A DNA stretch of 64,000 nt from Podarcis cretensis (taxonomy: Eukaryota), in assembly GCA_951804945.1 (NCBI GenBank), contig OX638154.1, forward strand, positions 18,910,001-18,974,000. The letters run 5' to 3'. A model generated the notes under the pieces. The model was not told the origin of the DNA and made no database searches. It saw only the letters and a list, made by a program, of their open reading frames with translations. Shown piece after piece: positions 1-64,000 of this stretch. Numbering within the stretch: position 1 is the stretch's first letter; every line of letters begins with the position of its first letter. The translations under genes and the position numbers were made by a program.

Positions 1-1927
1 CCCCTCTGGGTGACTTACAAAAATAAGATGCAATATACAATTGCAATATAACGACGACAACCCCCCCAACCCCCCCCCAAATGACAGCAATAGCCACAGA
101 TCAATAAGTGTTCTGATCTAGAACATGCTTCCATTCTAGATTGGGGACCCATGTCAGTTTCTTCCTGAAAATTGCCCCCTTCTAGTGGTTATATGCCCCA
201 GAAGGCAGGCAGTATTTGGAGTTAACAGCACCTTCAGAAGGTGGATAGTAGCTAAGGGTAGAAGCCAAAGTATTTTTAGCAGGGGGAAGGGGGAGAGGAC
301 TATGTTTCAGATCGGGGTTCTGCAACTGCTTTTTCTTGAGAACGGAAGAGGCCATTTGAAGCAAACCTGAGTGATCGATAGACACAGAAATGACATTTAT
401 GAACCAGAAGCAACAAAGAGTCTTTTGGCACCTTAAAAACAAAATTAATGTACATGACTTTAGTCTGTTGTTTTCAGTGGGTTTGCTTTGAGTATAACTT
501 AACTGGAAGCAAGCTTAATAGGTGCATCGTGGGACAAGCTGCAGGAGCCTGGATCCCATCTCACCAGATGCACAAGCTGTTGTTAACTAATGAGTAAAAA
601 ATGATGGGTGTTCTCTCCCCCCCCCCCACCGTCTGTATAAACATGTGAATAATAGGGAGCAGTTTTTGGCCTTTCTGCTTCACATAGTGCCATATATTTA
701 GTGCTGTACGGGTGAAAGCAAGATGGATCTGAAGACTGTGTGTCTCGTGGGTTCCTCTTCATTTACCACATTGTGGGAAGGTTGCCAGCGATGCATAGAT
801 GTTGCATGTGGTCTCATGGGGGGACGGATTAATTCTTACTATGCAAGGATACCTCCTGCTGACTTTTGAAAGGGAGAACAAACAAAGAGGAACTCTTTTG
901 ACCATGGATGCTATTAGCTTAATGTTTCTGTTCTCTGATCTTCCTGTCCTGTTTGCTTTGTACGGCTTAATCAAGGTTTTTTGGGGTTTTTTTGTATATA
1001 ATGTGGACCAAGTAATTGAAAACAAATTTAGCATGTCTCAGACCATCAAGTTCCCTTTCAGTTGGATTGCTGGCTTCGCGGTAGACATGTCTGCTTTCAA
1101 TTTTCAGTGATGTGAGAAACATAGAATTAATGGCTTGATTTGTAATTGTGAATGTTAATAATGAAAGAGATATTCCCTGGTCTCAAGCCTACATAGAAAT
1201 TCTGTCTCCGTTATGCTTCATATAACAAACCCCAATTCAAAACTCCGCTGCTATTCTTTACTGAACATTTTCATTCTCTGCTATGTGGCTGGGTTGTTTT
1301 TTTGCTCTCGAAGTGCCCAATTTATTTCATGAAAACATGTGTTGTACATAGAGCACACAAATATTTGTGCAGAGAAAGATTACCATGAAAATGTCAAAAC
1401 CTGCTTGTTTAAATAAACTCATATTTTAGCTGGCAATGATATATTTTTTTGACCTGGGTGTCACTACCTCTGTCAAAACCTGTCCACAGAAGAAGATGGC
1501 AGAAATCTGGTTTATAACACAAACTTGCATTTTGCACAGTGTTCTCCTTTCATTTGTGAGTGTTTGGTTTTCACCTTGAAAGCAGAGAAGCAGAGAAATG
1601 CTTTCAGGTTTCATGTAATTCAACAATATGCAAATATTTGAGAAGCGAGTACCATATGTTGAATTACATGAAACCTGAAAGCATTTCTCTGCTTTGGCAG
1701 TTGTGTGCAAGCAACCCCAAATATCAAGTCTTTAAAGCTTTTTGGCAACTGTGGGCTCCCAAGCCAAGAGAGCAAGGGAATTGTTCATCAAACTGACTTG
1801 AGCTAATCTTTAGGCTTGGCTGTTAACAATAACATAGGAGCCTGAGAGCTCCTCTGTACTTAGATAGACAAACTAGGGGTTTGCGTAATAACATATGTGT
1901 TGCTAAGGCCAGGGACCTCCCAAGGGT

Positions 1928-1970
1928 GGTTTGTTTGTTTGTTTGTTTGTTTGTTTGTGTGTGTGTGTGT
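1928..1970. repeat. (GTTT)n(GT)n microsatellite
   Basis: Direct reading. Confidence 0.95.
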
Positions 1971-2527
1971 TTCCTTCTAGTATCCAGGTTAAAAAGCAGA
2001 CAAAGTTTTAAGGAGTAGTGACAGCATGGGTGACAGCCATGATGATGATAATATTGTGTAATAAAAGCAGGGTTTGTGGGAATCACTTTTGAGTTCCTTA
2101 GAAGAAGGGCAAGATGGATGGATGGATCCACAAAGAGGGGGTGGGAATGTGGAATTTCACATGTTTGAGGTAAGAAGGTCCCAGGTTTCCAGGTACACTT
2201 TGGGGAAATCAAGAAGAGCTGCTGCTTGTCCCTATAGCACAGCGTTTCCCAATCTACCGCCCTCCAGTTATTTCTGGATTACAACTCTCAACAACTCTAG
2301 GTCACAGATGATGGAAGCTGTAATGGTCCAAACCACTTGGAGGACACTAGTTAGTTAGTGAAGGCTAGTTAGCTACTTCTAAGCTTTATAGACCAGTGTA
2401 TTTCAGCATAAGGCAACTTCATGTGTTCATAGCTCTAGTTTAAGTCTTCTAATTATGAACCTAATATGCTGTTTTCTAACTGGAAGCCTTCAGTTTTTAT
2501 TTTAATGCATTCCCTACAGTAGCAAAT

Positions 2528-2886
2528 GGGGATGCGGGTGGCGCTGTGGGTTAAACCACAGAGCCTAGGACTTGCTGATCAGAAGGGTGGCGGTTTGAAT
2601 CCCCGCGACGGGGTGAGCTCCCATTGCTCGGTCCCTGCTCCTGCCAACCTAGCAGTTCGAAAGCACATCAAAGTGCAAGTAGATAAATAGGTACCACTCT
2701 GGCGGGAAGGTAAACAGCATTTCCTTGTGCTGCTCTGGTTCACCAGAAGTGTCTTAGTCATGCTGGCCACATGACCCGGAAGCTGTACGCCGGCTCCGTC
2801 GGCCAATAAAGCGAGATGAGCGCCGCAACCCCAGAGTTGGCCACGACTGGACCTAATGGTCCGGGTCCCTTTACCTTTACCTTTAC
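2528..2886 (+). mobile_element. Sauria SINE (Squam1), full length
   Basis: tRNA-like head with A box and B-box-like GGTTTGAATCC, (ACCTTT)n tail, TSD TACAGTAGCAA on both sides. Confidence 0.92.
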
Positions 2887-4097
2887 AGTAGCAATGGGTT
2901 TTATTGCTTGTGGGTCTTGCAAACTGTCTCAGCTAAAGAGATGACATCAGAAATATGAGACTCTTGCTGGGCATCTGCCTTCTGCTAGGTGGGGTTGCCC
3001 AAGCCATTGCCAATCTGCCCACACAACATTGCCCAAAGCAGAGAGCTTGGGGCAAACCACTCCTTCCCAGCATGTGGTCATGTATGATAGTTGCTGGAGA
3101 ACATCACTCACAAATGTCGTGGCATAGTTTTCCTCTACCGCTGCATCTGAGCCTTGTGCAAAAGAAGGTTGTGAGCATATCCAGTCTTTTCTCAATATGT
3201 GGGGTGCAGAGGGAGAGAAAGTAGTGAGCCGCTTGTGCATTTCATTTTGCTGCCTCCATGGAATCGCAAAGCGGCAAAGGAGCCTTCTTTGTGGGAAAAT
3301 ATATATTCTGTTTTGTTATTTTCTTCTCTGTCTCTGGAGATTGTGTGTGTGTGTACAGCACACACACACTTCCTTGGATTTAGTATAATCACGACTGCAG
3401 ATTATTTCTTCTACTGCTAGATTATTTCCAGCTATTCAGAAGCAGGAAATGCTTTGTCAGCTGGCAATCTAAACCACCAATGACTTTGGCTAAACTTTTG
3501 ACTTGATGCCTCACCTATTGAAATTAATCCTTTGGGTTTAGCTTTGAAGTTTATCCTTGGTTAGAATATCCATGCACCCCAAAGAGCCAAGAGAAAGAGT
3601 TCCCCAAATATTCAATTCTCAAAACTAAGACACAGATTGCTGGTGTTCTTCTTTAAGCACTCTCTTTTCAAAGTGGCTGAAGTCTGGGATTTGTTGGGAG
3701 TCATAGGAGAATTTTGTCATGCAGACTTATGAGGCTGGTATAACAGAGCCTTCTCTAGTGAGGAGTATCACAGATATCTAGTCCTGTTGTGTATAAAAAT
3801 AAAAAGCAACTTTCCTAAAGATGTACAGGCTCCCTACCCTATTCCTTCCACTTTTTTTTTTTGTAGGATTGTCACACAGTAGAGAAAACATTTGCTGAGT
3901 AATTGTACGAGTTATAGTTAATTAACCAATTAAATTGGGGTAAATTTGCATATGAGAAAAATAGTTCTAAAGTTAAATAAAGAACTTGCTTTATTTTACA
4001 CATATGTGCTGAAACAAGCATCATCTGGGAAGAGGCATTCATTCTCCCATCTCTTGCATGCCTCTTTTATTATGGTGCATGCTACTGACACTTTTTA

Positions 4098-4473
4098 AGG
4101 ACGCAGGTGGCGTTGTGGGTTAAAGCCTCAGCGCCTAGGGCTTGCCGATCGAAAGGTTGGCGGTTCGAATCCCTGCGGCGGGGTGCGCTCCCGCTGCTCG
4201 GTCCCAGCGCCTGCCAACCTAGCAGTTCGAAAGCACCTCCGGGTGCAAGTAGATAAATAGGGACCGCTTACTGGCGGGAAGGTAAACGGCGTTTCCGTGT
4301 GCGGCTCTGGCTCTGGCTCTGGCTCTGGCCAGAGCAGCGATGTCACGCTGGCCACGTGACCCGGAAGTGTCTCCGGACAGCGCTGGCCCCTGGCCTCTTA
4401 AGTGAGATGGGCGCACAACCCCAGAGTCTGTCAAGACTGGCCCGTACGGGCAGGGGTACCTTTACCTTTACCT
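4098..4473 (+). mobile_element. Sauria SINE, second subfamily, with internal (GGCTCT)4 expansion
   Basis: GGTTCGAATCC B box, ACCTTT tail, 15-bp TSD TACTGACACTTTTTA (4083-4097 and 4474-4488). Confidence 0.92.
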
Positions 4474-5208
4474 TACTGACACTTTTTATAAGTGCTTACT
4501 TAAAAAACCCCAAAACAACAAAAATAATCTCTTTAGTCATCTCTTTAGTCAGTCAAAAATGTTTTTAATGATTAAACTAACTCATTGACTATGTCTTTGG
4601 AATGCACCAGAAATAGCCCAGATCCACTCATGCAAATGCCATTTGCCTTGATGAGGAAGAGCTAAGCTAAGCTGCTTATTTTAAAGCTTTTATTGTTTTC
4701 ATTATATCTTTCCCTTCCTCCCAAAGAAACCTAGGGAGGCAAACAATAAGTAATAAAACAATAAAAACACCCTGAAAACGATTCCAATGCAGATGCAGAC
4801 TGTATGATGAGAGGTTCAAACAACTCCCCCTGTGCCATCTCCTAATTATGTAATTTGAGGATTTGTAAAATGCTTTTACAAAAGTCGCTTTAGATTTGTT
4901 TTGCACAAGAGCAACAGGTAACAGTCCTGTGAAGAAAGTTAGGATAAGAATGAGTGACTTGCCAAAAGCTACCCATGGAACTTCATACTTGAGGAAAGAT
5001 TAGAACATGGATCTCCAAAATAAACTACTCCCAATGTCTGCACTGTTAACCACCCATGAGAAGTGTCAGAGGTTTCTAGAAAACAGTTGGGGATTTCACA
5101 AGGGAGCCTTTGGCTGGTTATATGATGGTTTTTTTTAATGTGTTAGGTGTTTGTGTTTTTGTTGTAGTTACCGTATGTTATGTATTTTATTTATCTTTGG
5201 ATGAGAAG

Positions 5209-5345
5209 CATAACAGTAATAATAACAATAATATCATTATAATAATATCATTATATAATATTATAATATCATCATCATTATATCATTATAATAATGTCAT
5301 TATATAGTATCATAATATCATCATCATCATCATATCATTATAATA
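5209..5345. repeat. Degenerate AAT/ATC low-complexity repeat
   Basis: Direct reading. Confidence 0.85.
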
Positions 5346-5565
5346 GATGCAACATTCTGAACCTGAATTTATTCTAGCCTTGCAAAGTTAGACCACAAAA
5401 GTTAATAACTTCCAAATATTTTTCAGTAGCCAGCATGCTCTTGGTCATTGGTAGCACATCAATAAACTGAAGGAAAGACACACACACAAACATTTTTATA
5501 AAAGCTTCATGTCTAGTGATCTAGAGGTGATCTTCACTTGCTCCAGGTGATCAAACAAGTTACTA

Positions 5566-5570
<5 letters not shown>

Positions 5571-5607
<37 letters not shown>
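5571..5607. repeat. (TA)n microsatellite 80 nt upstream of an exon
   Basis: Direct reading. Confidence 0.97.
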
Positions 5608-5609
<2 letters not shown>

Positions 5610-5686
5610 CTGATACTATTTATATTTTGATTTGTCTACTCCATTTGTCGTTGAAATGATAATGTAATGATTTGGTCTTTTGCCAG

Positions 5687-5889
5687 CTTCATGGATACAT
5701 GGACAACAAGCCCCTAGGTCTTCAGATCTTCATTGGGACAGCAGACGAGCGGATTCTTAAACCACATGCTTTCTACCAAGTCCATCGCATTACAGGGAAA
5801 ACCGTCACCACCACCAGCTATGAGAAAATAATTGGCAACACCAAAGTGCTGGAGATTCCCCTGGAGCCAAAAAACAACATGAAAGCAAC
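5687..5889 (+). CDS. NFATC2: NFATC2 coding exon ([41 protein letters not shown]...KNNMKA); equivalent to human exon 4
   Basis: Acceptor tttgccag, donor gtaaga. 203 nt, ends in phase 2. Peptide is near-identical to the NFATC2 RHD as recalled. Confidence 0.97.
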
Positions 5890-6279
5890 GTAAGAGTGCT
5901 ATTATGAAAAGTGTCTTGTTACAGGATATTAATGGAGCAAAACTGGAGACTTAATGCTAATGCAGAAGGCACCTGCATTGAGCTTGAACAGAAAATACTC
6001 AAGGGCAAAAGACTTACAGTGACCCAGGCTTGATTCACAGTATATGTGATCTGTATGAAAAAGCTGCCCGGTTCCATCCCTTGCATCTCTACTTAAAAGG
6101 ATCAGGCCTGAGACTCTGGAGGTCTCCTGTCATTTAGAGTAGTCATAAGTGGCAAGGTAGATGAACCATTGATCTCACCTGTTTATGAGGCAGCTTCCTT
6201 CTGAGCCTTTTCCCAAAGGGGCAGACTTCTGCAAGATCATTGTGGGTGATGATACTGGGCGCTGGGAGCGATTTAATAC

Positions 6280-6725
6280 CTGTTGGAGGCAGAAATGCTT
6301 CTGAATACTACCATATTTTTTGCTCTATAAGATGCACCAGACCATAAGACGCACCTACTTTTTGGAGGAGGAAAACAAGGAAAAAAATATTCTGAATCTC
6401 AGAAGCCAGAACAACAAGAGGGATCACTGTGCAGCAAAAGCAGCGATCCCTCTTGCTGTTCTGGCTTCTGGGATAGCTGCACAGCCTGCATTCGCTCCAT
6501 AAGACGCACACACATTTCCCCTTACTTTTTATGAGGGAAAATGTGAGTCTTATAGAGCAAAAAATATGGTAGTTGCCAGAAACCACAGGAGGGGCAGTGC
6601 TCTTGTGCCTGAATACTGCTTTTGGGTTTCCCACAGGCATCTGGTTGGCCACTGTGAGATAGGATGCTAAGCTAGATGGACCAGTAACCTGATCCAGGAG
6701 GCTCTTCTTTCGTTGCTATGTTCAT
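6280..6725 (+). mobile_element. CR1 LINE 3' UTR remnant (interrupted by the MITE)
   Basis: ggcatctggttggccactgtgag...gatggacc...ctgatccag...ctcttctt resembles squamate CR1 3' ends. Similar pieces at about 14040-14180 and 53370-53500. Confidence 0.6.
6311..6569 (-). mobile_element. TcMar-type MITE (CCRTATTTT termini) inserted in a CR1 3' UTR fragment
   Basis: TIRs ccatattttttgctctataag / cttatagagcaaaaaatatgg, TA on both sides, internal hairpin 6400-6470. Homologous to 36279-37095 and 52581-53041 in the opposite orientation. Confidence 0.85.
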
Positions 6726-7036
6726 GTCTCAGTGCGCATTTGAATTTCAGTCCTACTCTAACAACTACACCATACTGATTCTTTAATTTTAAATGTATCT
6801 TTTAGAACATGGCACCATTGGGATGATGTTTTGGGAGTCAAAAAGCCCTGTTCTCCCAGGCCTTTTAAATAAGTAGGTCAGGGCAGTCTGTTTTTAATCA
6901 TTTTTTTAAAGTGCAGTGAGGTTGTTGTTGTTGTTGTTGTACTTAGGCATTTCCTGATTTTATGTTTTATTTTCTGATGAAAAGTGACCTTTAAATCCAT
7001 TGTTGTAATCAGCGAGGTAAAAACAAAATGTTGCGT

Positions 7037-7294
7037 GAAGAAGAAGAAGAAGAAGAGTTTGGATTTGATATCCCGCCTTTCACTCCCTTTAAGGAGTCTC
7101 AAAGCGGCTAACATTCTCCTTTCCCTTCCTCCCCCACAACAAACACTCTGTGAGGTGAGTGGGGCTGAGAGACTTCAAAGAAGTGTGACTGGCCCAAGGT
7201 CACCCAGCAGCTGCATGTGGAGGAGCAGAGAGGTGAACCCGGTTCCCCAGATTACGAGACTACTGCTCTTAACCACTACACCACACTGGCTCTC
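7037..7294 (-). mobile_element. tRNA/CORE SINE (Squam3-like) with (CTT)n tail
   Basis: Reverse complement reads gccagtgtggtgtagtggttaagagc...ctgggtgaccttgggccagtcac (MIR-type CORE)...cttcttctt. Near-identical to 30348-30586. Confidence 0.88.
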
Positions 7295-7383
7295 ATCTTT
7301 CCCACCTTGCAAATGTGTTCAGGAATAATTGGGTTGTTAATTTTGTGGTTGGGTATTAACTAAGGTTTTGGCTTGTTCCGCAG

Positions 7384-7556
7384 CATTGACTGTGCAGGGA
7401 TCCTCAAGCTGAGAAATGCAGACATTGAACTGCGGAAAGGGGAGACGGACATCGGCCGGAAGAACACCCGCGTGCGACTGGTTTTCCGTGTGCACATCCC
7501 CGAATCCAGTGGCAGGATTGTTTCCTTGCAAGTGGCATCCAACCCCATTGAATGCT
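7384..7556 (+). CDS. NFATC2: NFATC2 coding exon ([42 protein letters not shown]...NPIEC)
   Basis: Acceptor ttccgcag, donor gtaagt. 173 nt, phase 2 to 1, joins the previous exon in frame (AC+C=Thr). Confidence 0.97.
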
Positions 7557-7959
7557 GTAAGTTGCATTTTCTCTGTAACTTCACTATTTTCTGATCAGCG
7601 GCAATATTTTCCATGCTGCAACCTCTCTGTATCCTGTGCGTCGATCCTAAATTAGCTGAAGAAAGCATGTCTCGAAACCTGTGCATAATTACCTGGGGGT
7701 AAGTCCCATTGAAATTAGGAGGACTCACGGTCAAATTACACATTATGTTAGCTATTCAGATGTGCTGTTAAGTGCAAGGGTTTTTTTATATATATGTATA
7801 TAAATGCTAGTGATTCTGGAATCTTAGCATGGTGGTGAAACAACTTACCACCTCTACCCACTGTAGTCTTGAGGCAGTATTCAACTAAATAGTTGCACTA
7901 GCACATGAATTGACACTAGTAGAATGGGATTTGTAGTTTGGCCCGTACCACCACCTTCT

Positions 7960-8450
7960 GAGGAAATCTGTCCCACTGTTGCTCTTACTGTCACAAAGTT
8001 CTTCTTGATGTTTAGTCGGAATCTTGTAACTTGAAGCCATTGGTTTGGGTCCTACCCTCTGGAGCAGGAGAAAACAAGCATGCCCTTAAGATATTTGAAG
8101 ATGGCTATCGTATCTCCTCTCAGTCTCCTCTTTTCCAGGCTAAACGTACCCAGCTCCCTCAACTATTCCTCATAAGGCTTGGTTTCCAGAACCTTGATCA
8201 TCTTGGTTGCCCTCCTGCACATGTTCCAACTTCACAATAGCCTTCTTAAATTGTGGCACCCAGAACTGGACACCGTACTCCAAATGTGGTGTGACCAATG
8301 CAGAATTGAGTGGTCCTATTACTTCCCTTGACCTCGACACTATACTTCTGTTGATGCAATCTAGAATAGCATTAGCTTTTTTTACTGCTGCATCACACTG
8401 TTGATTCACGTTGACCTTGTGTGTCCACTAAGATTACTAGATTATTTTCA
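7960..8450 (-). mobile_element. CR1 LINE ORF2 C-terminal fragment
   Basis: ORF 8170-8409 QCDAAVKKANAILDCINRSIVSRSREVI..LVTPHLEYGVQFW is a typical CR1 ORF2 segment; frameshifted. Confidence 0.9.
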
Positions 8451-8642
8451 TGTCCTACTGTTTAGAATTAGGCGGTGCAGCTTTAATACAAATTGATAAC
8501 AGAAAGATGCTGCTAATCCCTTGACTCATTAGAGTACAATTGAAATTATGGAGGTACTTCCAGAACAGATAGAAATCTGAGATTTGGTACACAAGTTGTC
8601 AAAGATCTCCTGATTATCTGAAAAGTCTGAAAATGAGACAAT

Positions 8643-9140
8643 TGTTATGACTCTCACCCTGAACACATCATATTCAGACTGTTTTTGGGCAGTACTCCAA
8701 AGAGACAGTAGGACAAGCAGCACATGAGATCGACGAGAAGGGTGTGGGAGTTTCCCTTTTGCACTCTTTGATAAGCCCCACATTGGAGAAGAGGGGATTT
8801 CCACTGGATGTCTCAGTGACTGCCAAATGTTGGCTATACTCTCTCAGCAGATCTCCCATGGAGAAAATGTTCTTGGCCCTCTAGCATATGTTCATCCCAC
8901 CAGAGATCTCATTTCCAGCTATCATCCTTTCAGTGTAGGAGGTTTGCATCAGGAACGAAGGGTGCTCGGTGTCTTCACAGGATAGGACCTGTGGAAGGGC
9001 CTCCATTCTGGCACATCCAGAGATTCTTAGTCATTTTTGGAGGGCTTGCGTTTCTGTGTCTCTTTGCTCATCCGGTGATGCTTTATTGTTAGTAACCTGA
9101 GCTTTCTCAGTGGTTTGGGGATTTCACAGAGTCATAACGA
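8643..9140. mobile_element. Possible old solo LTR
   Basis: Inverted termini TGTTATGACTCT...AGAGTCATAACG; flanks ACAAT/ACCAT form an imperfect 5-bp TSD. Confidence 0.45.
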
Positions 9141-9481
9141 ACCATTTTCACTTCTTTTATTGTGTGACTCACAGTAGTGTACAAAACCATGCTGCAGCAA
9201 TAAACTGCCTGAGAAAGTTTACTTAAAAGACCCACTCTGTGGCTTTTGATTGTAATGTAATCCTTCCCCTAAGGGAGAAGTGGGGAACCTGCAGCCTCTT
9301 AATGTAACTCTTATCATTTTCCACCACTGGCCTTCTTGGCTAGGACTAATGAGAGCTGGAGTCCAGCAACATTTTATGGCCACAGGCTCCCCATCCCTGC
9401 CCTGAGACGCATCTGCACTGGAGATGCTCCCTGTTTCAACATGTTGTTTAGGCTGCAATCTGAACCTCTGAAAAACGCGTC

Positions 9482-10240
9482 TGTCAGGGACTCAGCGGGA
9501 GCGCAGGGAGGAGAGGAGATGGAAAGCGAGGGGGAGCAATCCGAGGGCAGCGTAGGAGAATATGACAGCAGCCCGATAGATTCCATGAGCCTCTCCAGCG
9601 AATCGGAAGATTCACAGAAGGGGGCGCCGATGGGCAGGGCAAGGGGCGACCCAAGGGGGACACCCCAGAAGCAAGGGGCCAGCGGGGACTCCCAGAGCAG
9701 CAGTTGCAAATCAGGACCAGCTTCCCCACCAGAGCGTAGTGGGGGGGAGGATTCCCAGGTGTCAGAGCCCACATATGCACCACCAGCGAGAGAAGATGAG
9801 TCAGGGTGGACCACGCCTCCATCGGAGAGCGAGTTAACGGTTAAGAGGAAAGTTGCAGGCTGGGTGCGCGCGCCAAGTTCAAAGGTACAGGCGAGCGGCA
9901 CAGAAGGTAGCCCGGATAGGGAACCAGGTCCTAAAGCCCGCCGGAAGGAGGGGCAAGAATCGTCAGGGTCAGCGTCAGAGGAGTCCAGGAAGGATGAGAC
10001 CCTAGCGGGCAGGAGGGCCCAGAGGAGAAAGGAATTTAGGAAGAGGTGGAGCAAAGCGAGAGTCTTAAACTGGTGTGGAGGGGGAGGAGACTCAGACAGG
10101 ACTTCGCCGGTCTAAGGTCAGGACGTAGAGCTGCACGCTGCGGCTTTAAAATGGAGACTGAATCTCAATAAAGACTTTTGTACATAACTACAGCCTAGCG
10201 TTGGTCCTCTGTGAGCTGGGACCTGGAGGCAGCTCTGACA
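9482..10240 (+). mobile_element. Solo LTR (759 bp; Gypsy-like or ERV-like) containing an intact ORF
   Basis: TGTCAG...CTGACA termini, perfect 5-bp TSD GCGTC (9477-9481, 10241-10245), TATA-like TTTAAAA 10145-10151, AATAAA 10167-10172. Confidence 0.9.
9519..10115 (+). CDS. LTR U3-encoded putative 198-aa protein, Ser/Glu/Gly-rich with an Arg/Lys-rich C-terminus; expression unproven
   Basis: ATG in good Kozak context (GAGATGG). The frame is open from the first LTR base to TAA, 30 nt before the TATA-like box. Confidence 0.5.
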   Translation: MESEGEQSEGSVGEYDSSPIDSMSLSSESEDSQKGAPMGRARGDPRGTPQKQGASGDSQSSSCKSGPASPPERSGGEDSQVSEPTYAPPAREDESGWTTPPSESELTVKRKVAGWVRAPSSKVQASGTEGSPDREPGPKARRKEGQESSGSASEESRKDETLAGRRAQRRKEFRKRWSKARVLNWCGGGGDSDRTSPV

Positions 10241-10888
10241 GCGTCCTTTTGAGGATCCCCAGTGACATGGCAGGGCGAAATGTCTTTGCCCTGTGCATCC
10301 CTTTGATGATTGCCAGGGTGCCTTCCCGGAAGGTGTTTTGGCGATCTCTGCCAGGAACATGGCAGGGCGAAGCATCTTCGCCCTGGTGCATCCTCTGCAA
10401 TAGACGCAGCAGGGCCAAACGTCTTTGCCCTGCTACATCCCTTTCACAAAGGTAAGGTGGCTGGCGGTGTGTGGAGAGATGGCAGGCCGAGTTAACCTGG
10501 CTGGGTTGGAGGGGTGTCGCATATGTGACATCATGCACGCACAATGCCCCTGCCGCCACCTGTGCAATTCGGCACCTCTGGCAGATGCTCTATCACTGAG
10601 ATATACCATTTCTCTTAATGGCACCACTCACTTAGAAGAGGAAGCTCCAAGGTTTGTGAAATAATAAAAATATTTTTTTTTTGGGGGGGGGACCCTAGGT
10701 GAGTCGGACATCCCAAAGCAGCTTAATGGGGACTGTGCATGCTTAAGGGACACAAAATATTAATATTAATTGGAGAAAATTAAGAACATTCAGGGTTGCA
10801 TCCAACTAAGTCATACTCACTCATGACTAACTTAACGTCATTTGTTTCAATGGGTCTGTTCTGAGCATGGCTTGGTCCGATGCGACTG

Positions 10889-11107
10889 CAGTGGTACCTC
10901 CAGTTACGCACAGGATCCGTTCTGGAGCTCTGGTCGGATCCTAAGGAATTCGCAACCGGAGGTTCCTGTTCTGCGCATGCGCGTGGCATGGTAGAGCGCT
11001 TCTGCACATGCGTGTGCAGCAAATCCCGGAAAAATACTTCCGGGTTTGCCACGTGCGTAACCCGAAGGATATGCAACCAGAGGTGTGCTTATCTAGAGGT
11101 ACCACTG
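10889..11107. mobile_element. Tigger/TcMar-type MITE (CAGTGGTACCTC termini)
   Basis: TIR cagtggtacctc / gaggtaccactg, flanked by TG and TA; internal hairpin. Confidence 0.8.
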
Positions 11108-14100
11108 TATATGGGCAGAATTCGATATGGGGCTATATTGGATGTTTCCATCAGCGCAAGTGTGTCGGCTTGGCAGACAGAGCAAACCTCCCACCCATCT
11201 TGCCATGCGCTGTTGTGGATGTTCTCCTGACATCCTCCCCAAGCAAGTTTTAGGGAGCATGAGGGAGGGCACATGGAGGTAGAAGAGGGGAGAAAAGCCC
11301 TGCTGCAGAAGTAGAAGCCCTTTAAGGCAATAAACCAGCTGTTGTTGCTTTATTCTCTCCTGTAAACCTGTTCTCGTTATAAATATTATTTTGGCAAAAT
11401 TATATTTACTTCCGAAAAGGTGTCCATTTGAGTGATTTAGACATTTCCCCAGTCTTCAGAAAGTTGGTTTATGCCAATGAATTTTGGTCAAATATTTTGT
11501 TTCCTTTTAATTAGCTGCCTTGGAAGTTTCCTTTTTTGTTGTTGTTGTTTCTTTCCTCCTCTCCAACTCAGTTTCCCCATAAAATTAGATATTCTGCATT
11601 AATGATATGTGGCGCAGTTGTAAATTCAGTGGAAAGAAATAGTCAGTTTAAAGAATGTATTCATCTTGGCAGGCTTTCTATGGCTTTCTTACTAGTGGAT
11701 AGATTATCAACAGTAGGCTAGTGGCTAATTTAAGCGTAGCAAAGAACCATACTTGTGACTCCCAGGAGATTAATCCGCCTGTCGTTTTCAGGCAGCATGC
11801 TATGAACACTCTGCATTTTCAGTAGCTTCTCCAGTGAACTCTGAAAAGCATACCTCTCGCTTTAAAAAAATGCATTATTTTAATGTTACAGCTGCTCTAA
11901 TAAAACCTTTGTTATGGCTACGCTCATAAAGACTTTGTATCTAGGAACCTATGCTGAAAACGAATGATGCAAATTGGTGGAATAAATGCAAATCGGCTTA
12001 CTTTTCACAAACACATTTTGTTTGCATGGTTCTTTCTGAACTCAGTCTTTAATCTCTTGTGATAAGGAGAGTTGTGAAGACTGGCATAGTGGCAGGAAGA
12101 GTAGTATAGTCTGAGTCCCATCAGGGGAAAAGGCAGGGTATGAATTAGTATAATAATAACAATGACAGTAACAATAGCAATAACTAAGTAAGTAAGTAAG
12201 TAAATAAAATAACTGAGTAATATTCTAGGAAAAGCTTCTTCAGGAACTTTGCTTTTACTATTAAAATGAATATTTCTAGCTTCTCTGGTACCAGTGGTGG
12301 CCATTGTGAGGTGGAGTTTAGAAGAGGCATTTCCCAAAGATTCAGAAATAAAAGTCGATCTTGGTTAAGCCTTTCACTAGTCTTTCCAAAGCTATTTGCA
12401 CACTGCCTTCTTCTAAAAATGCACCTTACTAGAACTAGAAACGATAATAGCTTTCATTTATGCATTTTAAATAGTTGGACAGTCATCTGGCTAACAGAAG
12501 ATGCAAAGACCTTTGGGTCTCGTTGGGCTTCTTTCCCCCTTTGAGTTTAGAATGAGCAGGAAGTGGGAGGGATAAAAAAAAGTCTGACATGAACTACAAA
12601 GTTATTCTGGGTTTATTCTGGCGTGATTGCCTACACAGGAATCAAGGGTTGGCTACGGCACATAGTGAAATACAAGGCTGCATTTTGCTTGCTGGTCATC
12701 CTGTTTGAGGAGTTTCAAGGGTTCTATCTCCTCCAGTAATGGCTATCGCCAAGGAATTCAAGCAGAATAAAACTTAAAAGCCCAAAGGGTGCATGGTTAT
12801 AGCACAGTGGGTTTTAATCTCAAGAGATCACTTCCATGAAGGTTTAAGAGGAAGTACTTTATTGAGTCCACTAAGACATTCTGATAGTTAACCCTGCCTG
12901 CTATTAATCTCCTTCTTGGTAGCGTTGATGTTCTTAAAAAAATAGTGTTGGTGTTCTTAAAAAAATCATAATACCCAGGTTTAGTGATCCCTTCTTATCT
13001 ATCTTTACTGCTACTTACATGTCTTCCTGAGAAAGGCTGAAGAGAGATATTGGTTTTGGATTTTTGTGATGTTGCAGTTAGGGTGTCAGCAATATCTTCA
13101 TGATGGGCACCCAAATTCTGCTTGGAATAAGTGACGCAAATGCCTACCCATTTAATTATTTGCATAATTTATTACAGTTGCAATATTTGGGCTCTTGTAG
13201 AAACCAAAAGAAGGAAAGAATGGTTTGCAATTGGTGAGAAAGTGGTGTCCGGGTGGATTTTTCGTAAAGCGGGCAAAATGTCTGAGAAAATGTCCAAATT
13301 TTTTTGGAGACTTTGTCCAAAAAGCTCAACAACTTTTTGAAATATGGCAACCCTAGGATAGAGCAACTGCCCTTGGCAATATGGAATTCACAGCCACAAA
13401 ATTTGGCAATGACTCACACAATCTCAGTCTAACCATACCTGTCACTGAACATGTTGCATAGGGTAAGGCTGGGATTAAAATAATAATAATAATAAAACCA
13501 AGCAAAGGGGGGGCCTGATACAGACTGAGACTGCAGCTGTAGCCATCCCTAAATCCATGCATAATCTAAATCCTGGTAGATCACTAGTTAGTGTGTAATG
13601 CTAGGGACATCTTTCTTGACCTAAAGCAGCTCGCAATACAAGAACAAGACTATATATTAATGTATTATTACAATCAACAGTCTAACACCAATTCATTTCA
13701 AAGCAAATAATAATGCTCCAAATATAAGAATTGATTTCAGTAGTGGTAACGTTGTAACATTTTAAATGTATTGCGATATACACCACAGGAGTCATTAAAA
13801 CGCAATACGAATTGATAGGTTTTATCAGTCGTTGCAATACAGAAGCCAGAGTCGGATTGCCATAAAAATTTTCAGTCCACTGCAGTCAGGTATGAATAAA
13901 TAATATCACCAGCAGCCAGTTTCTCTAAAGTGCCAAGAGCAGGAAATAGCAACCAGATTTTGTTGCAGCCGGCGGTGCAGTGGTTTAAATGGAAGCTGCA
14001 TGTGTCTGCTGCTTCTGAATGTCAGGAGTTGGAGGGGCGTGCGGCGGATGACAACCCCAGGAGGCTCTTCTTACCTTCATGTTCTTGCCATTTCTTGGAA

Positions 14101-16424
14101 GCATCTGAGAAGCCACTTCTAAAAATAGGATATTGAATGAGATGACCTTCGGTCTGATCCAATAGGGTTCTCGTTCTCTTCTTAGTACACACCTCCCTGA
14201 TTAATTTCCAGTCCTTCACCAACTAATGTTGACAAACGCTCTCTTCACTTCTAGATGTGGGCTAGATGGTCCATTTACAAACTGGAGAGACTCTGCTTCC
14301 ATAAGCCAAATTCAATGCCAGATTCAGGAGCTTTGTGGCACCCTACCTCCATGTTAAGAATTTCTCCTACTCCGTCAAGCCTCAGGATCATGGAGAGCTG
14401 CTACTAGTAATAATATCCAGAAATGCAGCCTTCATGATGGCTGCCGTTCCCTGTTAGATTTTGCGACTACCGACTTTAGCAGCATCAGATGGGTATTCCC
14501 AGGGCTTTGGGCATGCTATGAGAATGCAAAATGTGCAACATTCTATACGGAAACTACTTTTCTGAGAATCTAAATCTTTATCTGTTTGTTTTTAAAGCAC
14601 ATTTCTAATCTTTAAGGGTAAGGATGTGTTTTAAAGTATGTGGACAATGCCTGATGAAATCTCAGAAGCCAGAAGGGTACCCATAAGGGTAGCCAGGGAT
14701 AGGAATGTAAAGATCGGTCCATTTTGGCTATCTCATTTTCTCATTTTCCCAATCTTAAATTCAGGTTTCTACTGGCATTTTTAATGCAAGTTTCTCCTAA
14801 TAATACATTTTTTTCTTCAGTTTTGACTAATCTACTCATTTTGTAAGCGCTTTCTCATAACAAATTCATTGCTATACACATTTCCCTGTTATATATTCGT
14901 TTTTTGTAAACGTTGATTGGAGAACTGCTTCGCAAAATGTAGATAAGTGTGACTTCTGAAAGTTGGTTGAGCTTTGGTTCTCATGTTGCTTTGGAAACAA
15001 CAGGCTCAATAAATTCAACCTTAAATGTGAATTGAATTGCATTTTCCCTCCACCCCTGCTTGGGACACATAGCTCTTTCCCTGCTTCTGTGAGAAGAATA
15101 CAAAAGAGGAGGGATCGTGTAAATTTGTATAAATGTGCACAGGCTGCATAAATGTTGTTGCTGCATAAATACAGGCTGCATAAATACTTGTTGCTTCAGT
15201 TACACCAAGCCCTGGGCACTGCCATCACACTGAGCATGTGAACTTCCCTATGGCATTTCCTTGACACTGAGTCAAAAATATTGCTGGTGAACTTGCTCTT
15301 GAAGCAGCCTAGCAGGTTGACTGGCTTATGTGTCCTAGCTTTCCTGGTTCTCCCCACGTTAAGCCAAATTATTTTGCTTCCCTATTTTGGCCCCTTTCTC
15401 TTGCAATTCTGAGGCTCAGGAAACAAAACTCAGCAGAGATCCCGATAACCGCAGTTCCCTTTTTTGTTTCCCTTCCACTGCTGGCCATAATGTAATTTTT
15501 GGCACGGACGACCCGTAACATCTTGATTTGCAGGCGGTCAAATAAAATACAGAAAGAAAACCCCCCTCACGCCCCCAGTGCCATTAGCAGAGTTGACATG
15601 CTGTTTCAAGGCAAAAGTGAGTGTTTCGCCTAGCATTTGCTTTCCTGCATTATGTCAGTGGCTGTTGCTATTGAAAGTAAACACCCCAACAGGATAAGTC
15701 AACAGTGTTATGTTTATACAGAGCTCATAAACTACAGTAGCTGTTGGTCTGCTTTATGGAGTGCCAGCCCCTGAGGGGAAGAGAAGGAGCAGTGTGAAAT
15801 TACAGCCTGCATTTCACCTATCCTGAGCTTTAGAAATGGTGAATTTACTGGGGATTAATTTAATAGAGCATACAAAAGAAAACAAGCTTGGTCCGAATGA
15901 TACCAAGGTATCTGTTTGCGTTACTCCCTTCCGTACACGAGAACGCCAAGGAGGCTAACGACAGACTCTCATTCCTTTTCATATCTTTCCGTCCGTCCAA
16001 ATTTGGAATCTAAAAATACAGTTTAAAATAGAAGCTACAGGGTGGGTGGCCCTCATTTTTCCCCCAAACAAGACACATAAAACCAAATTTAAATACACAT
16101 CAACAACCAGAAGGCAATTTCCACAACACATTGTCAACAGATAAGATTTAACAAACACATAACACACACATACCCGCTCCAACAACCGCAGTTAGACACT
16201 CCCTGTGATAGCAGATTAAGACATAATGCTTACAGGTAACAGTGGCAACAAAATGGACAAGTTCCTCCTGCATTCATGGAGCTTCCAGCTACTTTGGGCT
16301 GGTACCCATGGTAGTTTAAAGTGGATGTGATGCATCCAATGGGTAAATGTTCTTTGCGACATCCACACATTGTCCTAATCCAAGTGGCAGCCCGCATTTC
16401 CTCTCATTTAACTAATATTTTCCT

Positions 16425-16594
16425 TCCAGTAGCACCTTAGAGACCAACTAAGTTTGCTATTGGTATGAGCTTTCGTGTGCATACACACTTCTTCAGATAC
16501 CAATAACAAACTTAGTTGTTCTCTAAGGTGCTACTGGAAGGAATTTTTTTTAATTTTGTTTCGACTACGGCAGACCAACACGGCTACCTACCTG
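16425..16594. mobile_element. Penelope-like element terminal repeat with inverted duplication
   Basis: 46-bp inverted arms (16421-16466, 16497-16542), reptile PLE-type end cagaccaacacggctacctacctg, 16-bp TSD TAACTAA(T/G)ATTTTCCT (16409-16424, 16595-16610). Confidence 0.8.
16463..16500 (-). ncRNA. Minimal type I hammerhead ribozyme motif (Penelope-associated)
   Basis: Minus strand reads GUAU-CUGAAGA-A-GUGUG(UAUG)CACAC-GAAA-GC-UC-AUAC: both core boxes, stem II, a palindromic AGCU in place of stem III, and a UC cleavage site. Confidence 0.75.
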
Positions 16595-16779
16595 TAACTA
16601 AGATTTTCCTGATCCACTGATACTGGAGTAAGGGAGGGGGTGGAATCATAAAATCTCAAATTACCGGAATGGATGTTCTGTTGTGTGACTCGACTTTCTT
16701 TTTAAACAGGTAAACAGATGCCTGTGCACACGCCCACAATAGAGCTCATGTTTCTTTAACTCAGAAGGTAGAGAACTAG

Positions 16780-17031
16780 TAGGGTTGCCATACGTCTGGG
16801 ATTTGTCGGTCGAAAATAATGTCCAGGCAGAATTTCCAAAATTCAGTAAAAATGCGGATCCGGGGAAACCCGGGAATATGGCAACCCAAGTCGGAAGTGT
16901 TGGTTTTTTGCCAATTTTCCTCAACAATAGCCCAAGAACTTCATTAAAAAAAGAGATTTTGAGAGAGAAAAAATTCATCAACTTTACTAAAAAAAAACAC
17001 CTCAACAACTTTTTGAAATTTGGTAACCCTA
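16780..17031. mobile_element. hAT-type MITE (TAGGGTTGCC termini)
   Basis: TIR tagggttgcca / tggtaacccta, direct repeat GAACTAG on both flanks. Partial relatives at about 13240-13355 and 54824-55020. Confidence 0.8.
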
Positions 17032-17810
17032 GAACTAGTAACTGAGGGGAAGGAACATAGCACAAATACATCCCATTGAGAATAGTCCACCAGTGTGGAT
17101 GGGAAGCACTGAGATAGAGTTCAACTGAAAGTGCTTATGTGTGGACGAATGAGCAGAAAAGCACACATGGAAAAATCAGATTTGTGTGACCCACGTGCAC
17201 ACTAACACCTGGTGTGTACACAGCCTCAGGATTTGTGGCCTTCAGGAACTAAAGGATTTTGTTCACAATCTGTTGCACTTTCCCACACAAGGTTTTTAAG
17301 CAGAATTTCCAGACAGGAATTCCTAACACTGGAAAGGGAGTGGAAGTGTGTTCCCTTCTTATGGGTAAGGACACATGTGACTCATGAAGTAGCTCTCTTT
17401 GTGTTGGCAGTGCAAAAAGAGTAGAAATAAATTGGTTGCACAAAATGTGGTTAGGTATTACAGCTCATCACATTTCATTATATTTTTTTATTTGCTTGTT
17501 TTACACACTGTAAACATTTATAGCTGGTTTTATGCTTTCGTTTGTAGATTATACATTGTTTGCAGTATTGCAAGGCTGAGATTTGTTCCCTTGTTTGACA
17601 ATGAATGATGGGCCCAAGCAAATAAATGAGACTGGCTGACTAATTGGCTTTAGGGGAGAGTGCAGAAACCCAGCCCTTGGTATTCTGTATTCTCATTTTG
17701 TATTTTTCTGTTGTGATCTGCCCTGGGATCTTTGGATAAAGGACAGCATACACATTTAATTTAATAATAATGATGATAATAATACAAGAAGTGAGAACAG
17801 CACCTTAGAC

Positions 17811-17946
17811 CAGGCATAGGCAAACTCGGCCCTCCAGATGTTTTGGGACTACAACTCCTATCATCCCTATCTAACAGGACCAGTGGTCAGGGATGATGGG
17901 AGTTGTAGTCTCAAAACTTCTGGAGGGCTGAGTTTCCCTATGCCTT
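17811..17946. mobile_element. Short fold-back hAT (Charlie-like) MITE
   Basis: Almost fully palindromic; 8-bp TSD CCTTAGAC/CCTTGGAC. Confidence 0.85.
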
Positions 17947-18522
17947 CCTTGGACTAAGGCAGTTTAGAAATGCCCACGATGTTGTTTGTCCCTTTTTTAC
18001 TAGATATTTAGAAAAACAAATGTGTTTCTGTTTTGAAGATTTTAGAGAAGTTGAATAAATCATTTGCCTTGGTCGGACCTCTTAAGTTTATCTTATATTT
18101 GCAAAGAGGCTGTGACTCAGTGGTAGAGATGTACTTTGCCTAGAAAAGATCCCAGGTCCAGTCTCTTACATCTCATGCTCAAAGAGGTTTCAGGTAGAAC
18201 CATCTCTAATTTAATCCATCAGGGATGTTGCTGGTCAATATTGGGCCAGTCAACCAATAGTCTGACTTGGTCAATGGAGGCAATCTCAGATTAGGCTGTA
18301 ATATCGAAGAAGTAATAATACTTACTTCATGGTAAACAATGATATGTTGTGCCATAAGGCATATTCACTTGGTCACCTGCTTTGTGTTGTAGCTTGCAGG
18401 CTCCACACATATTTTACTTTATTAAGCATATGTTTATATGCTGCTATTGATCATATTTTTGTATGTTGCTGTTCTTGGAATGATCTATTCAGCATACTTT
18501 TGGAATATATGTATTTCCTATA

Positions 18523-18764
18523 CAGTGGTACCTTGGGTTACAGACGCTTCAGGTTACAGACGCTTCAGGTTACAGACTCCTCTAACCCAGAAATAGTGCT
18601 TCAGGTTAAGAACTTTGCTTCAGGATGAGAACAGAAATCGTGCTCCGGCGGTGCGGCAGCAGCTGGAGGCCCCATTAGCTAAAGTGGTGCTTCAGGTTAA
18701 GAAAAGTTTCAGGTTAAGAATGGGCCTCCGGAACTAATTAAGCTCTTAACCCGAGGTACCACTG
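18523..18764 (+). mobile_element. Tigger/TcMar-type MITE
   Basis: TA-cagtggtacc...ggtaccactg-TA. Same family as 25485-25853 and 43099-43324. Confidence 0.9.
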
Positions 18765-18854
18765 TAATGCCATTCTTCATAAGACACTAAAATACTTAAC
18801 ATTAATAAAACTATAATGCAAAAATCATAATAATACAAAGGAATACCTGAATAA

Positions 18855-18945
18855 GGGTGCAGTCCTTTCTGTGTCTACTAAGAAGCAAGTCTCAGTGAGT
18901 TCAATGGAAGCTTACTCTCAGATAAGTGTGTGTTGGATTGCAGCC
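18855..18945. mobile_element. Small palindromic MITE (GGGTGCAGTCC...GGATTGCAGCC), possibly Harbinger-type
   Basis: Inverted ends flanked by TAA; a relative lies at about 57975-58220. Confidence 0.5.
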
Positions 18946-19115
18946 TAAAATATTCAAACTTTTGGTTGTGGTCCTCCATTTTGGAACTCTCTCTGCATAA
19001 GGTGGCCTACAACTGCCCATGCTGCTATCTTTTCGGCATAAAAGGAACTCTTTAGAACCCCAGGCAGATTTTTGTTTGAGTACCTGGGTGTCAAGCCATT
19101 TAGGGCTTTACAGAT

Positions 19116-19465
19116 AAAGGTAAAGGGACCCCTGACCATTAGGTCCAGTCATGGCCGACTCTGGGGTTGCGGCGCTCATCTCGCTTTATTGGCCGAGGAA
19201 GCCAGTGTACAGCTTCCGGTTATGTGGCCTGCATGACTAAGCCGCTTCTGGCAAACCAGAGCAGCGCATGTAAAAGCCGTTTACTTTCCCGCTGGAGCAG
19301 TACCTATTTATCTACTTGCACTTTGACGTGCTTTCGAACTGCTAGGTTGTCAGGAGGAGGGACCAAACAATGGGAGCTCACCCCATCACGGGGATTCGCA
19401 CCGCCGACTTTCTGATCGGCAAGCCCTAGGCTCTGTGGTTTAACCCACAGTGCCACCTGCATCCC
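19116..19465 (-). mobile_element. Sauria SINE, full length, inserted in an older LINE remnant
   Basis: Reverse complement of the 2528-type copy; TSD CTTTACAGATAAA. Confidence 0.92.
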
Positions 19466-19580
19466 TTTACAGATAAATACCAGCACCTTAAATTAAGCTT
19501 GGTAGCAGAGAGCTGTGGAGCTCTTTCAGAACTGGGGTGATTCATTATTAACTAGCTGTCTTCAAGGGCAGTTCCACATA

Positions 19581-19811
19581 CAGTTCTCAAATGTAATCCT
19601 TTCCGAAATGTAATCCTTTCCGTTTGACTTCTGAAACGTTCGAAAACCAAGGCGCGGCTTCCGATTGGCTGCAGGAGCTTCCTGCACTCAAGCGGAAACT
19701 GTGTTGGATGTTCAGCTTCCGAAGAACATTCAAAAACTGGAACACCAGTTTTCAGTGTTCGGGAGCCAATTTATTCGCCAACTAAGCCATTCGAGAACCA
19801 AGCTACCACTG
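19581..19811. mobile_element. Degenerate TcMar-type MITE
   Basis: Right end tcgagaaccaagctaccactg-TA; left end decayed, with a local 16-bp duplication. Confidence 0.55.
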
Positions 19812-21204
19812 TATAATGTATTGCAGTATTCTGGATGAGAAGTCACTACTGTGGTCCTCATCCAAGAGACATTGTAACTGACATACTAGCTCAAGGTGAA
19901 GATACTTGGCTCTCTAGGGACAAAGCTGAATCCAGGAATATTCCCAGGTGCAAAGCTGATGCTTCAGGGGAGCGTAACTCTATCCAAAATAGGTTGAACA
20001 CCATCTCCTTGAATGGAAGGAATTCTGGATAAACTGTAAACTGGAATCTGGGAACTATTCTATTAGCTAAACTGAAGGCTTTGTAGCAGAATGTATATAT
20101 TCAAAGTCGAGCTACATTGAAACTCCCTTTGGAAATGTCCACTCTCAGGACCAATGCAGCTGAAATGCTCTCAAAGACAACCTTTAAGCTTGTTTTCTTT
20201 TGAATGCTGTAGTTGGGTTTATTTATTTATTGCTAGATATCATTTACTCTTGAGTTTTCAGAACCATAAATCTCCTGTTAGTGATAAATCCAATTATGAA
20301 CTCATCAGGAACTTGACTGTTTACAAAGAGTGATTAATCATATAAGCCATGTGGAAGAAATAAGCAACTTCTGTGAAAGTAATCTCAATGTATGCTCTTA
20401 ACTGGCAGCCTTGTGAGCCAGCTGGGTGAATAATAAACTGTGAGCTCCTCGATTTTTAATTTATTTTATTTTTAAAAAAACACCTAAAATTGCATGAATG
20501 ATTAATTGTGATAAGTGCAAAATTCTGCTTTGAAAAGTACTGTTAGAAGTAATTTTTTAATGATCCAGTGAATGGCTCTTAGAAATCCACAGCCCGCTGA
20601 GAATTAATAGACTTACTGCTAGTTTTCTGCAAGTCAGTATACAGGGGAGCAGAGCTCCATAATTTATTTATTTTTTAGATCAGAAGCAATGACATAATTG
20701 GCCAGATCTTCAGGGTAACTGATGGACGCATAGTCTCTGGCAAGTGACAGAGGCAATAACAAGGCTTTCAAGTTTCTTTGTGACAGTTTAGCACAGAGGA
20801 AGTTGGAGAATGAGAAAAATAATCGAGCAGAGGCTGCATACTTCTTTCCTTTCCTTTGATAGAGTTTCTACTTCATGCTAGCCATTTGTTATGCTTTGTA
20901 TTGCTGCTGTTTGTTCTCTGTGTGAATCTAATCTATAGAGGGAATGGATATTTTATATTGAAATTTTATGTTGTGAATCTCCCTTGATCTATGGACAAAG
21001 GACAGCCAGTATACATCATCACCGTCATAATAGCTGCCTGTATTTTTGGTCTCTCCTTGGGGCTGCCATGATGAACCTCCACTCTTCAAAGTTCACCTCT
21101 ACATTATTGTTGGTAGAATTTTATCTCTTAAGGTCTAATCTTTGGAAGGCTTCTTCGTGTTCAAACTTATCGAATTGCAGCAAGATTGTTTAGCAGACAC
21201 AGAT

Positions 21205-21500
21205 GAGTAGGGTAGCTCAGTGGTTGTACAGGTGCCTTGCATGAGGAAGGCTTGATCCCTGGTTTTCCCTGTTAAAAATATCTCAGGCAGCTGGTTTGGA
21301 GGACCGCTGAAAGGTGGTGCCGTTCAGAGGAGACAGCCATGGTCTAGACCAGGAGTAGGGAACCTGTGCCCTTCAAGATGTTGTTGAACTCCAAATCCCA
21401 TCAGCCCTATCCAGAATGGTCAGGAATGATGGGACTTCTTCTCCAGCAATGTTCAGAGGGCCACCAGTTCCCCTCTCCATCTGTAGATGGACCAGTTGTA
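21205..21500 (+). mobile_element. Old tRNA-Ala-headed SINE interrupted by a fold-back hAT MITE (about 21350-21480)
   Basis: tagctcagtgg head; MITE begins after ggtctagac; SINE tail tagatggacc resumes afterwards. Confidence 0.55.
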
Positions 21501-22639
21501 TCAGCTTCCAAACAGAATATGCACCATTTTCACATTAATGTGTGGGGTCAACCCTCAAAATGTATAACCTATTGTAGTTTTTTCATTAGCCACTGAAAGT
21601 AGCTTGAAACCCATCAACCCCACTGCTCTGCATACAGCCTAGTCTTCATTTCCTGCCTATGGTTTGGCTTGCTTGCTGCTTCTTCTTTTTTTAAAAAAAG
21701 CTCTTTATGAAAAGGTAGGTCACATGACTTGTTAACCGCAAAGGCAAGCCGCATTTTTTACACACCACTATTAATCTGTGAAATGTGGACTGAGTGTTAG
21801 TGTGCACAGTGGGAAGACTCCTCATGGCAAAAGTAGCCAGATGTGTTGGACTCCATCTCCCATGAGTCCCAGCCAACACATGGCCAGTGGTCAGGGATGA
21901 TGAGAGCGGAACCCATAACAGCTGGATGGCATCAAGTTGGCTACTGGAGAGATCATTGTTTAATACAAGCAGGAGGAAATAAAAGATCCACCCACAAGCT
22001 GAGAGACTGTGTGAATTGGCTGTCAGGTAAAGGTTAATCACCCTTCAGAATAAATCTTTTCTCTTCACCCGCCACCTCTGCCCACCCCCAAAAGCACAAA
22101 TAATTAGGATGAAGAGATGTTACACTGCAGAACAAAACCCTCCAGAGGCCTTCAGTGTAGGATGGGACAGATGTGGAGGAGTTTGAATTCAGGTCCTGAA
22201 CTCCTGGGTCACTTAGTTACCCTAGAGATGTATCTGGACCAGTAAAAGACGGGAGTATTTGATCCTTTCCAGCTGTTGCAGTTGTGGGGGGGGGGGGAGA
22301 TTTCTCAGATGGCAGCTCTCTTGCATTATTCTGCTTCTGATGACAAGGGAGCTTGGTTATGTGGACGGATGCTGTGTGCTTCTGCTGAGTCTTGTGCATT
22401 GATTTAACACATTCTTATGAAACTGTGGTTCCCAGTGCTGAGCTTGGTGTCCCCAAGAAAGCAGGGCAGTTGCTAAGGGAACGGTATGTGCCTCCCCACC
22501 ACCCCTCCAACTCTGTACTGAATCGGGAGGTAGAATGAGGAGAAGGTTGGAGGTCTTATTGTGTTTTTTTGTGGTGTGTATTTTTGTGTTTTGGTATTGT
22601 AAATGGCCCTGTGATCTTTGCATGAAGGAAGGCACAGAA

Positions 22640-22685
<46 letters not shown>
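22640..22685. repeat. (AAT)n microsatellite
   Basis: Direct reading. Confidence 0.97.
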
Positions 22686-22688
<3 letters not shown>

Positions 22689-23420
22689 TGCAATTCTTAA
22701 TTACTGAGGGATGAGAATAGGACAGGAATTTAATTTTGAAGGTCATGGTTCTCATGGGTACACCTAATCATTTGGATTGTTGTGCACAGACATGTTTTGC
22801 TTCCAAAATGATTGGCATGGCACCACCATGGTTCCAGTATTAGAGGGAATGGTGCATATGCACACACACACACACACACACACACACGTATGTGTACATA
22901 AGCTGGAGGGCAAAGTAATGAGCAATGGACACTTTCCTGCTGCCTAGATGGCTCCAAGGCCTTCATATTTCAGCTTGGAATGAGTTACGCTTCAGTTCTT
23001 TTTAAAGGAATTCAGGGCTATCCACTGGAATCCAATCTGCAGGTGGTATATTGAAAGTTCCAGGGTTGTAGAGTACTTGCACTTGAATATTTGGCCAGTG
23101 ACTTGGAAATAGACATGGGCTGACTCCAGCTCATTCAGCCGAGTTCTCCTTTGTCAGGGACAAGGAGTAAGGCCAGTGCAGCTGAGGCACTGGAGCCAGC
23201 TCCTGATTATTTCCATATAAAAATGCTTTGAGTATAAATTTATTTTTCCTCCTCTCTTTTTTCTTGTCAGCCCTAAATTTAGACTCGTGGAGAAGTTCCT
23301 TTGGCAGGGAGGGGATGGCAACCGTGACAAAATAGACCTTGTTGGTAGTTTTGAAAGTTCCTAGCAAAAAAGAAAGAAAAGAAAGATCTGGTTTCATTCA
23401 TGTCTCTGTTTTGTCCACAG

Positions 23421-23561
23421 CCCAACGCTCTGCTCACGAACTTCCGATGGTCGAGACTCAAGATGTTGACAGTTGCTTAGTATATGGTGGACAACAGATA
23501 ATCCTGACGGGCCAGAATTTTACTGCAGAATCTAAGGTTATATTCACAGAGAAGACACCAG
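23421..23561 (+). CDS. NFATC2: NFATC2 coding exon (IPT domain start, SQRSAHELPMVETQD...GGQQIILTGQNF...EKTP)
   Basis: Acceptor ttgtccacag, donor gtatgc. 141 nt, phase 1-1. SQRSAHELPMVE is typical of NFATC2 among the paralogues. Confidence 0.97.
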
Positions 23562-24594
23562 GTATGCTGTTCGTTGTATTATTTTTCTAATTAGGCTGAT
23601 CAAGGCGAAACATGTCTTATAGGACTGGGTCCTATGAACGGTCATTCAAACAGGGCCAGCATAACCAGAAATGAATTACTTTATTGGAACACAGCAACGC
23701 TTTGATTTCTGACCTGAATCATACCTGACCTCAAAAAACAAAACAAAAATCCTTAGCGTGGACTCATTGTTTTCCCTAGCCAAACATCACACAGGTTCAA
23801 ACAATGGTGGTGACTAATAAGAATACAGCACATTTCATTCACATGCAATTATAAAGCAGTTAAGGCTGACCCTTAAAGCTCTGACTCATTTTGGAGCTAG
23901 TTAGTAATAGCTGCCACCCGCTTTGCAATCTCTCAGGGACCGGCTTCCCCTTCAGAGACGTGCCACAAGCACCTCATGCAATTGGCGCTTTTAACCTTCT
24001 TTTGTCATTATTGTTTAAAGCAGCAGCCAGCCATCCCCGGTTGGCTACATTGTAAGCTGGTTCTGAAACTTGCAAGAAAAAGCCTCCAGGGCTGCACAGG
24101 AGCAGCTGTTTGGTGGTGGTGGTGGGAGTTGAAAGCCTTATTGTGCCTGTGTTCGCCAGTGTGCATGCACAGAAGTGCACACATAATGGAGGCTGCTGGC
24201 TTTCTTGCCTGAATTAGGAGGTCCCTTATAGTATTTGCTTAAGGTGGCTTTGCAAAGGTCCACAAAGTCTGTTAGCCCACAGTAAAGTAGCCTGCCTGCC
24301 CATGCATACTCATCTTAGCCATTTGTGGAATACTGAGGGTCAGGGAGGGAGAAATGAGGAAGAAACAGCTCTCATCTGCTTCCCTCTGCTTGGTGCCTTG
24401 GAGTTGATTTTTACTCACCACAAGTGACCAGCAGTTTGCAAACATGAATTAATTGAGCTACAAGGCGGAGCTAAGCCTAAGCCTTGCCGCTCAATATGCT
24501 GCAATGCCCTGGTCCTTTATGGAACACCACACTATTAAAGCATTACAGAAAGTTCGGTTTGGTTCAGTTTATTGTGTTTTAGCAAACAGCCATT

Positions 24595-25025
24595 GTTGTT
24601 GTTGTTTAGTCGTTTAGTTGTGTCTGACTCTTTGTGACCCCATGGACCAGAGCACGCCAGGCACTCCTGTCTTCCACTGCCTCCCGCAGTTTGGTCAAAC
24701 TCATGCTGGTAGCTTCGACAACACTGTCCAACCATCTCATCCTCTGTCGTCCCCTTCTCCTTGTGCCCTCAATCTTTCCCAGCATCAGGGTCTTTTCCAG
24801 GGAGTCTTCTTTTCTCACGAGGTGGCCAAAGTATTAGAGCCTCAGCTTCATGATCTGTCCTTCCAGTGACCACTCAGGGCTGATTTCCTTCAGAATGGCT
24901 AGGTTTGATCTTGCAGTCCACGGGACTCTCAAGAGTCTCCTCCAGCACCATAATTCAAAAGCATCAATTCTTTGGTCAGCCCTCTTTATAGTCCAGCTCT
25001 CACTTCCATACATCACTACTGGGGA
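24595..25025 (-). mobile_element. BovB (RTE) LINE, 5'-truncated 3' fragment
   Basis: Frameshifted peptides VVMYGSESWTIK..IDAFELWCWRRLLRVPWTAR and DSLEKTLMLGKIEG.RRRGRQRMRWLD; (CAA)n tail; TSD-like AAACA(G/A)CCATT. Confidence 0.93.
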
Positions 25026-25082
25026 AAACAACCATTACACACATAAAATAATAACAACCACAATACTGCTACTAATTGTGGT

Positions 25083-25480
25083 TTACATTTCTACTCTCTG
25101 ACCTTTAGAAAATAAATCATTTCCTATACCCCCTTTAAGTTTCGTTACATGAATTTGTAGAGCCTTAGCAAGAAAATAGGATGTTCTAAAGGATATATGC
25201 GTCTCTGCATCAGACAACAGAAAGCAGGGCTTTGCAGGAGATGGCCTTCCCTTCTGCGATCTTAACAGTGGGTGGATGTAGTTGTTTCTAAGATAAAGAG
25301 GGCATTCAAGGAGTACATGAGTTGCGACTTCTATTGACATAGAGTTGCAGCCACAAACTCTGTCCTCCTTAGAATCTCCTTTATGTCAGCCCGTCCAATC
25401 TTCTCATGGAAGGATGTTTAGTCTTGCCGGCATATAGGCTACCCTCTTTTTAACATCTACCAGATAGCTTGGCAGGGATT
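25083..25480 (-). mobile_element. Degraded non-LTR retrotransposon C-terminus with CCHC knuckle (RTE-X-like)
   Basis: Minus-strand translation ARLNILP*...DRVCGCNSMSIEVATHVLLECPLY; in-frame stops. Confidence 0.65.
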
Positions 25481-25484
25481 AATA

Positions 25485-25853
25485 CAGTGGTACCTTGGGT
25501 TACATACGCTTCAGGTTACATACACTTCAGGTTACAGACTCCGCTAACCCAGAAATAGTACCTCGGGTTAAGAACTTTGCTTCAGGATGAGAACAGAAAT
25601 CGTGCTCCAGCGGCTAAAGTGGTGCTTCAGGTTAAGAACAGTTTCAGGTTAAGAACAAACCTCCGGAACGAATAACCACTTCAGGTTACAGACTCCGCTA
25701 ACCCAGAAATAGTACCTCGGGTTAAGAACTTTGCTTCAGGATGAGAACAGAAATCGTGCTCCATTAGCTAAAGTGGTGCTTCAGGTTAAGAACAGTTTCA
25801 GGTTAAGAACAAACCTCCGGAACGAATTCAGTACTTAACCCAAGGTACCACTG
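25485..25853 (+). mobile_element. Tigger/TcMar-type MITE with a ~154-bp internal tandem duplication
   Basis: TA-flanked TIRs; block cacttcaggttacagactccgc... occurs at about 25523 and 25677. Confidence 0.9.
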
Positions 25854-25964
25854 TACAATGAAATGAAGGGAGCATACAATTTATTAGATTGACAAGTCTT
25901 GATCTCAGCAGTCCATGATTGCCTCTTGGTACCTCTCAGCCTTTGGAGTGTTAGTTCTTTAAAA

Positions 25965-26328
25965 AGGTAAAGGTAAAGGTACCCCTGCCCGTACGGGCCA
26001 GTCGTGTCCGACTCTAGGGTTGTGCGCCCATCTCACTTAAGAGGCCGGGGGCCAGCGCTGTCCGGAGACACTTCCGTGTCACGTGGCCAGCGTGACGAAG
26101 CTGCTCTGGCGAGCCAGCACCAGCGCAGCACACGGAAACGCCGTTTACCTTCCCGCTATAACGCGGTACCTATTTATCTACTTTCACTTAGGGGTGCTTT
26201 CGAACTGCTAGGTGGGCAGGAGCTGGGACCGAAGGACGGGAGCTCACTCCACCGCGGGGATTTGAACCGCCGACCATGCGATCGGCAAGTCCTAGGCACT
26301 GAGGTTTTACCCACAGCGCCACCCGCGT
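25965..26328 (-). mobile_element. Sauria SINE, second subfamily
   Basis: (AAAGGT)n start; diagnostic cccgtacggg and gtccggagacac motifs shared with the 4098 copy. Confidence 0.92.
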
Positions 26329-27866
26329 TATAGCGGGTATTAGTTTTTTAGCTCTCTCAAAATCCTGCATCACAGAAACAGAAAGATGTGCTGCTGCTGC
26401 TGCTGCTGAAGAAGCAATATACTACAGGCATCAACCATTTCACATGGGGGGTTCCATGCCTAGCCCCCATGTGCATCAGCAGAACGTGTTCCACTCCATT
26501 CCATCTCCATTCCTCCCTCTTCCAGGTCCAAAAGGACCTGCACGTCAGCATCCACACATCAATTGGATGCACCCATAATGATCACCTCCTGTACTCAACG
26601 CCAGTTTTTGGAGAGCAGCAGCAGGATATGGCAGTTGCCTTCAAGCCCTTCTTGTGTGCTTCCTGAAGGCTTCTGACTGATGATCTAGCAGGGCTCTTCT
26701 TATGCTCTTAGGGATGCCTTCTCAAGTGGTGTCCTTCACATCATCCAGAGTAACCATCCTTAAGATGCAGCCAGTCCTTTAGGCACTTCTGTATCTTTGT
26801 GTTCAGAAAAGAATGTGTCATGACCTACCCACCACCCTTCTCCTTCACCAGACTAGATGCATAATATGAGGTGTGTCTTGTTTGCAAACCCCGGCGGCAG
26901 AAGGATGTCCTTTATACTTGGAAGCACCATTTTCAAACATCTTACAATTGGAGGTCCTGCACAGGTGGAGCACTTAATGCTAGTTCATTCAAATACAGGC
27001 AGATTTAGAGCTGTCCATGGCAACTTTTCTTAACAGCACAGTTTGACTTAGCTTGCATGTTTCCTACCAGAATGCTGATGAGCAGCTCTGAGGGCAAGCA
27101 AAGCCACAAGAAACCCACTGTGAGTGGATTGTGCATCCTCCTTCTCGGTGACACTGTCACTGCTAATTTCCTCTTTCAGATGGCTGAGGCTAAGAAAAGA
27201 CCCACATTTTTTATGAAAGAAAGAAGAAAGTATGCCAGCACTTGGAGGGGAAAGCATGCTTGCTTATCTCTCCATTTCACTCTGATGACTCATGGGGACA
27301 TGTACACCCTAGCTGTACTTTCACTCATCACAAGACCAGACCAGCCTCGCTGCTTAGTTAACACTAAGAAAAAAGAAAAAAAGCAGTGATTATGATGTGG
27401 GCAGTGGTCTTATATACTGCAAAGTCCTCTGGGGGATGCTGCATATTTTTGAACGAAGTACATTGCATGCCTTGCAGCCTCGCTCCCCAAGGGTCAGGCC
27501 ACTATTACCAGAGCTAGGCTGCACAATTTACCCTTGATTGTGAATTCAAGTTATAGCCCCTTATAGGATTGTATGTTAATTTATGTGGGAGGAAGTAAAG
27601 AGGTGAATGTGGGAATACTGCAGGTGTGAGGATCAATGCTTGCTGCTTCCCTCTGGTGACCCAGAATATTATTGAGAATAAACAGGGCTGGCATTAGTAC
27701 TCAGCATTGCCAGGCATCCGGGCAGGGCCCCAGCAGCCCAGCAAGAGCTGTGGTGGCATCTGGATCTTGGAACTCCCCATGCTCATTATTCAGAGTGACC
27801 TCATTGCTCTAGGGAAGTGGCAGCCCACAAAGACCTAGAATGGTGTTGCATCAGAGGCATGATGGG

Positions 27867-28194
27867 CAGTGCCGGATTTACGTATAAGCTAAACAAGCTA
27901 TAGCTTAGGGCCTCACTCTCTTGGGGGCCCCAAAAAAATTAAAGGAAAAAAACCTGGATGCACATTTCCAAAATAAAAAAACAAATAAAATAAAACCTAC
28001 ATAAAGCAACAGTGTAGGCTCCTATTTGTTATGTGGAAATGGCTTTAGATACCTATTAGGTCCATAAATTAACATATATATTCAACACACACAAAAACAG
28101 TGAAAATTTGTTGTTGACAAAGGACAGCTGGACATATAAAGGGCCTCATTACCTTCAGTAGCTTAGGGCTTCATCAAACCTAAATCTGGCCCTG
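27867..28194. mobile_element. hAT MITE
   Basis: TIR cagtgccggattta / taaatctggccctg; perfect 8-bp TSD ATGATGGG. Confidence 0.9.
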
Positions 28195-28231
28195 ATGATG
28201 GGCAATCACAATGGTAGGCAGTTTGCAGCTA

Positions 28232-28473
28232 CAGAAGTATCTCAGTTTTTGAACGTCTCCGTTGACGAACATTTTGGTTTTCGAACGCCGTAAACCTGGA
28301 AGTAAATGCTTCAGTTTTCAAACATGCCTCGAAAGTCAAACATGCCACATGGCTTCTGCTGAGTGCAAGATCCTGAGGCCTAGCTGTCAGCTATTGAGTT
28401 TTCGGTTTTCGAAGGTTTCAGAACTCAAACAGTCTTCCGGAACAGATTATGTTCAAAAACAAAGGTACCACTG
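28232..28473. mobile_element. Degenerate TcMar-type MITE
   Basis: TA-cagaagtatctc...aaggtaccactg ends. Confidence 0.6.
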
Positions 28474-30171
28474 TGCTTGGCACATCTGACAGCACTGATC
28501 CTCTGTTGCAAGCAGGTTAGCCAACCAAAAGATCCACCAGTTTAGACACAGCAGAGAACACTGTGCTGGCATGGGTCTCAAACCTGGAGCCAGCCTTGAG
28601 AACTGAGTCTTCTCCTATCTGCACAGTTCTATCCTGGGTTTTGTTTCTTGGACTCACAGGAAAGTGACAGAGCATTGCCAACAGGCTTCTGTGTAAGTGG
28701 ATAGCTTAGTTACAGAAAAGTCATATGGGTAGTGAAAATCTCAAATGAATTCAATCTTCATTCCACACCACATTGATGTTGAGAGTTGATGCAGTGCCCC
28801 TAGCTAAGAGGGTGAGCTTTGCAAGTCCATAGTCAGAATCTCAGCTCAGCCTTAAATTTACTGGGTGACCACAGGCAGTCCATTATCTTTCAATATCAAC
28901 CCTCTTCCTTGTCCTCTGTAATGGGGGATAATGTCTGTCTGTCTTATAGGTTGTGGAGTGGGTGCATGTGCAGTGTTTTGAACATGGGATGGAGAGTTTT
29001 TCCTCATCTCCTTGCCTCTCCCTCTCTACACCCTATGCTCGAATCATTGCTTCAAGCAAAGCTTAAGGCCTGGCCAAGACTGAACTTCCAAACTCAGCCC
29101 CTGTTCCCTCATACCAGACACAGCCCCCAAGCCATGAAAAAGGAAAATCAAAGGCAACAAGCAGTGAATGCCTTTGATGGTGCAGATATGTGTCCATAAG
29201 TCCATAAGTCCATATATGGAACCTCTGGAAGTTTCTCCTAGGTCACTTCTAAATTTATCAGAAAAGTATAATTTCTAAGTTCTGAGTGCCTACTGGAGCA
29301 GAGAGAGCGAGAAAAAGTTAGGTTATCCTTCCACATCATAGGGACCTAAAACCTGAAAGTGCAGTAGGTTCTCAGTTTGCCATATATCAATCTTGCGCCT
29401 TGAAAATAACTGACCCTTGCTGTGTTGACTTGACCACACTACATATTAATGAGATCAGCAAGCAGCTTATAAAAAGACACAGTCATTCTAAGCCTGGCAC
29501 AGGAAATGATGGAAGGAAGTGAACTCTGGGGGACTGGGAGTTTGCAAGCTGGAGAACTAGCAGCCACTGAATAAAGCAATTGTTTTCAGGAGACCTGTGT
29601 GTGCACTGCACATGTAGCATGTTTATTTATGCCCATCTGCAAATGATGCATAGTGTGTTGAGTTGCACATTGCGCACTTAAACAAATGTTGCAATGATTT
29701 AGCTGCTTACCCGCTCCTCCAGGTGGGTGGATGGGAGTAACAATTGCTTCTGGGGAAGTGTAACCCTTTTGGCCATGTCTGGATTCCTAAGTTACTGCAT
29801 CAGCTCTCAAATACCGTGTGCTGTGGAGTCATTTGTCATTTTCGCTAACCGGTGATACTTTAGTTAACTACTGTGTCTATTTATATAGAAGCCAGTTTCC
29901 ATTGTTCAGTCACACTCCTGCTTGACCAAGAAAGAAAACCCAGGATAGGCCTGTATAATAAATAGGATAGCTCTGAATGACTGGGGATAAGTATGGCTTT
30001 CACACCAGCGACACCCCTGGTGCACTCAAATATGTGAATGCTGGCCATTCACTTTTCTATGGAAGAGTAGAGAGCTGCATTTAAAGAGACTGCCCTCTAT
30101 GCCTGTCCTCTTTCCATGTGAACAAGCTGCATGACCCTCAGTGTGGTGCAAGGTTCTGTTCTGAATGCACG

Positions 30172-30217
30172 GGCACGCACGCACGCACGCGCACACACAC
30201 ACACACACACACACACA
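30172..30217. repeat. (GCAC)n(CA)n microsatellite
   Basis: Direct reading. Confidence 0.95.
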
Positions 30218-30347
30218 GATGTGCAGGAACAGTACCTGCCACAATGAGTGGCCTGGCAAGCTGCAGTGTAGTCATAGAATCATAGAATTGCAGAGTTGGA
30301 AGGAATTCAGAAAGTAAAGAACTGTGGATTCTTCATTTGTCTGCTAT

Positions 30348-30586
30348 AGCCAGTGTGGTGTAGTGGTTAAGAGCGGTAGTCTCGTAATCTGGGTTCGCGT
30401 CTCCGCTCCTCCACATGCAGCTGCTGGGTGACCTTGGGCCAGTCACACTTCTCTGAAGTCTCTCAGCCCCACTCACCTCACAGAGTGTTTGTTGTGGGGG
30501 AGGAAGGGAAAGGAGAATGTTAGCTGCTTTGAGACTCCTTCGGGTAGTGATAAAGCAGGATATTAAATCCAAATTCTTCTTCTTCT
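30348..30586 (+). mobile_element. tRNA/CORE SINE (Squam3-like)
   Basis: A box, B-box-like gggttcgcgtc, CORE, (CTT)n tail; matches 7037-7294. Confidence 0.88.
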
Positions 30587-32604
30587 ATATATAAACAATA
30601 TTCACTTAGTCCAGTCCAATATAATAACACCCAATAAAGCCACTTTCTGTGAACAAACTTTATCTTCAAACCTCAATTCCAAATATCATAATTTCTTTTT
30701 CATGCAGGGCTCTTCTTAGGTTCTTACAACAGCTTTCCTTAACTAATATTTTCATATCTGCCCTATTCTTTTGACACTTTAGTTTGTTTTGACTTTGTAT
30801 TTGTAAACTGTTGCGACGCGCTTTGAGATCTCATTGTGGAGGGTGGGAAAGGGTGGGTAATTATTTCAATAATAATAATTGATCATTATGCACAATCTTC
30901 CCTCATCTCTGTCGACATCATGGACCAGTGCAGGGCTTAATGAAATGCTCTGCATGTTCTGGACTACAGGGATTAGAAGTGCTAAAACAGCATTTCTGGT
31001 CCCTATATTTATGACTGTCTGGATCTGCTCCCAGATCCGCTATATTCCAGGGCATGGCAGAACGATGGAGCTCTGGTATGTGGGGGCGAGGAGAATAATA
31101 AGGCAATGGAGGAACATGTAGACTCTCTTTCCAAGGTCAGACATACAATGCTATCATCACCGTGGATAGATATGCAACGCCGTGACACTAGGCAGCATGA
31201 GATTTATTTATTTTTTACCTTTTCGTTGTGGCCTCTAGTGTACTTGGCAGCAAGGAAAAGCTTTCCTGTAATGCAGCCAGCAAGTGTCAGAAGGAGAACG
31301 GGGGAATCCCAGAAAAATATTGCAAAACTTTGGGGGAGGGGGGTCATATTATGAAGACAAACATATTTTTTTAAAAAAAAGAGTGGCCGTGGAAACTGTG
31401 TTGCCATAGCTGAAAGAGAATCACTGAGACAGGGTGGAATCCAGTGTTTTGGAAGGTCTCCCCGCATGACACATGGTTTTGGAATCTTGCAGCTGGTAAG
31501 CAAGCCCTCATTAACAAAGGCAGCTACTACTGGCCTAGATTCCCTGGCTAGCTTTCCACTATGGGGGCGCCTAGAAACAAGCCTGTCTGTGATTACCCAG
31601 CTTTGCAACGTGTTTGCTTAAAGACAATGATTGCTTTTTAATTCATTTGTCTTGGAACGGACAAAAGGCAGAGGCAGGGAGAGGGACCATCTTCTATCAC
31701 CTGTTGAAAGTTAATTGATCACATTAAAAAACCTGGCACAAGGACTGGAATTCCCTCTTCTCCCACTTAGTCATCCCATCCTGGCATGACTCATTTTATT
31801 ACACGGAGGCTCCCAGTGGTTTTATTTTGAGTGGAGCTTTTGTTTCGTGAAGTGTTGGTGCATTTTATTCTTTAGATTTTCGCTAAGTATATTTCCATGA
31901 ATTGGCAAAAAGACATTAGTCAAAAGCAATGCTGGAACTGCATTGGCCCCTGCTGTTTCACTACTCAGCTACTGTTGTTATGTTTCGTGGTGGCTTTAGC
32001 TGAATTTTTCAAACAACTGGCCGAGGGAGGAAGCGCCTTTAAACTCGTTCTCTTGGTACAAAATGTCAGTTTTGGGGCTGGGCTACAACTTGGATGACTA
32101 ACGCCCCTGGCCCTTTCCCAACCAGATCTTGACATACATCTTTGGCCTCCATGAATCATCTTTGACTTCTCTCTCAGCGAAATTAAAGCATTGGCCACAG
32201 CTCAACATCAGACCAGCTTAATTGGCTATAATGGGCCAGTCTCTTGACCTACATGAATCAAACAAGCCCACCTCAGGACCCAGTCCTTCTGAAGAAATAA
32301 AACAGTCTGTTGGCTCACCAACATCAAATTCTTTTAAGCTGCAGTAGCTTCTCTAAAGTTACAGAGTTACTTCTTGTAGGGCAAGAAAGAAGGGGAACAT
32401 AAGAACTGCTATGCTGGATCAAATCAAAATTCTGTGCAATCCAGAACTCCTGCCTTCCACAGCCACCACTCTCGGAAATGTGAGAATCAGAGCATGATGG
32501 ATATGAACAACTCTGTTCATACATCATGGATGGCTAATTGCACCTAACTGGTGACTCTGGGTAGAGATTCACTTCTTTATATGAACTGAAAGATGCAACC
32601 ACAT

Positions 32605-32854
32605 TCTTAGTAGTGGTGCCCACCCTATGGAAGGCCCTCCCATCAGATGTCAATGAAATAAACAACTATCTGACTTTTAGAAGACATCTGAAGGCAGCCC
32701 TGTTCAGGGAAATTTTTAATGTTTGATGTTTTATTGCTTCTTCTTCTTCTTCTTCTTCTTCTTCTTCTTCTTCTTCTTCTTCTTCTTGTTGTTGTTGTTT
32801 CGAGCCGCCCAGAGTGGCTGGGGAAACCCAGCCAGATGGGTGGGGTATAAATAA

Positions 32855-32900
<46 letters not shown>
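32605..32900 (+). mobile_element. L2 LINE 3' end with (CTT)n and (ATT)n microsatellites
   Basis: ccctatggaaggccctccc...gagccgcccagagtggctggggaaacccagccagatggg...tataaataaa(tta)n. Confidence 0.75.
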
Positions 32901-32901
<1 letters not shown>

Positions 32902-35114
32902 CCAGCCTGTTCAGTGGGGCCTGGATAAGGCTTGCAATGAAGGCGAACGTCAGAATGAACTGTGCACCCGAGGGACTGATTTTGTATAAGGCTCATAAGA
33001 AAGTTGCCTTGCACTGAGTCAGACCATTAGGTCAGACCAAATTCTGTAATTCCTGCTGATGTGACTCAGAGGAATTTCATCAGCTGCAGTTGACATTTCT
33101 CCCTCAAAGATGACCGAAGTCTTGCTCACACTTTGTGGTACCACGCTGTCGCCCTGATCCTAAACCCCCATATAGTTTCACAGGTATTTGTGTGTGTGGA
33201 ATTGTGTGTCCAAAATTACCCAGGTTTCACTGTGGAAATGCCTTCAAGTTGTGGAGCAAAAGTACTGATGCATTTGGAGAGTAGCTAAGGTATGTTTCTA
33301 GATGAGTTAAGGCCAGCTCTGAAATCTGGTGGCAAAACAGCTGGTCCGCCCTTCCCCATCTCTACTACTGCTCTGCAAAATACTTCATAGTCTGTTACTG
33401 TTACCTTTGCAAAAGCTATGTTCACCATTACTCCCATTTCATGGATGAGGAACTGAGGCCAAGAAGATGGGCCTCAAGCCAGTTTAACTAAACACCAGTT
33501 GGGAGCCTTGCCCCAGTGGCTTCTGTGAGAGGTGGATTGTACCCATAGCAAATTTTGGTCCAGGGCCATAAAGGAAGACTCTGACAGAGGTGGGACTTCG
33601 ATCCAGATTGGTCTCCCTCATTGAGGCTCCGATTTGTATTGTTTGGAGCAGATGGGCTATTGGAAGCTGCAAGCAGACAGCTCCTCCACAATGCGTTCAG
33701 TAAACGTTACTTACTTTGGACATTTCATTTGACAGCCTGTCAAGTCTCTGCTGTGAAAACCTCAGAGTGAGCTTGTGAGAAATGCAACGAGAATTTCCCA
33801 AACCTCTCAGTCCATCTCTCATGCCAGCTCAGCTAAGCTGCGGCAGAACCTACGTTTTTACTGCCATTTCACAAACCCGTAGTAATGAGTAAGGGACCGT
33901 GAGCAATGTGTACAGGCTCGGCGGACCCTTTATTTGGCTAATTAAGCCAAACAACTCTGAGGGTACTGTAGCAGATCAAGCAGGATTTACCTAATGCAGA
34001 CTGACATCTTGACTTCCCCCAGAGTTTGGCACAAAACTTGTGGTCCGATCACAGCTCGGGATAGACGGGATAGAATTACACTTTTTCTTAAAAACTCCTT
34101 TCTTTCTGTAGAGAGTTGCTGACACCATCAGATCTGGTGCTGGAGCTTAATTTCATATTAAGTCTCCCAGTGCCAAAAGACGTTGCTATACTGTAGTATG
34201 GAGTTAGAAGTGTTGCCCAACAAAGGCTGGCTTGACGTGTACTTAGTGTGCCACAGTCTGATTTTTTGGGTAGGTATAATGGTTCTCACCACACTTACAA
34301 GTGTGCCTTGTGTGTTCCAAGTATATATTCCAGTAATGAACATCTGAAAGACAGACATGAGCCCCATGCATACCAAAACCCAGGGGCTTTTAGGGCATAT
34401 CCATACCACAAACCTACAATGGGTTTAGAACACATTCGTCCACCAGTTATATCTATATTCTACTTTTTAGCTAAGATTTGTTCTTAAGAGTGGCTTGCAA
34501 TTAAAATCCACACAAAGGACACAATCAAAACATTTCTACATAATTCATAAGATCCAAAATAAAGATACAAAAAATCAGCAATGGTAACCCTCTAAACAAT
34601 ACCCAAGCCCAAGAGTCTGTTCAGCAGCTTCAGCTTTTGTAGTTGGAGTCAGTCTGGGTTCTGCCAGGTGGGGAAAGGCCTGCAAGTGAGGGAGAAGTTC
34701 TACTAGGATTTATAGCTAAGGTGAATATATCATTGTTATATTGGCTGTCATATAGTGGTACTGATTTTTCTGTTAGCCAATTTGGGTTTCCTTTTGGGAA
34801 AGAAAAGCAGGTTATACATGGAACGAAAGGTCCCAGCCCACACAAGCATCCCATTTGCTTATTTTATACCAGTCTGATGTCATTTGTTTATTTCAACTTT
34901 TTGTACCCAAATTTTCCCCCAGTCCCTCAGGGTGGCTCGCATCACCACTTAAATTTACAACAGTTACAACATCCCACTTTCTACATGCAGTAGAACCAAG
35001 CAAACTAATTAGTCAGCCATATACCTTGAAACAAAATCTGAACGGCAGCAAAATAAGAACCAAAGAACAGGAGTTTCTAGACAAACCTCTTTGGAGGAAA
35101 GGGCACAAGGAATT

Positions 35115-35280
35115 GCCTTATACTAAGTCAGGCCACTGATCTGCGCAGCTCAGTACTGTTTGTACTGACAGTAGTTCTCTGGGGTTTCAGAGGTAGAATC
35201 TTTCCTGGAAATGCTTGGGACTGAACCCAGCACCTTCTGCATGCAAAGCAGATGCTGTACCACTGAGCTGTGGCCCTTCC
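35115..35280 (-). mobile_element. tRNA-Ala-headed SINE with CR1-type tail
   Basis: Reverse complement ggccacagctcagtggtacagcatctgctttgcatgcagaaggt...ggttcagtccc resembles tRNA-Ala(TGC). Confidence 0.7.
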
Positions 35281-35312
35281 CCAAAGGGGAACTACAGAAA
35301 GGGGTTCTTAAT

Positions 35313-36050
35313 AATATTAATAATAATAAATTTTTATTTATATCCCGCCCTCCCCAGCCGAAGCCGGGCTCAGAGCGGCTAGCAACATTAAAATGATACA
35401 ACATTCTAAAATCATTTCATTATAAAATCAATTCAGATCAGATTAATGGCAACCATTGGGCTAGAGTTCTGTAAGGATTGCCAAAGGAGGGGGTCAGGCT
35501 GTGCCCTGACCAAAGGCTTGGTGGAACAGCTCTGTCTTGCAGGCCCCGCAGAAAGATGGCAAGTCCGGCAGGGCCCTAGTCTCTTGTGACAGAGCGTTCC
35601 ACCAGATTGGAGCCACAGCCGAAAAAGCCCTGGCTCTGGTTGAGGCCAGCCTAACCTCTCTGTGACTCGGGATCACCAAGATGTTTTTGTTTGAAGACAG
35701 TAAAGTCCTCTGTGGGACATACCAGGAGAGGCGGTCCCGTAGGTACGAGTGTCCTGATCCTGTACCCCACCGGGAACCAGTGTAGCTGGTATAGCATCAG
35801 GTGAATGCGAACCCACAGCGAGGACCCTGTAAGGAGTCTCGCCGCGGCATTCTGCACCCGCTGGAGTTTCTGGGTCAGTCTCAAGGGCAGCCCCACGTAG
35901 AGCGAGTTACAATAATCCAGTCTGGAGGTGACCGTCGCGTGGATCACAGTGGCTAGGTCAGGGCGAGAGAGGTAAGGAGCCAACTGCTTAGTTTGGCAGA
36001 GATGAAAAAATGCCGCCTTTGTTATAGCTGCAGTCTGCACCTCCATGGAA
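35313..36050 (-). mobile_element. L2 LINE 3' fragment
   Basis: ORF 35651-36091 AAFFHL...VIHATVTSRLDYCNSLYVGLP..LQRVQNAAARLL...LHWFPV is typical L2 ORF2; 3' stem-loop and A/T tail near 35313-35380. Confidence 0.92.
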
Positions 36051-36278
36051 AGGAGCCTCTTCTCCTTTGTATTAACAATTGGTGTTCTCATAGCTACTCC
36101 CCACCCCCAAGAATCCTAGCAATTGCATTGTGATGAGAGTGCTGAGAATTCTGTTAGAGGTTACTTGCCTCCGTCCTTACAGAGTTACAGTTCCCTGGGA
36201 AGAAGGAACGGCTCTTAAACCAATTTGTCTATTATGTGCAAGTCAGCCTTAGGTTTTGTAACAGATAAATCCTAGCTA

Positions 36279-37095
36279 CCGTATTTTTCGCCCTATAGGA
36301 CGCACTTTTTCCCCTCCAAAAATGAAGGGGAAATGCGTGTGCGTCCTATGGGGCGAATGCAGGCTTTTGCTGACGCCTGGAGAGCGAGAGGGGTCGGTGC
36401 GCACCGACCCCTCTCGCTCTCCAGGCTTCAGGAGAGCCGCAGCGCCAGTCCCACAAGGGCGGGGGACAGCGGGGAGGCGGAACGCCGCCCTCCCGCTGTC
36501 TCCCAATGTGGTTTGGAGGCTGACGGCGGGGAGACGCGTGCTTCTCCCGGCCGCCAGCCCCGCAAGCTCTGGGGACAGCTGGGAGGCACAGCGCGTCCTC
36601 CCGCTGTCCCCGGACCTGATCTGCAGGCGGGCGGCGGGGAGAAGAGCGCTTCTCCCCGCTGCCTGCTCCGCAAGCTCTGGGGACAGCTGGGAGGCACAGC
36701 GCGTCCTCCCGCTGTCCCCGGACCTGATCTGCAGGCGGGCGGCGGGGAGAAGAGCGCTTCTCCCCGCTGCCTGCTCCGCAAGCTCCGGGGACAGCTGGGA
36801 GGCGCAGCGTGTCCTTCCGCTGTCCCCGGACCTGATCTGCAGGCGGGCGGCGGGGAGAAGAGCGCTTCTCCCTGCTGCCTGCCCCGCAAGCGCCTGGGAT
36901 AGTTGGGAGGCGCAGCGCGTCCTCCCTCTGTCCCCGGACCTGGTCTGCAGGCGGGCGGCGGGGAGAGGAGCGCTTCTCCCCGCTGCCGGCCCCACAAGTG
37001 CCTGGGGGGGAAATAAAAATTTTTTCCTTTGTTTCCCCCCCAAAAAACTTGGTGCGTCCTATGGGCCGGTGCGTCCTATGGGGCGAAAAATAGGG
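36279..37095 (+). mobile_element. TcMar-type MITE carrying a GC-rich tandem array
   Basis: TA-ccgtatttttcgccctataggacgcac...gtgcgtcctatggggcgaaaaataggg-TA. Confidence 0.9.
36452..36992. repeat. Five tandem ~108-bp units, each with two hairpins
   Basis: Unit starts at 36452, 36561, 36669, 36777 and 36885; the inner units are near-identical. Confidence 0.92.
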
Positions 37096-37271
37096 TACTT
37101 TGTCGATGATGTATTATATCAGCAAAAATTGCTTTGCAAGAATATGTTAGGGAGAATTGCTTACCAAAACGTGTGTATTAGGAGAAATTGAATTTTCACG
37201 AGGACTTTCTTAAAAAACCATTCCACAAACTGATTCGGAAGCGTGGAGACTGCCTTGGAATGGGTTTAGAT

Positions 37272-37403
37272 CAGTGTTTCCCATACTTGGGTCTCCAGCT
37301 GTTTTTGAACTACTCTTCCCATCATCCGTGACCACTGGTCCTGCTAGCTAGGGATGATGAGAGTTGCAGTCCCCATCTGGAGACCCATGTTTTGGAAACA
37401 CCG
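37272..37403. mobile_element. Fold-back hAT MITE
   Basis: cagtgtttccc...ggaaacaccg inverted ends; the internal catcatcc...ggatgatg core is shared with 17811. Confidence 0.7.
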
Positions 37404-39530
37404 GTCTAAGTAAACCATGTCGTCCAAGAATGCCTACAGCTATCTCACTGTGACCCTCTCTACCACCTTCCTTAGGAAGGAGACGCCTGCAGTTGGTCAG
37501 TACTTAGTCCAAACAAAAGGGCCCAGGGCCAGTTTCTTTAGGAGTGACCATATCACCACCTCTTCCAAGGGGACAGGGGCCACGTTCTTATGCAGTGAAG
37601 CATTGCCCGTGCTCTAGAAACAACCAGTCAGACCCCCTCTGTTGATAAGCCAAGAGTGACAGGCATCAAGAGAGCACATGGTCAGGTGTATAGCCACAAG
37701 CCCTTTGTCCACATCATCAGGCTGCAGAAACTGATTCCACAGCACAGTCACAGACTGTGGTACTGGGTACTTCGGTTATAGCTGCAAAAACTACAAGTAA
37801 AGCTGAGAGTTTTACAGAAAAGGAAACAGAAGAAACCAAGCTGGGGAATGTAGGAAAGTCCTGATCAGTGACACCCAAAGGATAACTCTTTAGGCTCCTT
37901 TCACATAGATTTCAAATGTGGGTGAGTTTGTAGTAAGGGTGCAAAGCCTCATCCCATTGCCCAGAGAAACTTTGTGTTCAGCAAATTTGTATCCCACCTT
38001 AAACAGAGGTTGCTAAGTGGCTCACATGACAATATAATAATCTGAATAATCTGAAACAGGCAGCTGCCTATTAGCAATGCCAGAATTTTAAACCACTGCA
38101 TAAAACTGTTCTTTAAAAAATCACCCCATTTCCTTCCAAGCAGCAGTTTAGTAGTAGCCAGAAGAAAAAAATGTAACACCACATTTTAGCAACAACAGAA
38201 ACAGAATTTGCTTCTTAAATTCATAGGTCCCAATTCATATAATCCTTTAAATGTCAAAAGGTTAAATGGGGCCTGGAAGTTAATTGAATAAATAACATAA
38301 GACACATTTTTTTTTAAAAAAATGTAATAAACAATATCTGAAATATTAAGCACTAAATTCACACCTATTTCACTTTCCCCTGCCTAGCAGCTGCTGCTTC
38401 ACAACAAACAATAGGTGACAGGGTGGCCATTTTGCTCTCTCTCCCAGCAAAACAACACTGATTTCTTAAATTTATTCTAGCCTCGTCTATTTTGCCATAA
38501 ACTCACAGCAGTGCTAATATTCAGAGATGTTAAGGGAAAAGCAAATATTGACTATCTAAAATTAGGACTTGTACACTCAAGATTATAAAAGCAAAGCAGC
38601 AAGCCAGATGGAACATTGTATTTAAGCAGAAAGGTCAGTACAATTGCTGTGGGGTGTTTACTTTTTATATGAGGGTACCATATTTGAAGAAGCAGATTTG
38701 TCCCAGGCAACAAATTTGCTAGGGAAACATTTGCCGGCTGCATTCATTGATGCATCCGTGTAGAATTATCTGCCATTATCATTAGAAGCTCGTACCATAA
38801 ATCAATGAAAATATCATCAATTAAGGGCTGTGTGTGTCATTCCATAAACCAATGAAAACCTCGTCCATTGTGTATGTGTGTGGGGGGAGTGTCATTTCAC
38901 CTATCTTGATCATACACCTCCTGTGGACTTTGGGGTTAATCTAAACGTCATCTGGTTATGCTCAACATTTTTGATTCACAAGGTTTTATTAGTGCCATCC
39001 CAGGGGCTTGGTCACTAAATGAAATCTAATGTTTCTGTGGCTTTAGAATGATTCACTGGTCTCTTGAGAACTGAATCTGATTTTGCAGGCGGTGCCTGGT
39101 TGGTGTTAGATCTGTGCTTGTGACTACGTTTGTAAGGCTGTGTTCACATTCTGCAGACTAAAGTTGCAACGAGGTGGTAAATTTATTTGCAAGGTTTAAA
39201 ACACACAGAGGGAGTAGTATTTAAAAACTGAATCTTCTGCCTGTAGCCTGAAGTGGTTCCATCCAGTCTCATTTCAGGATTATATCACGTTATTGTAGGG
39301 CATGTGTCATTCAGGACAACTCCTTCCCAGAATACCACTTCTCCCTCTTCCTTCCAACTACTCCTCATGCTTTTCTGTAAAGCATGTGGGATAATCACCT
39401 CTTAGTTCCCCATCTCCAATTAAAATGCAGCAGCATTTGGTTGCCGTTCCTTTTTTTTTTACCCTTGCTTCGGCTATCTTGGGCACTGTTGAAATGTAGA
39501 ATGCAAACTCCTTGGGGGCAGAGACCTGTC

Positions 39531-39532
<2 letters not shown>

Positions 39533-39566
<34 letters not shown>
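39533..39566. repeat. (CA)n microsatellite
   Basis: Direct reading. Confidence 0.97.
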
Positions 39567-39568
<2 letters not shown>

Positions 39569-40794
39569 GTTCATGTTTACTATGTGAAACCTTGTCCATA
39601 GGTGCATTATAAAGCAATAATAATTGTCACATGCAGAAGGAGAATAAATTATGCAAAGCAAGTAAGTGCAAGCAAACGTTGCAGAATTTTCAGCACATGG
39701 GTTGCAGAATTCAGCTACAAGTAATGTCGGCACAGAGTTATGCTATTATCGCCATCATCATCCTGGGTTTAAATGTCTGCCCGATGTTTAGTCTGTTGTG
39801 TTGCTGTCTAGGTCACCTTGACTTAGCTGAATGTGTGCGGCAACACTGTAATTAACCTGTTTCAAAAGCTAACTGTTCACTTGGGATGAGCAGCTGCTGT
39901 GCTTGCCCTGGGTGGTTTGGTAGCAATGCAGCAAAACATTATTAAAATTTGGAAACCTTACATACTGGCTGACTTCAGAAACAATGGAGTACTTTGTGCC
40001 TGCGGGGAACCCCCTGTTAGGAAGGGCCGGGGTGTAAACTGCAGTCACAACGGGGGTAGTCCCAGAGGTCCTTCTGACTCATACACATCTGAGTCATCAC
40101 TCTTCTGCCTCCCCCTTCCCTCCCTTCTCCACCAATCCCAAGGGGCAATGATTATACTCCAGGCTTTCAACAATACTGAAATGACTTGCATGTTTCTTCT
40201 TTTGAATTGGTCGTTCCGGCTCATCAAACTAGACCTGTTTTCCGTACCACTCTCTAGAAAACACCCATACTGATTTCATGTTATCCAGAGTCAGCCCTGA
40301 AACCTTTTGCCAGCTTGACTCAGAGAGGATCCCCTCAGTTCCATAAATACCTTTGTGACACCTGTCAGGTGCTGCTTGCCTCCTAAGCTATCCTGCAGGG
40401 ACTGGAGAAATTGCAGGTACTTGACGTCATCCCACAGAGCAACAATTAAAGTTACAGAAGTATCAGCTAATGAGTCCATCCTGTCAAAGCCATTCCCACC
40501 CCCCAAAGCGGTGCACTGCAACACTGTCTCCCTGTGGCTCTCTTGCCTCTCCCTGCTTCAGGGCAAACTCCTGCCTCACTATTTTCTTTCTCCAAATTCT
40601 TAGAAACAGCAGAGGTGGTAGTAAAGTTGTATCTGGGCTGCACCGCTTCAGAACTGCAGGTGAATGTCTGCATGAATGCTCACGCACACAAATAATTATT
40701 TGCCCATAGAAAATTAGCGTAAATAGGGAGGCGGCCAGGCGGCCAGGCTGAACTTTTCCTCCCAGGTGCCTTTTTTAAAAAAAATAGGGAATTT

Positions 40795-41332
40795 TGTCTC
40801 GTATGGTCAGGCAATGTCCCATCTGCAGCCTGAAGTGATTCAGTGCAGAAACGAATTAATTGTTTCTGGCACAGCCTTTTTTGAAGCAAGTTTCTAATCT
40901 GGGAATAGAAACCTGTTTCTGAGAACTAGCTCCTCGTTGTCGCGGTTGAGAAGTAAGCGTGCATAACTATGGATGCTTATAGATCCACGTCTGCCAGATT
41001 CCATCTCAGATACTGAAGTTCCGCTTCACCAGATGAAGATAAATTTACTAGTGCTGTGATGCAAGCACTGACCTCATCAGAGGCGAGTCTTTTACTCTGA
41101 CGGAGCAGGAGGCGTTCTGGTTGTACTGGGGCTTCTGTGATGGGGTCCTCCAAGCCAGAGGACATCAATGTGACATCCTCAGGCCGGAGGGACACTGGTG
41201 CCACAGGCTCTTCTGACCGATGTCTTTCTGAAGTTGGCCCTTCATGCACTTCCGCTTCTGGCGCATGAGTTCTCAATCTGATGCCCTGAAGGAGGAAGAA
41301 CAGTGCTTTCTCTACCCACTATGGTCCTAACA
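40795..41332 (-). mobile_element. Probable LTR with U3 ORF, preceded by a PPT-like tract
   Basis: Minus strand: GGGAGAGGGGGT|TGTTAGG...CTATAAG (TATA-like)...TTCAAAAAAG (decayed PAS?)...GAGACA. No TSD seen. Confidence 0.55.
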
Positions 41333-43098
41333 ACCCCCTCTCCCAGCACCCATTAGGCCTAGAAGGCAATCTCCCATAGCCACTGATGGAGGCCTACCTT
41401 TCAGCTTGAACAGTCACCACAGAAAAGACAGTCTTCATTGGAACAGCGGCAGAGATGGAAAGGACTAACCCCACATATCATGCGCTGCAGTCCTGGCAAA
41501 TACCAGCCTATCCCTGTGGTAGCTATTCATAGTTTATTTTTTTTAAAATCACACAACTGTGGCACATCAGGAGACATGTTTAGCATCCCATCTCGTTTGG
41601 CCCTTAGTCTCTTGTATAAACATATAATTTCCAGAATTTGAGAATCAGCACAGCCTGACAGAAAATGCTAGACTTGGACCTAGAAGTTGCCAGCTGAAAT
41701 CATTGTTTAGCCATAGACTTATCCTAAATCCAGCACTGTGCAGTTTAATTGTGCTGTTTAATATCAATTTGTCCATTTGCCTTAACTTGAAATTTAAATT
41801 ATTTCCAACAGCACACAGTCTTACAGTTCACTGTTCAATGCCTGATGCCTGCTACCTTAAAGCATGGTTGCATTTTATGGTTTTTTCCCTTCCATTGTTA
41901 AGCAACCTACATATGCAATCATGCATTACTTATACGTTGAATATTTCGTCTGGTTGGGCTTTACCTTGTGATCACTGGACACTGCACAACTGTAAAAACC
42001 AAAGGAAACAGAAAGCCAAGCAAACCAGGACTGGTTTTGCAGTTTTATTTTTTTGCCTTTGGACAGTCATTTGACATATGCAAAATGGGAAATAATTGAC
42101 CAGGTGGCAGTATCGTTGAGAAGGAACAAAGGCTTTGAATGAGCCACACACTAAGAAGATGAATTGTTTTTTAAAAGTCAAATGGTTTTCTTGGGAGCAT
42201 AAGTAGAATTGGGTAGGTAGGAGGTGATTTTCCATTCCGTTTAGCACTAAGCCAGCTCTTTGCATGAATGTACCTGGGTGCAATCCAGGGAAGTTTAAGC
42301 ATGTTTTAAGTGCCAGTGAAATAGCTGTGTAAGTTGTGAAGACTGCACCTAATATGCTGACGAAGTAGAGAGGAAGGAAAGAACCTGGTGTAGGGTCTTA
42401 AGAGTAACAAGGAAAGGGCTGGAGGAACTAGGAAAGTTTTAGCTCAAGGAAAAGACCAGAGCGTGTGGGAACATAATAGCAATTTGAATATTTGTAAAAG
42501 GGCTGCTCAAAGCAGGATGCTGATCGTGGGTTTTCTTTCTTTCTTTCTTTCTTTCTTTGACACTCCGCTGAGAGTGGACCAAGATATGAATAACTGAAAA
42601 ACTGGTGGGAAAGTCTGTGACTTGGGTAGCAGATCCTCCAGGAAACACTTGTTACTAGAAGCCTTTGAAAAAGCTTGGCAGAAGCAGCGAAACTCCAGCA
42701 AGCACATTTTTGTTGTTATTAATCTCTACTGTTGTTATGGAAATGCTTAGGGTGGCCATTAAACATATTTGCAATCATTTATTTATGAAAACTTTGCTAC
42801 CACTCCAAGTAGTCAAAGGTTTATATTTTCACAGCTGACCCAAAGCCTCGGCCAGTGTTGGTGAGTTGGTAGGGTGGCCAGCCTTATGTATGTTTGTCCG
42901 TTGTATTTTGTGGGGCTTACTTTCAGGTAAATGAGCATAGGACTGCAACCTGAATCTTGACGTGCTGCAGCATTTGAATTCTACCTTTGCCAGGAAGTCA
43001 CTAGGCAAGCTGCTATACTCTCAGGCTTAGCCTTCCACCTGTAATGTAGGGAGATCTCGTTTTGCAAAGAATGACAGCAAGAGAATGCATACAAAGTA

Positions 43099-43324
43099 CA
43101 GTGGTACCTCGGGTTAAGAACTTAATTCGTTCCGGAGGTCTGTTCTTAACCTGAAACTGTTCTTAACCTGAAACACCGCTTTAGCTAATGGGGCCTCCTG
43201 TTGCTGCTGCGCCGCAGGAGCACGATTTCTGTTCTCATCCTGAAGCTAAGTTCTTAACCCGAGGTACTGTTTCTGGGTTAGTGGAGTCTGTAACCTGAAG
43301 CGTATGTAACCCGAGGTACCACTG
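43099..43324 (-). mobile_element. Tigger/TcMar-type MITE
   Basis: TA-cagtggtacctcgggtta...taacccgaggtaccactg-TA. Confidence 0.92.
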
Positions 43325-43406
43325 TACTTTGGACATGTTATGGTGCTGTAGTGGTGAGGAAGAGCATGACCCCCTTTTTTCATGCTTGACTTAATATTTC
43401 TTTCAG

Positions 43407-43462
43407 ATGGGCAACAGATTTGGGAGATGGAAGCCACCGTGGACAAAGATAAGAGCCAACCT
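43407..43462 (+). CDS. NFATC2: NFATC2 coding exon (DGQQIWEMEATVDKDKSQP)
   Basis: Acceptor tttctttcag, donor gtaagt. 56 nt, phase 1 to 0. Confidence 0.96.
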
Positions 43463-44389
43463 GTAAGTAGTGGGCACTCAGCACATTCTCCCACTTCTCT
43501 TTCAGGTACCAGGTTTCATTCTGTAGCAGCACAAATGCCTCTGAACACACAAAGGCTGCAATCCAGTTTGGAACTGGGTGCATGCTTGCACACATTGGTA
43601 TCAGTGGGGTAATTTTGTTTACTCATTAGAGTACTTGCACAGGCTGCCTTTTAACAAATGGTTCTCAAAGTGGTTAACAAAAACATGTTTCGATAAAGCT
43701 TAGGCACTCTGTTTTGGATTGTAGCCTAAGCGCACATGTTGTGTCCTTAGTGTGTTTCCTCATGGTAGGGTTCGCTATTAAGCATATTCGCGAAACACTG
43801 GTCAGACTCATATAGGCTGTGATCTAGCAAAACAGAGATGTGTGCAGTTTCCCCACTGCTGGCCACATAAATCCAGCACCTCTCTACTGTGTTATCCAAA
43901 CATTCTTGCCCAGTAACTAGTAATGGAACTTCACATTCTCCTGGGTTTCTGCAGTGTTGTCTCCTGATAACTCTTCCATACTTCTAGGTAGCTAGAATCC
44001 CTAAGCAAGAGTTAGAGGTCAGTGAGAATTTACCCAAGAGTAGGTGCCGTCTGCATGAAAACAGAACTTCCCAAGGGTAGAACTTATTTGCCACCAGCAC
44101 GTAAAGGAAAAAATGTCAGGCAAAATATACAAGGCAAGTTAATAGAAACAGGGGAATCTGGATAATTTGTCAGGGCAGGATGGTTGTCTTAAGGTTAGAT
44201 TATGGATACTGTAAGGAAGGAAGCGTGCTTCAGATTTTCTGCAAGATCGACTACATCGTAACTGGAAAAGCAATACTCCTAGTACACCCCATGACAAATG
44301 TATTAGCAAAGGGTACTGATATAAACAAAGTGCCTTCTAATATCATATTACTGTCTCTTCCCCACACCCATTTTAAAAATTCCTTTCAG

Positions 44390-44516
44390 AATATGCTTTT
44401 CGTGGAGATACCAGAATATCGGAATAAGCACATTCGTTCTCCCATCAAGGTGAATTTCTATGTGATCAATGGAAAACGGAAAAAAAGCCAGCCACAACAT
44501 TTTACCTATCACCCAG
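44390..44516 (+). CDS. NFATC2: NFATC2 coding exon (NMLFVEIPEYRNKHIRSPIKVNFYVINGKRKKSQPQHFTYHP), includes the KRKK NLS
   Basis: Acceptor tcctttcag, donor gtaatt. 127 nt, phase 0 to 1. Confidence 0.97.
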
Positions 44517-44569
44517 GTAATTATTTATGAAAAGGAATGGACTATGGCACAATATTTGGCAAGAAACAC

Positions 44570-44894
44570 NNNNNNNNNNNNNNNNNNNNNNNNNNNNNNN
44601 NNNNNNNNNNNNNNNNNNNNNNNNNNNNNNNNNNNNNNNNNNNNNNNNNNNNNNNNNNNNNNNNNNNNNNNNNNNNNNNNNNNNNNNNNNNNNNNNNNNN
44701 NNNNNNNNNNNNNNNNNNNNNNNNNNNNNNNNNNNNNNNNNNNNNNNNNNNNNNNNNNNNNNNNNNNNNNNNNNNNNNNNNNNNNNNNNNNNNNNNNNNN
44801 NNNNNNNNNNNNNNNNNNNNNNNNNNNNNNNNNNNNNNNNNNNNNNNNNNNNNNNNNNNNNNNNNNNNNNNNNNNNNNNNNNNNNNNNNNNNNN
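44570..44894. other. Assembly gap (325 N)
   Basis: Run of N. Confidence 1.
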
Positions 44895-46004
44895 TATAAA
44901 GCATTCTGAGATGCTATCTTTTAGCCAGCATTACAGTTAACACAGCTCAAACCATCTCTGAATCAATGAATTCTAAATGCAACATCCAAGGTTACAAATA
45001 AAGCTGTACAATAAATCCCTACAGCTTATTTATTCACACCTACATGGTTCTAAATTTGCACATTTTAACACAGCAGTTTTCATGGCCAGCACCAATTTAT
45101 TTAGAAACATGCATATCACTTTATTTTATTATTTCAAAAGTTTGTATGACACTTAATCATGGTTATCTTTAAGTAGCGTACAGAAGAAGAGATTCAGAAT
45201 TAAATCTATTTTGTTGAATGCTGCCCTGTATCTCACACAAGGGAACTTTTCCTCTTCTTCTCCCCCTGCACATGCCCCCACATCTGTCCCCGAACCTGCT
45301 CTGGAAGGTTGGGGGAACCTCAGAACAGATTTAGGGCGCATGTGGGGGGACAAAAGAGGGAAAACATTCTGTTGCCCAGGAAGAATTTTTCAGAATTCCA
45401 CTTTTTCTAGGCTCGGTATATAAATGGCCATGCTGCGGAAGTGAAATATAACAAATTGTCCAATTTTACAGCTAGGGAACTGTCACTAAGATGGTGGCTT
45501 GTCCAAGGCCACTCAGTGAATTTCTGGCTGGCCAGGTTCAATGCAGTCTCCATCAGGCTACACTGTGGGGCTCAGGTCTGTGCAGTATTTGGAATGAACT
45601 AGTGTGATTTAATAAAGTTCACCAGATTAGTTCACCAGATAAGTCTCTGAACTACACCATAAAGTAGTTCCTACAATTGTCAGGGGAACTTAACATGAAT
45701 TAAGTCCATTTTGCCATGGAACGTTGAGCAATTTCTAGTTCAGGTTCATTCTCCTACCTGTGTTTTTGACTCTTTGTCTCTTTGTGTCTTTAAGCTTCAA
45801 AATTGTAATTGTTGGGAGGAATAAATTAAGCAATTCACATTCTACAGTTTTGACGTTTTCTTAGCCTACTTAAATATATTGTATACTTCTGCACAGCAAC
45901 TTGTAACATTCAGAATACTGAATATTTTCTGCCAAGGATCCTTTGGTGAACTTGAATTGAACTGTGAATTGTATAAAGAGACAAATGTGAACTGGAAATG
46001 TTGG

Positions 46005-46158
46005 ATGCTGGGATAGCTCAGCCAGGGGAGCATGAGAATCTTAATCTGAGGGTTGTGGGTTTGAGCCCCATGTTGGGCAAAGGATTCCTGCATTCCAGGG
46101 GCTTGGACTAAAGGACCCTTGTTGATGTCCTCTAATGCTACAATTCTATTATTCTATG
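46005..46158 (+). mobile_element. tRNA-Lys-headed short SINE with CR1 3' tail
   Basis: gatagctcag..gagcatgagaatcttaatctgagggttgtgggtttgagccccatgttggg resembles tRNA-Lys(CTT); ends attctattattctatg. Confidence 0.75.
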
Positions 46159-46416
46159 AACCTGCGAGTCCATGAAATATATACACTTCCTTTTTAAAAT
46201 GAACTTTCCAAGCTATGGGTCTGTGATGGCCCATTCACACATTCAAGCCATTGCTTGGTGTTGCAGCAGACAAGTGCTAACACGAATATGTGAACCAGAG
46301 CTAAGACTGGGAGAAAATGTGCAGTGTGTCGGTTGTTAGTGCTCATTCTTTTCTCTCCTCTTAACCGTTTCCTAGATGTTTGTTTAGAGTTATGTCCTTT
46401 GTGCCCTTTGTTCCAG

Positions 46417-47100
46417 TGCCTTCCATAAAAACAGAGCCCATTGATGACTATGATCCAGCTTTAATCTGCAACACAGTACACAGTGGTCTAGGAACAGTAA
46501 CACAGCCTTATTATTCCCACCATACAATGGTCTCTGAGTCTCCTTCCTGTCTTGTGGCCACGATGGCTTCTTGCCAGCAGTTGCGTTCCAGCCTGTCTTC
46601 TCCTGAATCTCGATATCCTCAACAAACCCCAGGGGCTGTAATATACCAAAGAAGCAAGAGTCTCAGTCCTAGCCACCTGGGCTACCAGCAATCCAGCTTG
46701 ATGGCTGCACAAGTTTCCATTCCAGATGTGCACAGGTCTGTGCTGGTGCACACAGGCTCTCCCAGCCAAACTGCAGCAGTGCTCCACCATTCTCCAGCCA
46801 ATCAGCAGTCTTCCCCCGTGATTCACTGCTCTCCCACCACCAATCAGCAGCTGAGGTGCGAAAGCCATCAAGAATTCCAGCACATCATGTGTAGTGAAAA
46901 TTTCACATCTAGCGGAGTGAGATCCAGCCAACCTCAGGTCAGCCAAGCACAAAGGTTAAGCCCAATTTCGTACCCTACCGTGATTCAGCAGCAGAGAACA
47001 GCCAAAAATGGACCGCCAGTAAGTGATCAGAAGGAAGCAGTGCCAGCTGGAGTCACGGTTAAACAGGAACAGAATCTTGACCAAGCGTATTTGGATGATG
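46417..47100 (+). CDS. NFATC2: NFATC2 large penultimate coding exon (VPSIKTEP...VTVKQEQNLDQAYLDD), C-terminal region with SUMO-consensus IKTE and VKQE
   Basis: Acceptor tttgttccag, donor gtaagc. 684 nt, phase 1-1. Ends in the NFAT-typical YLDD exon boundary. Confidence 0.96.
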
Positions 47101-47203
47101 GTAAGCACGCTAATTTAAAAATACCCTGTTTATCCAATCTGCACCTCTGTATGAAAGTGGTGTGATTACCATTTTTGTAGCGTTCAACTCTATGGTTTGG
47201 AAA

Positions 47204-47229
47204 GTGTGTGTGTGTGTGTGTGTGTGTGT
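47204..47229. repeat. (GT)n microsatellite
   Basis: Direct reading. Confidence 0.97.
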
Positions 47230-49457
47230 TTCAATACAAAATCTTTCATTTATTGAATTTTAAAAGCTGGCAGTGTTCTTTAAGGTCTGGAAATTTGTTT
47301 AATTCTCTCTAGAAAACATTTGCATTAGCATCAGATGCTTTAAATTTATGAGGCATATTTTTTGCAGTTTCACAAACAAAAATTTGAGTTGGAATTCAGA
47401 AATCTACACTTAACACCTGAATTCGTGCAGATGCTGCTTCTCTAAAATTCCTTTGTAGTGTGCTGCACCCAAAGTGTTTTATATCATTCTATGAAGTTTG
47501 CAGCAGGCCTGCAGGTTTTATGTTCTGGACATTTTATAGAGGGACCTGAGTATGTAGATTACCGAAAATGGTGCTTTCTTCTTGTGAATTCAGAGGTTTC
47601 TGCTTTTGCAACCGATAAGAAAAGCTGTAGCAAGTTTTGGTTTGACTGCATCCCATGTTGTTTGCTTCATCAATAGGTCAATTAATTGTTTTAAGGTTCA
47701 ACTCTTTCCTGTCATGTTGTACAAAGCTGGGATGGGGAAAATTGCTTAGGATTCCACCCCTGTTCATTTCCATTTCAGAACTCCTGGCTATTTTGCAAGA
47801 CAACAGCCAGGCTCTTGATTTAAAATATACTAGTGTCTTTCATTATAATGGGAGCACCTCACTATGGCATCCACATTTAAATAGAGACGATTCACCCAGT
47901 GTGATGGGTAGAAAACAAGACTTTGCCTTCTGCCACACAACAGTGTTCACAACTCAGTGTTTTACTTTCTCCAATATCAATGAATGACATTGAAAACCAT
48001 TCGTTTATGCAAGAGGAAGCAGTGATGTGAGGAGCAACCTCATTGGACTAAACATGCCCCATATCTCGCAAACTGTTAAATTCCATAGAATTTAATGAGA
48101 GCTATTCAAGACCCAACTCACTGCTCCCAGTTTTAAAATTCACACCTTAGCAGGTATTTCCCAAATAACTTGGAAATTTCGTTGCTGTTGTTTTTGATTT
48201 TCCTTCCTATGTGAGCTTCTGCTGTCAGGCTGGTGAACCCGGGGCCCTCTGGATGTTGTAGAACTACAACTCCCATCAGCCCTAGGTAGCGTGGTCATTT
48301 ATCAGTCTCGTTCTAGTGGCTAGGAACTGGGTGAGGTAACTTGCTACTGTACCATACATAGGGGCCTGTGACTATTTCACTGAAAAGAAGAGGGACACTC
48401 ATAGCTCAAAGCCATTCAGGAGGCTTGGCACTTCTGAACATTTTAGGGTTTATCCACACTTCGGTTTTCCTAGGCATGAGACAAGCAGAAGTGTGGACTA
48501 GCCCTTACTTCGGTTGCTGTGAACAGAGTCGGATTTAGGGGAGGGTGACTGGTTCACCTGCACTGGGGGCACCAGAACAATGATGAACAACGGAGGTGGG
48601 GAACCACCAAATTTTGGCAATGCACAGGGTTCCACTGGAATTTTAAAGCTCAAAGTCTGCCACTCCTGAGGGTACAACTGCATATAGTTTGGGATACTGG
48701 CAGTTGTGTTAGTATGAAATGGTTTTCCTCCCATAGGGAAAAGGAAAAGCACAACTAATGAAACACATACCAGAGATACCGACTAGGGAGTGAAGTACCA
48801 ATAGCCGTCCTATCTAATCTTTCCAATGAAAAATTAGCACTGCAAGCCGTAATCCTATTTATTTTTTCTGAGCTGCTGTCCACTCTTTCCCCCTCTCATC
48901 CCTACAATGAACTTTGGGTCTTCCTCTTACTTTGTTCTGTGTCCAGTTTTCTAACAGCCAGGATTCCTTTCGTATCTCATTCTCCTTGAGACATTTTTCA
49001 TTTGCTTGTTTTGTTTTTTCCACCACCCCCTCTCCTTGAAGCGCTGTCCCTCATTGTGCTGCTACAATTTTGAATTTATTTAAATTCATTTATTAAAATA
49101 ATGCATAGGCTGCATTGCACCCAAGGATCCTGATTCAGCTTACAGAAGGTAAGCTGTCCACCTAATCCTGCATTTGATTTAGTCCAGGGCCATTAATTGC
49201 ACAAAGTAACTTAAGGATTCAGTATGTTGGTTGAGCTGCAACAGTGCATGACCCCTGTTCTTTCCTCCTGGGTTCTCCATTTTTTCTGCAAGTTGTCCTT
49301 GCATTGCATATTGTTACTTCTCCTTTTTTATTCTTAGAAAGTGGAAATGAAGTTGCTCAAAGCTGGCTCTTGGAAGGCAATCAAAGCACTCAGGGTGAAC
49401 TGAAGGTTGTTCTAGGACTGTAAAGGCCACTATAGGCTTCATTCATAGACACTAGAC

Positions 49458-49592
49458 CAGCCTTTCTCAACTTTGGGTCTCCAGATGTTGTTGCACTACA
49501 ACCCCCATCATCCCTGACCACTGGTCCTGCTAGTTAGGGATGATGGGGGTTGTAGCCAACAACATCTGGGGACCCCAAGTTGAGAAAGGCTG
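49458..49592. mobile_element. Fold-back hAT MITE
   Basis: cagcctttctcaactt / aagttgagaaaggctg; TSD-like CACTAGAC/CTCTAGGC. Confidence 0.85.
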
Positions 49593-50664
49593 CTCTAGGC
49601 TGACTTCCCCCATGTCGTTTAATAGCAACTACTTTGGGGTAGGCAAGGCTGTGCTCCACTTGGGAGGTCAAGGCAAAAATCTTGGCTTGGCACCCCAAAG
49701 GCTTGTATGCTTCATTTCCCCCACCCAACCATCCTCTGTTGTGCCTGGATTCCGTCTTTGGTTTGACTCGTCAAGAATTCCCTCCAAACCGTTTGCACAC
49801 TTGCTTCATACCATGACTTGGATCCTTGATTGGCATAGTTTGCCTGATTTGAACATGCTACTTTGCCTAATGTCTACTTCACAGAAAACTATGATTTAAG
49901 GAACCAGGAAAATGAGGTGGGAATCCAAATATGAGAGAAGGGAGAGTCAAGGCCGTGGCTTGTCCATGGTTTGTCCATGGTGTCTGAATGGGGTTATGTG
50001 GAAAGTGTCCCCTTAAGGTAGAAATTTTGAAAACTACCAGAAAGTGAGATGAGGTTATTCATCATGAATGGTGTTTATTTCAAGCCACCTTCAACTTAGG
50101 GGATGGAGGATGGGACACACCTCTCATCTGTCTCCAGACAAAATCATCAGCTACGCCACATCCTTGCCATGAATTAGGAAAACATACCTAAAGTGATGTA
50201 GAAAGTCTCTTGCATTTTCTAATTTCCCATTGCCTGGAAAACATCCATTCATACTTTCACTGTGATATTTTAATGTAGCTACTCTTTTCTGCCTCAGACG
50301 CACTGAGCTTTGATGAAAGGACAGGAAATGCAAAGTTTTTCTTCTGCTTTCCCTCGAGCTTTTAGGGTGAGCAAGTTTGTATGTTTTTGAGGCCTGTGGT
50401 TTGATTAGAGAAATGATAAGTTATAATTAGAACAACTTTTGTAGCAGGCATGACCATTTTTCTTGCAATTCATCCTGGGGTGTAGAGGATTTCTTTGAAT
50501 AATTTTGCATGTAGCTGAACTACAAGATTGGGTACCAGCTGTATGTTATCTCTATTGATTTCTATGGGGTCTTGTGAACATATGCATGTGTGTATGAAAT
50601 ATATGAAATGTTCTATACAGTGTCAGGCCATTGGTCTTTCTAGCCCAGTATTATCTGCTTAGTC

Positions 50665-51370
50665 CAGCTGCACAAATATAAGATGGAGGACACCGGGACA
50701 TGTGAAAAGGATCTAGGGGTCATAGTAGACCACAAGCTTAACACGAGTCAGTGGTGTGATGCAGCAGCAAAAAAAGCTAATGCTGTACTAGGCTACAGTA
50801 ACAGAAGTATAGTGTTCAGATCAAGGGAAGTAATAGCACTGCTCTATTCTTTCTTGGCCAGACCAGACCTGGAATACTGTGTCCAGTTCTGGGTGCCACA
50901 ATTTAAGGAGGATATTGACAAGCTGGAATGTGTGCAGAGGAGGGCAACCTAGATGATCAAGGGTCTGGAAACCAAGCCTTATGGGGGAAGGATGAGAGAG
51001 TTGTGTATGTTTAGCCTGGAAAAGGTGAGACTGAGAGGAGATATGATAGCCATCTTCAAGTATCTAAAGGGCTGTCACATGGAAGATGGAGCAAGCTTGT
51101 TTTCTCCTGCTCCGGTGAGTGGGACCCAAAGCAATGGATTCAAGTTACAAGAAAGGAGATTCCAACTAAATATCAGGAAGAATTTTCTGTTAGTAAGAGC
51201 TATTTGACAGGGGAAACAATTCCCTCAGGATGTGGTGGACTCTCCTTCATTGGAGGTTTTTAAGCAGATGTTAGAAGGCCATCTGTCATGGATGCTTTAG
51301 CTGAGATTCCCGCATTGCAGGATGTTGGACTAGATGACCCCGGGGTCCCTTCCAATTCCAATTCTATTAC
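50665..51370 (+). mobile_element. CR1 LINE 3' fragment
   Basis: EKDLGVIVDHKLN..CDAAAKKAN..LEYCVQFW..LECVQRRAT*MIKGLE..LFS..GFKL; premature stop; CR1 3' end cccttccaattccaattctatt. Confidence 0.93.
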
Positions 51371-52429
51371 TTTCCTTTGTATCAGATAGTCTGATATATT
51401 TCTAACTGATAGTGCTAGGGACTAAACTTGGGATCGTTTGGGTGCGAAACATGTTCTGGCATGGAGTTGTGCCTCTCCCCTTTCCTTCTGTTCATGCCAG
51501 ATTTCCATAGGAGAAGCCATGGCTGTTTGCCTTGTAGCTTGCCTCTAAAACAGCAATGGCTCCAGTTTTCTCGTGCCTTTGCTGCAAACAAGGCACTTGT
51601 TTCTCTAATGACTTAGAAAGGTGTCTGCTCTAGGGTAACCTATATGAATTTGCAGTTTTCTGCTAGCCTGGGGTGTGACTTCTCAACACGTGATGCGATA
51701 AGATGTGTCCTCCATCCTCGTTTCTGTTACAGCATTTTATAACTTCTCTTGCGATAGGGCCTGACTCTTATCTCCAAGGAACCGTTGTTCCACAAAAGTC
51801 ATGGAGAGGCTTGAATAGCTGTTTGTAAAATGCACAAAGATCTTTGGATATAAGGTGCCACATACTTGGCTCAATGCCCAGGCATGTCCATTATAAGGGG
51901 AAAAGGAGGGGAGGAAAAAGCCCAATTCCTTTTCAGAACTCTTCCTCCAGTAGTATTCTCAAGTGGCTTGCCTGACCATCTGACAACATGCGAGCTACAA
52001 ATAAAAAACGATAAATCCAAACTCAGCACCGGAGGAAGGAAGAAAATGAATTGAATGATTAAAAAAAAAAGTTGTTCTACTGGCACTTCTTTGTTCTTGA
52101 ATTCAGGAATCCTTTAATTGGTACAGTACAATGCCCACAGGCAAGTTTTGCTATAAAGCGTTTCCTGTTCAGAAGAACATACAAAATCTATTAAGAGAGC
52201 GAGATCACCACAGAACGGAACTTGAGAGCCTCGCTCAGAGTACATATTCACAATTTGTGTTTGCACCCATCACGCAAAGAGTCTCTCAGGCGACAGGAAA
52301 GCCAAGAGGGGGACAAAAAACCCTCATCTATTTGGGAAACGAATATTGTTAAATCAAAGGATTGTGTGGTCCTTGGGGAAGATACCTTCACATGCCTTCT
52401 TCCTGTGAATTTTTTGGGTACTTTACGTC

Positions 52430-53220
52430 TAGTCATGAACGACTCTGGGGTTGCGGCGCTCATTTCGCTTTACTGGCCAAGGGAGCCAACGTTTGTCCGC
52501 AGACAGCTTCCCTGGGTCATGTGGCCAGTATGACTAAGCCGCTTCTGGCAAACCAGAGCAGCACACGGAAATGCCATTTACCGTATTTTTCGCCCTATAG
52601 GACGCACTTTTTCCCCTCCAAAAATGAAGGGGAAATGTGTGTGCGTCCTATGGGACGAATGCAGGCTTTCGCTGAAGCCTGGAGAGCGAGAGGGGTCGGT
52701 GCGCACCGACCCCTCTCGCTCTGCAGGCTTTGCGGACCTCTCCGCAAGCAGCGGGAGCGCTCCCACTGCTTGCGGAGAGTTGCCTGCATGCCGAAGCCTG
52801 CGCGCGCTGAGCTCAGTGCGTCCAGGCTTCGCGGACCTCTCCGCAAGCAGCGGGAGCCAGCACTGGGCTCCCACGGCTTGCAGAGAGCTGCCTGTTTGGG
52901 GGCTGGGGCTGGGGAAGCTCGGGCCTCCCCCGCCCCAGCCCCACACCTGGGGGGGAAAAATAATTTTTCCCCCTTTATTCCCCCCCAAAAAAACTAGGTG
53001 CGTCTTATGGGACGGTGCGTCCTATAGGGCGAAAAATACGGTACCTTCCCACCGGAGCGGTAACTATTATCTACTTGCACTTTGACGTGCTTTCGAACTG
53101 CTAGGTTGGCAGGAGCTGGGACTGAACAACGGAAGCTCATCCCGTTGTGGGGATTTGAACTGCTGACCGTCCAATCGGCAAGCCCAAGGCTCAGTGGTTT
53201 ATACCACAGCACCACCCACG
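52430..53220 (-). mobile_element. Sauria SINE split by a MITE insertion
   Basis: SINE sequence ...gccattTA | TAccttccc... is continuous across 52581-53041. Confidence 0.9.
52581..53041 (+). mobile_element. TcMar-type MITE (same family as 36279)
   Basis: Perfect 27-bp TIRs, TA TSD, 40-bp perfect palindrome 52683-52722. Confidence 0.93.
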
Positions 53221-53932
53221 TAGTTCCAAATAAATACGGGCAATATCACACCAATTACCTTGACTAATGGTAGTTCCTGACAGCAGGCAAATTGATCACA
53301 TTGAGCTGCATTGGATGATATATCTCATCCAAACCATCCCTATGCATGGAGGGTTCAGCCAAGGACACAGGAAGAGCCAAAGTCCAGCATCCTGTTCTCA
53401 GTGTGGCAAACCAGATGCCCAGGGGAAGCCTGCAAGCAAGACCTGAGCACAACAGTGGTCTCCCTACTTTGTGATTCCCAGCAACTGGCATTCATACTGC
53501 CTTCCACCAGTCTCCCCCCTTCCGAGGGATTAGCCATTCAATAGTGGCCGTTGTGCATTGGGTTTTATGTGCATAGGCTGTAATCAGGCACTGTAATCAG
53601 GGCTGGCACATAGTGGTGTTTGGCAAGGATGCTCTCGTTCCCTTCCATTTGATGGACTGGTTTAGATTAGAAGTATCTTCCCGTCTCGGTTCTTGCGTTT
53701 TCTCACAGGCAAAAGCTATAGTGCAAAACATTTCCATGTGGATCAGGCATGTTAAATGCAGCATTTGACCACGGAACTGAGCTTGACAAAACATTCCCCA
53801 TGGGCAAGGAACTGCCTTGGGCAGAAGAAAGAAGCTGCCAGGTTTCCTAACCCTTCCTCCTTGCCCTGCAAGTTTTTAATATGCACCCTTTCGATATTGC
53901 CTGTTTTTCTTTTCTGTAGTGAGATTCTAGGG

Positions 53933-54051
53933 CAGGCATGGCCAAACTTGGCCCTCCAATTCCCATCATCCCTGACCACTGGTCCTTTTAGCTGGGGATG
54001 ATGGGAGTTTTAGTCCCAAAACATCTGGAGGGCCAAGTTTGGCCATGCCTG
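53933..54051. mobile_element. Fold-back hAT MITE
   Basis: caggcatggccaaacttggccctcc / ggagggccaagtttggccatgcctg; TSD TTCTAGGG/TTCTAGGA. Confidence 0.88.
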
Positions 54052-56071
54052 TTCTAGGAAGTGCACCAGTTCACAGCTGCATCAGTTTGCCCCCATTCAG
54101 ATCTCATCATCTCCCCAGTTTTCTTTCTGCAAATGCCACAGGTGAGATGTGTGCAAAATTCACAGCACAACTAGATGCAAAGGGGAACAGGAGAACAGAG
54201 AGAAATCCAAGTAGGTGCACCCTGCAGGTATGAGGAGCTGCTCCTGGTTGAATTCTTCCTTCTATATACATCTAATTGTTCCTTTACATCTGGCTACCCT
54301 TTAGATACATTTACTGTTCCAGAATATCCTGCAGGCTGTGCATCAAACGTTGCAACCCCTTATTCATCTTTTATATAGCTCTTTTTTAAAATTTGCAAAG
54401 CAGTCTGGGTGTCTGTCCTCACGATAATTTCGTGAGATAGCTTCCTGTCACTCCCATTCCACAGGCGAGAGTACTGAGGCCAAGAGACGTTCCCCAAGGC
54501 CTTGCAGTGATTTTATCCCAGAGCCAAGTCCAGCTCTCTCTTCACTGGACCACATTGGCTCTAAAGCCGCCAACAGTTACCAGCACTGAGAAATCAGTTT
54601 CTAGATGACACACAACCACTTTCAGTGATGATTTTGAAATACGGTAAGAGTTGCCCAAGAGGAATGTGGCTGGGAACTGAACCACAATAAAACTCATTCC
54701 CAGACAAGCTGTGGACATGATTGCACCACAATGTAAATCACGAGCTACTCCCTTAGTCCTGTAAAGGAGGCTATAGAAATACCAAAGTCATTGACCAAAA
54801 CAAGATGTAATGTCACAGTAATTTAGGGTTGCCACACGTCCAGACATATCCAGAATACTGCAGTCAGCAGCAGTGTCTGGGCGGAAATCGGCAAAAATGT
54901 CCGGAAAAATGCAGACGTATGGCAGCCCATGTCGGCAGTGCCATTTTTGCCATTTTTGCATTAAAAAATAGCTCAAAACCGGCAAATTTTTTTGCATTTT
55001 TTTACCTACAGTAATTCATTTTTTAAAAACTGTTAATACGGATGTTAACAAACTCTGCATGAACCATCAAGTCAGATTCTTCTTATTTTCCCCATTATAC
55101 CATCTATGGAACTGAAGCATAAATATTTCTAATTGCTCTCAAGAGCAGTTGGTCTCTAACCAGGCTGCACTATGATTTATCCTTGACTCAGGAACTTTTT
55201 TCAACTTCTTTGGTTTAGCTCCTTCAGCTCTATTTTCCTTTATCCCCATTCTCTCTGTCCATTTATTGACTGGAGGTCTCTCGACTGTCCTTCTCCTGTT
55301 GCCCATCTCTGCTTCCAGCTCCTAACTGAATCCTTCCACACTCTCCCTGATTCCTACTCTAGCATTCATTTTCATCCCACTCTTTCAACAAGGATCTCAA
55401 AATTCCTTTCCCCCATTTTATCCTCATAACAACTCTGAAAAGGCATGTTAGGGTGAGGGAAAATCACTAGCCCTGCATCACTCTGTGAGCTTTGTGAATG
55501 AATGGGGATATGAGCCTGGGTTGTACTGGCTCATGACTGAGACTTTACCCAAGGGTTGCCGGTCTTATTTTTCCTCAAAGGACTCTCTTAAACATCTCCA
55601 GATGTTCAACAATTGAAGGTTTTCCTGAGACGGAGATGGGGGGGGGAGTACATCTGCTAAATTTCTGTGCCTAACAGATAGAAAAGACTCAGGAGTTCGA
55701 TAGGAAATGGCCCAGAACAGTGCCAAATATCTCCCTCATTTCACTGGGCCTTCATGCAGCTGGCCAATGTGAGCAGCCATCCTTTCCCCTCTAAGAATGC
55801 CCAGGGAATGATGATGTCACCTTGTTCCTATTTGGCCATTCTGCAGCAAATTGGAGCAGTGTCTGTGACTGGTGTTCTGCTGCCATTTCATGTGGTGGCA
55901 TATTCCTCCCCCCCCCCACCTTACTTTCTCCCAGTTTAGGAGAACAGCCAGAGCTCAGTGGTAGAGCATCTGCTGTATGTGAAAAAGGTCCCAGGTTCTA
56001 TCTCTGGCATCTCTAGGTAGGGCTGGGAATGGCGCCTGTCTAAAATTATGGAGTGCCACTGCCAGTCCAGA

Positions 56072-56428
56072 GGGACACAGGTGGCACTGTGGGTTAAACC
56101 ACAGAGCCTAGGACTTGCTGATTAGAAGGTCGGCGGTTCGAATCCCCACGACGGGGTGAGCTCCTGTTGCTTGGTCCCTGCTCCTGCCAACCTAGCAGTT
56201 CGAAAGCATGTCAAAGTGCAAGTAGATAAATAGGTACCACTCCGGTGGGAAGGTAAGCGGCGTTTCCGTGCGCTGCTCTGGTTCGCTAGAAGCAGCTTAG
56301 TCATGCTGGCCACATGACTCAGAAGCTGTATACCGGCTCCCTCAGCCAATAAAGAGAGATGAGCGCCGCAACCCCAGAGTCAGTCTTGACTGGACCTAAT
56401 GGTCAGGGGTCCCTTTACCTTTACCTTT
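56072..56428 (+). mobile_element. Sauria SINE, full length
   Basis: B box GGTTCGAATCC, ACCTTT tail, TSD ACTGCCAGTCCA. Confidence 0.92.
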
Positions 56429-56438
56429 ACTGCCAGTC

Positions 56439-56698
56439 CATACCCTTCAACATGTCCCAGAGGAAAACCAGGATGCAGGTTTTTCGGGGCCTTGCCCCCG
56501 CACAAGTCATTTGACCCATGTGAGAGCATGCCCCCCCCAAAAATGTGCATCTTTCAGGGCCACAATCTGGTGGGAACCAGGTGACTCCTACAAGAACATG
56601 GCACCCCAAAATTTGTGTCTTTTTCTGGGCCGCGATCTTGCAAGCATGGCACCCAAAAATGGGACGTCCCGATTAAATAGGGAGAGTTGAGGGGTATA
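56439..56698. mobile_element. hAT-like MITE (CATACCC termini)
   Basis: catacccttcaac / gttgaggggtata; flanking CCAGTC(C) repeat. Confidence 0.65.
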
Positions 56699-58043
56699 CC
56701 AGTCCCATCCACTGAGCTGGATGGGACCAGTGATCTCACTCAGTATAAGGCAGCCTCCTATGTTATTTAAGAAAGGGGAGACAGAACAAAAATCCCTACC
56801 TCTTCCATAGAACAACAAATAATGAATTTCTGACACCTCTTTTAATTATTATTATTACTACTATCTCTCTCCCCATCCCTGACACTAGCTTTCGCCTTAC
56901 CTAACTTGTTTTCAAAGTAATCGTGATACGTTGCATGGACATGAGTTCTTAAACAAGGAATTGCTAACCCAGACCACATCACAATTTCTCACTGTTAGCT
57001 GCAATCGAACATTCTCCTGAACCCAAGGGGTTAAATGTGGGGACAGGGGTGCACCCACACGCCCCTCTTCCAACATCTTTGCATACGTTGCACATGGCCA
57101 TCAGCCACTGACCTTCCCTGTGTTGCATGGAAAAGTCTGCATGGAGTTTCCGCTCATGCTCACTTGAATTCAAGTAGATTCCTCTGCGTAATCAGAGACC
57201 CTGTTTTATTGGGATCGCCAGTTGCACAGGGAGTTCTGCTCATGTCAAATGAATGAAACCAGAAGCTCCCTGCAGGCTTTGCTTTGGGTACTAGGAGTGA
57301 GGAACATGAAGCGCATGAGACTTGCCCCTGCCTTTAGTCCTTGCATGTTCAGGCCAACTCCTGAATACCACCATTAATTTTAACACAGATATTGGTCAGG
57401 AAGAGAGTCTGCCTTTTCAAAATAAATATAAGGAGAAGAAATAAATTTGAAAGCTTTTTTTTTTTCTAGATTCCACCATCATAAAAATTATGCTCACATT
57501 TCCACTGAATCTCATATTCATATTCAGCAGCCGCTTAGAATCTCATTACAAAAATTTAGCTCCTGGACAAAACAGACCATGAAATCATTTATAAATAAAT
57601 GTCAGTTTTATTTATTTGTTGCAGCCACAAGTCTTAAGAACCACTCGTTAGCACTTGGAACAAAATCTGAATGGTATGAAACATCCACACACTGTAAAAC
57701 AACAGGTACTCTCACACTTGTTCAGTATTAGATTCAGGTAGGTAGCCATGTTGATTAGATTCAGGTAGGTAGCCGTAGGTTATTTCAACTTGTTCAGTAG
57801 TAAGCAAGTATAAATGTTTTGATTGAATAAAAACATCCAGCATCAATACAGAACAGCTGTCCATATCAGAAATCTCCCGGTAATCTCACATTGATTCATA
57901 TAAAGAGCATAGGAATTTGCAAAATGCAATTGCACTGTTGCCAATTTCAGTTGAAATTCACAGATATGTGCAGTGCAAATGGCTACATATCTACTCAGAA
58001 GTAATACCCATTGACTTCAGTGGAATTTTCTCCCAGATGTGTG

Positions 58044-58200
58044 CAGTGCTTTTTTTTCTTCTTAAAAAAAAATGTTTAGGGGTACTGTCATTTTCCTACT
58101 CACATTGAAATACTGCCCCTCAGTGAGGCCAAACTTAGATTCACAAAATGTTTAGGGGTATGTGTACCCCTGCGTTCCCCCCTCCCCCCAAAAAGCACTG
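58044..58200. mobile_element. hAT MITE nested in a small palindromic MITE
   Basis: cagtgctttt / aaaagcactg; perfect 8-bp TSD GATGTGTG. Confidence 0.88.
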
Positions 58201-58231
58201 GATGTGTGTATAGGATTTTGAAGCATAGCAC

Positions 58232-58370
58232 TTAGAATCATAGAATTGTAGAGTTGGGGGGGACACCAAGGGTCATCTAGTCCAACCCCCTGCAATGCAG
58301 AAATATTTTGCCCAACATGGGGCTCGAATCCACAACCCTGAAATTAAGAGTCTCGTGTTCTTCCAACTGT
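58232..58370 (-). mobile_element. tRNA-Lys-headed SINE with CR1 tail
   Basis: Reverse-complement relative of 46005-46158; begins tagaatcatagaat. Confidence 0.75.
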
Positions 58371-60522
58371 CTGTTATTGCAATATGGAAGGCATTAGCTG
58401 GAATCTAAGAAGGGTGAAAGCATGTCTAAGAATTGGTCTATGTCAACTAAATAGTATTAAAACCTGTTTTGTTATTTAAGCGTAACGTACTATGGTGCTG
58501 GCTTAGCCTTGGCCAAAATAGCTAAGCCACATCTAATAAGCACATCGTGTACAATGTTTCTGGCTGCAAGTGGTCTGATACCCATAAAGCAATTGACCAA
58601 AAAGCCAGATGTCTGAATCACTGAGACAAATTTTTGGTACCAGTTGAAAGTTAGGTTGACTAAATGTAATAGGCCCTTTCTCCAAGAAGCACATTTTTGG
58701 CAGTTTTATCATCCGGCATGGATGGTAATCTAATCCAGTAGTTGAAAGGGTACAAATGCAGCTTAATTTCGACTGGTAAATGTCCAATTCCTGTGCTTAA
58801 ACAAACAGAGTGAACACCTGGCTTGGGGGTTCCTTATGTACAGATTAGAGTTTTGCTCTGTAAGAGTTTGAGACAAGGCAACAGTGGGCGCTCCATATCT
58901 CTGCACGATGACGTAACTGTGGCCAATAAAATGTGACACACAAGTGGTATGGAAATGGTTTCCATGCCCCTTCACATGACCTGTTTATTGAGCATTCATC
59001 CTGCACAAAACTTATGTGGAAATTAGATTATATTGAGCATTTTCTCTTATTTGTTTGTGGGGCGGTTATCCGACAATGGACATCCATCCTGCATTTATCC
59101 TGATTTACTTTCATGCTGTTTATAGATCTCCCCATTAGTCATTTGTTCATCCCACCATTTACTATGCATTTCCCTGTCACTTTCCAAACCACGAAAATAT
59201 GCTTCTTTTTTTAAAAGTGCATTTACTGTGCTTGGGCAACAGAGCCTTTTAATCTGCTTTAGCTATGCAAATTTAAAGTTGAGCCCCTCTCAAAAGAGTG
59301 ACAGCCTGGATGCACCTTTCTTATACGTATTACAGACAGATGACCCTCTTTTATTGCTGTGCAGCAGAGGCAAGAGTTTGGTAATGGATTCTATTCTTGA
59401 TTTTCTGAATATAAAGATTTTAAAGTCTGAACTTTACCACCTCTGCATGTTTTGCCAAAACATCTGATGCTTCCCCCACCCTGCCTTGGCAAGCAATGAG
59501 AAAGAAATTACCTGGTGGTGAATCATGCCAATTTTCCACCCATTTTGCCAATCCCTTTTCTAAAGAATAGTTGTGTGTTAGGAGGAACCTCCTATCTACC
59601 CACAGCTGTATTTGGCATGAAAGCATGACTAAGTTTATTCAGCAAATCTAGGGCAACTCTCTTAAGTTGGATGCTGCAGATTTCTGGAGAAATGTTTAAA
59701 CCAGACAGGAACTAGGCTAGAAAGAAATACAGCAGCGAGGAAACTAGTGTTTGGATGGGCTATAGACCAGATTGATCTACCATCTGCAATTAGACGAGAA
59801 ACAAACAAACAAATAAACCCAAGAGTATGTCTAGAACCAACCCAGGGACTGAGTCATCTGCAAGAACAACGATGAACACAAAATTACAGCATGTACTTTT
59901 GCAGCATTTGCACATAGGAAACATCTGGTTGGTTTAAATCTCGCTCCTTGCTTTTCCGGCCTTAAGTTCAGAAGGTGGAGGGTATGGAGAACCCATTTGT
60001 GCAGGTTGGAGAGAAATCCTTAGAGCTTGAGATCCATTAGGGAGAGTGAAGCAAGTTGTCTCAGGAAGTTGATTTTGTGTGGCATGAAAGAACAACTTGT
60101 TCACTATTTAATTCATTATTGCTGTATTTTTTTACTGCTAGAGGGGCCTTTTGTATTATACACGTCAACCTGGGTATTGGGGTGCCATTTGTTGTTTTGA
60201 CTTAAGTAACAAAGCACCTTGGGCTGTTCTTGTTCATATGAGGCCCATGCTTACACAGAGTTGTAGTCAACATTAGCAGACCCATTGATATTGATGGACA
60301 TGACAAACTTAGCCCCATTAATTTCAATGGGTCTACCCTTGGGTAGAACACAGTTGGCAGCAGTGCGCTGTTGCTATCCCTGATTTAAGCAATATATTTC
60401 TTACATTGATTGCTAGGGTTGGCAGATATCATTCAAGATATGTCTGCTTTAAAATCCTACATGGTCAGGATTGCCATATGCAGTCTCCAAAAGGGATCCT
60501 GTGTATTTCAGAGTTGTAAAAA

Positions 60523-61085
60523 TGTCAGAACTTCACCATGCATGGCCTTCCTCATTTTGTGACAATACAAGAGAGAGTTTAGACTTCATGGAACATTTCT
60601 TTCTGTGCTACAGGAATGCAGGATCTTCTCAGGAGTATAGCTTTGGGTTATATGTTCTGCCAGATGTATCTAGTAGGGTCATCAGAATGGAGTACACATG
60701 TGCATTTCTTCTTGTTGCGCTTCCGCTTTGGTTTTACAAACTCTTCATTTCTTCTTCATCCTTTCCAGAACCTTGACTGTCTTGCCCATCTTTTTGCAAG
60801 TTTTTCTCCCCTTTGCACTTGTCATAGCTATGGCTGGGCTGCTTGTCCTGGGAGTGCAAAGTACGTAACCACAGCAGATGTCCTCTTGCCTCCAAAAACC
60901 TGGACCCTGAAGCATCAGCGCCTGCTGATGGAGGCAACCGTAAAAGAATACAGCAGGAGACTGGGTTTTTGCTCTGTGAGTTTTGTCTGAAGTATTTGTT
61001 TCAGTCGGAATTAGCAATGGGCCAGTTGGGGGAAAGGGAGGCTGTTCCACCCTTTCAGCTACAGAGAATTGCATTCCAGTTCACA
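60523..61085 (-). mobile_element. Probable old solo LTR with a frameshifted U3 ORF
   Basis: Minus strand TGTGAACT...CATATAA...AGTTCTGACA; flanks GTAAA(AA) and GTAAA. Confidence 0.55.
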
Positions 61086-62924
61086 GTAAAGGTGCCTCAA
61101 GAATGTTAACACTACCATAAGGGGTCATAACCAAAGTTCTCCATTATACGGTGCATGATTAACTTGTGGAATTCATTGATGCAAGATGTGGTGGTGGCCA
61201 CGGGCTTAGAGGGCTTTACAGGGGCACTAGACAAATTCATGGACGATGAGAGATCTGACAAAGGCTATTCAGTAACAGGTTTGAAAGGGATAGCTGGGGG
61301 GGGGGTGCTCTGAGTATGGAAAAAATTGATTTCTCCCCCTCAATAAAAATATGCATGTCTGCGCATGCTATACACTAGTGTATCAGGGAGTAAACTGGGA
61401 GTAAACATTTAGGGATTCTATAGGGGGATGAGATATCAACAGAAAGGGGAGACAGTTCTGTTTCATACCCCTCTAAAACGATAGCATTCTGAAGCAAATA
61501 AATCTACAATCCCAATAAAAATTATAGGTGCAAGACACCCTTTTATAGATAATTAATCCAGATGTGTTTGCAGAAATTTTGCAGGGATGTTATACAAGCT
61601 TGGTTGTTTATTGAGTGTTTGTTCTGATTTGTTCACTGGGATGTTACATGAGGTGCATCAATTGTTATCCCTCACTTTCCAGTGCATTTTCCTGTCACTT
61701 TACTTAATGCAAAAAGTTTGCTTTTTTTGGGTAGCAGATGTGTTGCCCCAGAGCGCCATATCAGCTTTAATGGTGTGACCTGAGTTTGCCAGTATGTGAT
61801 TTAATCCCATTTGAAAATATGTAGTCTCGGAAGTGCCCTTAGTAATCTTCCAGCCAACAATATTTTAACCTGGTCTCAGTTGTGTTGCATGTAAGCATGT
61901 AAGCAGCTTCTTCTATATTTCATGGTGTTCTGGAATGTGGGAAAACCCTTTGAAATAAGGCTAAGAGACATTCCTTAATATAACAGACACAAACTATCTG
62001 TACATTAACCAGGGAGGCAGCCAAACCTTGCATGCAGAAATGTAAGGTAATTTGAACTGGACTAAGAAATGCAATCAAATACGCGGAGTTTGAATTTGTT
62101 TTCTTGATTTTCTATACAGGGCTGCTTAAGAATTCCCTAAGTGTGAGATGGCTGAATTTGGTTTTGGTGTATGTGTAATTTTTGTTTAATAAAAAATTAC
62201 TTCATCATCTATGAATGAATCAAGTCAAATATAGGACCGAGAAGAGAGAGAGAGATGTATGAATGACTCCTCTGACATTTGCAATGTCTCATTTGGGGCT
62301 GGTTTATTTGGATGGTTTTAAACCTCGATGGAAAGAGTGAGGATGACTTAAGGCTAGCAGTGACACACAGTTGTGTGTATCTTTCCTCCTACTTAAAAAA
62401 AAAAAAAAAAAACATTCACCAGAAGCATCCCCAGGAGGCTAAAGGTTTAAGCAGATGAACAGGAGTGGGGAGCCGCTGCTTAACCCTTTCCCTTCCAGTC
62501 ATTCTACCCTCAAAAACCATCTTCCAGCTACTTTTTCCAAACTGAGGGAAAAGATATGGGAGCCTGTATATTTTCCTCCATGTGTGGAGATGGTTGGTTA
62601 TGAGCATGAAAAACATGGGGAAAGGGGGAAACTGCCACAGCCAATCCTCTGCTTAATCTCCCACAGCTACTTTTGTTTAAGGGAATCATCCACATCAAGC
62701 TCACACCAGCAGCATGTTATATCTCGTGTGAGTAAATGAAAAAGTGTTACTTTCAGCCTCAAGTGGATGAGGGCAATCCAGGTGCAATATTAACCTAATC
62801 AGACTAAAAATACAGTCTGTATATGTAATATATTGTTGGCTTTTTGCACAATGTTTCAGTGCAGATTGAATGCACTGATTTCCGCGGCTGTAGGAATCTA
62901 AATGCATGCAAGTGGAGACAGATC

Positions 62925-63110
62925 TGACTTGGCAACTCGGTGGCATGCAGGAGCTCCCAGGTTCAGTTCCTGGCCCTTCCATTTAAAAGCACCTGGTAAG
63001 AGGTGATGGGAAAGACATTTACCTGAGACCCTGGAGAGCAGGTACCAGCAGCTGGGAGTACTGGTTGAGAGGGACAACTCGTTTGACCTCGTACAATGGT
63101 ATGTCCCTAT
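62925..63110 (+). mobile_element. Degenerate tRNA-headed SINE
   Basis: ggcatgcaggagctcccaggttcagttcctggc...cctgagaccctggagagc resembles the 55945 family. Confidence 0.55.
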
Positions 63111-64000
63111 ATAGGTAGTTGTTGAATGAAAGGGGGGAATGAACCTGGTTACTATAGGCTGCTTCCCCTCAGGATTTAAGGCCGTCGTCCTTTGCTCACT
63201 TATGTGTGCAAGCACACAGACCTTTTTAGCTCCAGTAGGATTTGCATATGTATTGGCTGGGTTCGAGGTTCAGGTGAATCCCTCTATGGTGTGGACACGT
63301 ATGCCTTCAATGAAGTGTGTAAAAAAAAAGATTAAGGCAGTGGAGTGATTCATGATGTTTGGCATGGGAGGCAGAGAAGGCACCATGAGGAGGCTTTGCA
63401 ATGGCAGCTTTTCTGAAGCAGCATTTGTGCAAGCGTGGACATAGACATGAAGCCTAGAAACAAGGACGGGTTAGGTGGTGGTCTAAGAAGCAGACCTGGG
63501 GAAAGGATAAATCTCTAGAACAGCCCTTTGTGTAATTTTATGTGGGTTAGAAGTAGGAGAAGAGAGAGAGTGTCAGGATGCTTTTAGCATCCGGTTGCCC
63601 AGGAAAGTCAAGGGAAGGCTTCCTACCATCCTTTTCTATTCAATATTTACAGGCTATAAAACCCAACCTCTTGGATAATGACATTGTTCTGAGTGAATCT
63701 CCACCCTCTCCATCTCTCCCACTTCCTCATTCGTCACTTCTACGGGAGCTGCTACGTGCCCTCTGTCTTTGAGCTCTTTGCTCTCCTACTTTCAAGACTC
63801 GCTGGGGGTTTTTTGGGGGGAGGTCTGGAATGCTTTCTAAAGACACTATATACATCAGCTGTCACACACACCCCGGTGCTGCCGCCTCCTCTTCTCTCCC
63901 ATTATTTCCCAACTTTCCCCCTCATCTACACCTGAGCTGTGACCTCTCGCAAAACACAGTTGTAAATCCATACTGTCTTCCTCTTCCTGCTCCCTGGAAA

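Follow-up and report, generated by a model that had tools for sequence, protein, structure and literature searches.

The long open frame in the LTR of a Podarcis cretensis Ty3/gypsy element is the end of pol, and a sister family occupies telomeric repeats

Coding sequence within LTRs is familiar from MMTV sag and HIV nef, which are separate U3 genes with their own mRNA and start, and the integrase of Ty1 reportedly bears a nuclear localisation signal at its C-terminus, to judge from reference titles. Among LTR retrotransposons belonging to the Tf1/sushi group, the self-primer is 11 nt long. Self-priming from a 5' segment of the mRNA is a mark of this group in the available portions of PMC4600332 and PMC6317226. 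In group A of the plant CRM elements, a putative targeting domain is coded in the 3' LTR (PMC3059260, accessible text), and the chromodomain aromatic cage is described in the available part of PMC3605345. Ty5 integrase has a phosphorylated targeting domain that binds Sir4 (excerpt of PMC4700185), and the telomere-repeat elements named in the available portion of PMC10088271 are the non-LTR families SART/TRAS and MoTeR and, as the vertebrate case, Tx1-1_ACar of the anole.

Here, we describe a solo LTR located in a 64,000-nucleotide stretch of the Podarcis cretensis genome (the window; all coordinates refer to its + strand unless a contig is named), together with its parent element and two sister LTR classes. 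The long frame in this LTR is the last part of pol and is unlikely to be a gene of its own. We assign a probability of roughly 0.7 to the broader reading that this pol end is maintained by purifying selection and likely forms a disordered integrase tail used in nuclear entry and the choice of landing site.

With the Tf1/sushi chromoviruses (the V-clade, comprising sushi-ichi and Amn-ichi/ni/san in the accessible part of PMC6317226), the lizard element shares the order protease, reverse transcriptase, RNase H and integrase (PR-RT-RH-IN), a Tf2-type SH3 domain, a Gag with DUF4939/Ty3 capsid and CCHC domains, 5-bp target-site duplications (TSDs), a self-priming primer-binding site (PBS), a chromodomain-like fold and the lack of env; unlike them, it carries approximately 350 additional residues behind the chromodomain, 210 of these LTR-coded, and has lost the aromatic-cage positions. 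As in CRM group A, the pol ORF runs into the 3' LTR. However, CRM elements have a tRNA-Met primer, a CR motif replacing the chromodomain and a preference for centromeres (partial texts of PMC3059260 and PMC3605345), whereas the lizard element is self-primed by pairing of the PBS with its own R, and places a chromodomain-like fold before the polypurine tract (PPT) and a predicted disordered tail behind it; the layout is CRM-like, but the element is not a CRM member. Coding sequence in the 3' LTR is also shared with MMTV sag and HIV nef, but in contrast to these and to Rex-like genes, the lizard frame is fused to pol and lacks a conserved start of its own. One sister family, with 784-bp LTRs, resembles Ty5 in being an LTR element enriched near chromosome ends; Ty5, however, is copia-type and enters silent chromatin near telomeres (available portion of PMC4700185), whereas the 784 family sits inside the TTAGGG array itself. 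As do SART/TRAS, MoTeR and Tx1-1_ACar, the 784 family inserts in telomeric repeats and builds mosaic chromosome ends, but those elements are LINE-type, whereas the 784 family is of the LTR type and integrase-based, occurs in both orientations and also has many dispersed copies.

The solo LTR, its parent element and the start of its RNA

As described in the earlier note, a 759-bp element with TGTCAG...CTGACA ends occupies positions 9482..10240 and is flanked by the TSD GCGTC on the left (9477..9481) and on the right (10241..10245). It is a solo LTR of a young Ty3/gypsy family that has no second copy in the window. The frame is open from 9483 to the TAA at 10113-10115 (9483..10115, 210 codons and the stop), or for 198 aa from the ATG at 9519..9521, and the amino acid composition and basic end were likewise found as described; the basic patch, PKARRK ... 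RRAQRRKEFRKRWSKAR (9930..10061), a candidate nuclear localisation or chromatin-binding segment, is present in all six aligned tails. In the right flank (10259-10440), imperfect direct repeats of 35 bp contain internal palindromes, CAGGGCGAAG...CTTCGCCCTG.

At least 40 copies of the 759-family LTR are 99-100% identical, and 2188 LTR starts were counted genome-wide. Six LTR pairs among the matches listed were taken as full-length copies; the solo LTR is 99.5-99.6% identical to both LTRs of each. These elements are 6.56 kb long and have TSDs of 5 bp, mismatched in one case; the two LTRs of an element show 0-1 differences. Gag contains DUF4939, Ty3 capsid and CCHC domains, and pol, at 1563 codons, overlaps it at the heptamer GGGAAAC, which we take, by analogy with PEG10, to be a frameshift motif, such that Gag-Pol would be made via a -1 frameshift at this site. 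Protease, RT, RNase H, integrase and a Tf2-type SH3 domain follow in this order and there is no env; with the LTRs and TSDs, this gag-pol organization places the element in Ty3/gypsy, and among solved structures in the PDB, Ty3 Gag-Pol comes nearest (E 9e-136), followed by PEG10 (E 0.001). Two of the six copies have a frameshifted Gag, and one has an internal pol stop.

In all six copies, the pol frame passes through the PPT into the 3' LTR (GGFEGGMD/VRDSAG across the junction) and ends at the stop that corresponds to TAA 10113-10115, so the full-length elements that the earlier note proposed to seek extend the frame upstream as pol. The 784 family has a 1556-aa frame in most of its best 101 copies, the Podarcis muralis UniRef proteins P0010, P0012 and P0013 show the same read-through from pol into the LTR, and the pattern of the PPT-LTR junction occurs 1140 times in the genome. 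The proteins P0008 and P0011 are 784-like. From 30 junction loci and 30 matches of a divergent protein, three LTR classes were derived: one of 759 bp with 210 codons, one of 784 bp with 218 and one of 823/826 bp with 232, all in register with the PPT and with homologous stops. No pol-into-LTR frame in vertebrate gypsy elements was found in the literature covered; Repbase, Butler et al. 2001 and subscription journals may describe such families.

AGACAGGACTT at 10094..10104, the putative self-primer, is complementary to the PBS that follows the 5' LTR; transcription and R would begin here, and from family to family the primer varies in concert with the PBS. Across 62 distinct junctions, the pairing extends over 11/11 positions in 19, 10/11 in 41 and 9/11 in two, with seven further motif matches that have no locatable primer site kept outside this set; the perfect pairings span six covarying primer/PBS variants, and the minimum free energy fold pairs the self-primer and PBS ends (z -2.1). 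Two elements that each bear an identical short LTR at both ends, 151 and 159 bp (L157, G000:C1:60727000-60732950; L158, C8:12174450-12180400), have a U3 deletion that stops at the first base behind the 11-nt self-primer, at a CAG microhomology, and are likely products of misplaced minus-strand transfers. Because the self-primer covaries with the PBS and these short LTRs break exactly behind it, the RNA likely starts at 10094. A further element (L161, G000:C4:95147500-95153900) has an in-frame 600-bp U3 deletion in both LTRs that spares ten tail codons of the LTR part, and in L162 and L163 there is a deletion at the 3' LTR. The short LTRs of L157, L158 and L161 do not imply that the tail is dispensable, since such a deletion can arise during reverse transcription of an intact RNA.

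This start revises three assignments of the earlier note, which had the ATG as the start of the protein, TTTAAAA as a TATA-like box and the polyadenylation signal as probably in U3. TTTAAAA (10145..10151) is present as reported, but it lies within R and is not conserved, being absent from the 784 family and replaced by TTTGAAA in 823/826. The likely TATA-like box is instead CTTAAA (10061..10071, overlapping the VLN codons), about 30 nt 5' of the putative start, which the junction survey recovered in 56 of the 62 distinct junctions, with CTTGAA in five and a deleted LTR in one. AATAAA (10167..10172), also present as reported, lies 73 nt downstream of the putative start, so both the pol stop and this signal fall within R. 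The leader also contains a six-codon upstream ORF, METESQ (10151..10171). As the likely start lies downstream of ATG 9519, the solo LTR probably cannot express the frame; it would be a recombination relic whose own promoter is downstream of the ATG, likely without a protein product. GTAAGT stands directly 3' of the 5' LTR (L034:1052-1057). In HIV-1, the major splice donor occludes the poly(A) signal of the 5' LTR, and by analogy GTAAGT may do the same here.

Selection on the LTR-coded frame and divergence of the tail

The earlier note had conceived of the frame as an LTR-encoded protein of the Rev/Rex/Tat type; that it is coding and selected is borne out, but it is the end of pol, and a separate accessory gene is not supported. 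A frame of at least 210 open codons is rare in the + frames of the shuffled LTR, arising in 0.23% of mononucleotide (n=10000), 0.45% of dinucleotide (n=10000) and 0.3% of trinucleotide shuffles (n=3000), and across all six frames in 5.2%, 1.5% and 0.7%, respectively. Nei-Gojobori dN/dS among seven natural LTRs was 0.23-0.43 in 21/21 pairs, with every interval below 1, in a set that was picked for open frames, with pairs that share ancestry, transition bias ignored and the 784 pairs near saturation. The other two + frames of these LTRs contain 3-11 stops each. DNA alignments made blind to the frame showed an excess of third-position changes in 5/5 comparisons (p 2e-5 to 0.012). The expectation that indels come in multiples of three was borne out in part: relative to 823/826, the indels are 3 and 63 nt in the coding part and 1-2 nt beyond the stop, but the 759 versus 784 alignment has ambiguous gaps of 2, 1, -1 and 19 nt (net 24).

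Distinct LTRs are open to the homologous stop in 24/28 cases for the 759 class, 70/74 for 784 and 18/33 for 823/826, the last count leaving out L011 and 30 tandem-array loci on contig C14 (18/62 with them); loss of the frame in this older class is as expected from decay after insertion. The codon at ATG 9519 is Met in 68/71 reads of the 759 family, Thr in 177/179 LTR reads of the 784 family and mixed in 823/826, reads that are not independent because the loci overlap. The last 18 codons are conserved for cis reasons too, as the TATA-like box and the self-primer overlap them. A sister LTR of 826 bp whose frame is broken has been amplified within a tandem array with a period of approximately 2.5 kb near the contig start (G000:C14:229000-374000, L037-L066; 41/45 matches in the C14 array), and also occurs near the ends of C12, C13 and C15.

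Between the 759 and 784 families, the LTR part has a dN/dS of 0.31 [0.17-0.47] and the tail just 5' of the LTR one of 0.29 [0.15-0.49], values that point to one selective regime across the PPT-LTR junction; in RT, integrase and SH3 it is 0.03-0.06, where dS could be estimated. Pol identity per 100 aa is 41-56% in the tail vs 67-93% upstream, and dN is 0.37-0.42 in the tail vs 0.07-0.15 in the core, SH3 and chromodomain. Within pol, divergence between the two families is greatest in the tail; they also differ in Gag and in the chromodomain.

An AlphaFold2 model of pol residues 1040-1563, built from a 10-row alignment, folds the SH3 domain and a chromodomain-like unit with pLDDT 80-90, and nearly everything past model residue 170, including the LTR part, scores below or near 50. 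Foldseek matches to the folded domain are weak, with Ty3 integrase first, followed by chromodomains at E 0.002-0.03. This chromodomain-like domain has no Pfam Chromo match at E 0.1 and aligns with PF00385-bearing relatives; it lacks aromatics at three positions where the outgroups P0016/17/19 carry them. These related Pols have a length of about 1200 aa, and their match to the C-terminal query is limited to 30-32% of it. Pfam contains no family that matches the LTR peptide or the 456-aa C-terminus, and a profile search of 1.84 billion representatives returned four close relatives and nothing else. The tail is acidic and then basic, with a net charge of +8 in the last full 40-aa window in both families, and the basic end is kept in all six aligned tails, as the earlier note anticipated. 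A role of the tail in nuclear entry or tethering is likely. The tail would stay attached to integrase after proteolysis, its basic end could act as a nuclear localisation signal or chromatin anchor, and its divergence may shift the target, so that the 784 version would tether to telomeric chromatin.

A sister family inside telomeric repeats

The flanks of 784 loci are frequently pure telomeric repeat. LTR starts adjoin (TTAGGG)n, in either orientation, in 245/777 cases for the 784 family (3' LTRs account for about half of these 777) vs 1/2188 for the 759 family; 823/826 gave 3/2983 matches to a loose pattern, a chance-like number with no true TTAGGG among them. With telomeric 24-mers at approximately 0.025% of the assembly, 0.2 telomeric starts would be expected for 784 and about 0.5 for 759; assemblies under-represent telomeres, and the sister families serve as the control. 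On C1 alone, a hand count from the matches listed placed 9/22 784 insertions in telomeric repeat, and interstitial telomeric sites carry insertions as well. At the two chromosome ends examined the element dominates, accounting for 69.5 kb of the initial 90 kb of C6 and 88.4 kb of the final 100 kb of C13 (77-88%), in both orientations, with repeat tracts of 18-3131 bp and constant repeat polarity.

Twenty telomeric and 20 dispersed 784 copies, chosen by position among the matches listed, included no identical pair, with mean distances of 22.3, 24.2 and 23.3 SNPs (permutation P 0.43), and for 20/20 telomeric copies the nearest dispersed copy was as close as the nearest telomeric one or closer. 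The telomeric copies split 11 vs 8 by orientation, with one other. Telomeric and dispersed haplotypes are intermixed and no pair is identical, which fits many independent insertions. Contigs of run X4, possibly the assembly's own sample, contain repeat-LTR junctions at both LTR ends; the loose ends listed for runs X5 and X8, which have other organism labels and low depth, included no telomeric junction. We are confident that the colonisation of telomeres by the 784 family is real. The literature covered contained no vertebrate LTR element in TTAGGG arrays, and the available parts of PMC12581995 and PMC9498494 contained nothing relevant; Repbase and closed journals may describe such families, so novelty is provisional.

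Several further observations concern insertion sites. A solo 784 LTR (L213, G000:C1:8152250-8153300) is likely polymorphic, as the empty site is present in runs X4 and X8. Across one 784 element (L171, G000:C1:34910-41570), the polarity of the telomeric repeat flips, through either recombination between elements or misassembly. The 759 family piles up in subtelomeric nests (G000:C1:1-250000 and C1:141060000-141590000), with 17 LTR starts within the initial 250 kb of C1 vs about 1/Mb further in; these copies are of mixed age (94-99% identical to the window LTR where full length), and their flanks are mostly different, with some duplicated.

Alternative readings and significance

As the selected unit, a stand-alone LTR gene beginning at ATG 9519 is very improbable, and so is an antisense protein (frame 10111-9374). 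This ATG stands in a strong context, but the 784 family lacks it and the putative RNA start is downstream of it, and with the frame being the end of pol, a stand-alone accessory gene is unlikely. The antisense frame, which is open in 5/7 LTRs and has wobble positions in common with the sense one, is interrupted by stops in the 784 LTR and in L108, and its first Met lies far inside. Alternatively, a spliced subgenomic RNA, from the GTAAGT donor behind the 5' LTR to an acceptor at the chromodomain end, might yield a tail protein of about 360 aa from the Met of 'RPMP' besides the Pol fusion. All families have GTAAG immediately behind the 5' LTR, and both families have, at homologous positions, a pyrimidine-rich YAG with an in-frame ATG downstream, one of just 3/191 and 2/208 such sites. 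However, the acceptor falls on conserved F-P-H-R codons, a second such site falls on F-P-R codons of gag, a young 784 lineage without the AG still spread (3 reads), primer pairing requires AAG of the donor, and a CA-GT end is ordinary for integrase. The contigs of four runs guessed to be RNA, which cannot show absence, contain no donor-acceptor joint, and overall we consider this RNA unlikely.

Integration of the 784 family into telomeres might be caused by its LTR-coded tail, through tethering to shelterin-bound (TTAGGG)n; this remains a tentative proposal. A sister family with a much-changed tail lies in telomere repeats far above chance, so the tail likely helps choose the landing site. A tolerated coding spacer with a nuclear localisation signal, the telomere preference stemming from Gag, the chromodomain, the integrase core or cDNA, is nevertheless a serious contender, at somewhat below even odds: dN/dS of 0.3 and predicted disorder suit a linker of low specificity, Gag and the chromodomain also differ between the families, and the tail lacks a shelterin-type motif (the only match to [YFH]xLxP, the TRF-docking motif, falls in the chromodomain of all families and none in the 784 tail). 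Against the spacer stand the far greater similarity of core, SH3 and chromodomain than of the tail, and the C-terminal targeting domains of Ty5 and CRM integrases (accessible portions of PMC4700185 and PMC3059260). Local sequence preference alone is insufficient, as the TSDs of dispersed 784 copies vary and one 759 copy uses GTTAG outside telomeres. It is improbable that the telomeric copies are a few insertions multiplied by telomere recombination, retained as the youngest, or assembly artefacts. The 784 family is somewhat younger (a mean of 23 vs 36 SNPs per element pair for 759), 1/20 telomeric copies has flanks of opposite polarity, many 784 matches map to small unplaced contigs, and the loose ends listed for X5 and X8 include no telomeric junction; yet the 40 copies are all distinct and intermixed, both orientations occur with constant repeat polarity along the ends and varied tract lengths, interstitial sites free of erosion are also targeted, and X4, though possibly the assembly's own sample, supports junctions at both LTR ends.

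On the preferred reading, that of a selected pol end likely acting as an integrase tail, a puzzling LTR ORF becomes a vertebrate parallel of the plant CRM layout, and, if true, the self-priming gypsy elements of lacertids code a fast-evolving integrase targeting tail in the U3 of their LTRs. The 759 and 784 families constitute a natural experiment: their enzymes are much alike, their tails differ greatly, and they relate to telomeres in opposite ways (1/2188 vs 245/777). The telomere-repeat elements named in the available text of PMC10088271 are not LTR elements, and Ty5 targets silent chromatin near telomeres (excerpt of PMC4700185); a vertebrate LTR retrotransposon would, if this is true, have turned chromosome ends into mosaics of retrotransposon and telomere while telomeric repeats persist. 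That an LTR element makes up 77-88% of two chromosome ends in a vertebrate matters for telomere biology, for estimates of telomere length in lizards and for how integrases find their targets.

Follow-up and report, generated by a model that had tools for sequence, protein, structure and literature searches.

A 1,318-bp element in an NFATC2 intron of Podarcis cretensis, probably a decaying solo LTR with a residual minus-strand reading frame

The stretch of Podarcis cretensis DNA analysed here (the window, 64,000 nucleotides) carries a bounded unit of 1,318 bp at 40015-41332, which is flanked by a 6-bp duplication and is older than the split of three lizard species. This TG...CA unit of the solo-LTR type probably derives, as a solo LTR, from an old lizard LTR retroelement of low copy number; it is now decaying and is not assigned to a class. 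The element is real and ordinary, and larger than first described. It was placed on the minus strand from its reading frame, and its orientation is putative. In the original prediction, an LTR-like element of about 550 bp had been proposed to run from a TG at 41332 to GAGACA at 40795, and to carry a frame of about 100 codons as the spliced last exon of a gene of the retroviral accessory type. The motifs named there are present at their positions, among them TGTTAGG (41332-41326), a pyrimidine tract with AG (41302-41286), and a frame running to a TAA within CTATAAG (40982-40976). A terminal repeat and a 6-bp duplication, evidence beyond that given at the time, now back both an LTR-like origin and the boundary at the 5' end; the reading of the present frame as a spliced last exon is unsupported.

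The whole window was scanned for TG...CA units having both a terminal repeat and a duplication. The scan returned 38 candidates, a total close to the Markov null expectation, and 40015-41332 ranked first among them; the window-wide null gave 0.15 hits as good per 64 kb. When the TG at 41332 was used as an anchor, 40015 came out best among the 1153 CA ends lying no more than 15 kb away, and its score (inverted repeat 8, duplication 6) was matched by none of 1500 random TG starts. The 8-bp terminal inverted repeats are located at 41325-41332 on the minus strand, starting at the TG already named, and at 40015-40022 on the plus strand, an end that had been missed. The two copies of the target-site duplication, ACCCCC on the plus strand, occupy 41333-41338 and 40009-40014. 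The duplication is exact and lies inside the 4-6 bp range expected of a solo LTR, the duplicated 6-mer being low in complexity and G-rich; the general LTR layout and duplications of 4-6 bp are described in a passage of PMC11359688. The TG at 41332 pairs with the end at 40015, which sets the length of the element at 1,318 bp. The end formerly placed at 40795 gave an inverted repeat of 3 and a duplication of 0, and its GAGACA (40795-40800, minus strand) is internal and no terminus. The purine tract at 41344-41333, taken earlier for a PPT, shares 6 of its 12 bases with the first copy of the duplicated target site. An alternative far end at 37640 (repeat 4, duplication 8) was rejected on its lower score and shorter terminal repeat.

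Paired LTRs around gag-pol, as a full element would present them, were not encountered: no second LTR, gag-pol or PBS was seen near the element, no paired second LTR was found within the window, and no long direct repeat was found inside or around the element. A primer-binding site is expected to begin TGG; no such start follows either element end, and the 18 nt past 40795 begin AAA. Stop-free frames of at least 62 codons were searched for retroelement domains between 32 and 53 kb, and none was found in 99 of 102 frames, the three low-complexity frames being omitted.

The window carries part of NFATC2, an immune gene, on the plus strand, and the element is antisense to that gene in one of its introns. 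The host gene was identified as NFATC2 from the exon at 44390-44530, for which matches were obtained to the Rel dimerisation domain (E 2.8e-10) and to NFATC2 chains in PDB (E 4.7e-24). Further exons, placed by motifs that we take to be those of NFATC2, are located near 5.7, 7.4, 23.4, 43.4 and 46.4 kb. The host intron spans about 23560 to 43407, between the previous exon (near 23420-23560, plus strand, placed by the same presumed motifs) and the downstream exon at 43407-43462 (plus strand). An antisense NFATC2 exon was considered as the origin of the frame and rejected, the exons being found at other positions. Directly past an NFATC2 exon there is a 325-base assembly gap (44570-44894).

The element was present in contigs of two related species, coded C and F, at 2-3% divergence, and the insertion predates the split of the window's species from both. 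The stretch 39700-41700 was present in 20 of the 24 runs listed, from 8 studies and 7 coded species. A single contig of species C spans the whole stretch, and 60 substitutions were counted over its 2901 bases. The element had 27 substitutions in 1318 bases as against 10 in 409 in the left flank, and it changes at a neutral rate. Both copies of the duplication were without a listed change in species C, and one terminal repeat had one substitution, at 40021. The contigs of species F cover 40784-42500, and thus at least 40784-41332 of the element; from about 39697 to 40783 there was no cover save for short matches, for which a far-end deletion or a filter effect is possible. No joint across the element, as expected of an orthologous empty site, was seen in any of the four runs compared; the insertion is accordingly attested by the duplication and by no empty site.

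Related loci elsewhere were sought by comparing four of the 24 sequencing runs at 80% likeness, three of them DNA-like (window's species, species C and species F); copies diverged beyond 80% likeness would escape this comparison. In the window's species and in species C depth was flat over the two true ends, and in species F it was flat over 41332, so that no other locus in the DNA-like runs of the three species has either end at 80% likeness or above, and the copies with common TG...CA boundaries envisaged earlier did not appear. A few old loci do match a core at 41085-41215 (minus strand), from which the EDP...RQSKRL portion of the frame is read; these matches are 43-80 nt long and about 80-96% alike. 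Among the contigs listed, at least six of species C, at least three of the window's species and at least two of species F matched the core. These loci were in kilobase contigs at single-locus depth, and the same loose ends recurred across species, so that they too are old insertions. When the loose ends listed were compared by eye, one related locus continued for 30 nt without a gap (22/30 alike), and two continued, in loose ends of 30 nt, after length differences of 6 nt and 9 nt. The length differences were thus in frame in both of the clear cases, for which the chance is about 1 in 9. In two related loci, also by eye, a TAA within an A/T run follows the KRL motif at a distance of 7-9 codons. 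Likeness to the related loci fades right after KRL, and the last 1,050 nt are without a known relative. A 40-nt match at 40823-40862 was discarded; by eye it had unlike sequence on both sides in the window's species, and it was near chance by hand estimate. Two related repeats with common ends are located at 36267-37101 and 52569-53047, the first composed of four 108-nt GC-rich units with long open frames on both strands.

The minus-strand frame extends stop to stop over 113 codons (40977-41318), 102 of them after the AG of the acceptor-like site, and its sole in-frame ATG is at 41165. Its length is unremarkable: 46 of the 6058 stop-to-stop frames in the window have at least 113 codons, and a frame as long was obtained in 63 of 500 shuffles of the element. 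The minus strand as a whole is stop-poor (read-through takes fewer stops and shifts than in shuffles, of which 10/300 and 4/300 were as low), and the plus strand is not (275/300 and 290/300). Tiles as low as the minus strand made up 28 of 408 in the window, most of them over the LTR at 9482, GC-rich repeats or an NFATC2 exon. A second minus-strand frame, at 40048-40557, consists of open runs of 88 and 76 codons separated by two close stops; it continues where the first fades, and it had no Pfam match and no usable Atlas match.

Conservation of the frame, which the original prediction implied, was not borne out, the frame being shifted in both related species. In species C a 1-nt deletion at 41063 shifts it to end at the TAG at 41050, within tandem stops at 41045-41050 (minus strand). 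In species F, 17 extra bases at 41085 shift it to that same TAG; in addition, the deeper allele of species F has 7 bases missing at 41259, by which the frame ends at 41167, while its shallow allele skips 33 nt in frame. The 17 extra bases are probably the older state, because they resemble one other locus at that place in 14 of 16 positions (by eye); an in-frame loss with a short duplication in species F is a possible alternative that needs more events. Three substitutions fell in the frame of species C where 6.4 were expected (P 0.12), and all three change the residue (new residues read by hand). The stop inside CTATAAG (TAA at 40979-40977; motif at 40976-40982, minus strand) was found in one of the three species, that of the window. 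As CTATAAG is 962 nt from the true end, it is not positioned like the promoter of a short LTR. A stop-poor minus strand and the in-frame-looking indels against related loci are a hint of past coding, and this part of the LTR may at one time have been coding in the parent family. In the host the frame is very probably not a working exon.

Protein relatives of the frame were sought widely. No relative was found in Pfam; a word-index search gave none among 12 candidates of near length and none among 249 longer ones; and no annotated protein matched, Podarcis lilfordi gene models being included in the database. The Atlas search had no usable match (best 0.80), and PDB returned a single match at E 0.67. 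A phmmer search against 1.84 billion representatives, in which X took the place of each stop so that the frame could be read through, gave no matches, and metagenome and viral contigs held no relative, all of these being collections with little lizard sequence. Three Rfam matches were obtained, all far under the gathering score.

The history most consistent with these data begins with a parent element that an integrase would have inserted antisense into the NFATC2 intron, with 6 bp duplicated. Recombination between the two LTRs would then have removed the inside of that element, before the three species parted, and the copy left behind would have drifted neutrally. The minus-strand frame would most likely be what is left of a U3 frame carried by the parent family, its present length and stop having presumably arisen from indels after insertion. 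Such remains are common in crocodilians, whose genomes are credited in part of PMC4299795 with about 340,000 solo LTRs of about 1.5 kb mean length; their class, ERV or Gypsy-like, is not tellable from the LTR. The element resembles these in being a single TG...CA unit within 1.3-1.5 kb with a short duplication and no parent genes; it differs in belonging to a lizard, in its low copy number, in having no clear PAS and in its residual open frame. The LTRs of Ty3/Gypsy elements (Metaviridae) flank gag-pol, with the order RT-RH-INT, and usually have a 4-5 bp duplication. A 6-bp duplication would be unusual for Ty3/Gypsy and is yet compatible with it. In its present state this single solo LTR, fixed and decaying, can serve as a marker common to three lizard species.

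An unlikely alternative to this solo-LTR reading is that the parent was a complex, MMTV-like element, of which a damaged copy is left, and that its U3 accessory gene was a spliced last exon entered through an acceptor at 41287. The LTR of MMTV is 1.3 kb because its U3 encodes Sag, and its acceptor is just upstream of the frame, according to a section of PMC3026287; the element here, at 1,318 bp, is thus of comparable size and likewise has a frame near the 5' end after an acceptor-like site. The 6-bp duplication is another likeness, as it is called typical of ERV2 in the same part of PMC4299795, where duplication length is also called inconsistent within classes. The frame has no in-frame ATG before 41165, the minus strand is stop-poor, and the length differences from related loci look in frame by eye, all of which would suit such a parent. 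There is, however, no sag-like or other sequence match, the frame is broken in both relatives, and pol, env and PBS are absent. The frame is also about a third of the length of Sag. Members of the ERV2 or Betaretrovirus type would further have a class II pol, a dUTPase in pro and a PBS of the Lys type.

The candidate acceptor (pyrimidine tract and AG, 41286-41302, minus strand) is a further point for an MMTV-like parent. Its tract has 13 pyrimidines in 14 positions, a level met by 13 of the 2108 minus-strand YAG sites, and such a strong tract 46 nt inside the LTR would be a coincidence of about 1%, counted post hoc from 13 sites in 64 kb. On both strands, 4 of 25 such sites precede 100 open codons, the other three being in repeats; the pairing of a strong acceptor with an open frame is uncommon, though it was picked post hoc. 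Against it, an AG 20 nt upstream shortens the AG-free zone; in six likely host acceptors, picked by eye, these zones were 16-59 nt, four of them at least 35. No branch-point motif was found at the site by a simple pattern, which also missed two of the six host acceptors. The site is unchanged in species C, as expected by chance (P 0.70 under neutrality). No copy with a conserved acceptor was found: in the depth table no other locus matched the acceptor region, 41216-41345, at 80% likeness. One run of guessed RNA type covers only 41475-41692, outside the element. Moreover, the frame is open right from the LTR edge apart from one TAG, so that read-in from upstream, as in the family at 9482, is as plausible as splicing. 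A caution comes from the bat betaretrovirus PaERV-betaA, whose U3-overlapping ORF was exposed as the artefact of an indel by comparison of close copies, as related in an excerpt of PMC3621094. The likeness is an orphan U3 frame that has no Pfam or BLAST match and whose extent is set by a small indel; the difference is that PaERV-betaA is a full-length provirus of known class.

It is doubtful that the element represents an undescribed lizard lineage with an MMTV-sized LTR, a 6-bp footprint and an orphan accessory gene that took up much of U3 and was spliced to an LTR-internal acceptor. If it did, then, together with the unrelated 9482 family, LTRs that code for protein would be a recurrent design among the retroelements of lacertids, and if full-length relatives had a conserved spliced U3 gene, the LTR-borne accessory gene of the MMTV type would extend to reptiles. 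No coding LTRs of lacertids were found in a literature search that took in few subscription papers and was made outside Repbase and Dfam.

The neighbouring LTR at 9482-10240 (plus strand) is the stronger case of a coding LTR. It is a clear solo LTR of 759 bp with a terminal repeat of 6 and a duplication of 5. Its AATAAA lies 74 nt short of the end, and its acidic frame of 210 codons is open from the LTR edge, with a stop about 30 nt ahead of its TTTAAA. Four relatives of this frame were found among 108 candidates (61-72% identity), with a longer cluster member in addition, and the frame is uninterrupted in three relatives derived from Logan (61-68% identity) and likewise in one Podarcis lilfordi model. 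Ahead of the LTR edge, two models of Podarcis lilfordi have the adjoining residues in common, and on the upstream side they prove frameshift-compatible in 32 of 40 codons, as against 18-22 in shuffles; they are read, from their sequence, as 3' LTRs with internal sequence attached. In both, an in-frame Met precedes the edge by two codons, so that the family should be translatable without an acceptor inside the LTR, and no pyrimidine-rich acceptor was found in the first 80 nt of the 9482 LTR. The two elements are alike in being solo LTRs with a terminal repeat and a duplication in the same gene, and in having an acidic, Ser/Pro-rich frame with a basic patch. The absence of nucleotide similarity between them, noted at the outset, was confirmed (blastn empty; blastp of the proteins, E 2.4). 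The claim that they share one layout failed: the 9482 LTR is without an acceptor, has AATAAA, and has its stop ahead of TTTAAA, and it differs further in its length, its 5-bp duplication, the frame open in several copies and the Met upstream. With its frame open in several copies, the 9482 family is the better entry to the question of LTR-borne genes. Directly past this LTR, at 10259-10444, are three short imperfect repeats, both direct and inverted.

It is also possible, and quite unlikely, that the solo LTR is to be read on the plus strand, in the sense of NFATC2, the minus-strand frame and the acceptor being accidental. The ends of the element are symmetric and the length of the frame alone is non-significant, both of which this orientation accommodates. 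In a motif scan of the plus strand, three sites which we take to be AP-1-like (40075, 40090 and 40316), a presumed CRE-like site at 40422, a TATA-like ATAAATA at 40343 (+329) and ATTAAA at 40445 (+431) were found within 40075-40450, the last two being 880 nt from the end. For the minus strand of 40015-41332 the same scan found neither AATAAA nor ATTAAA, and the decayed PAS-like stretch proposed earlier has no counterpart among these motifs. The minus strand does have a TATAA at 40152-40156, 141 nt before its end, a candidate promoter with no PAS after it. Decay may strip an LTR of such signals. A plus-strand LTR would, however, be left with a U5 of about 860 nt; it would not account for a minus strand that is stop-poor where the plus strand is not; and the sole stretch shared with other loci keeps the minus-strand frame (by eye). 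LTRs in sense orientation that have a PAS are usually purged from introns, which speaks against the plus-strand orientation as well. The two AP-1-like sites at 40075-40096, of the form TGA(C/G)TCA and 15 nt apart, together with the site at 40316 and the CRE-like site at 40422 make up a possible enhancer within the NFATC2 intron.

Less probable still is an origin other than an LTR, either as a non-autonomous or internally deleted DNA element of the cut-and-paste or integrase type, or as an old repeat fragment (41085-41215) pieced together with chance boundary motifs. Canonical LTR signals are missing near both ends, the element is single-copy at 80% likeness over nine tenths of its length, and its duplication is G-rich in a window that has 38 weaker pairs of repeat and duplication, about the chance rate. 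Against this origin are the anchored null (0/1500), the start having been chosen in the original prediction without knowledge of the far end, an inverted repeat that stops at 8 bp, and the lack of any transposase match.

Co-option by the host, with the frame serving an antisense or nested gene as one of its coding exons, is very improbable and, for protein coding across these species, largely refuted: the 102 codons that, in the window's species, stay open behind a good acceptor, and a frame slightly poor in substitutions, are outweighed by frameshifts in both relatives, by substitutions that without exception change the residue, and by the lack of any annotated protein in a database that holds Podarcis lilfordi gene models.
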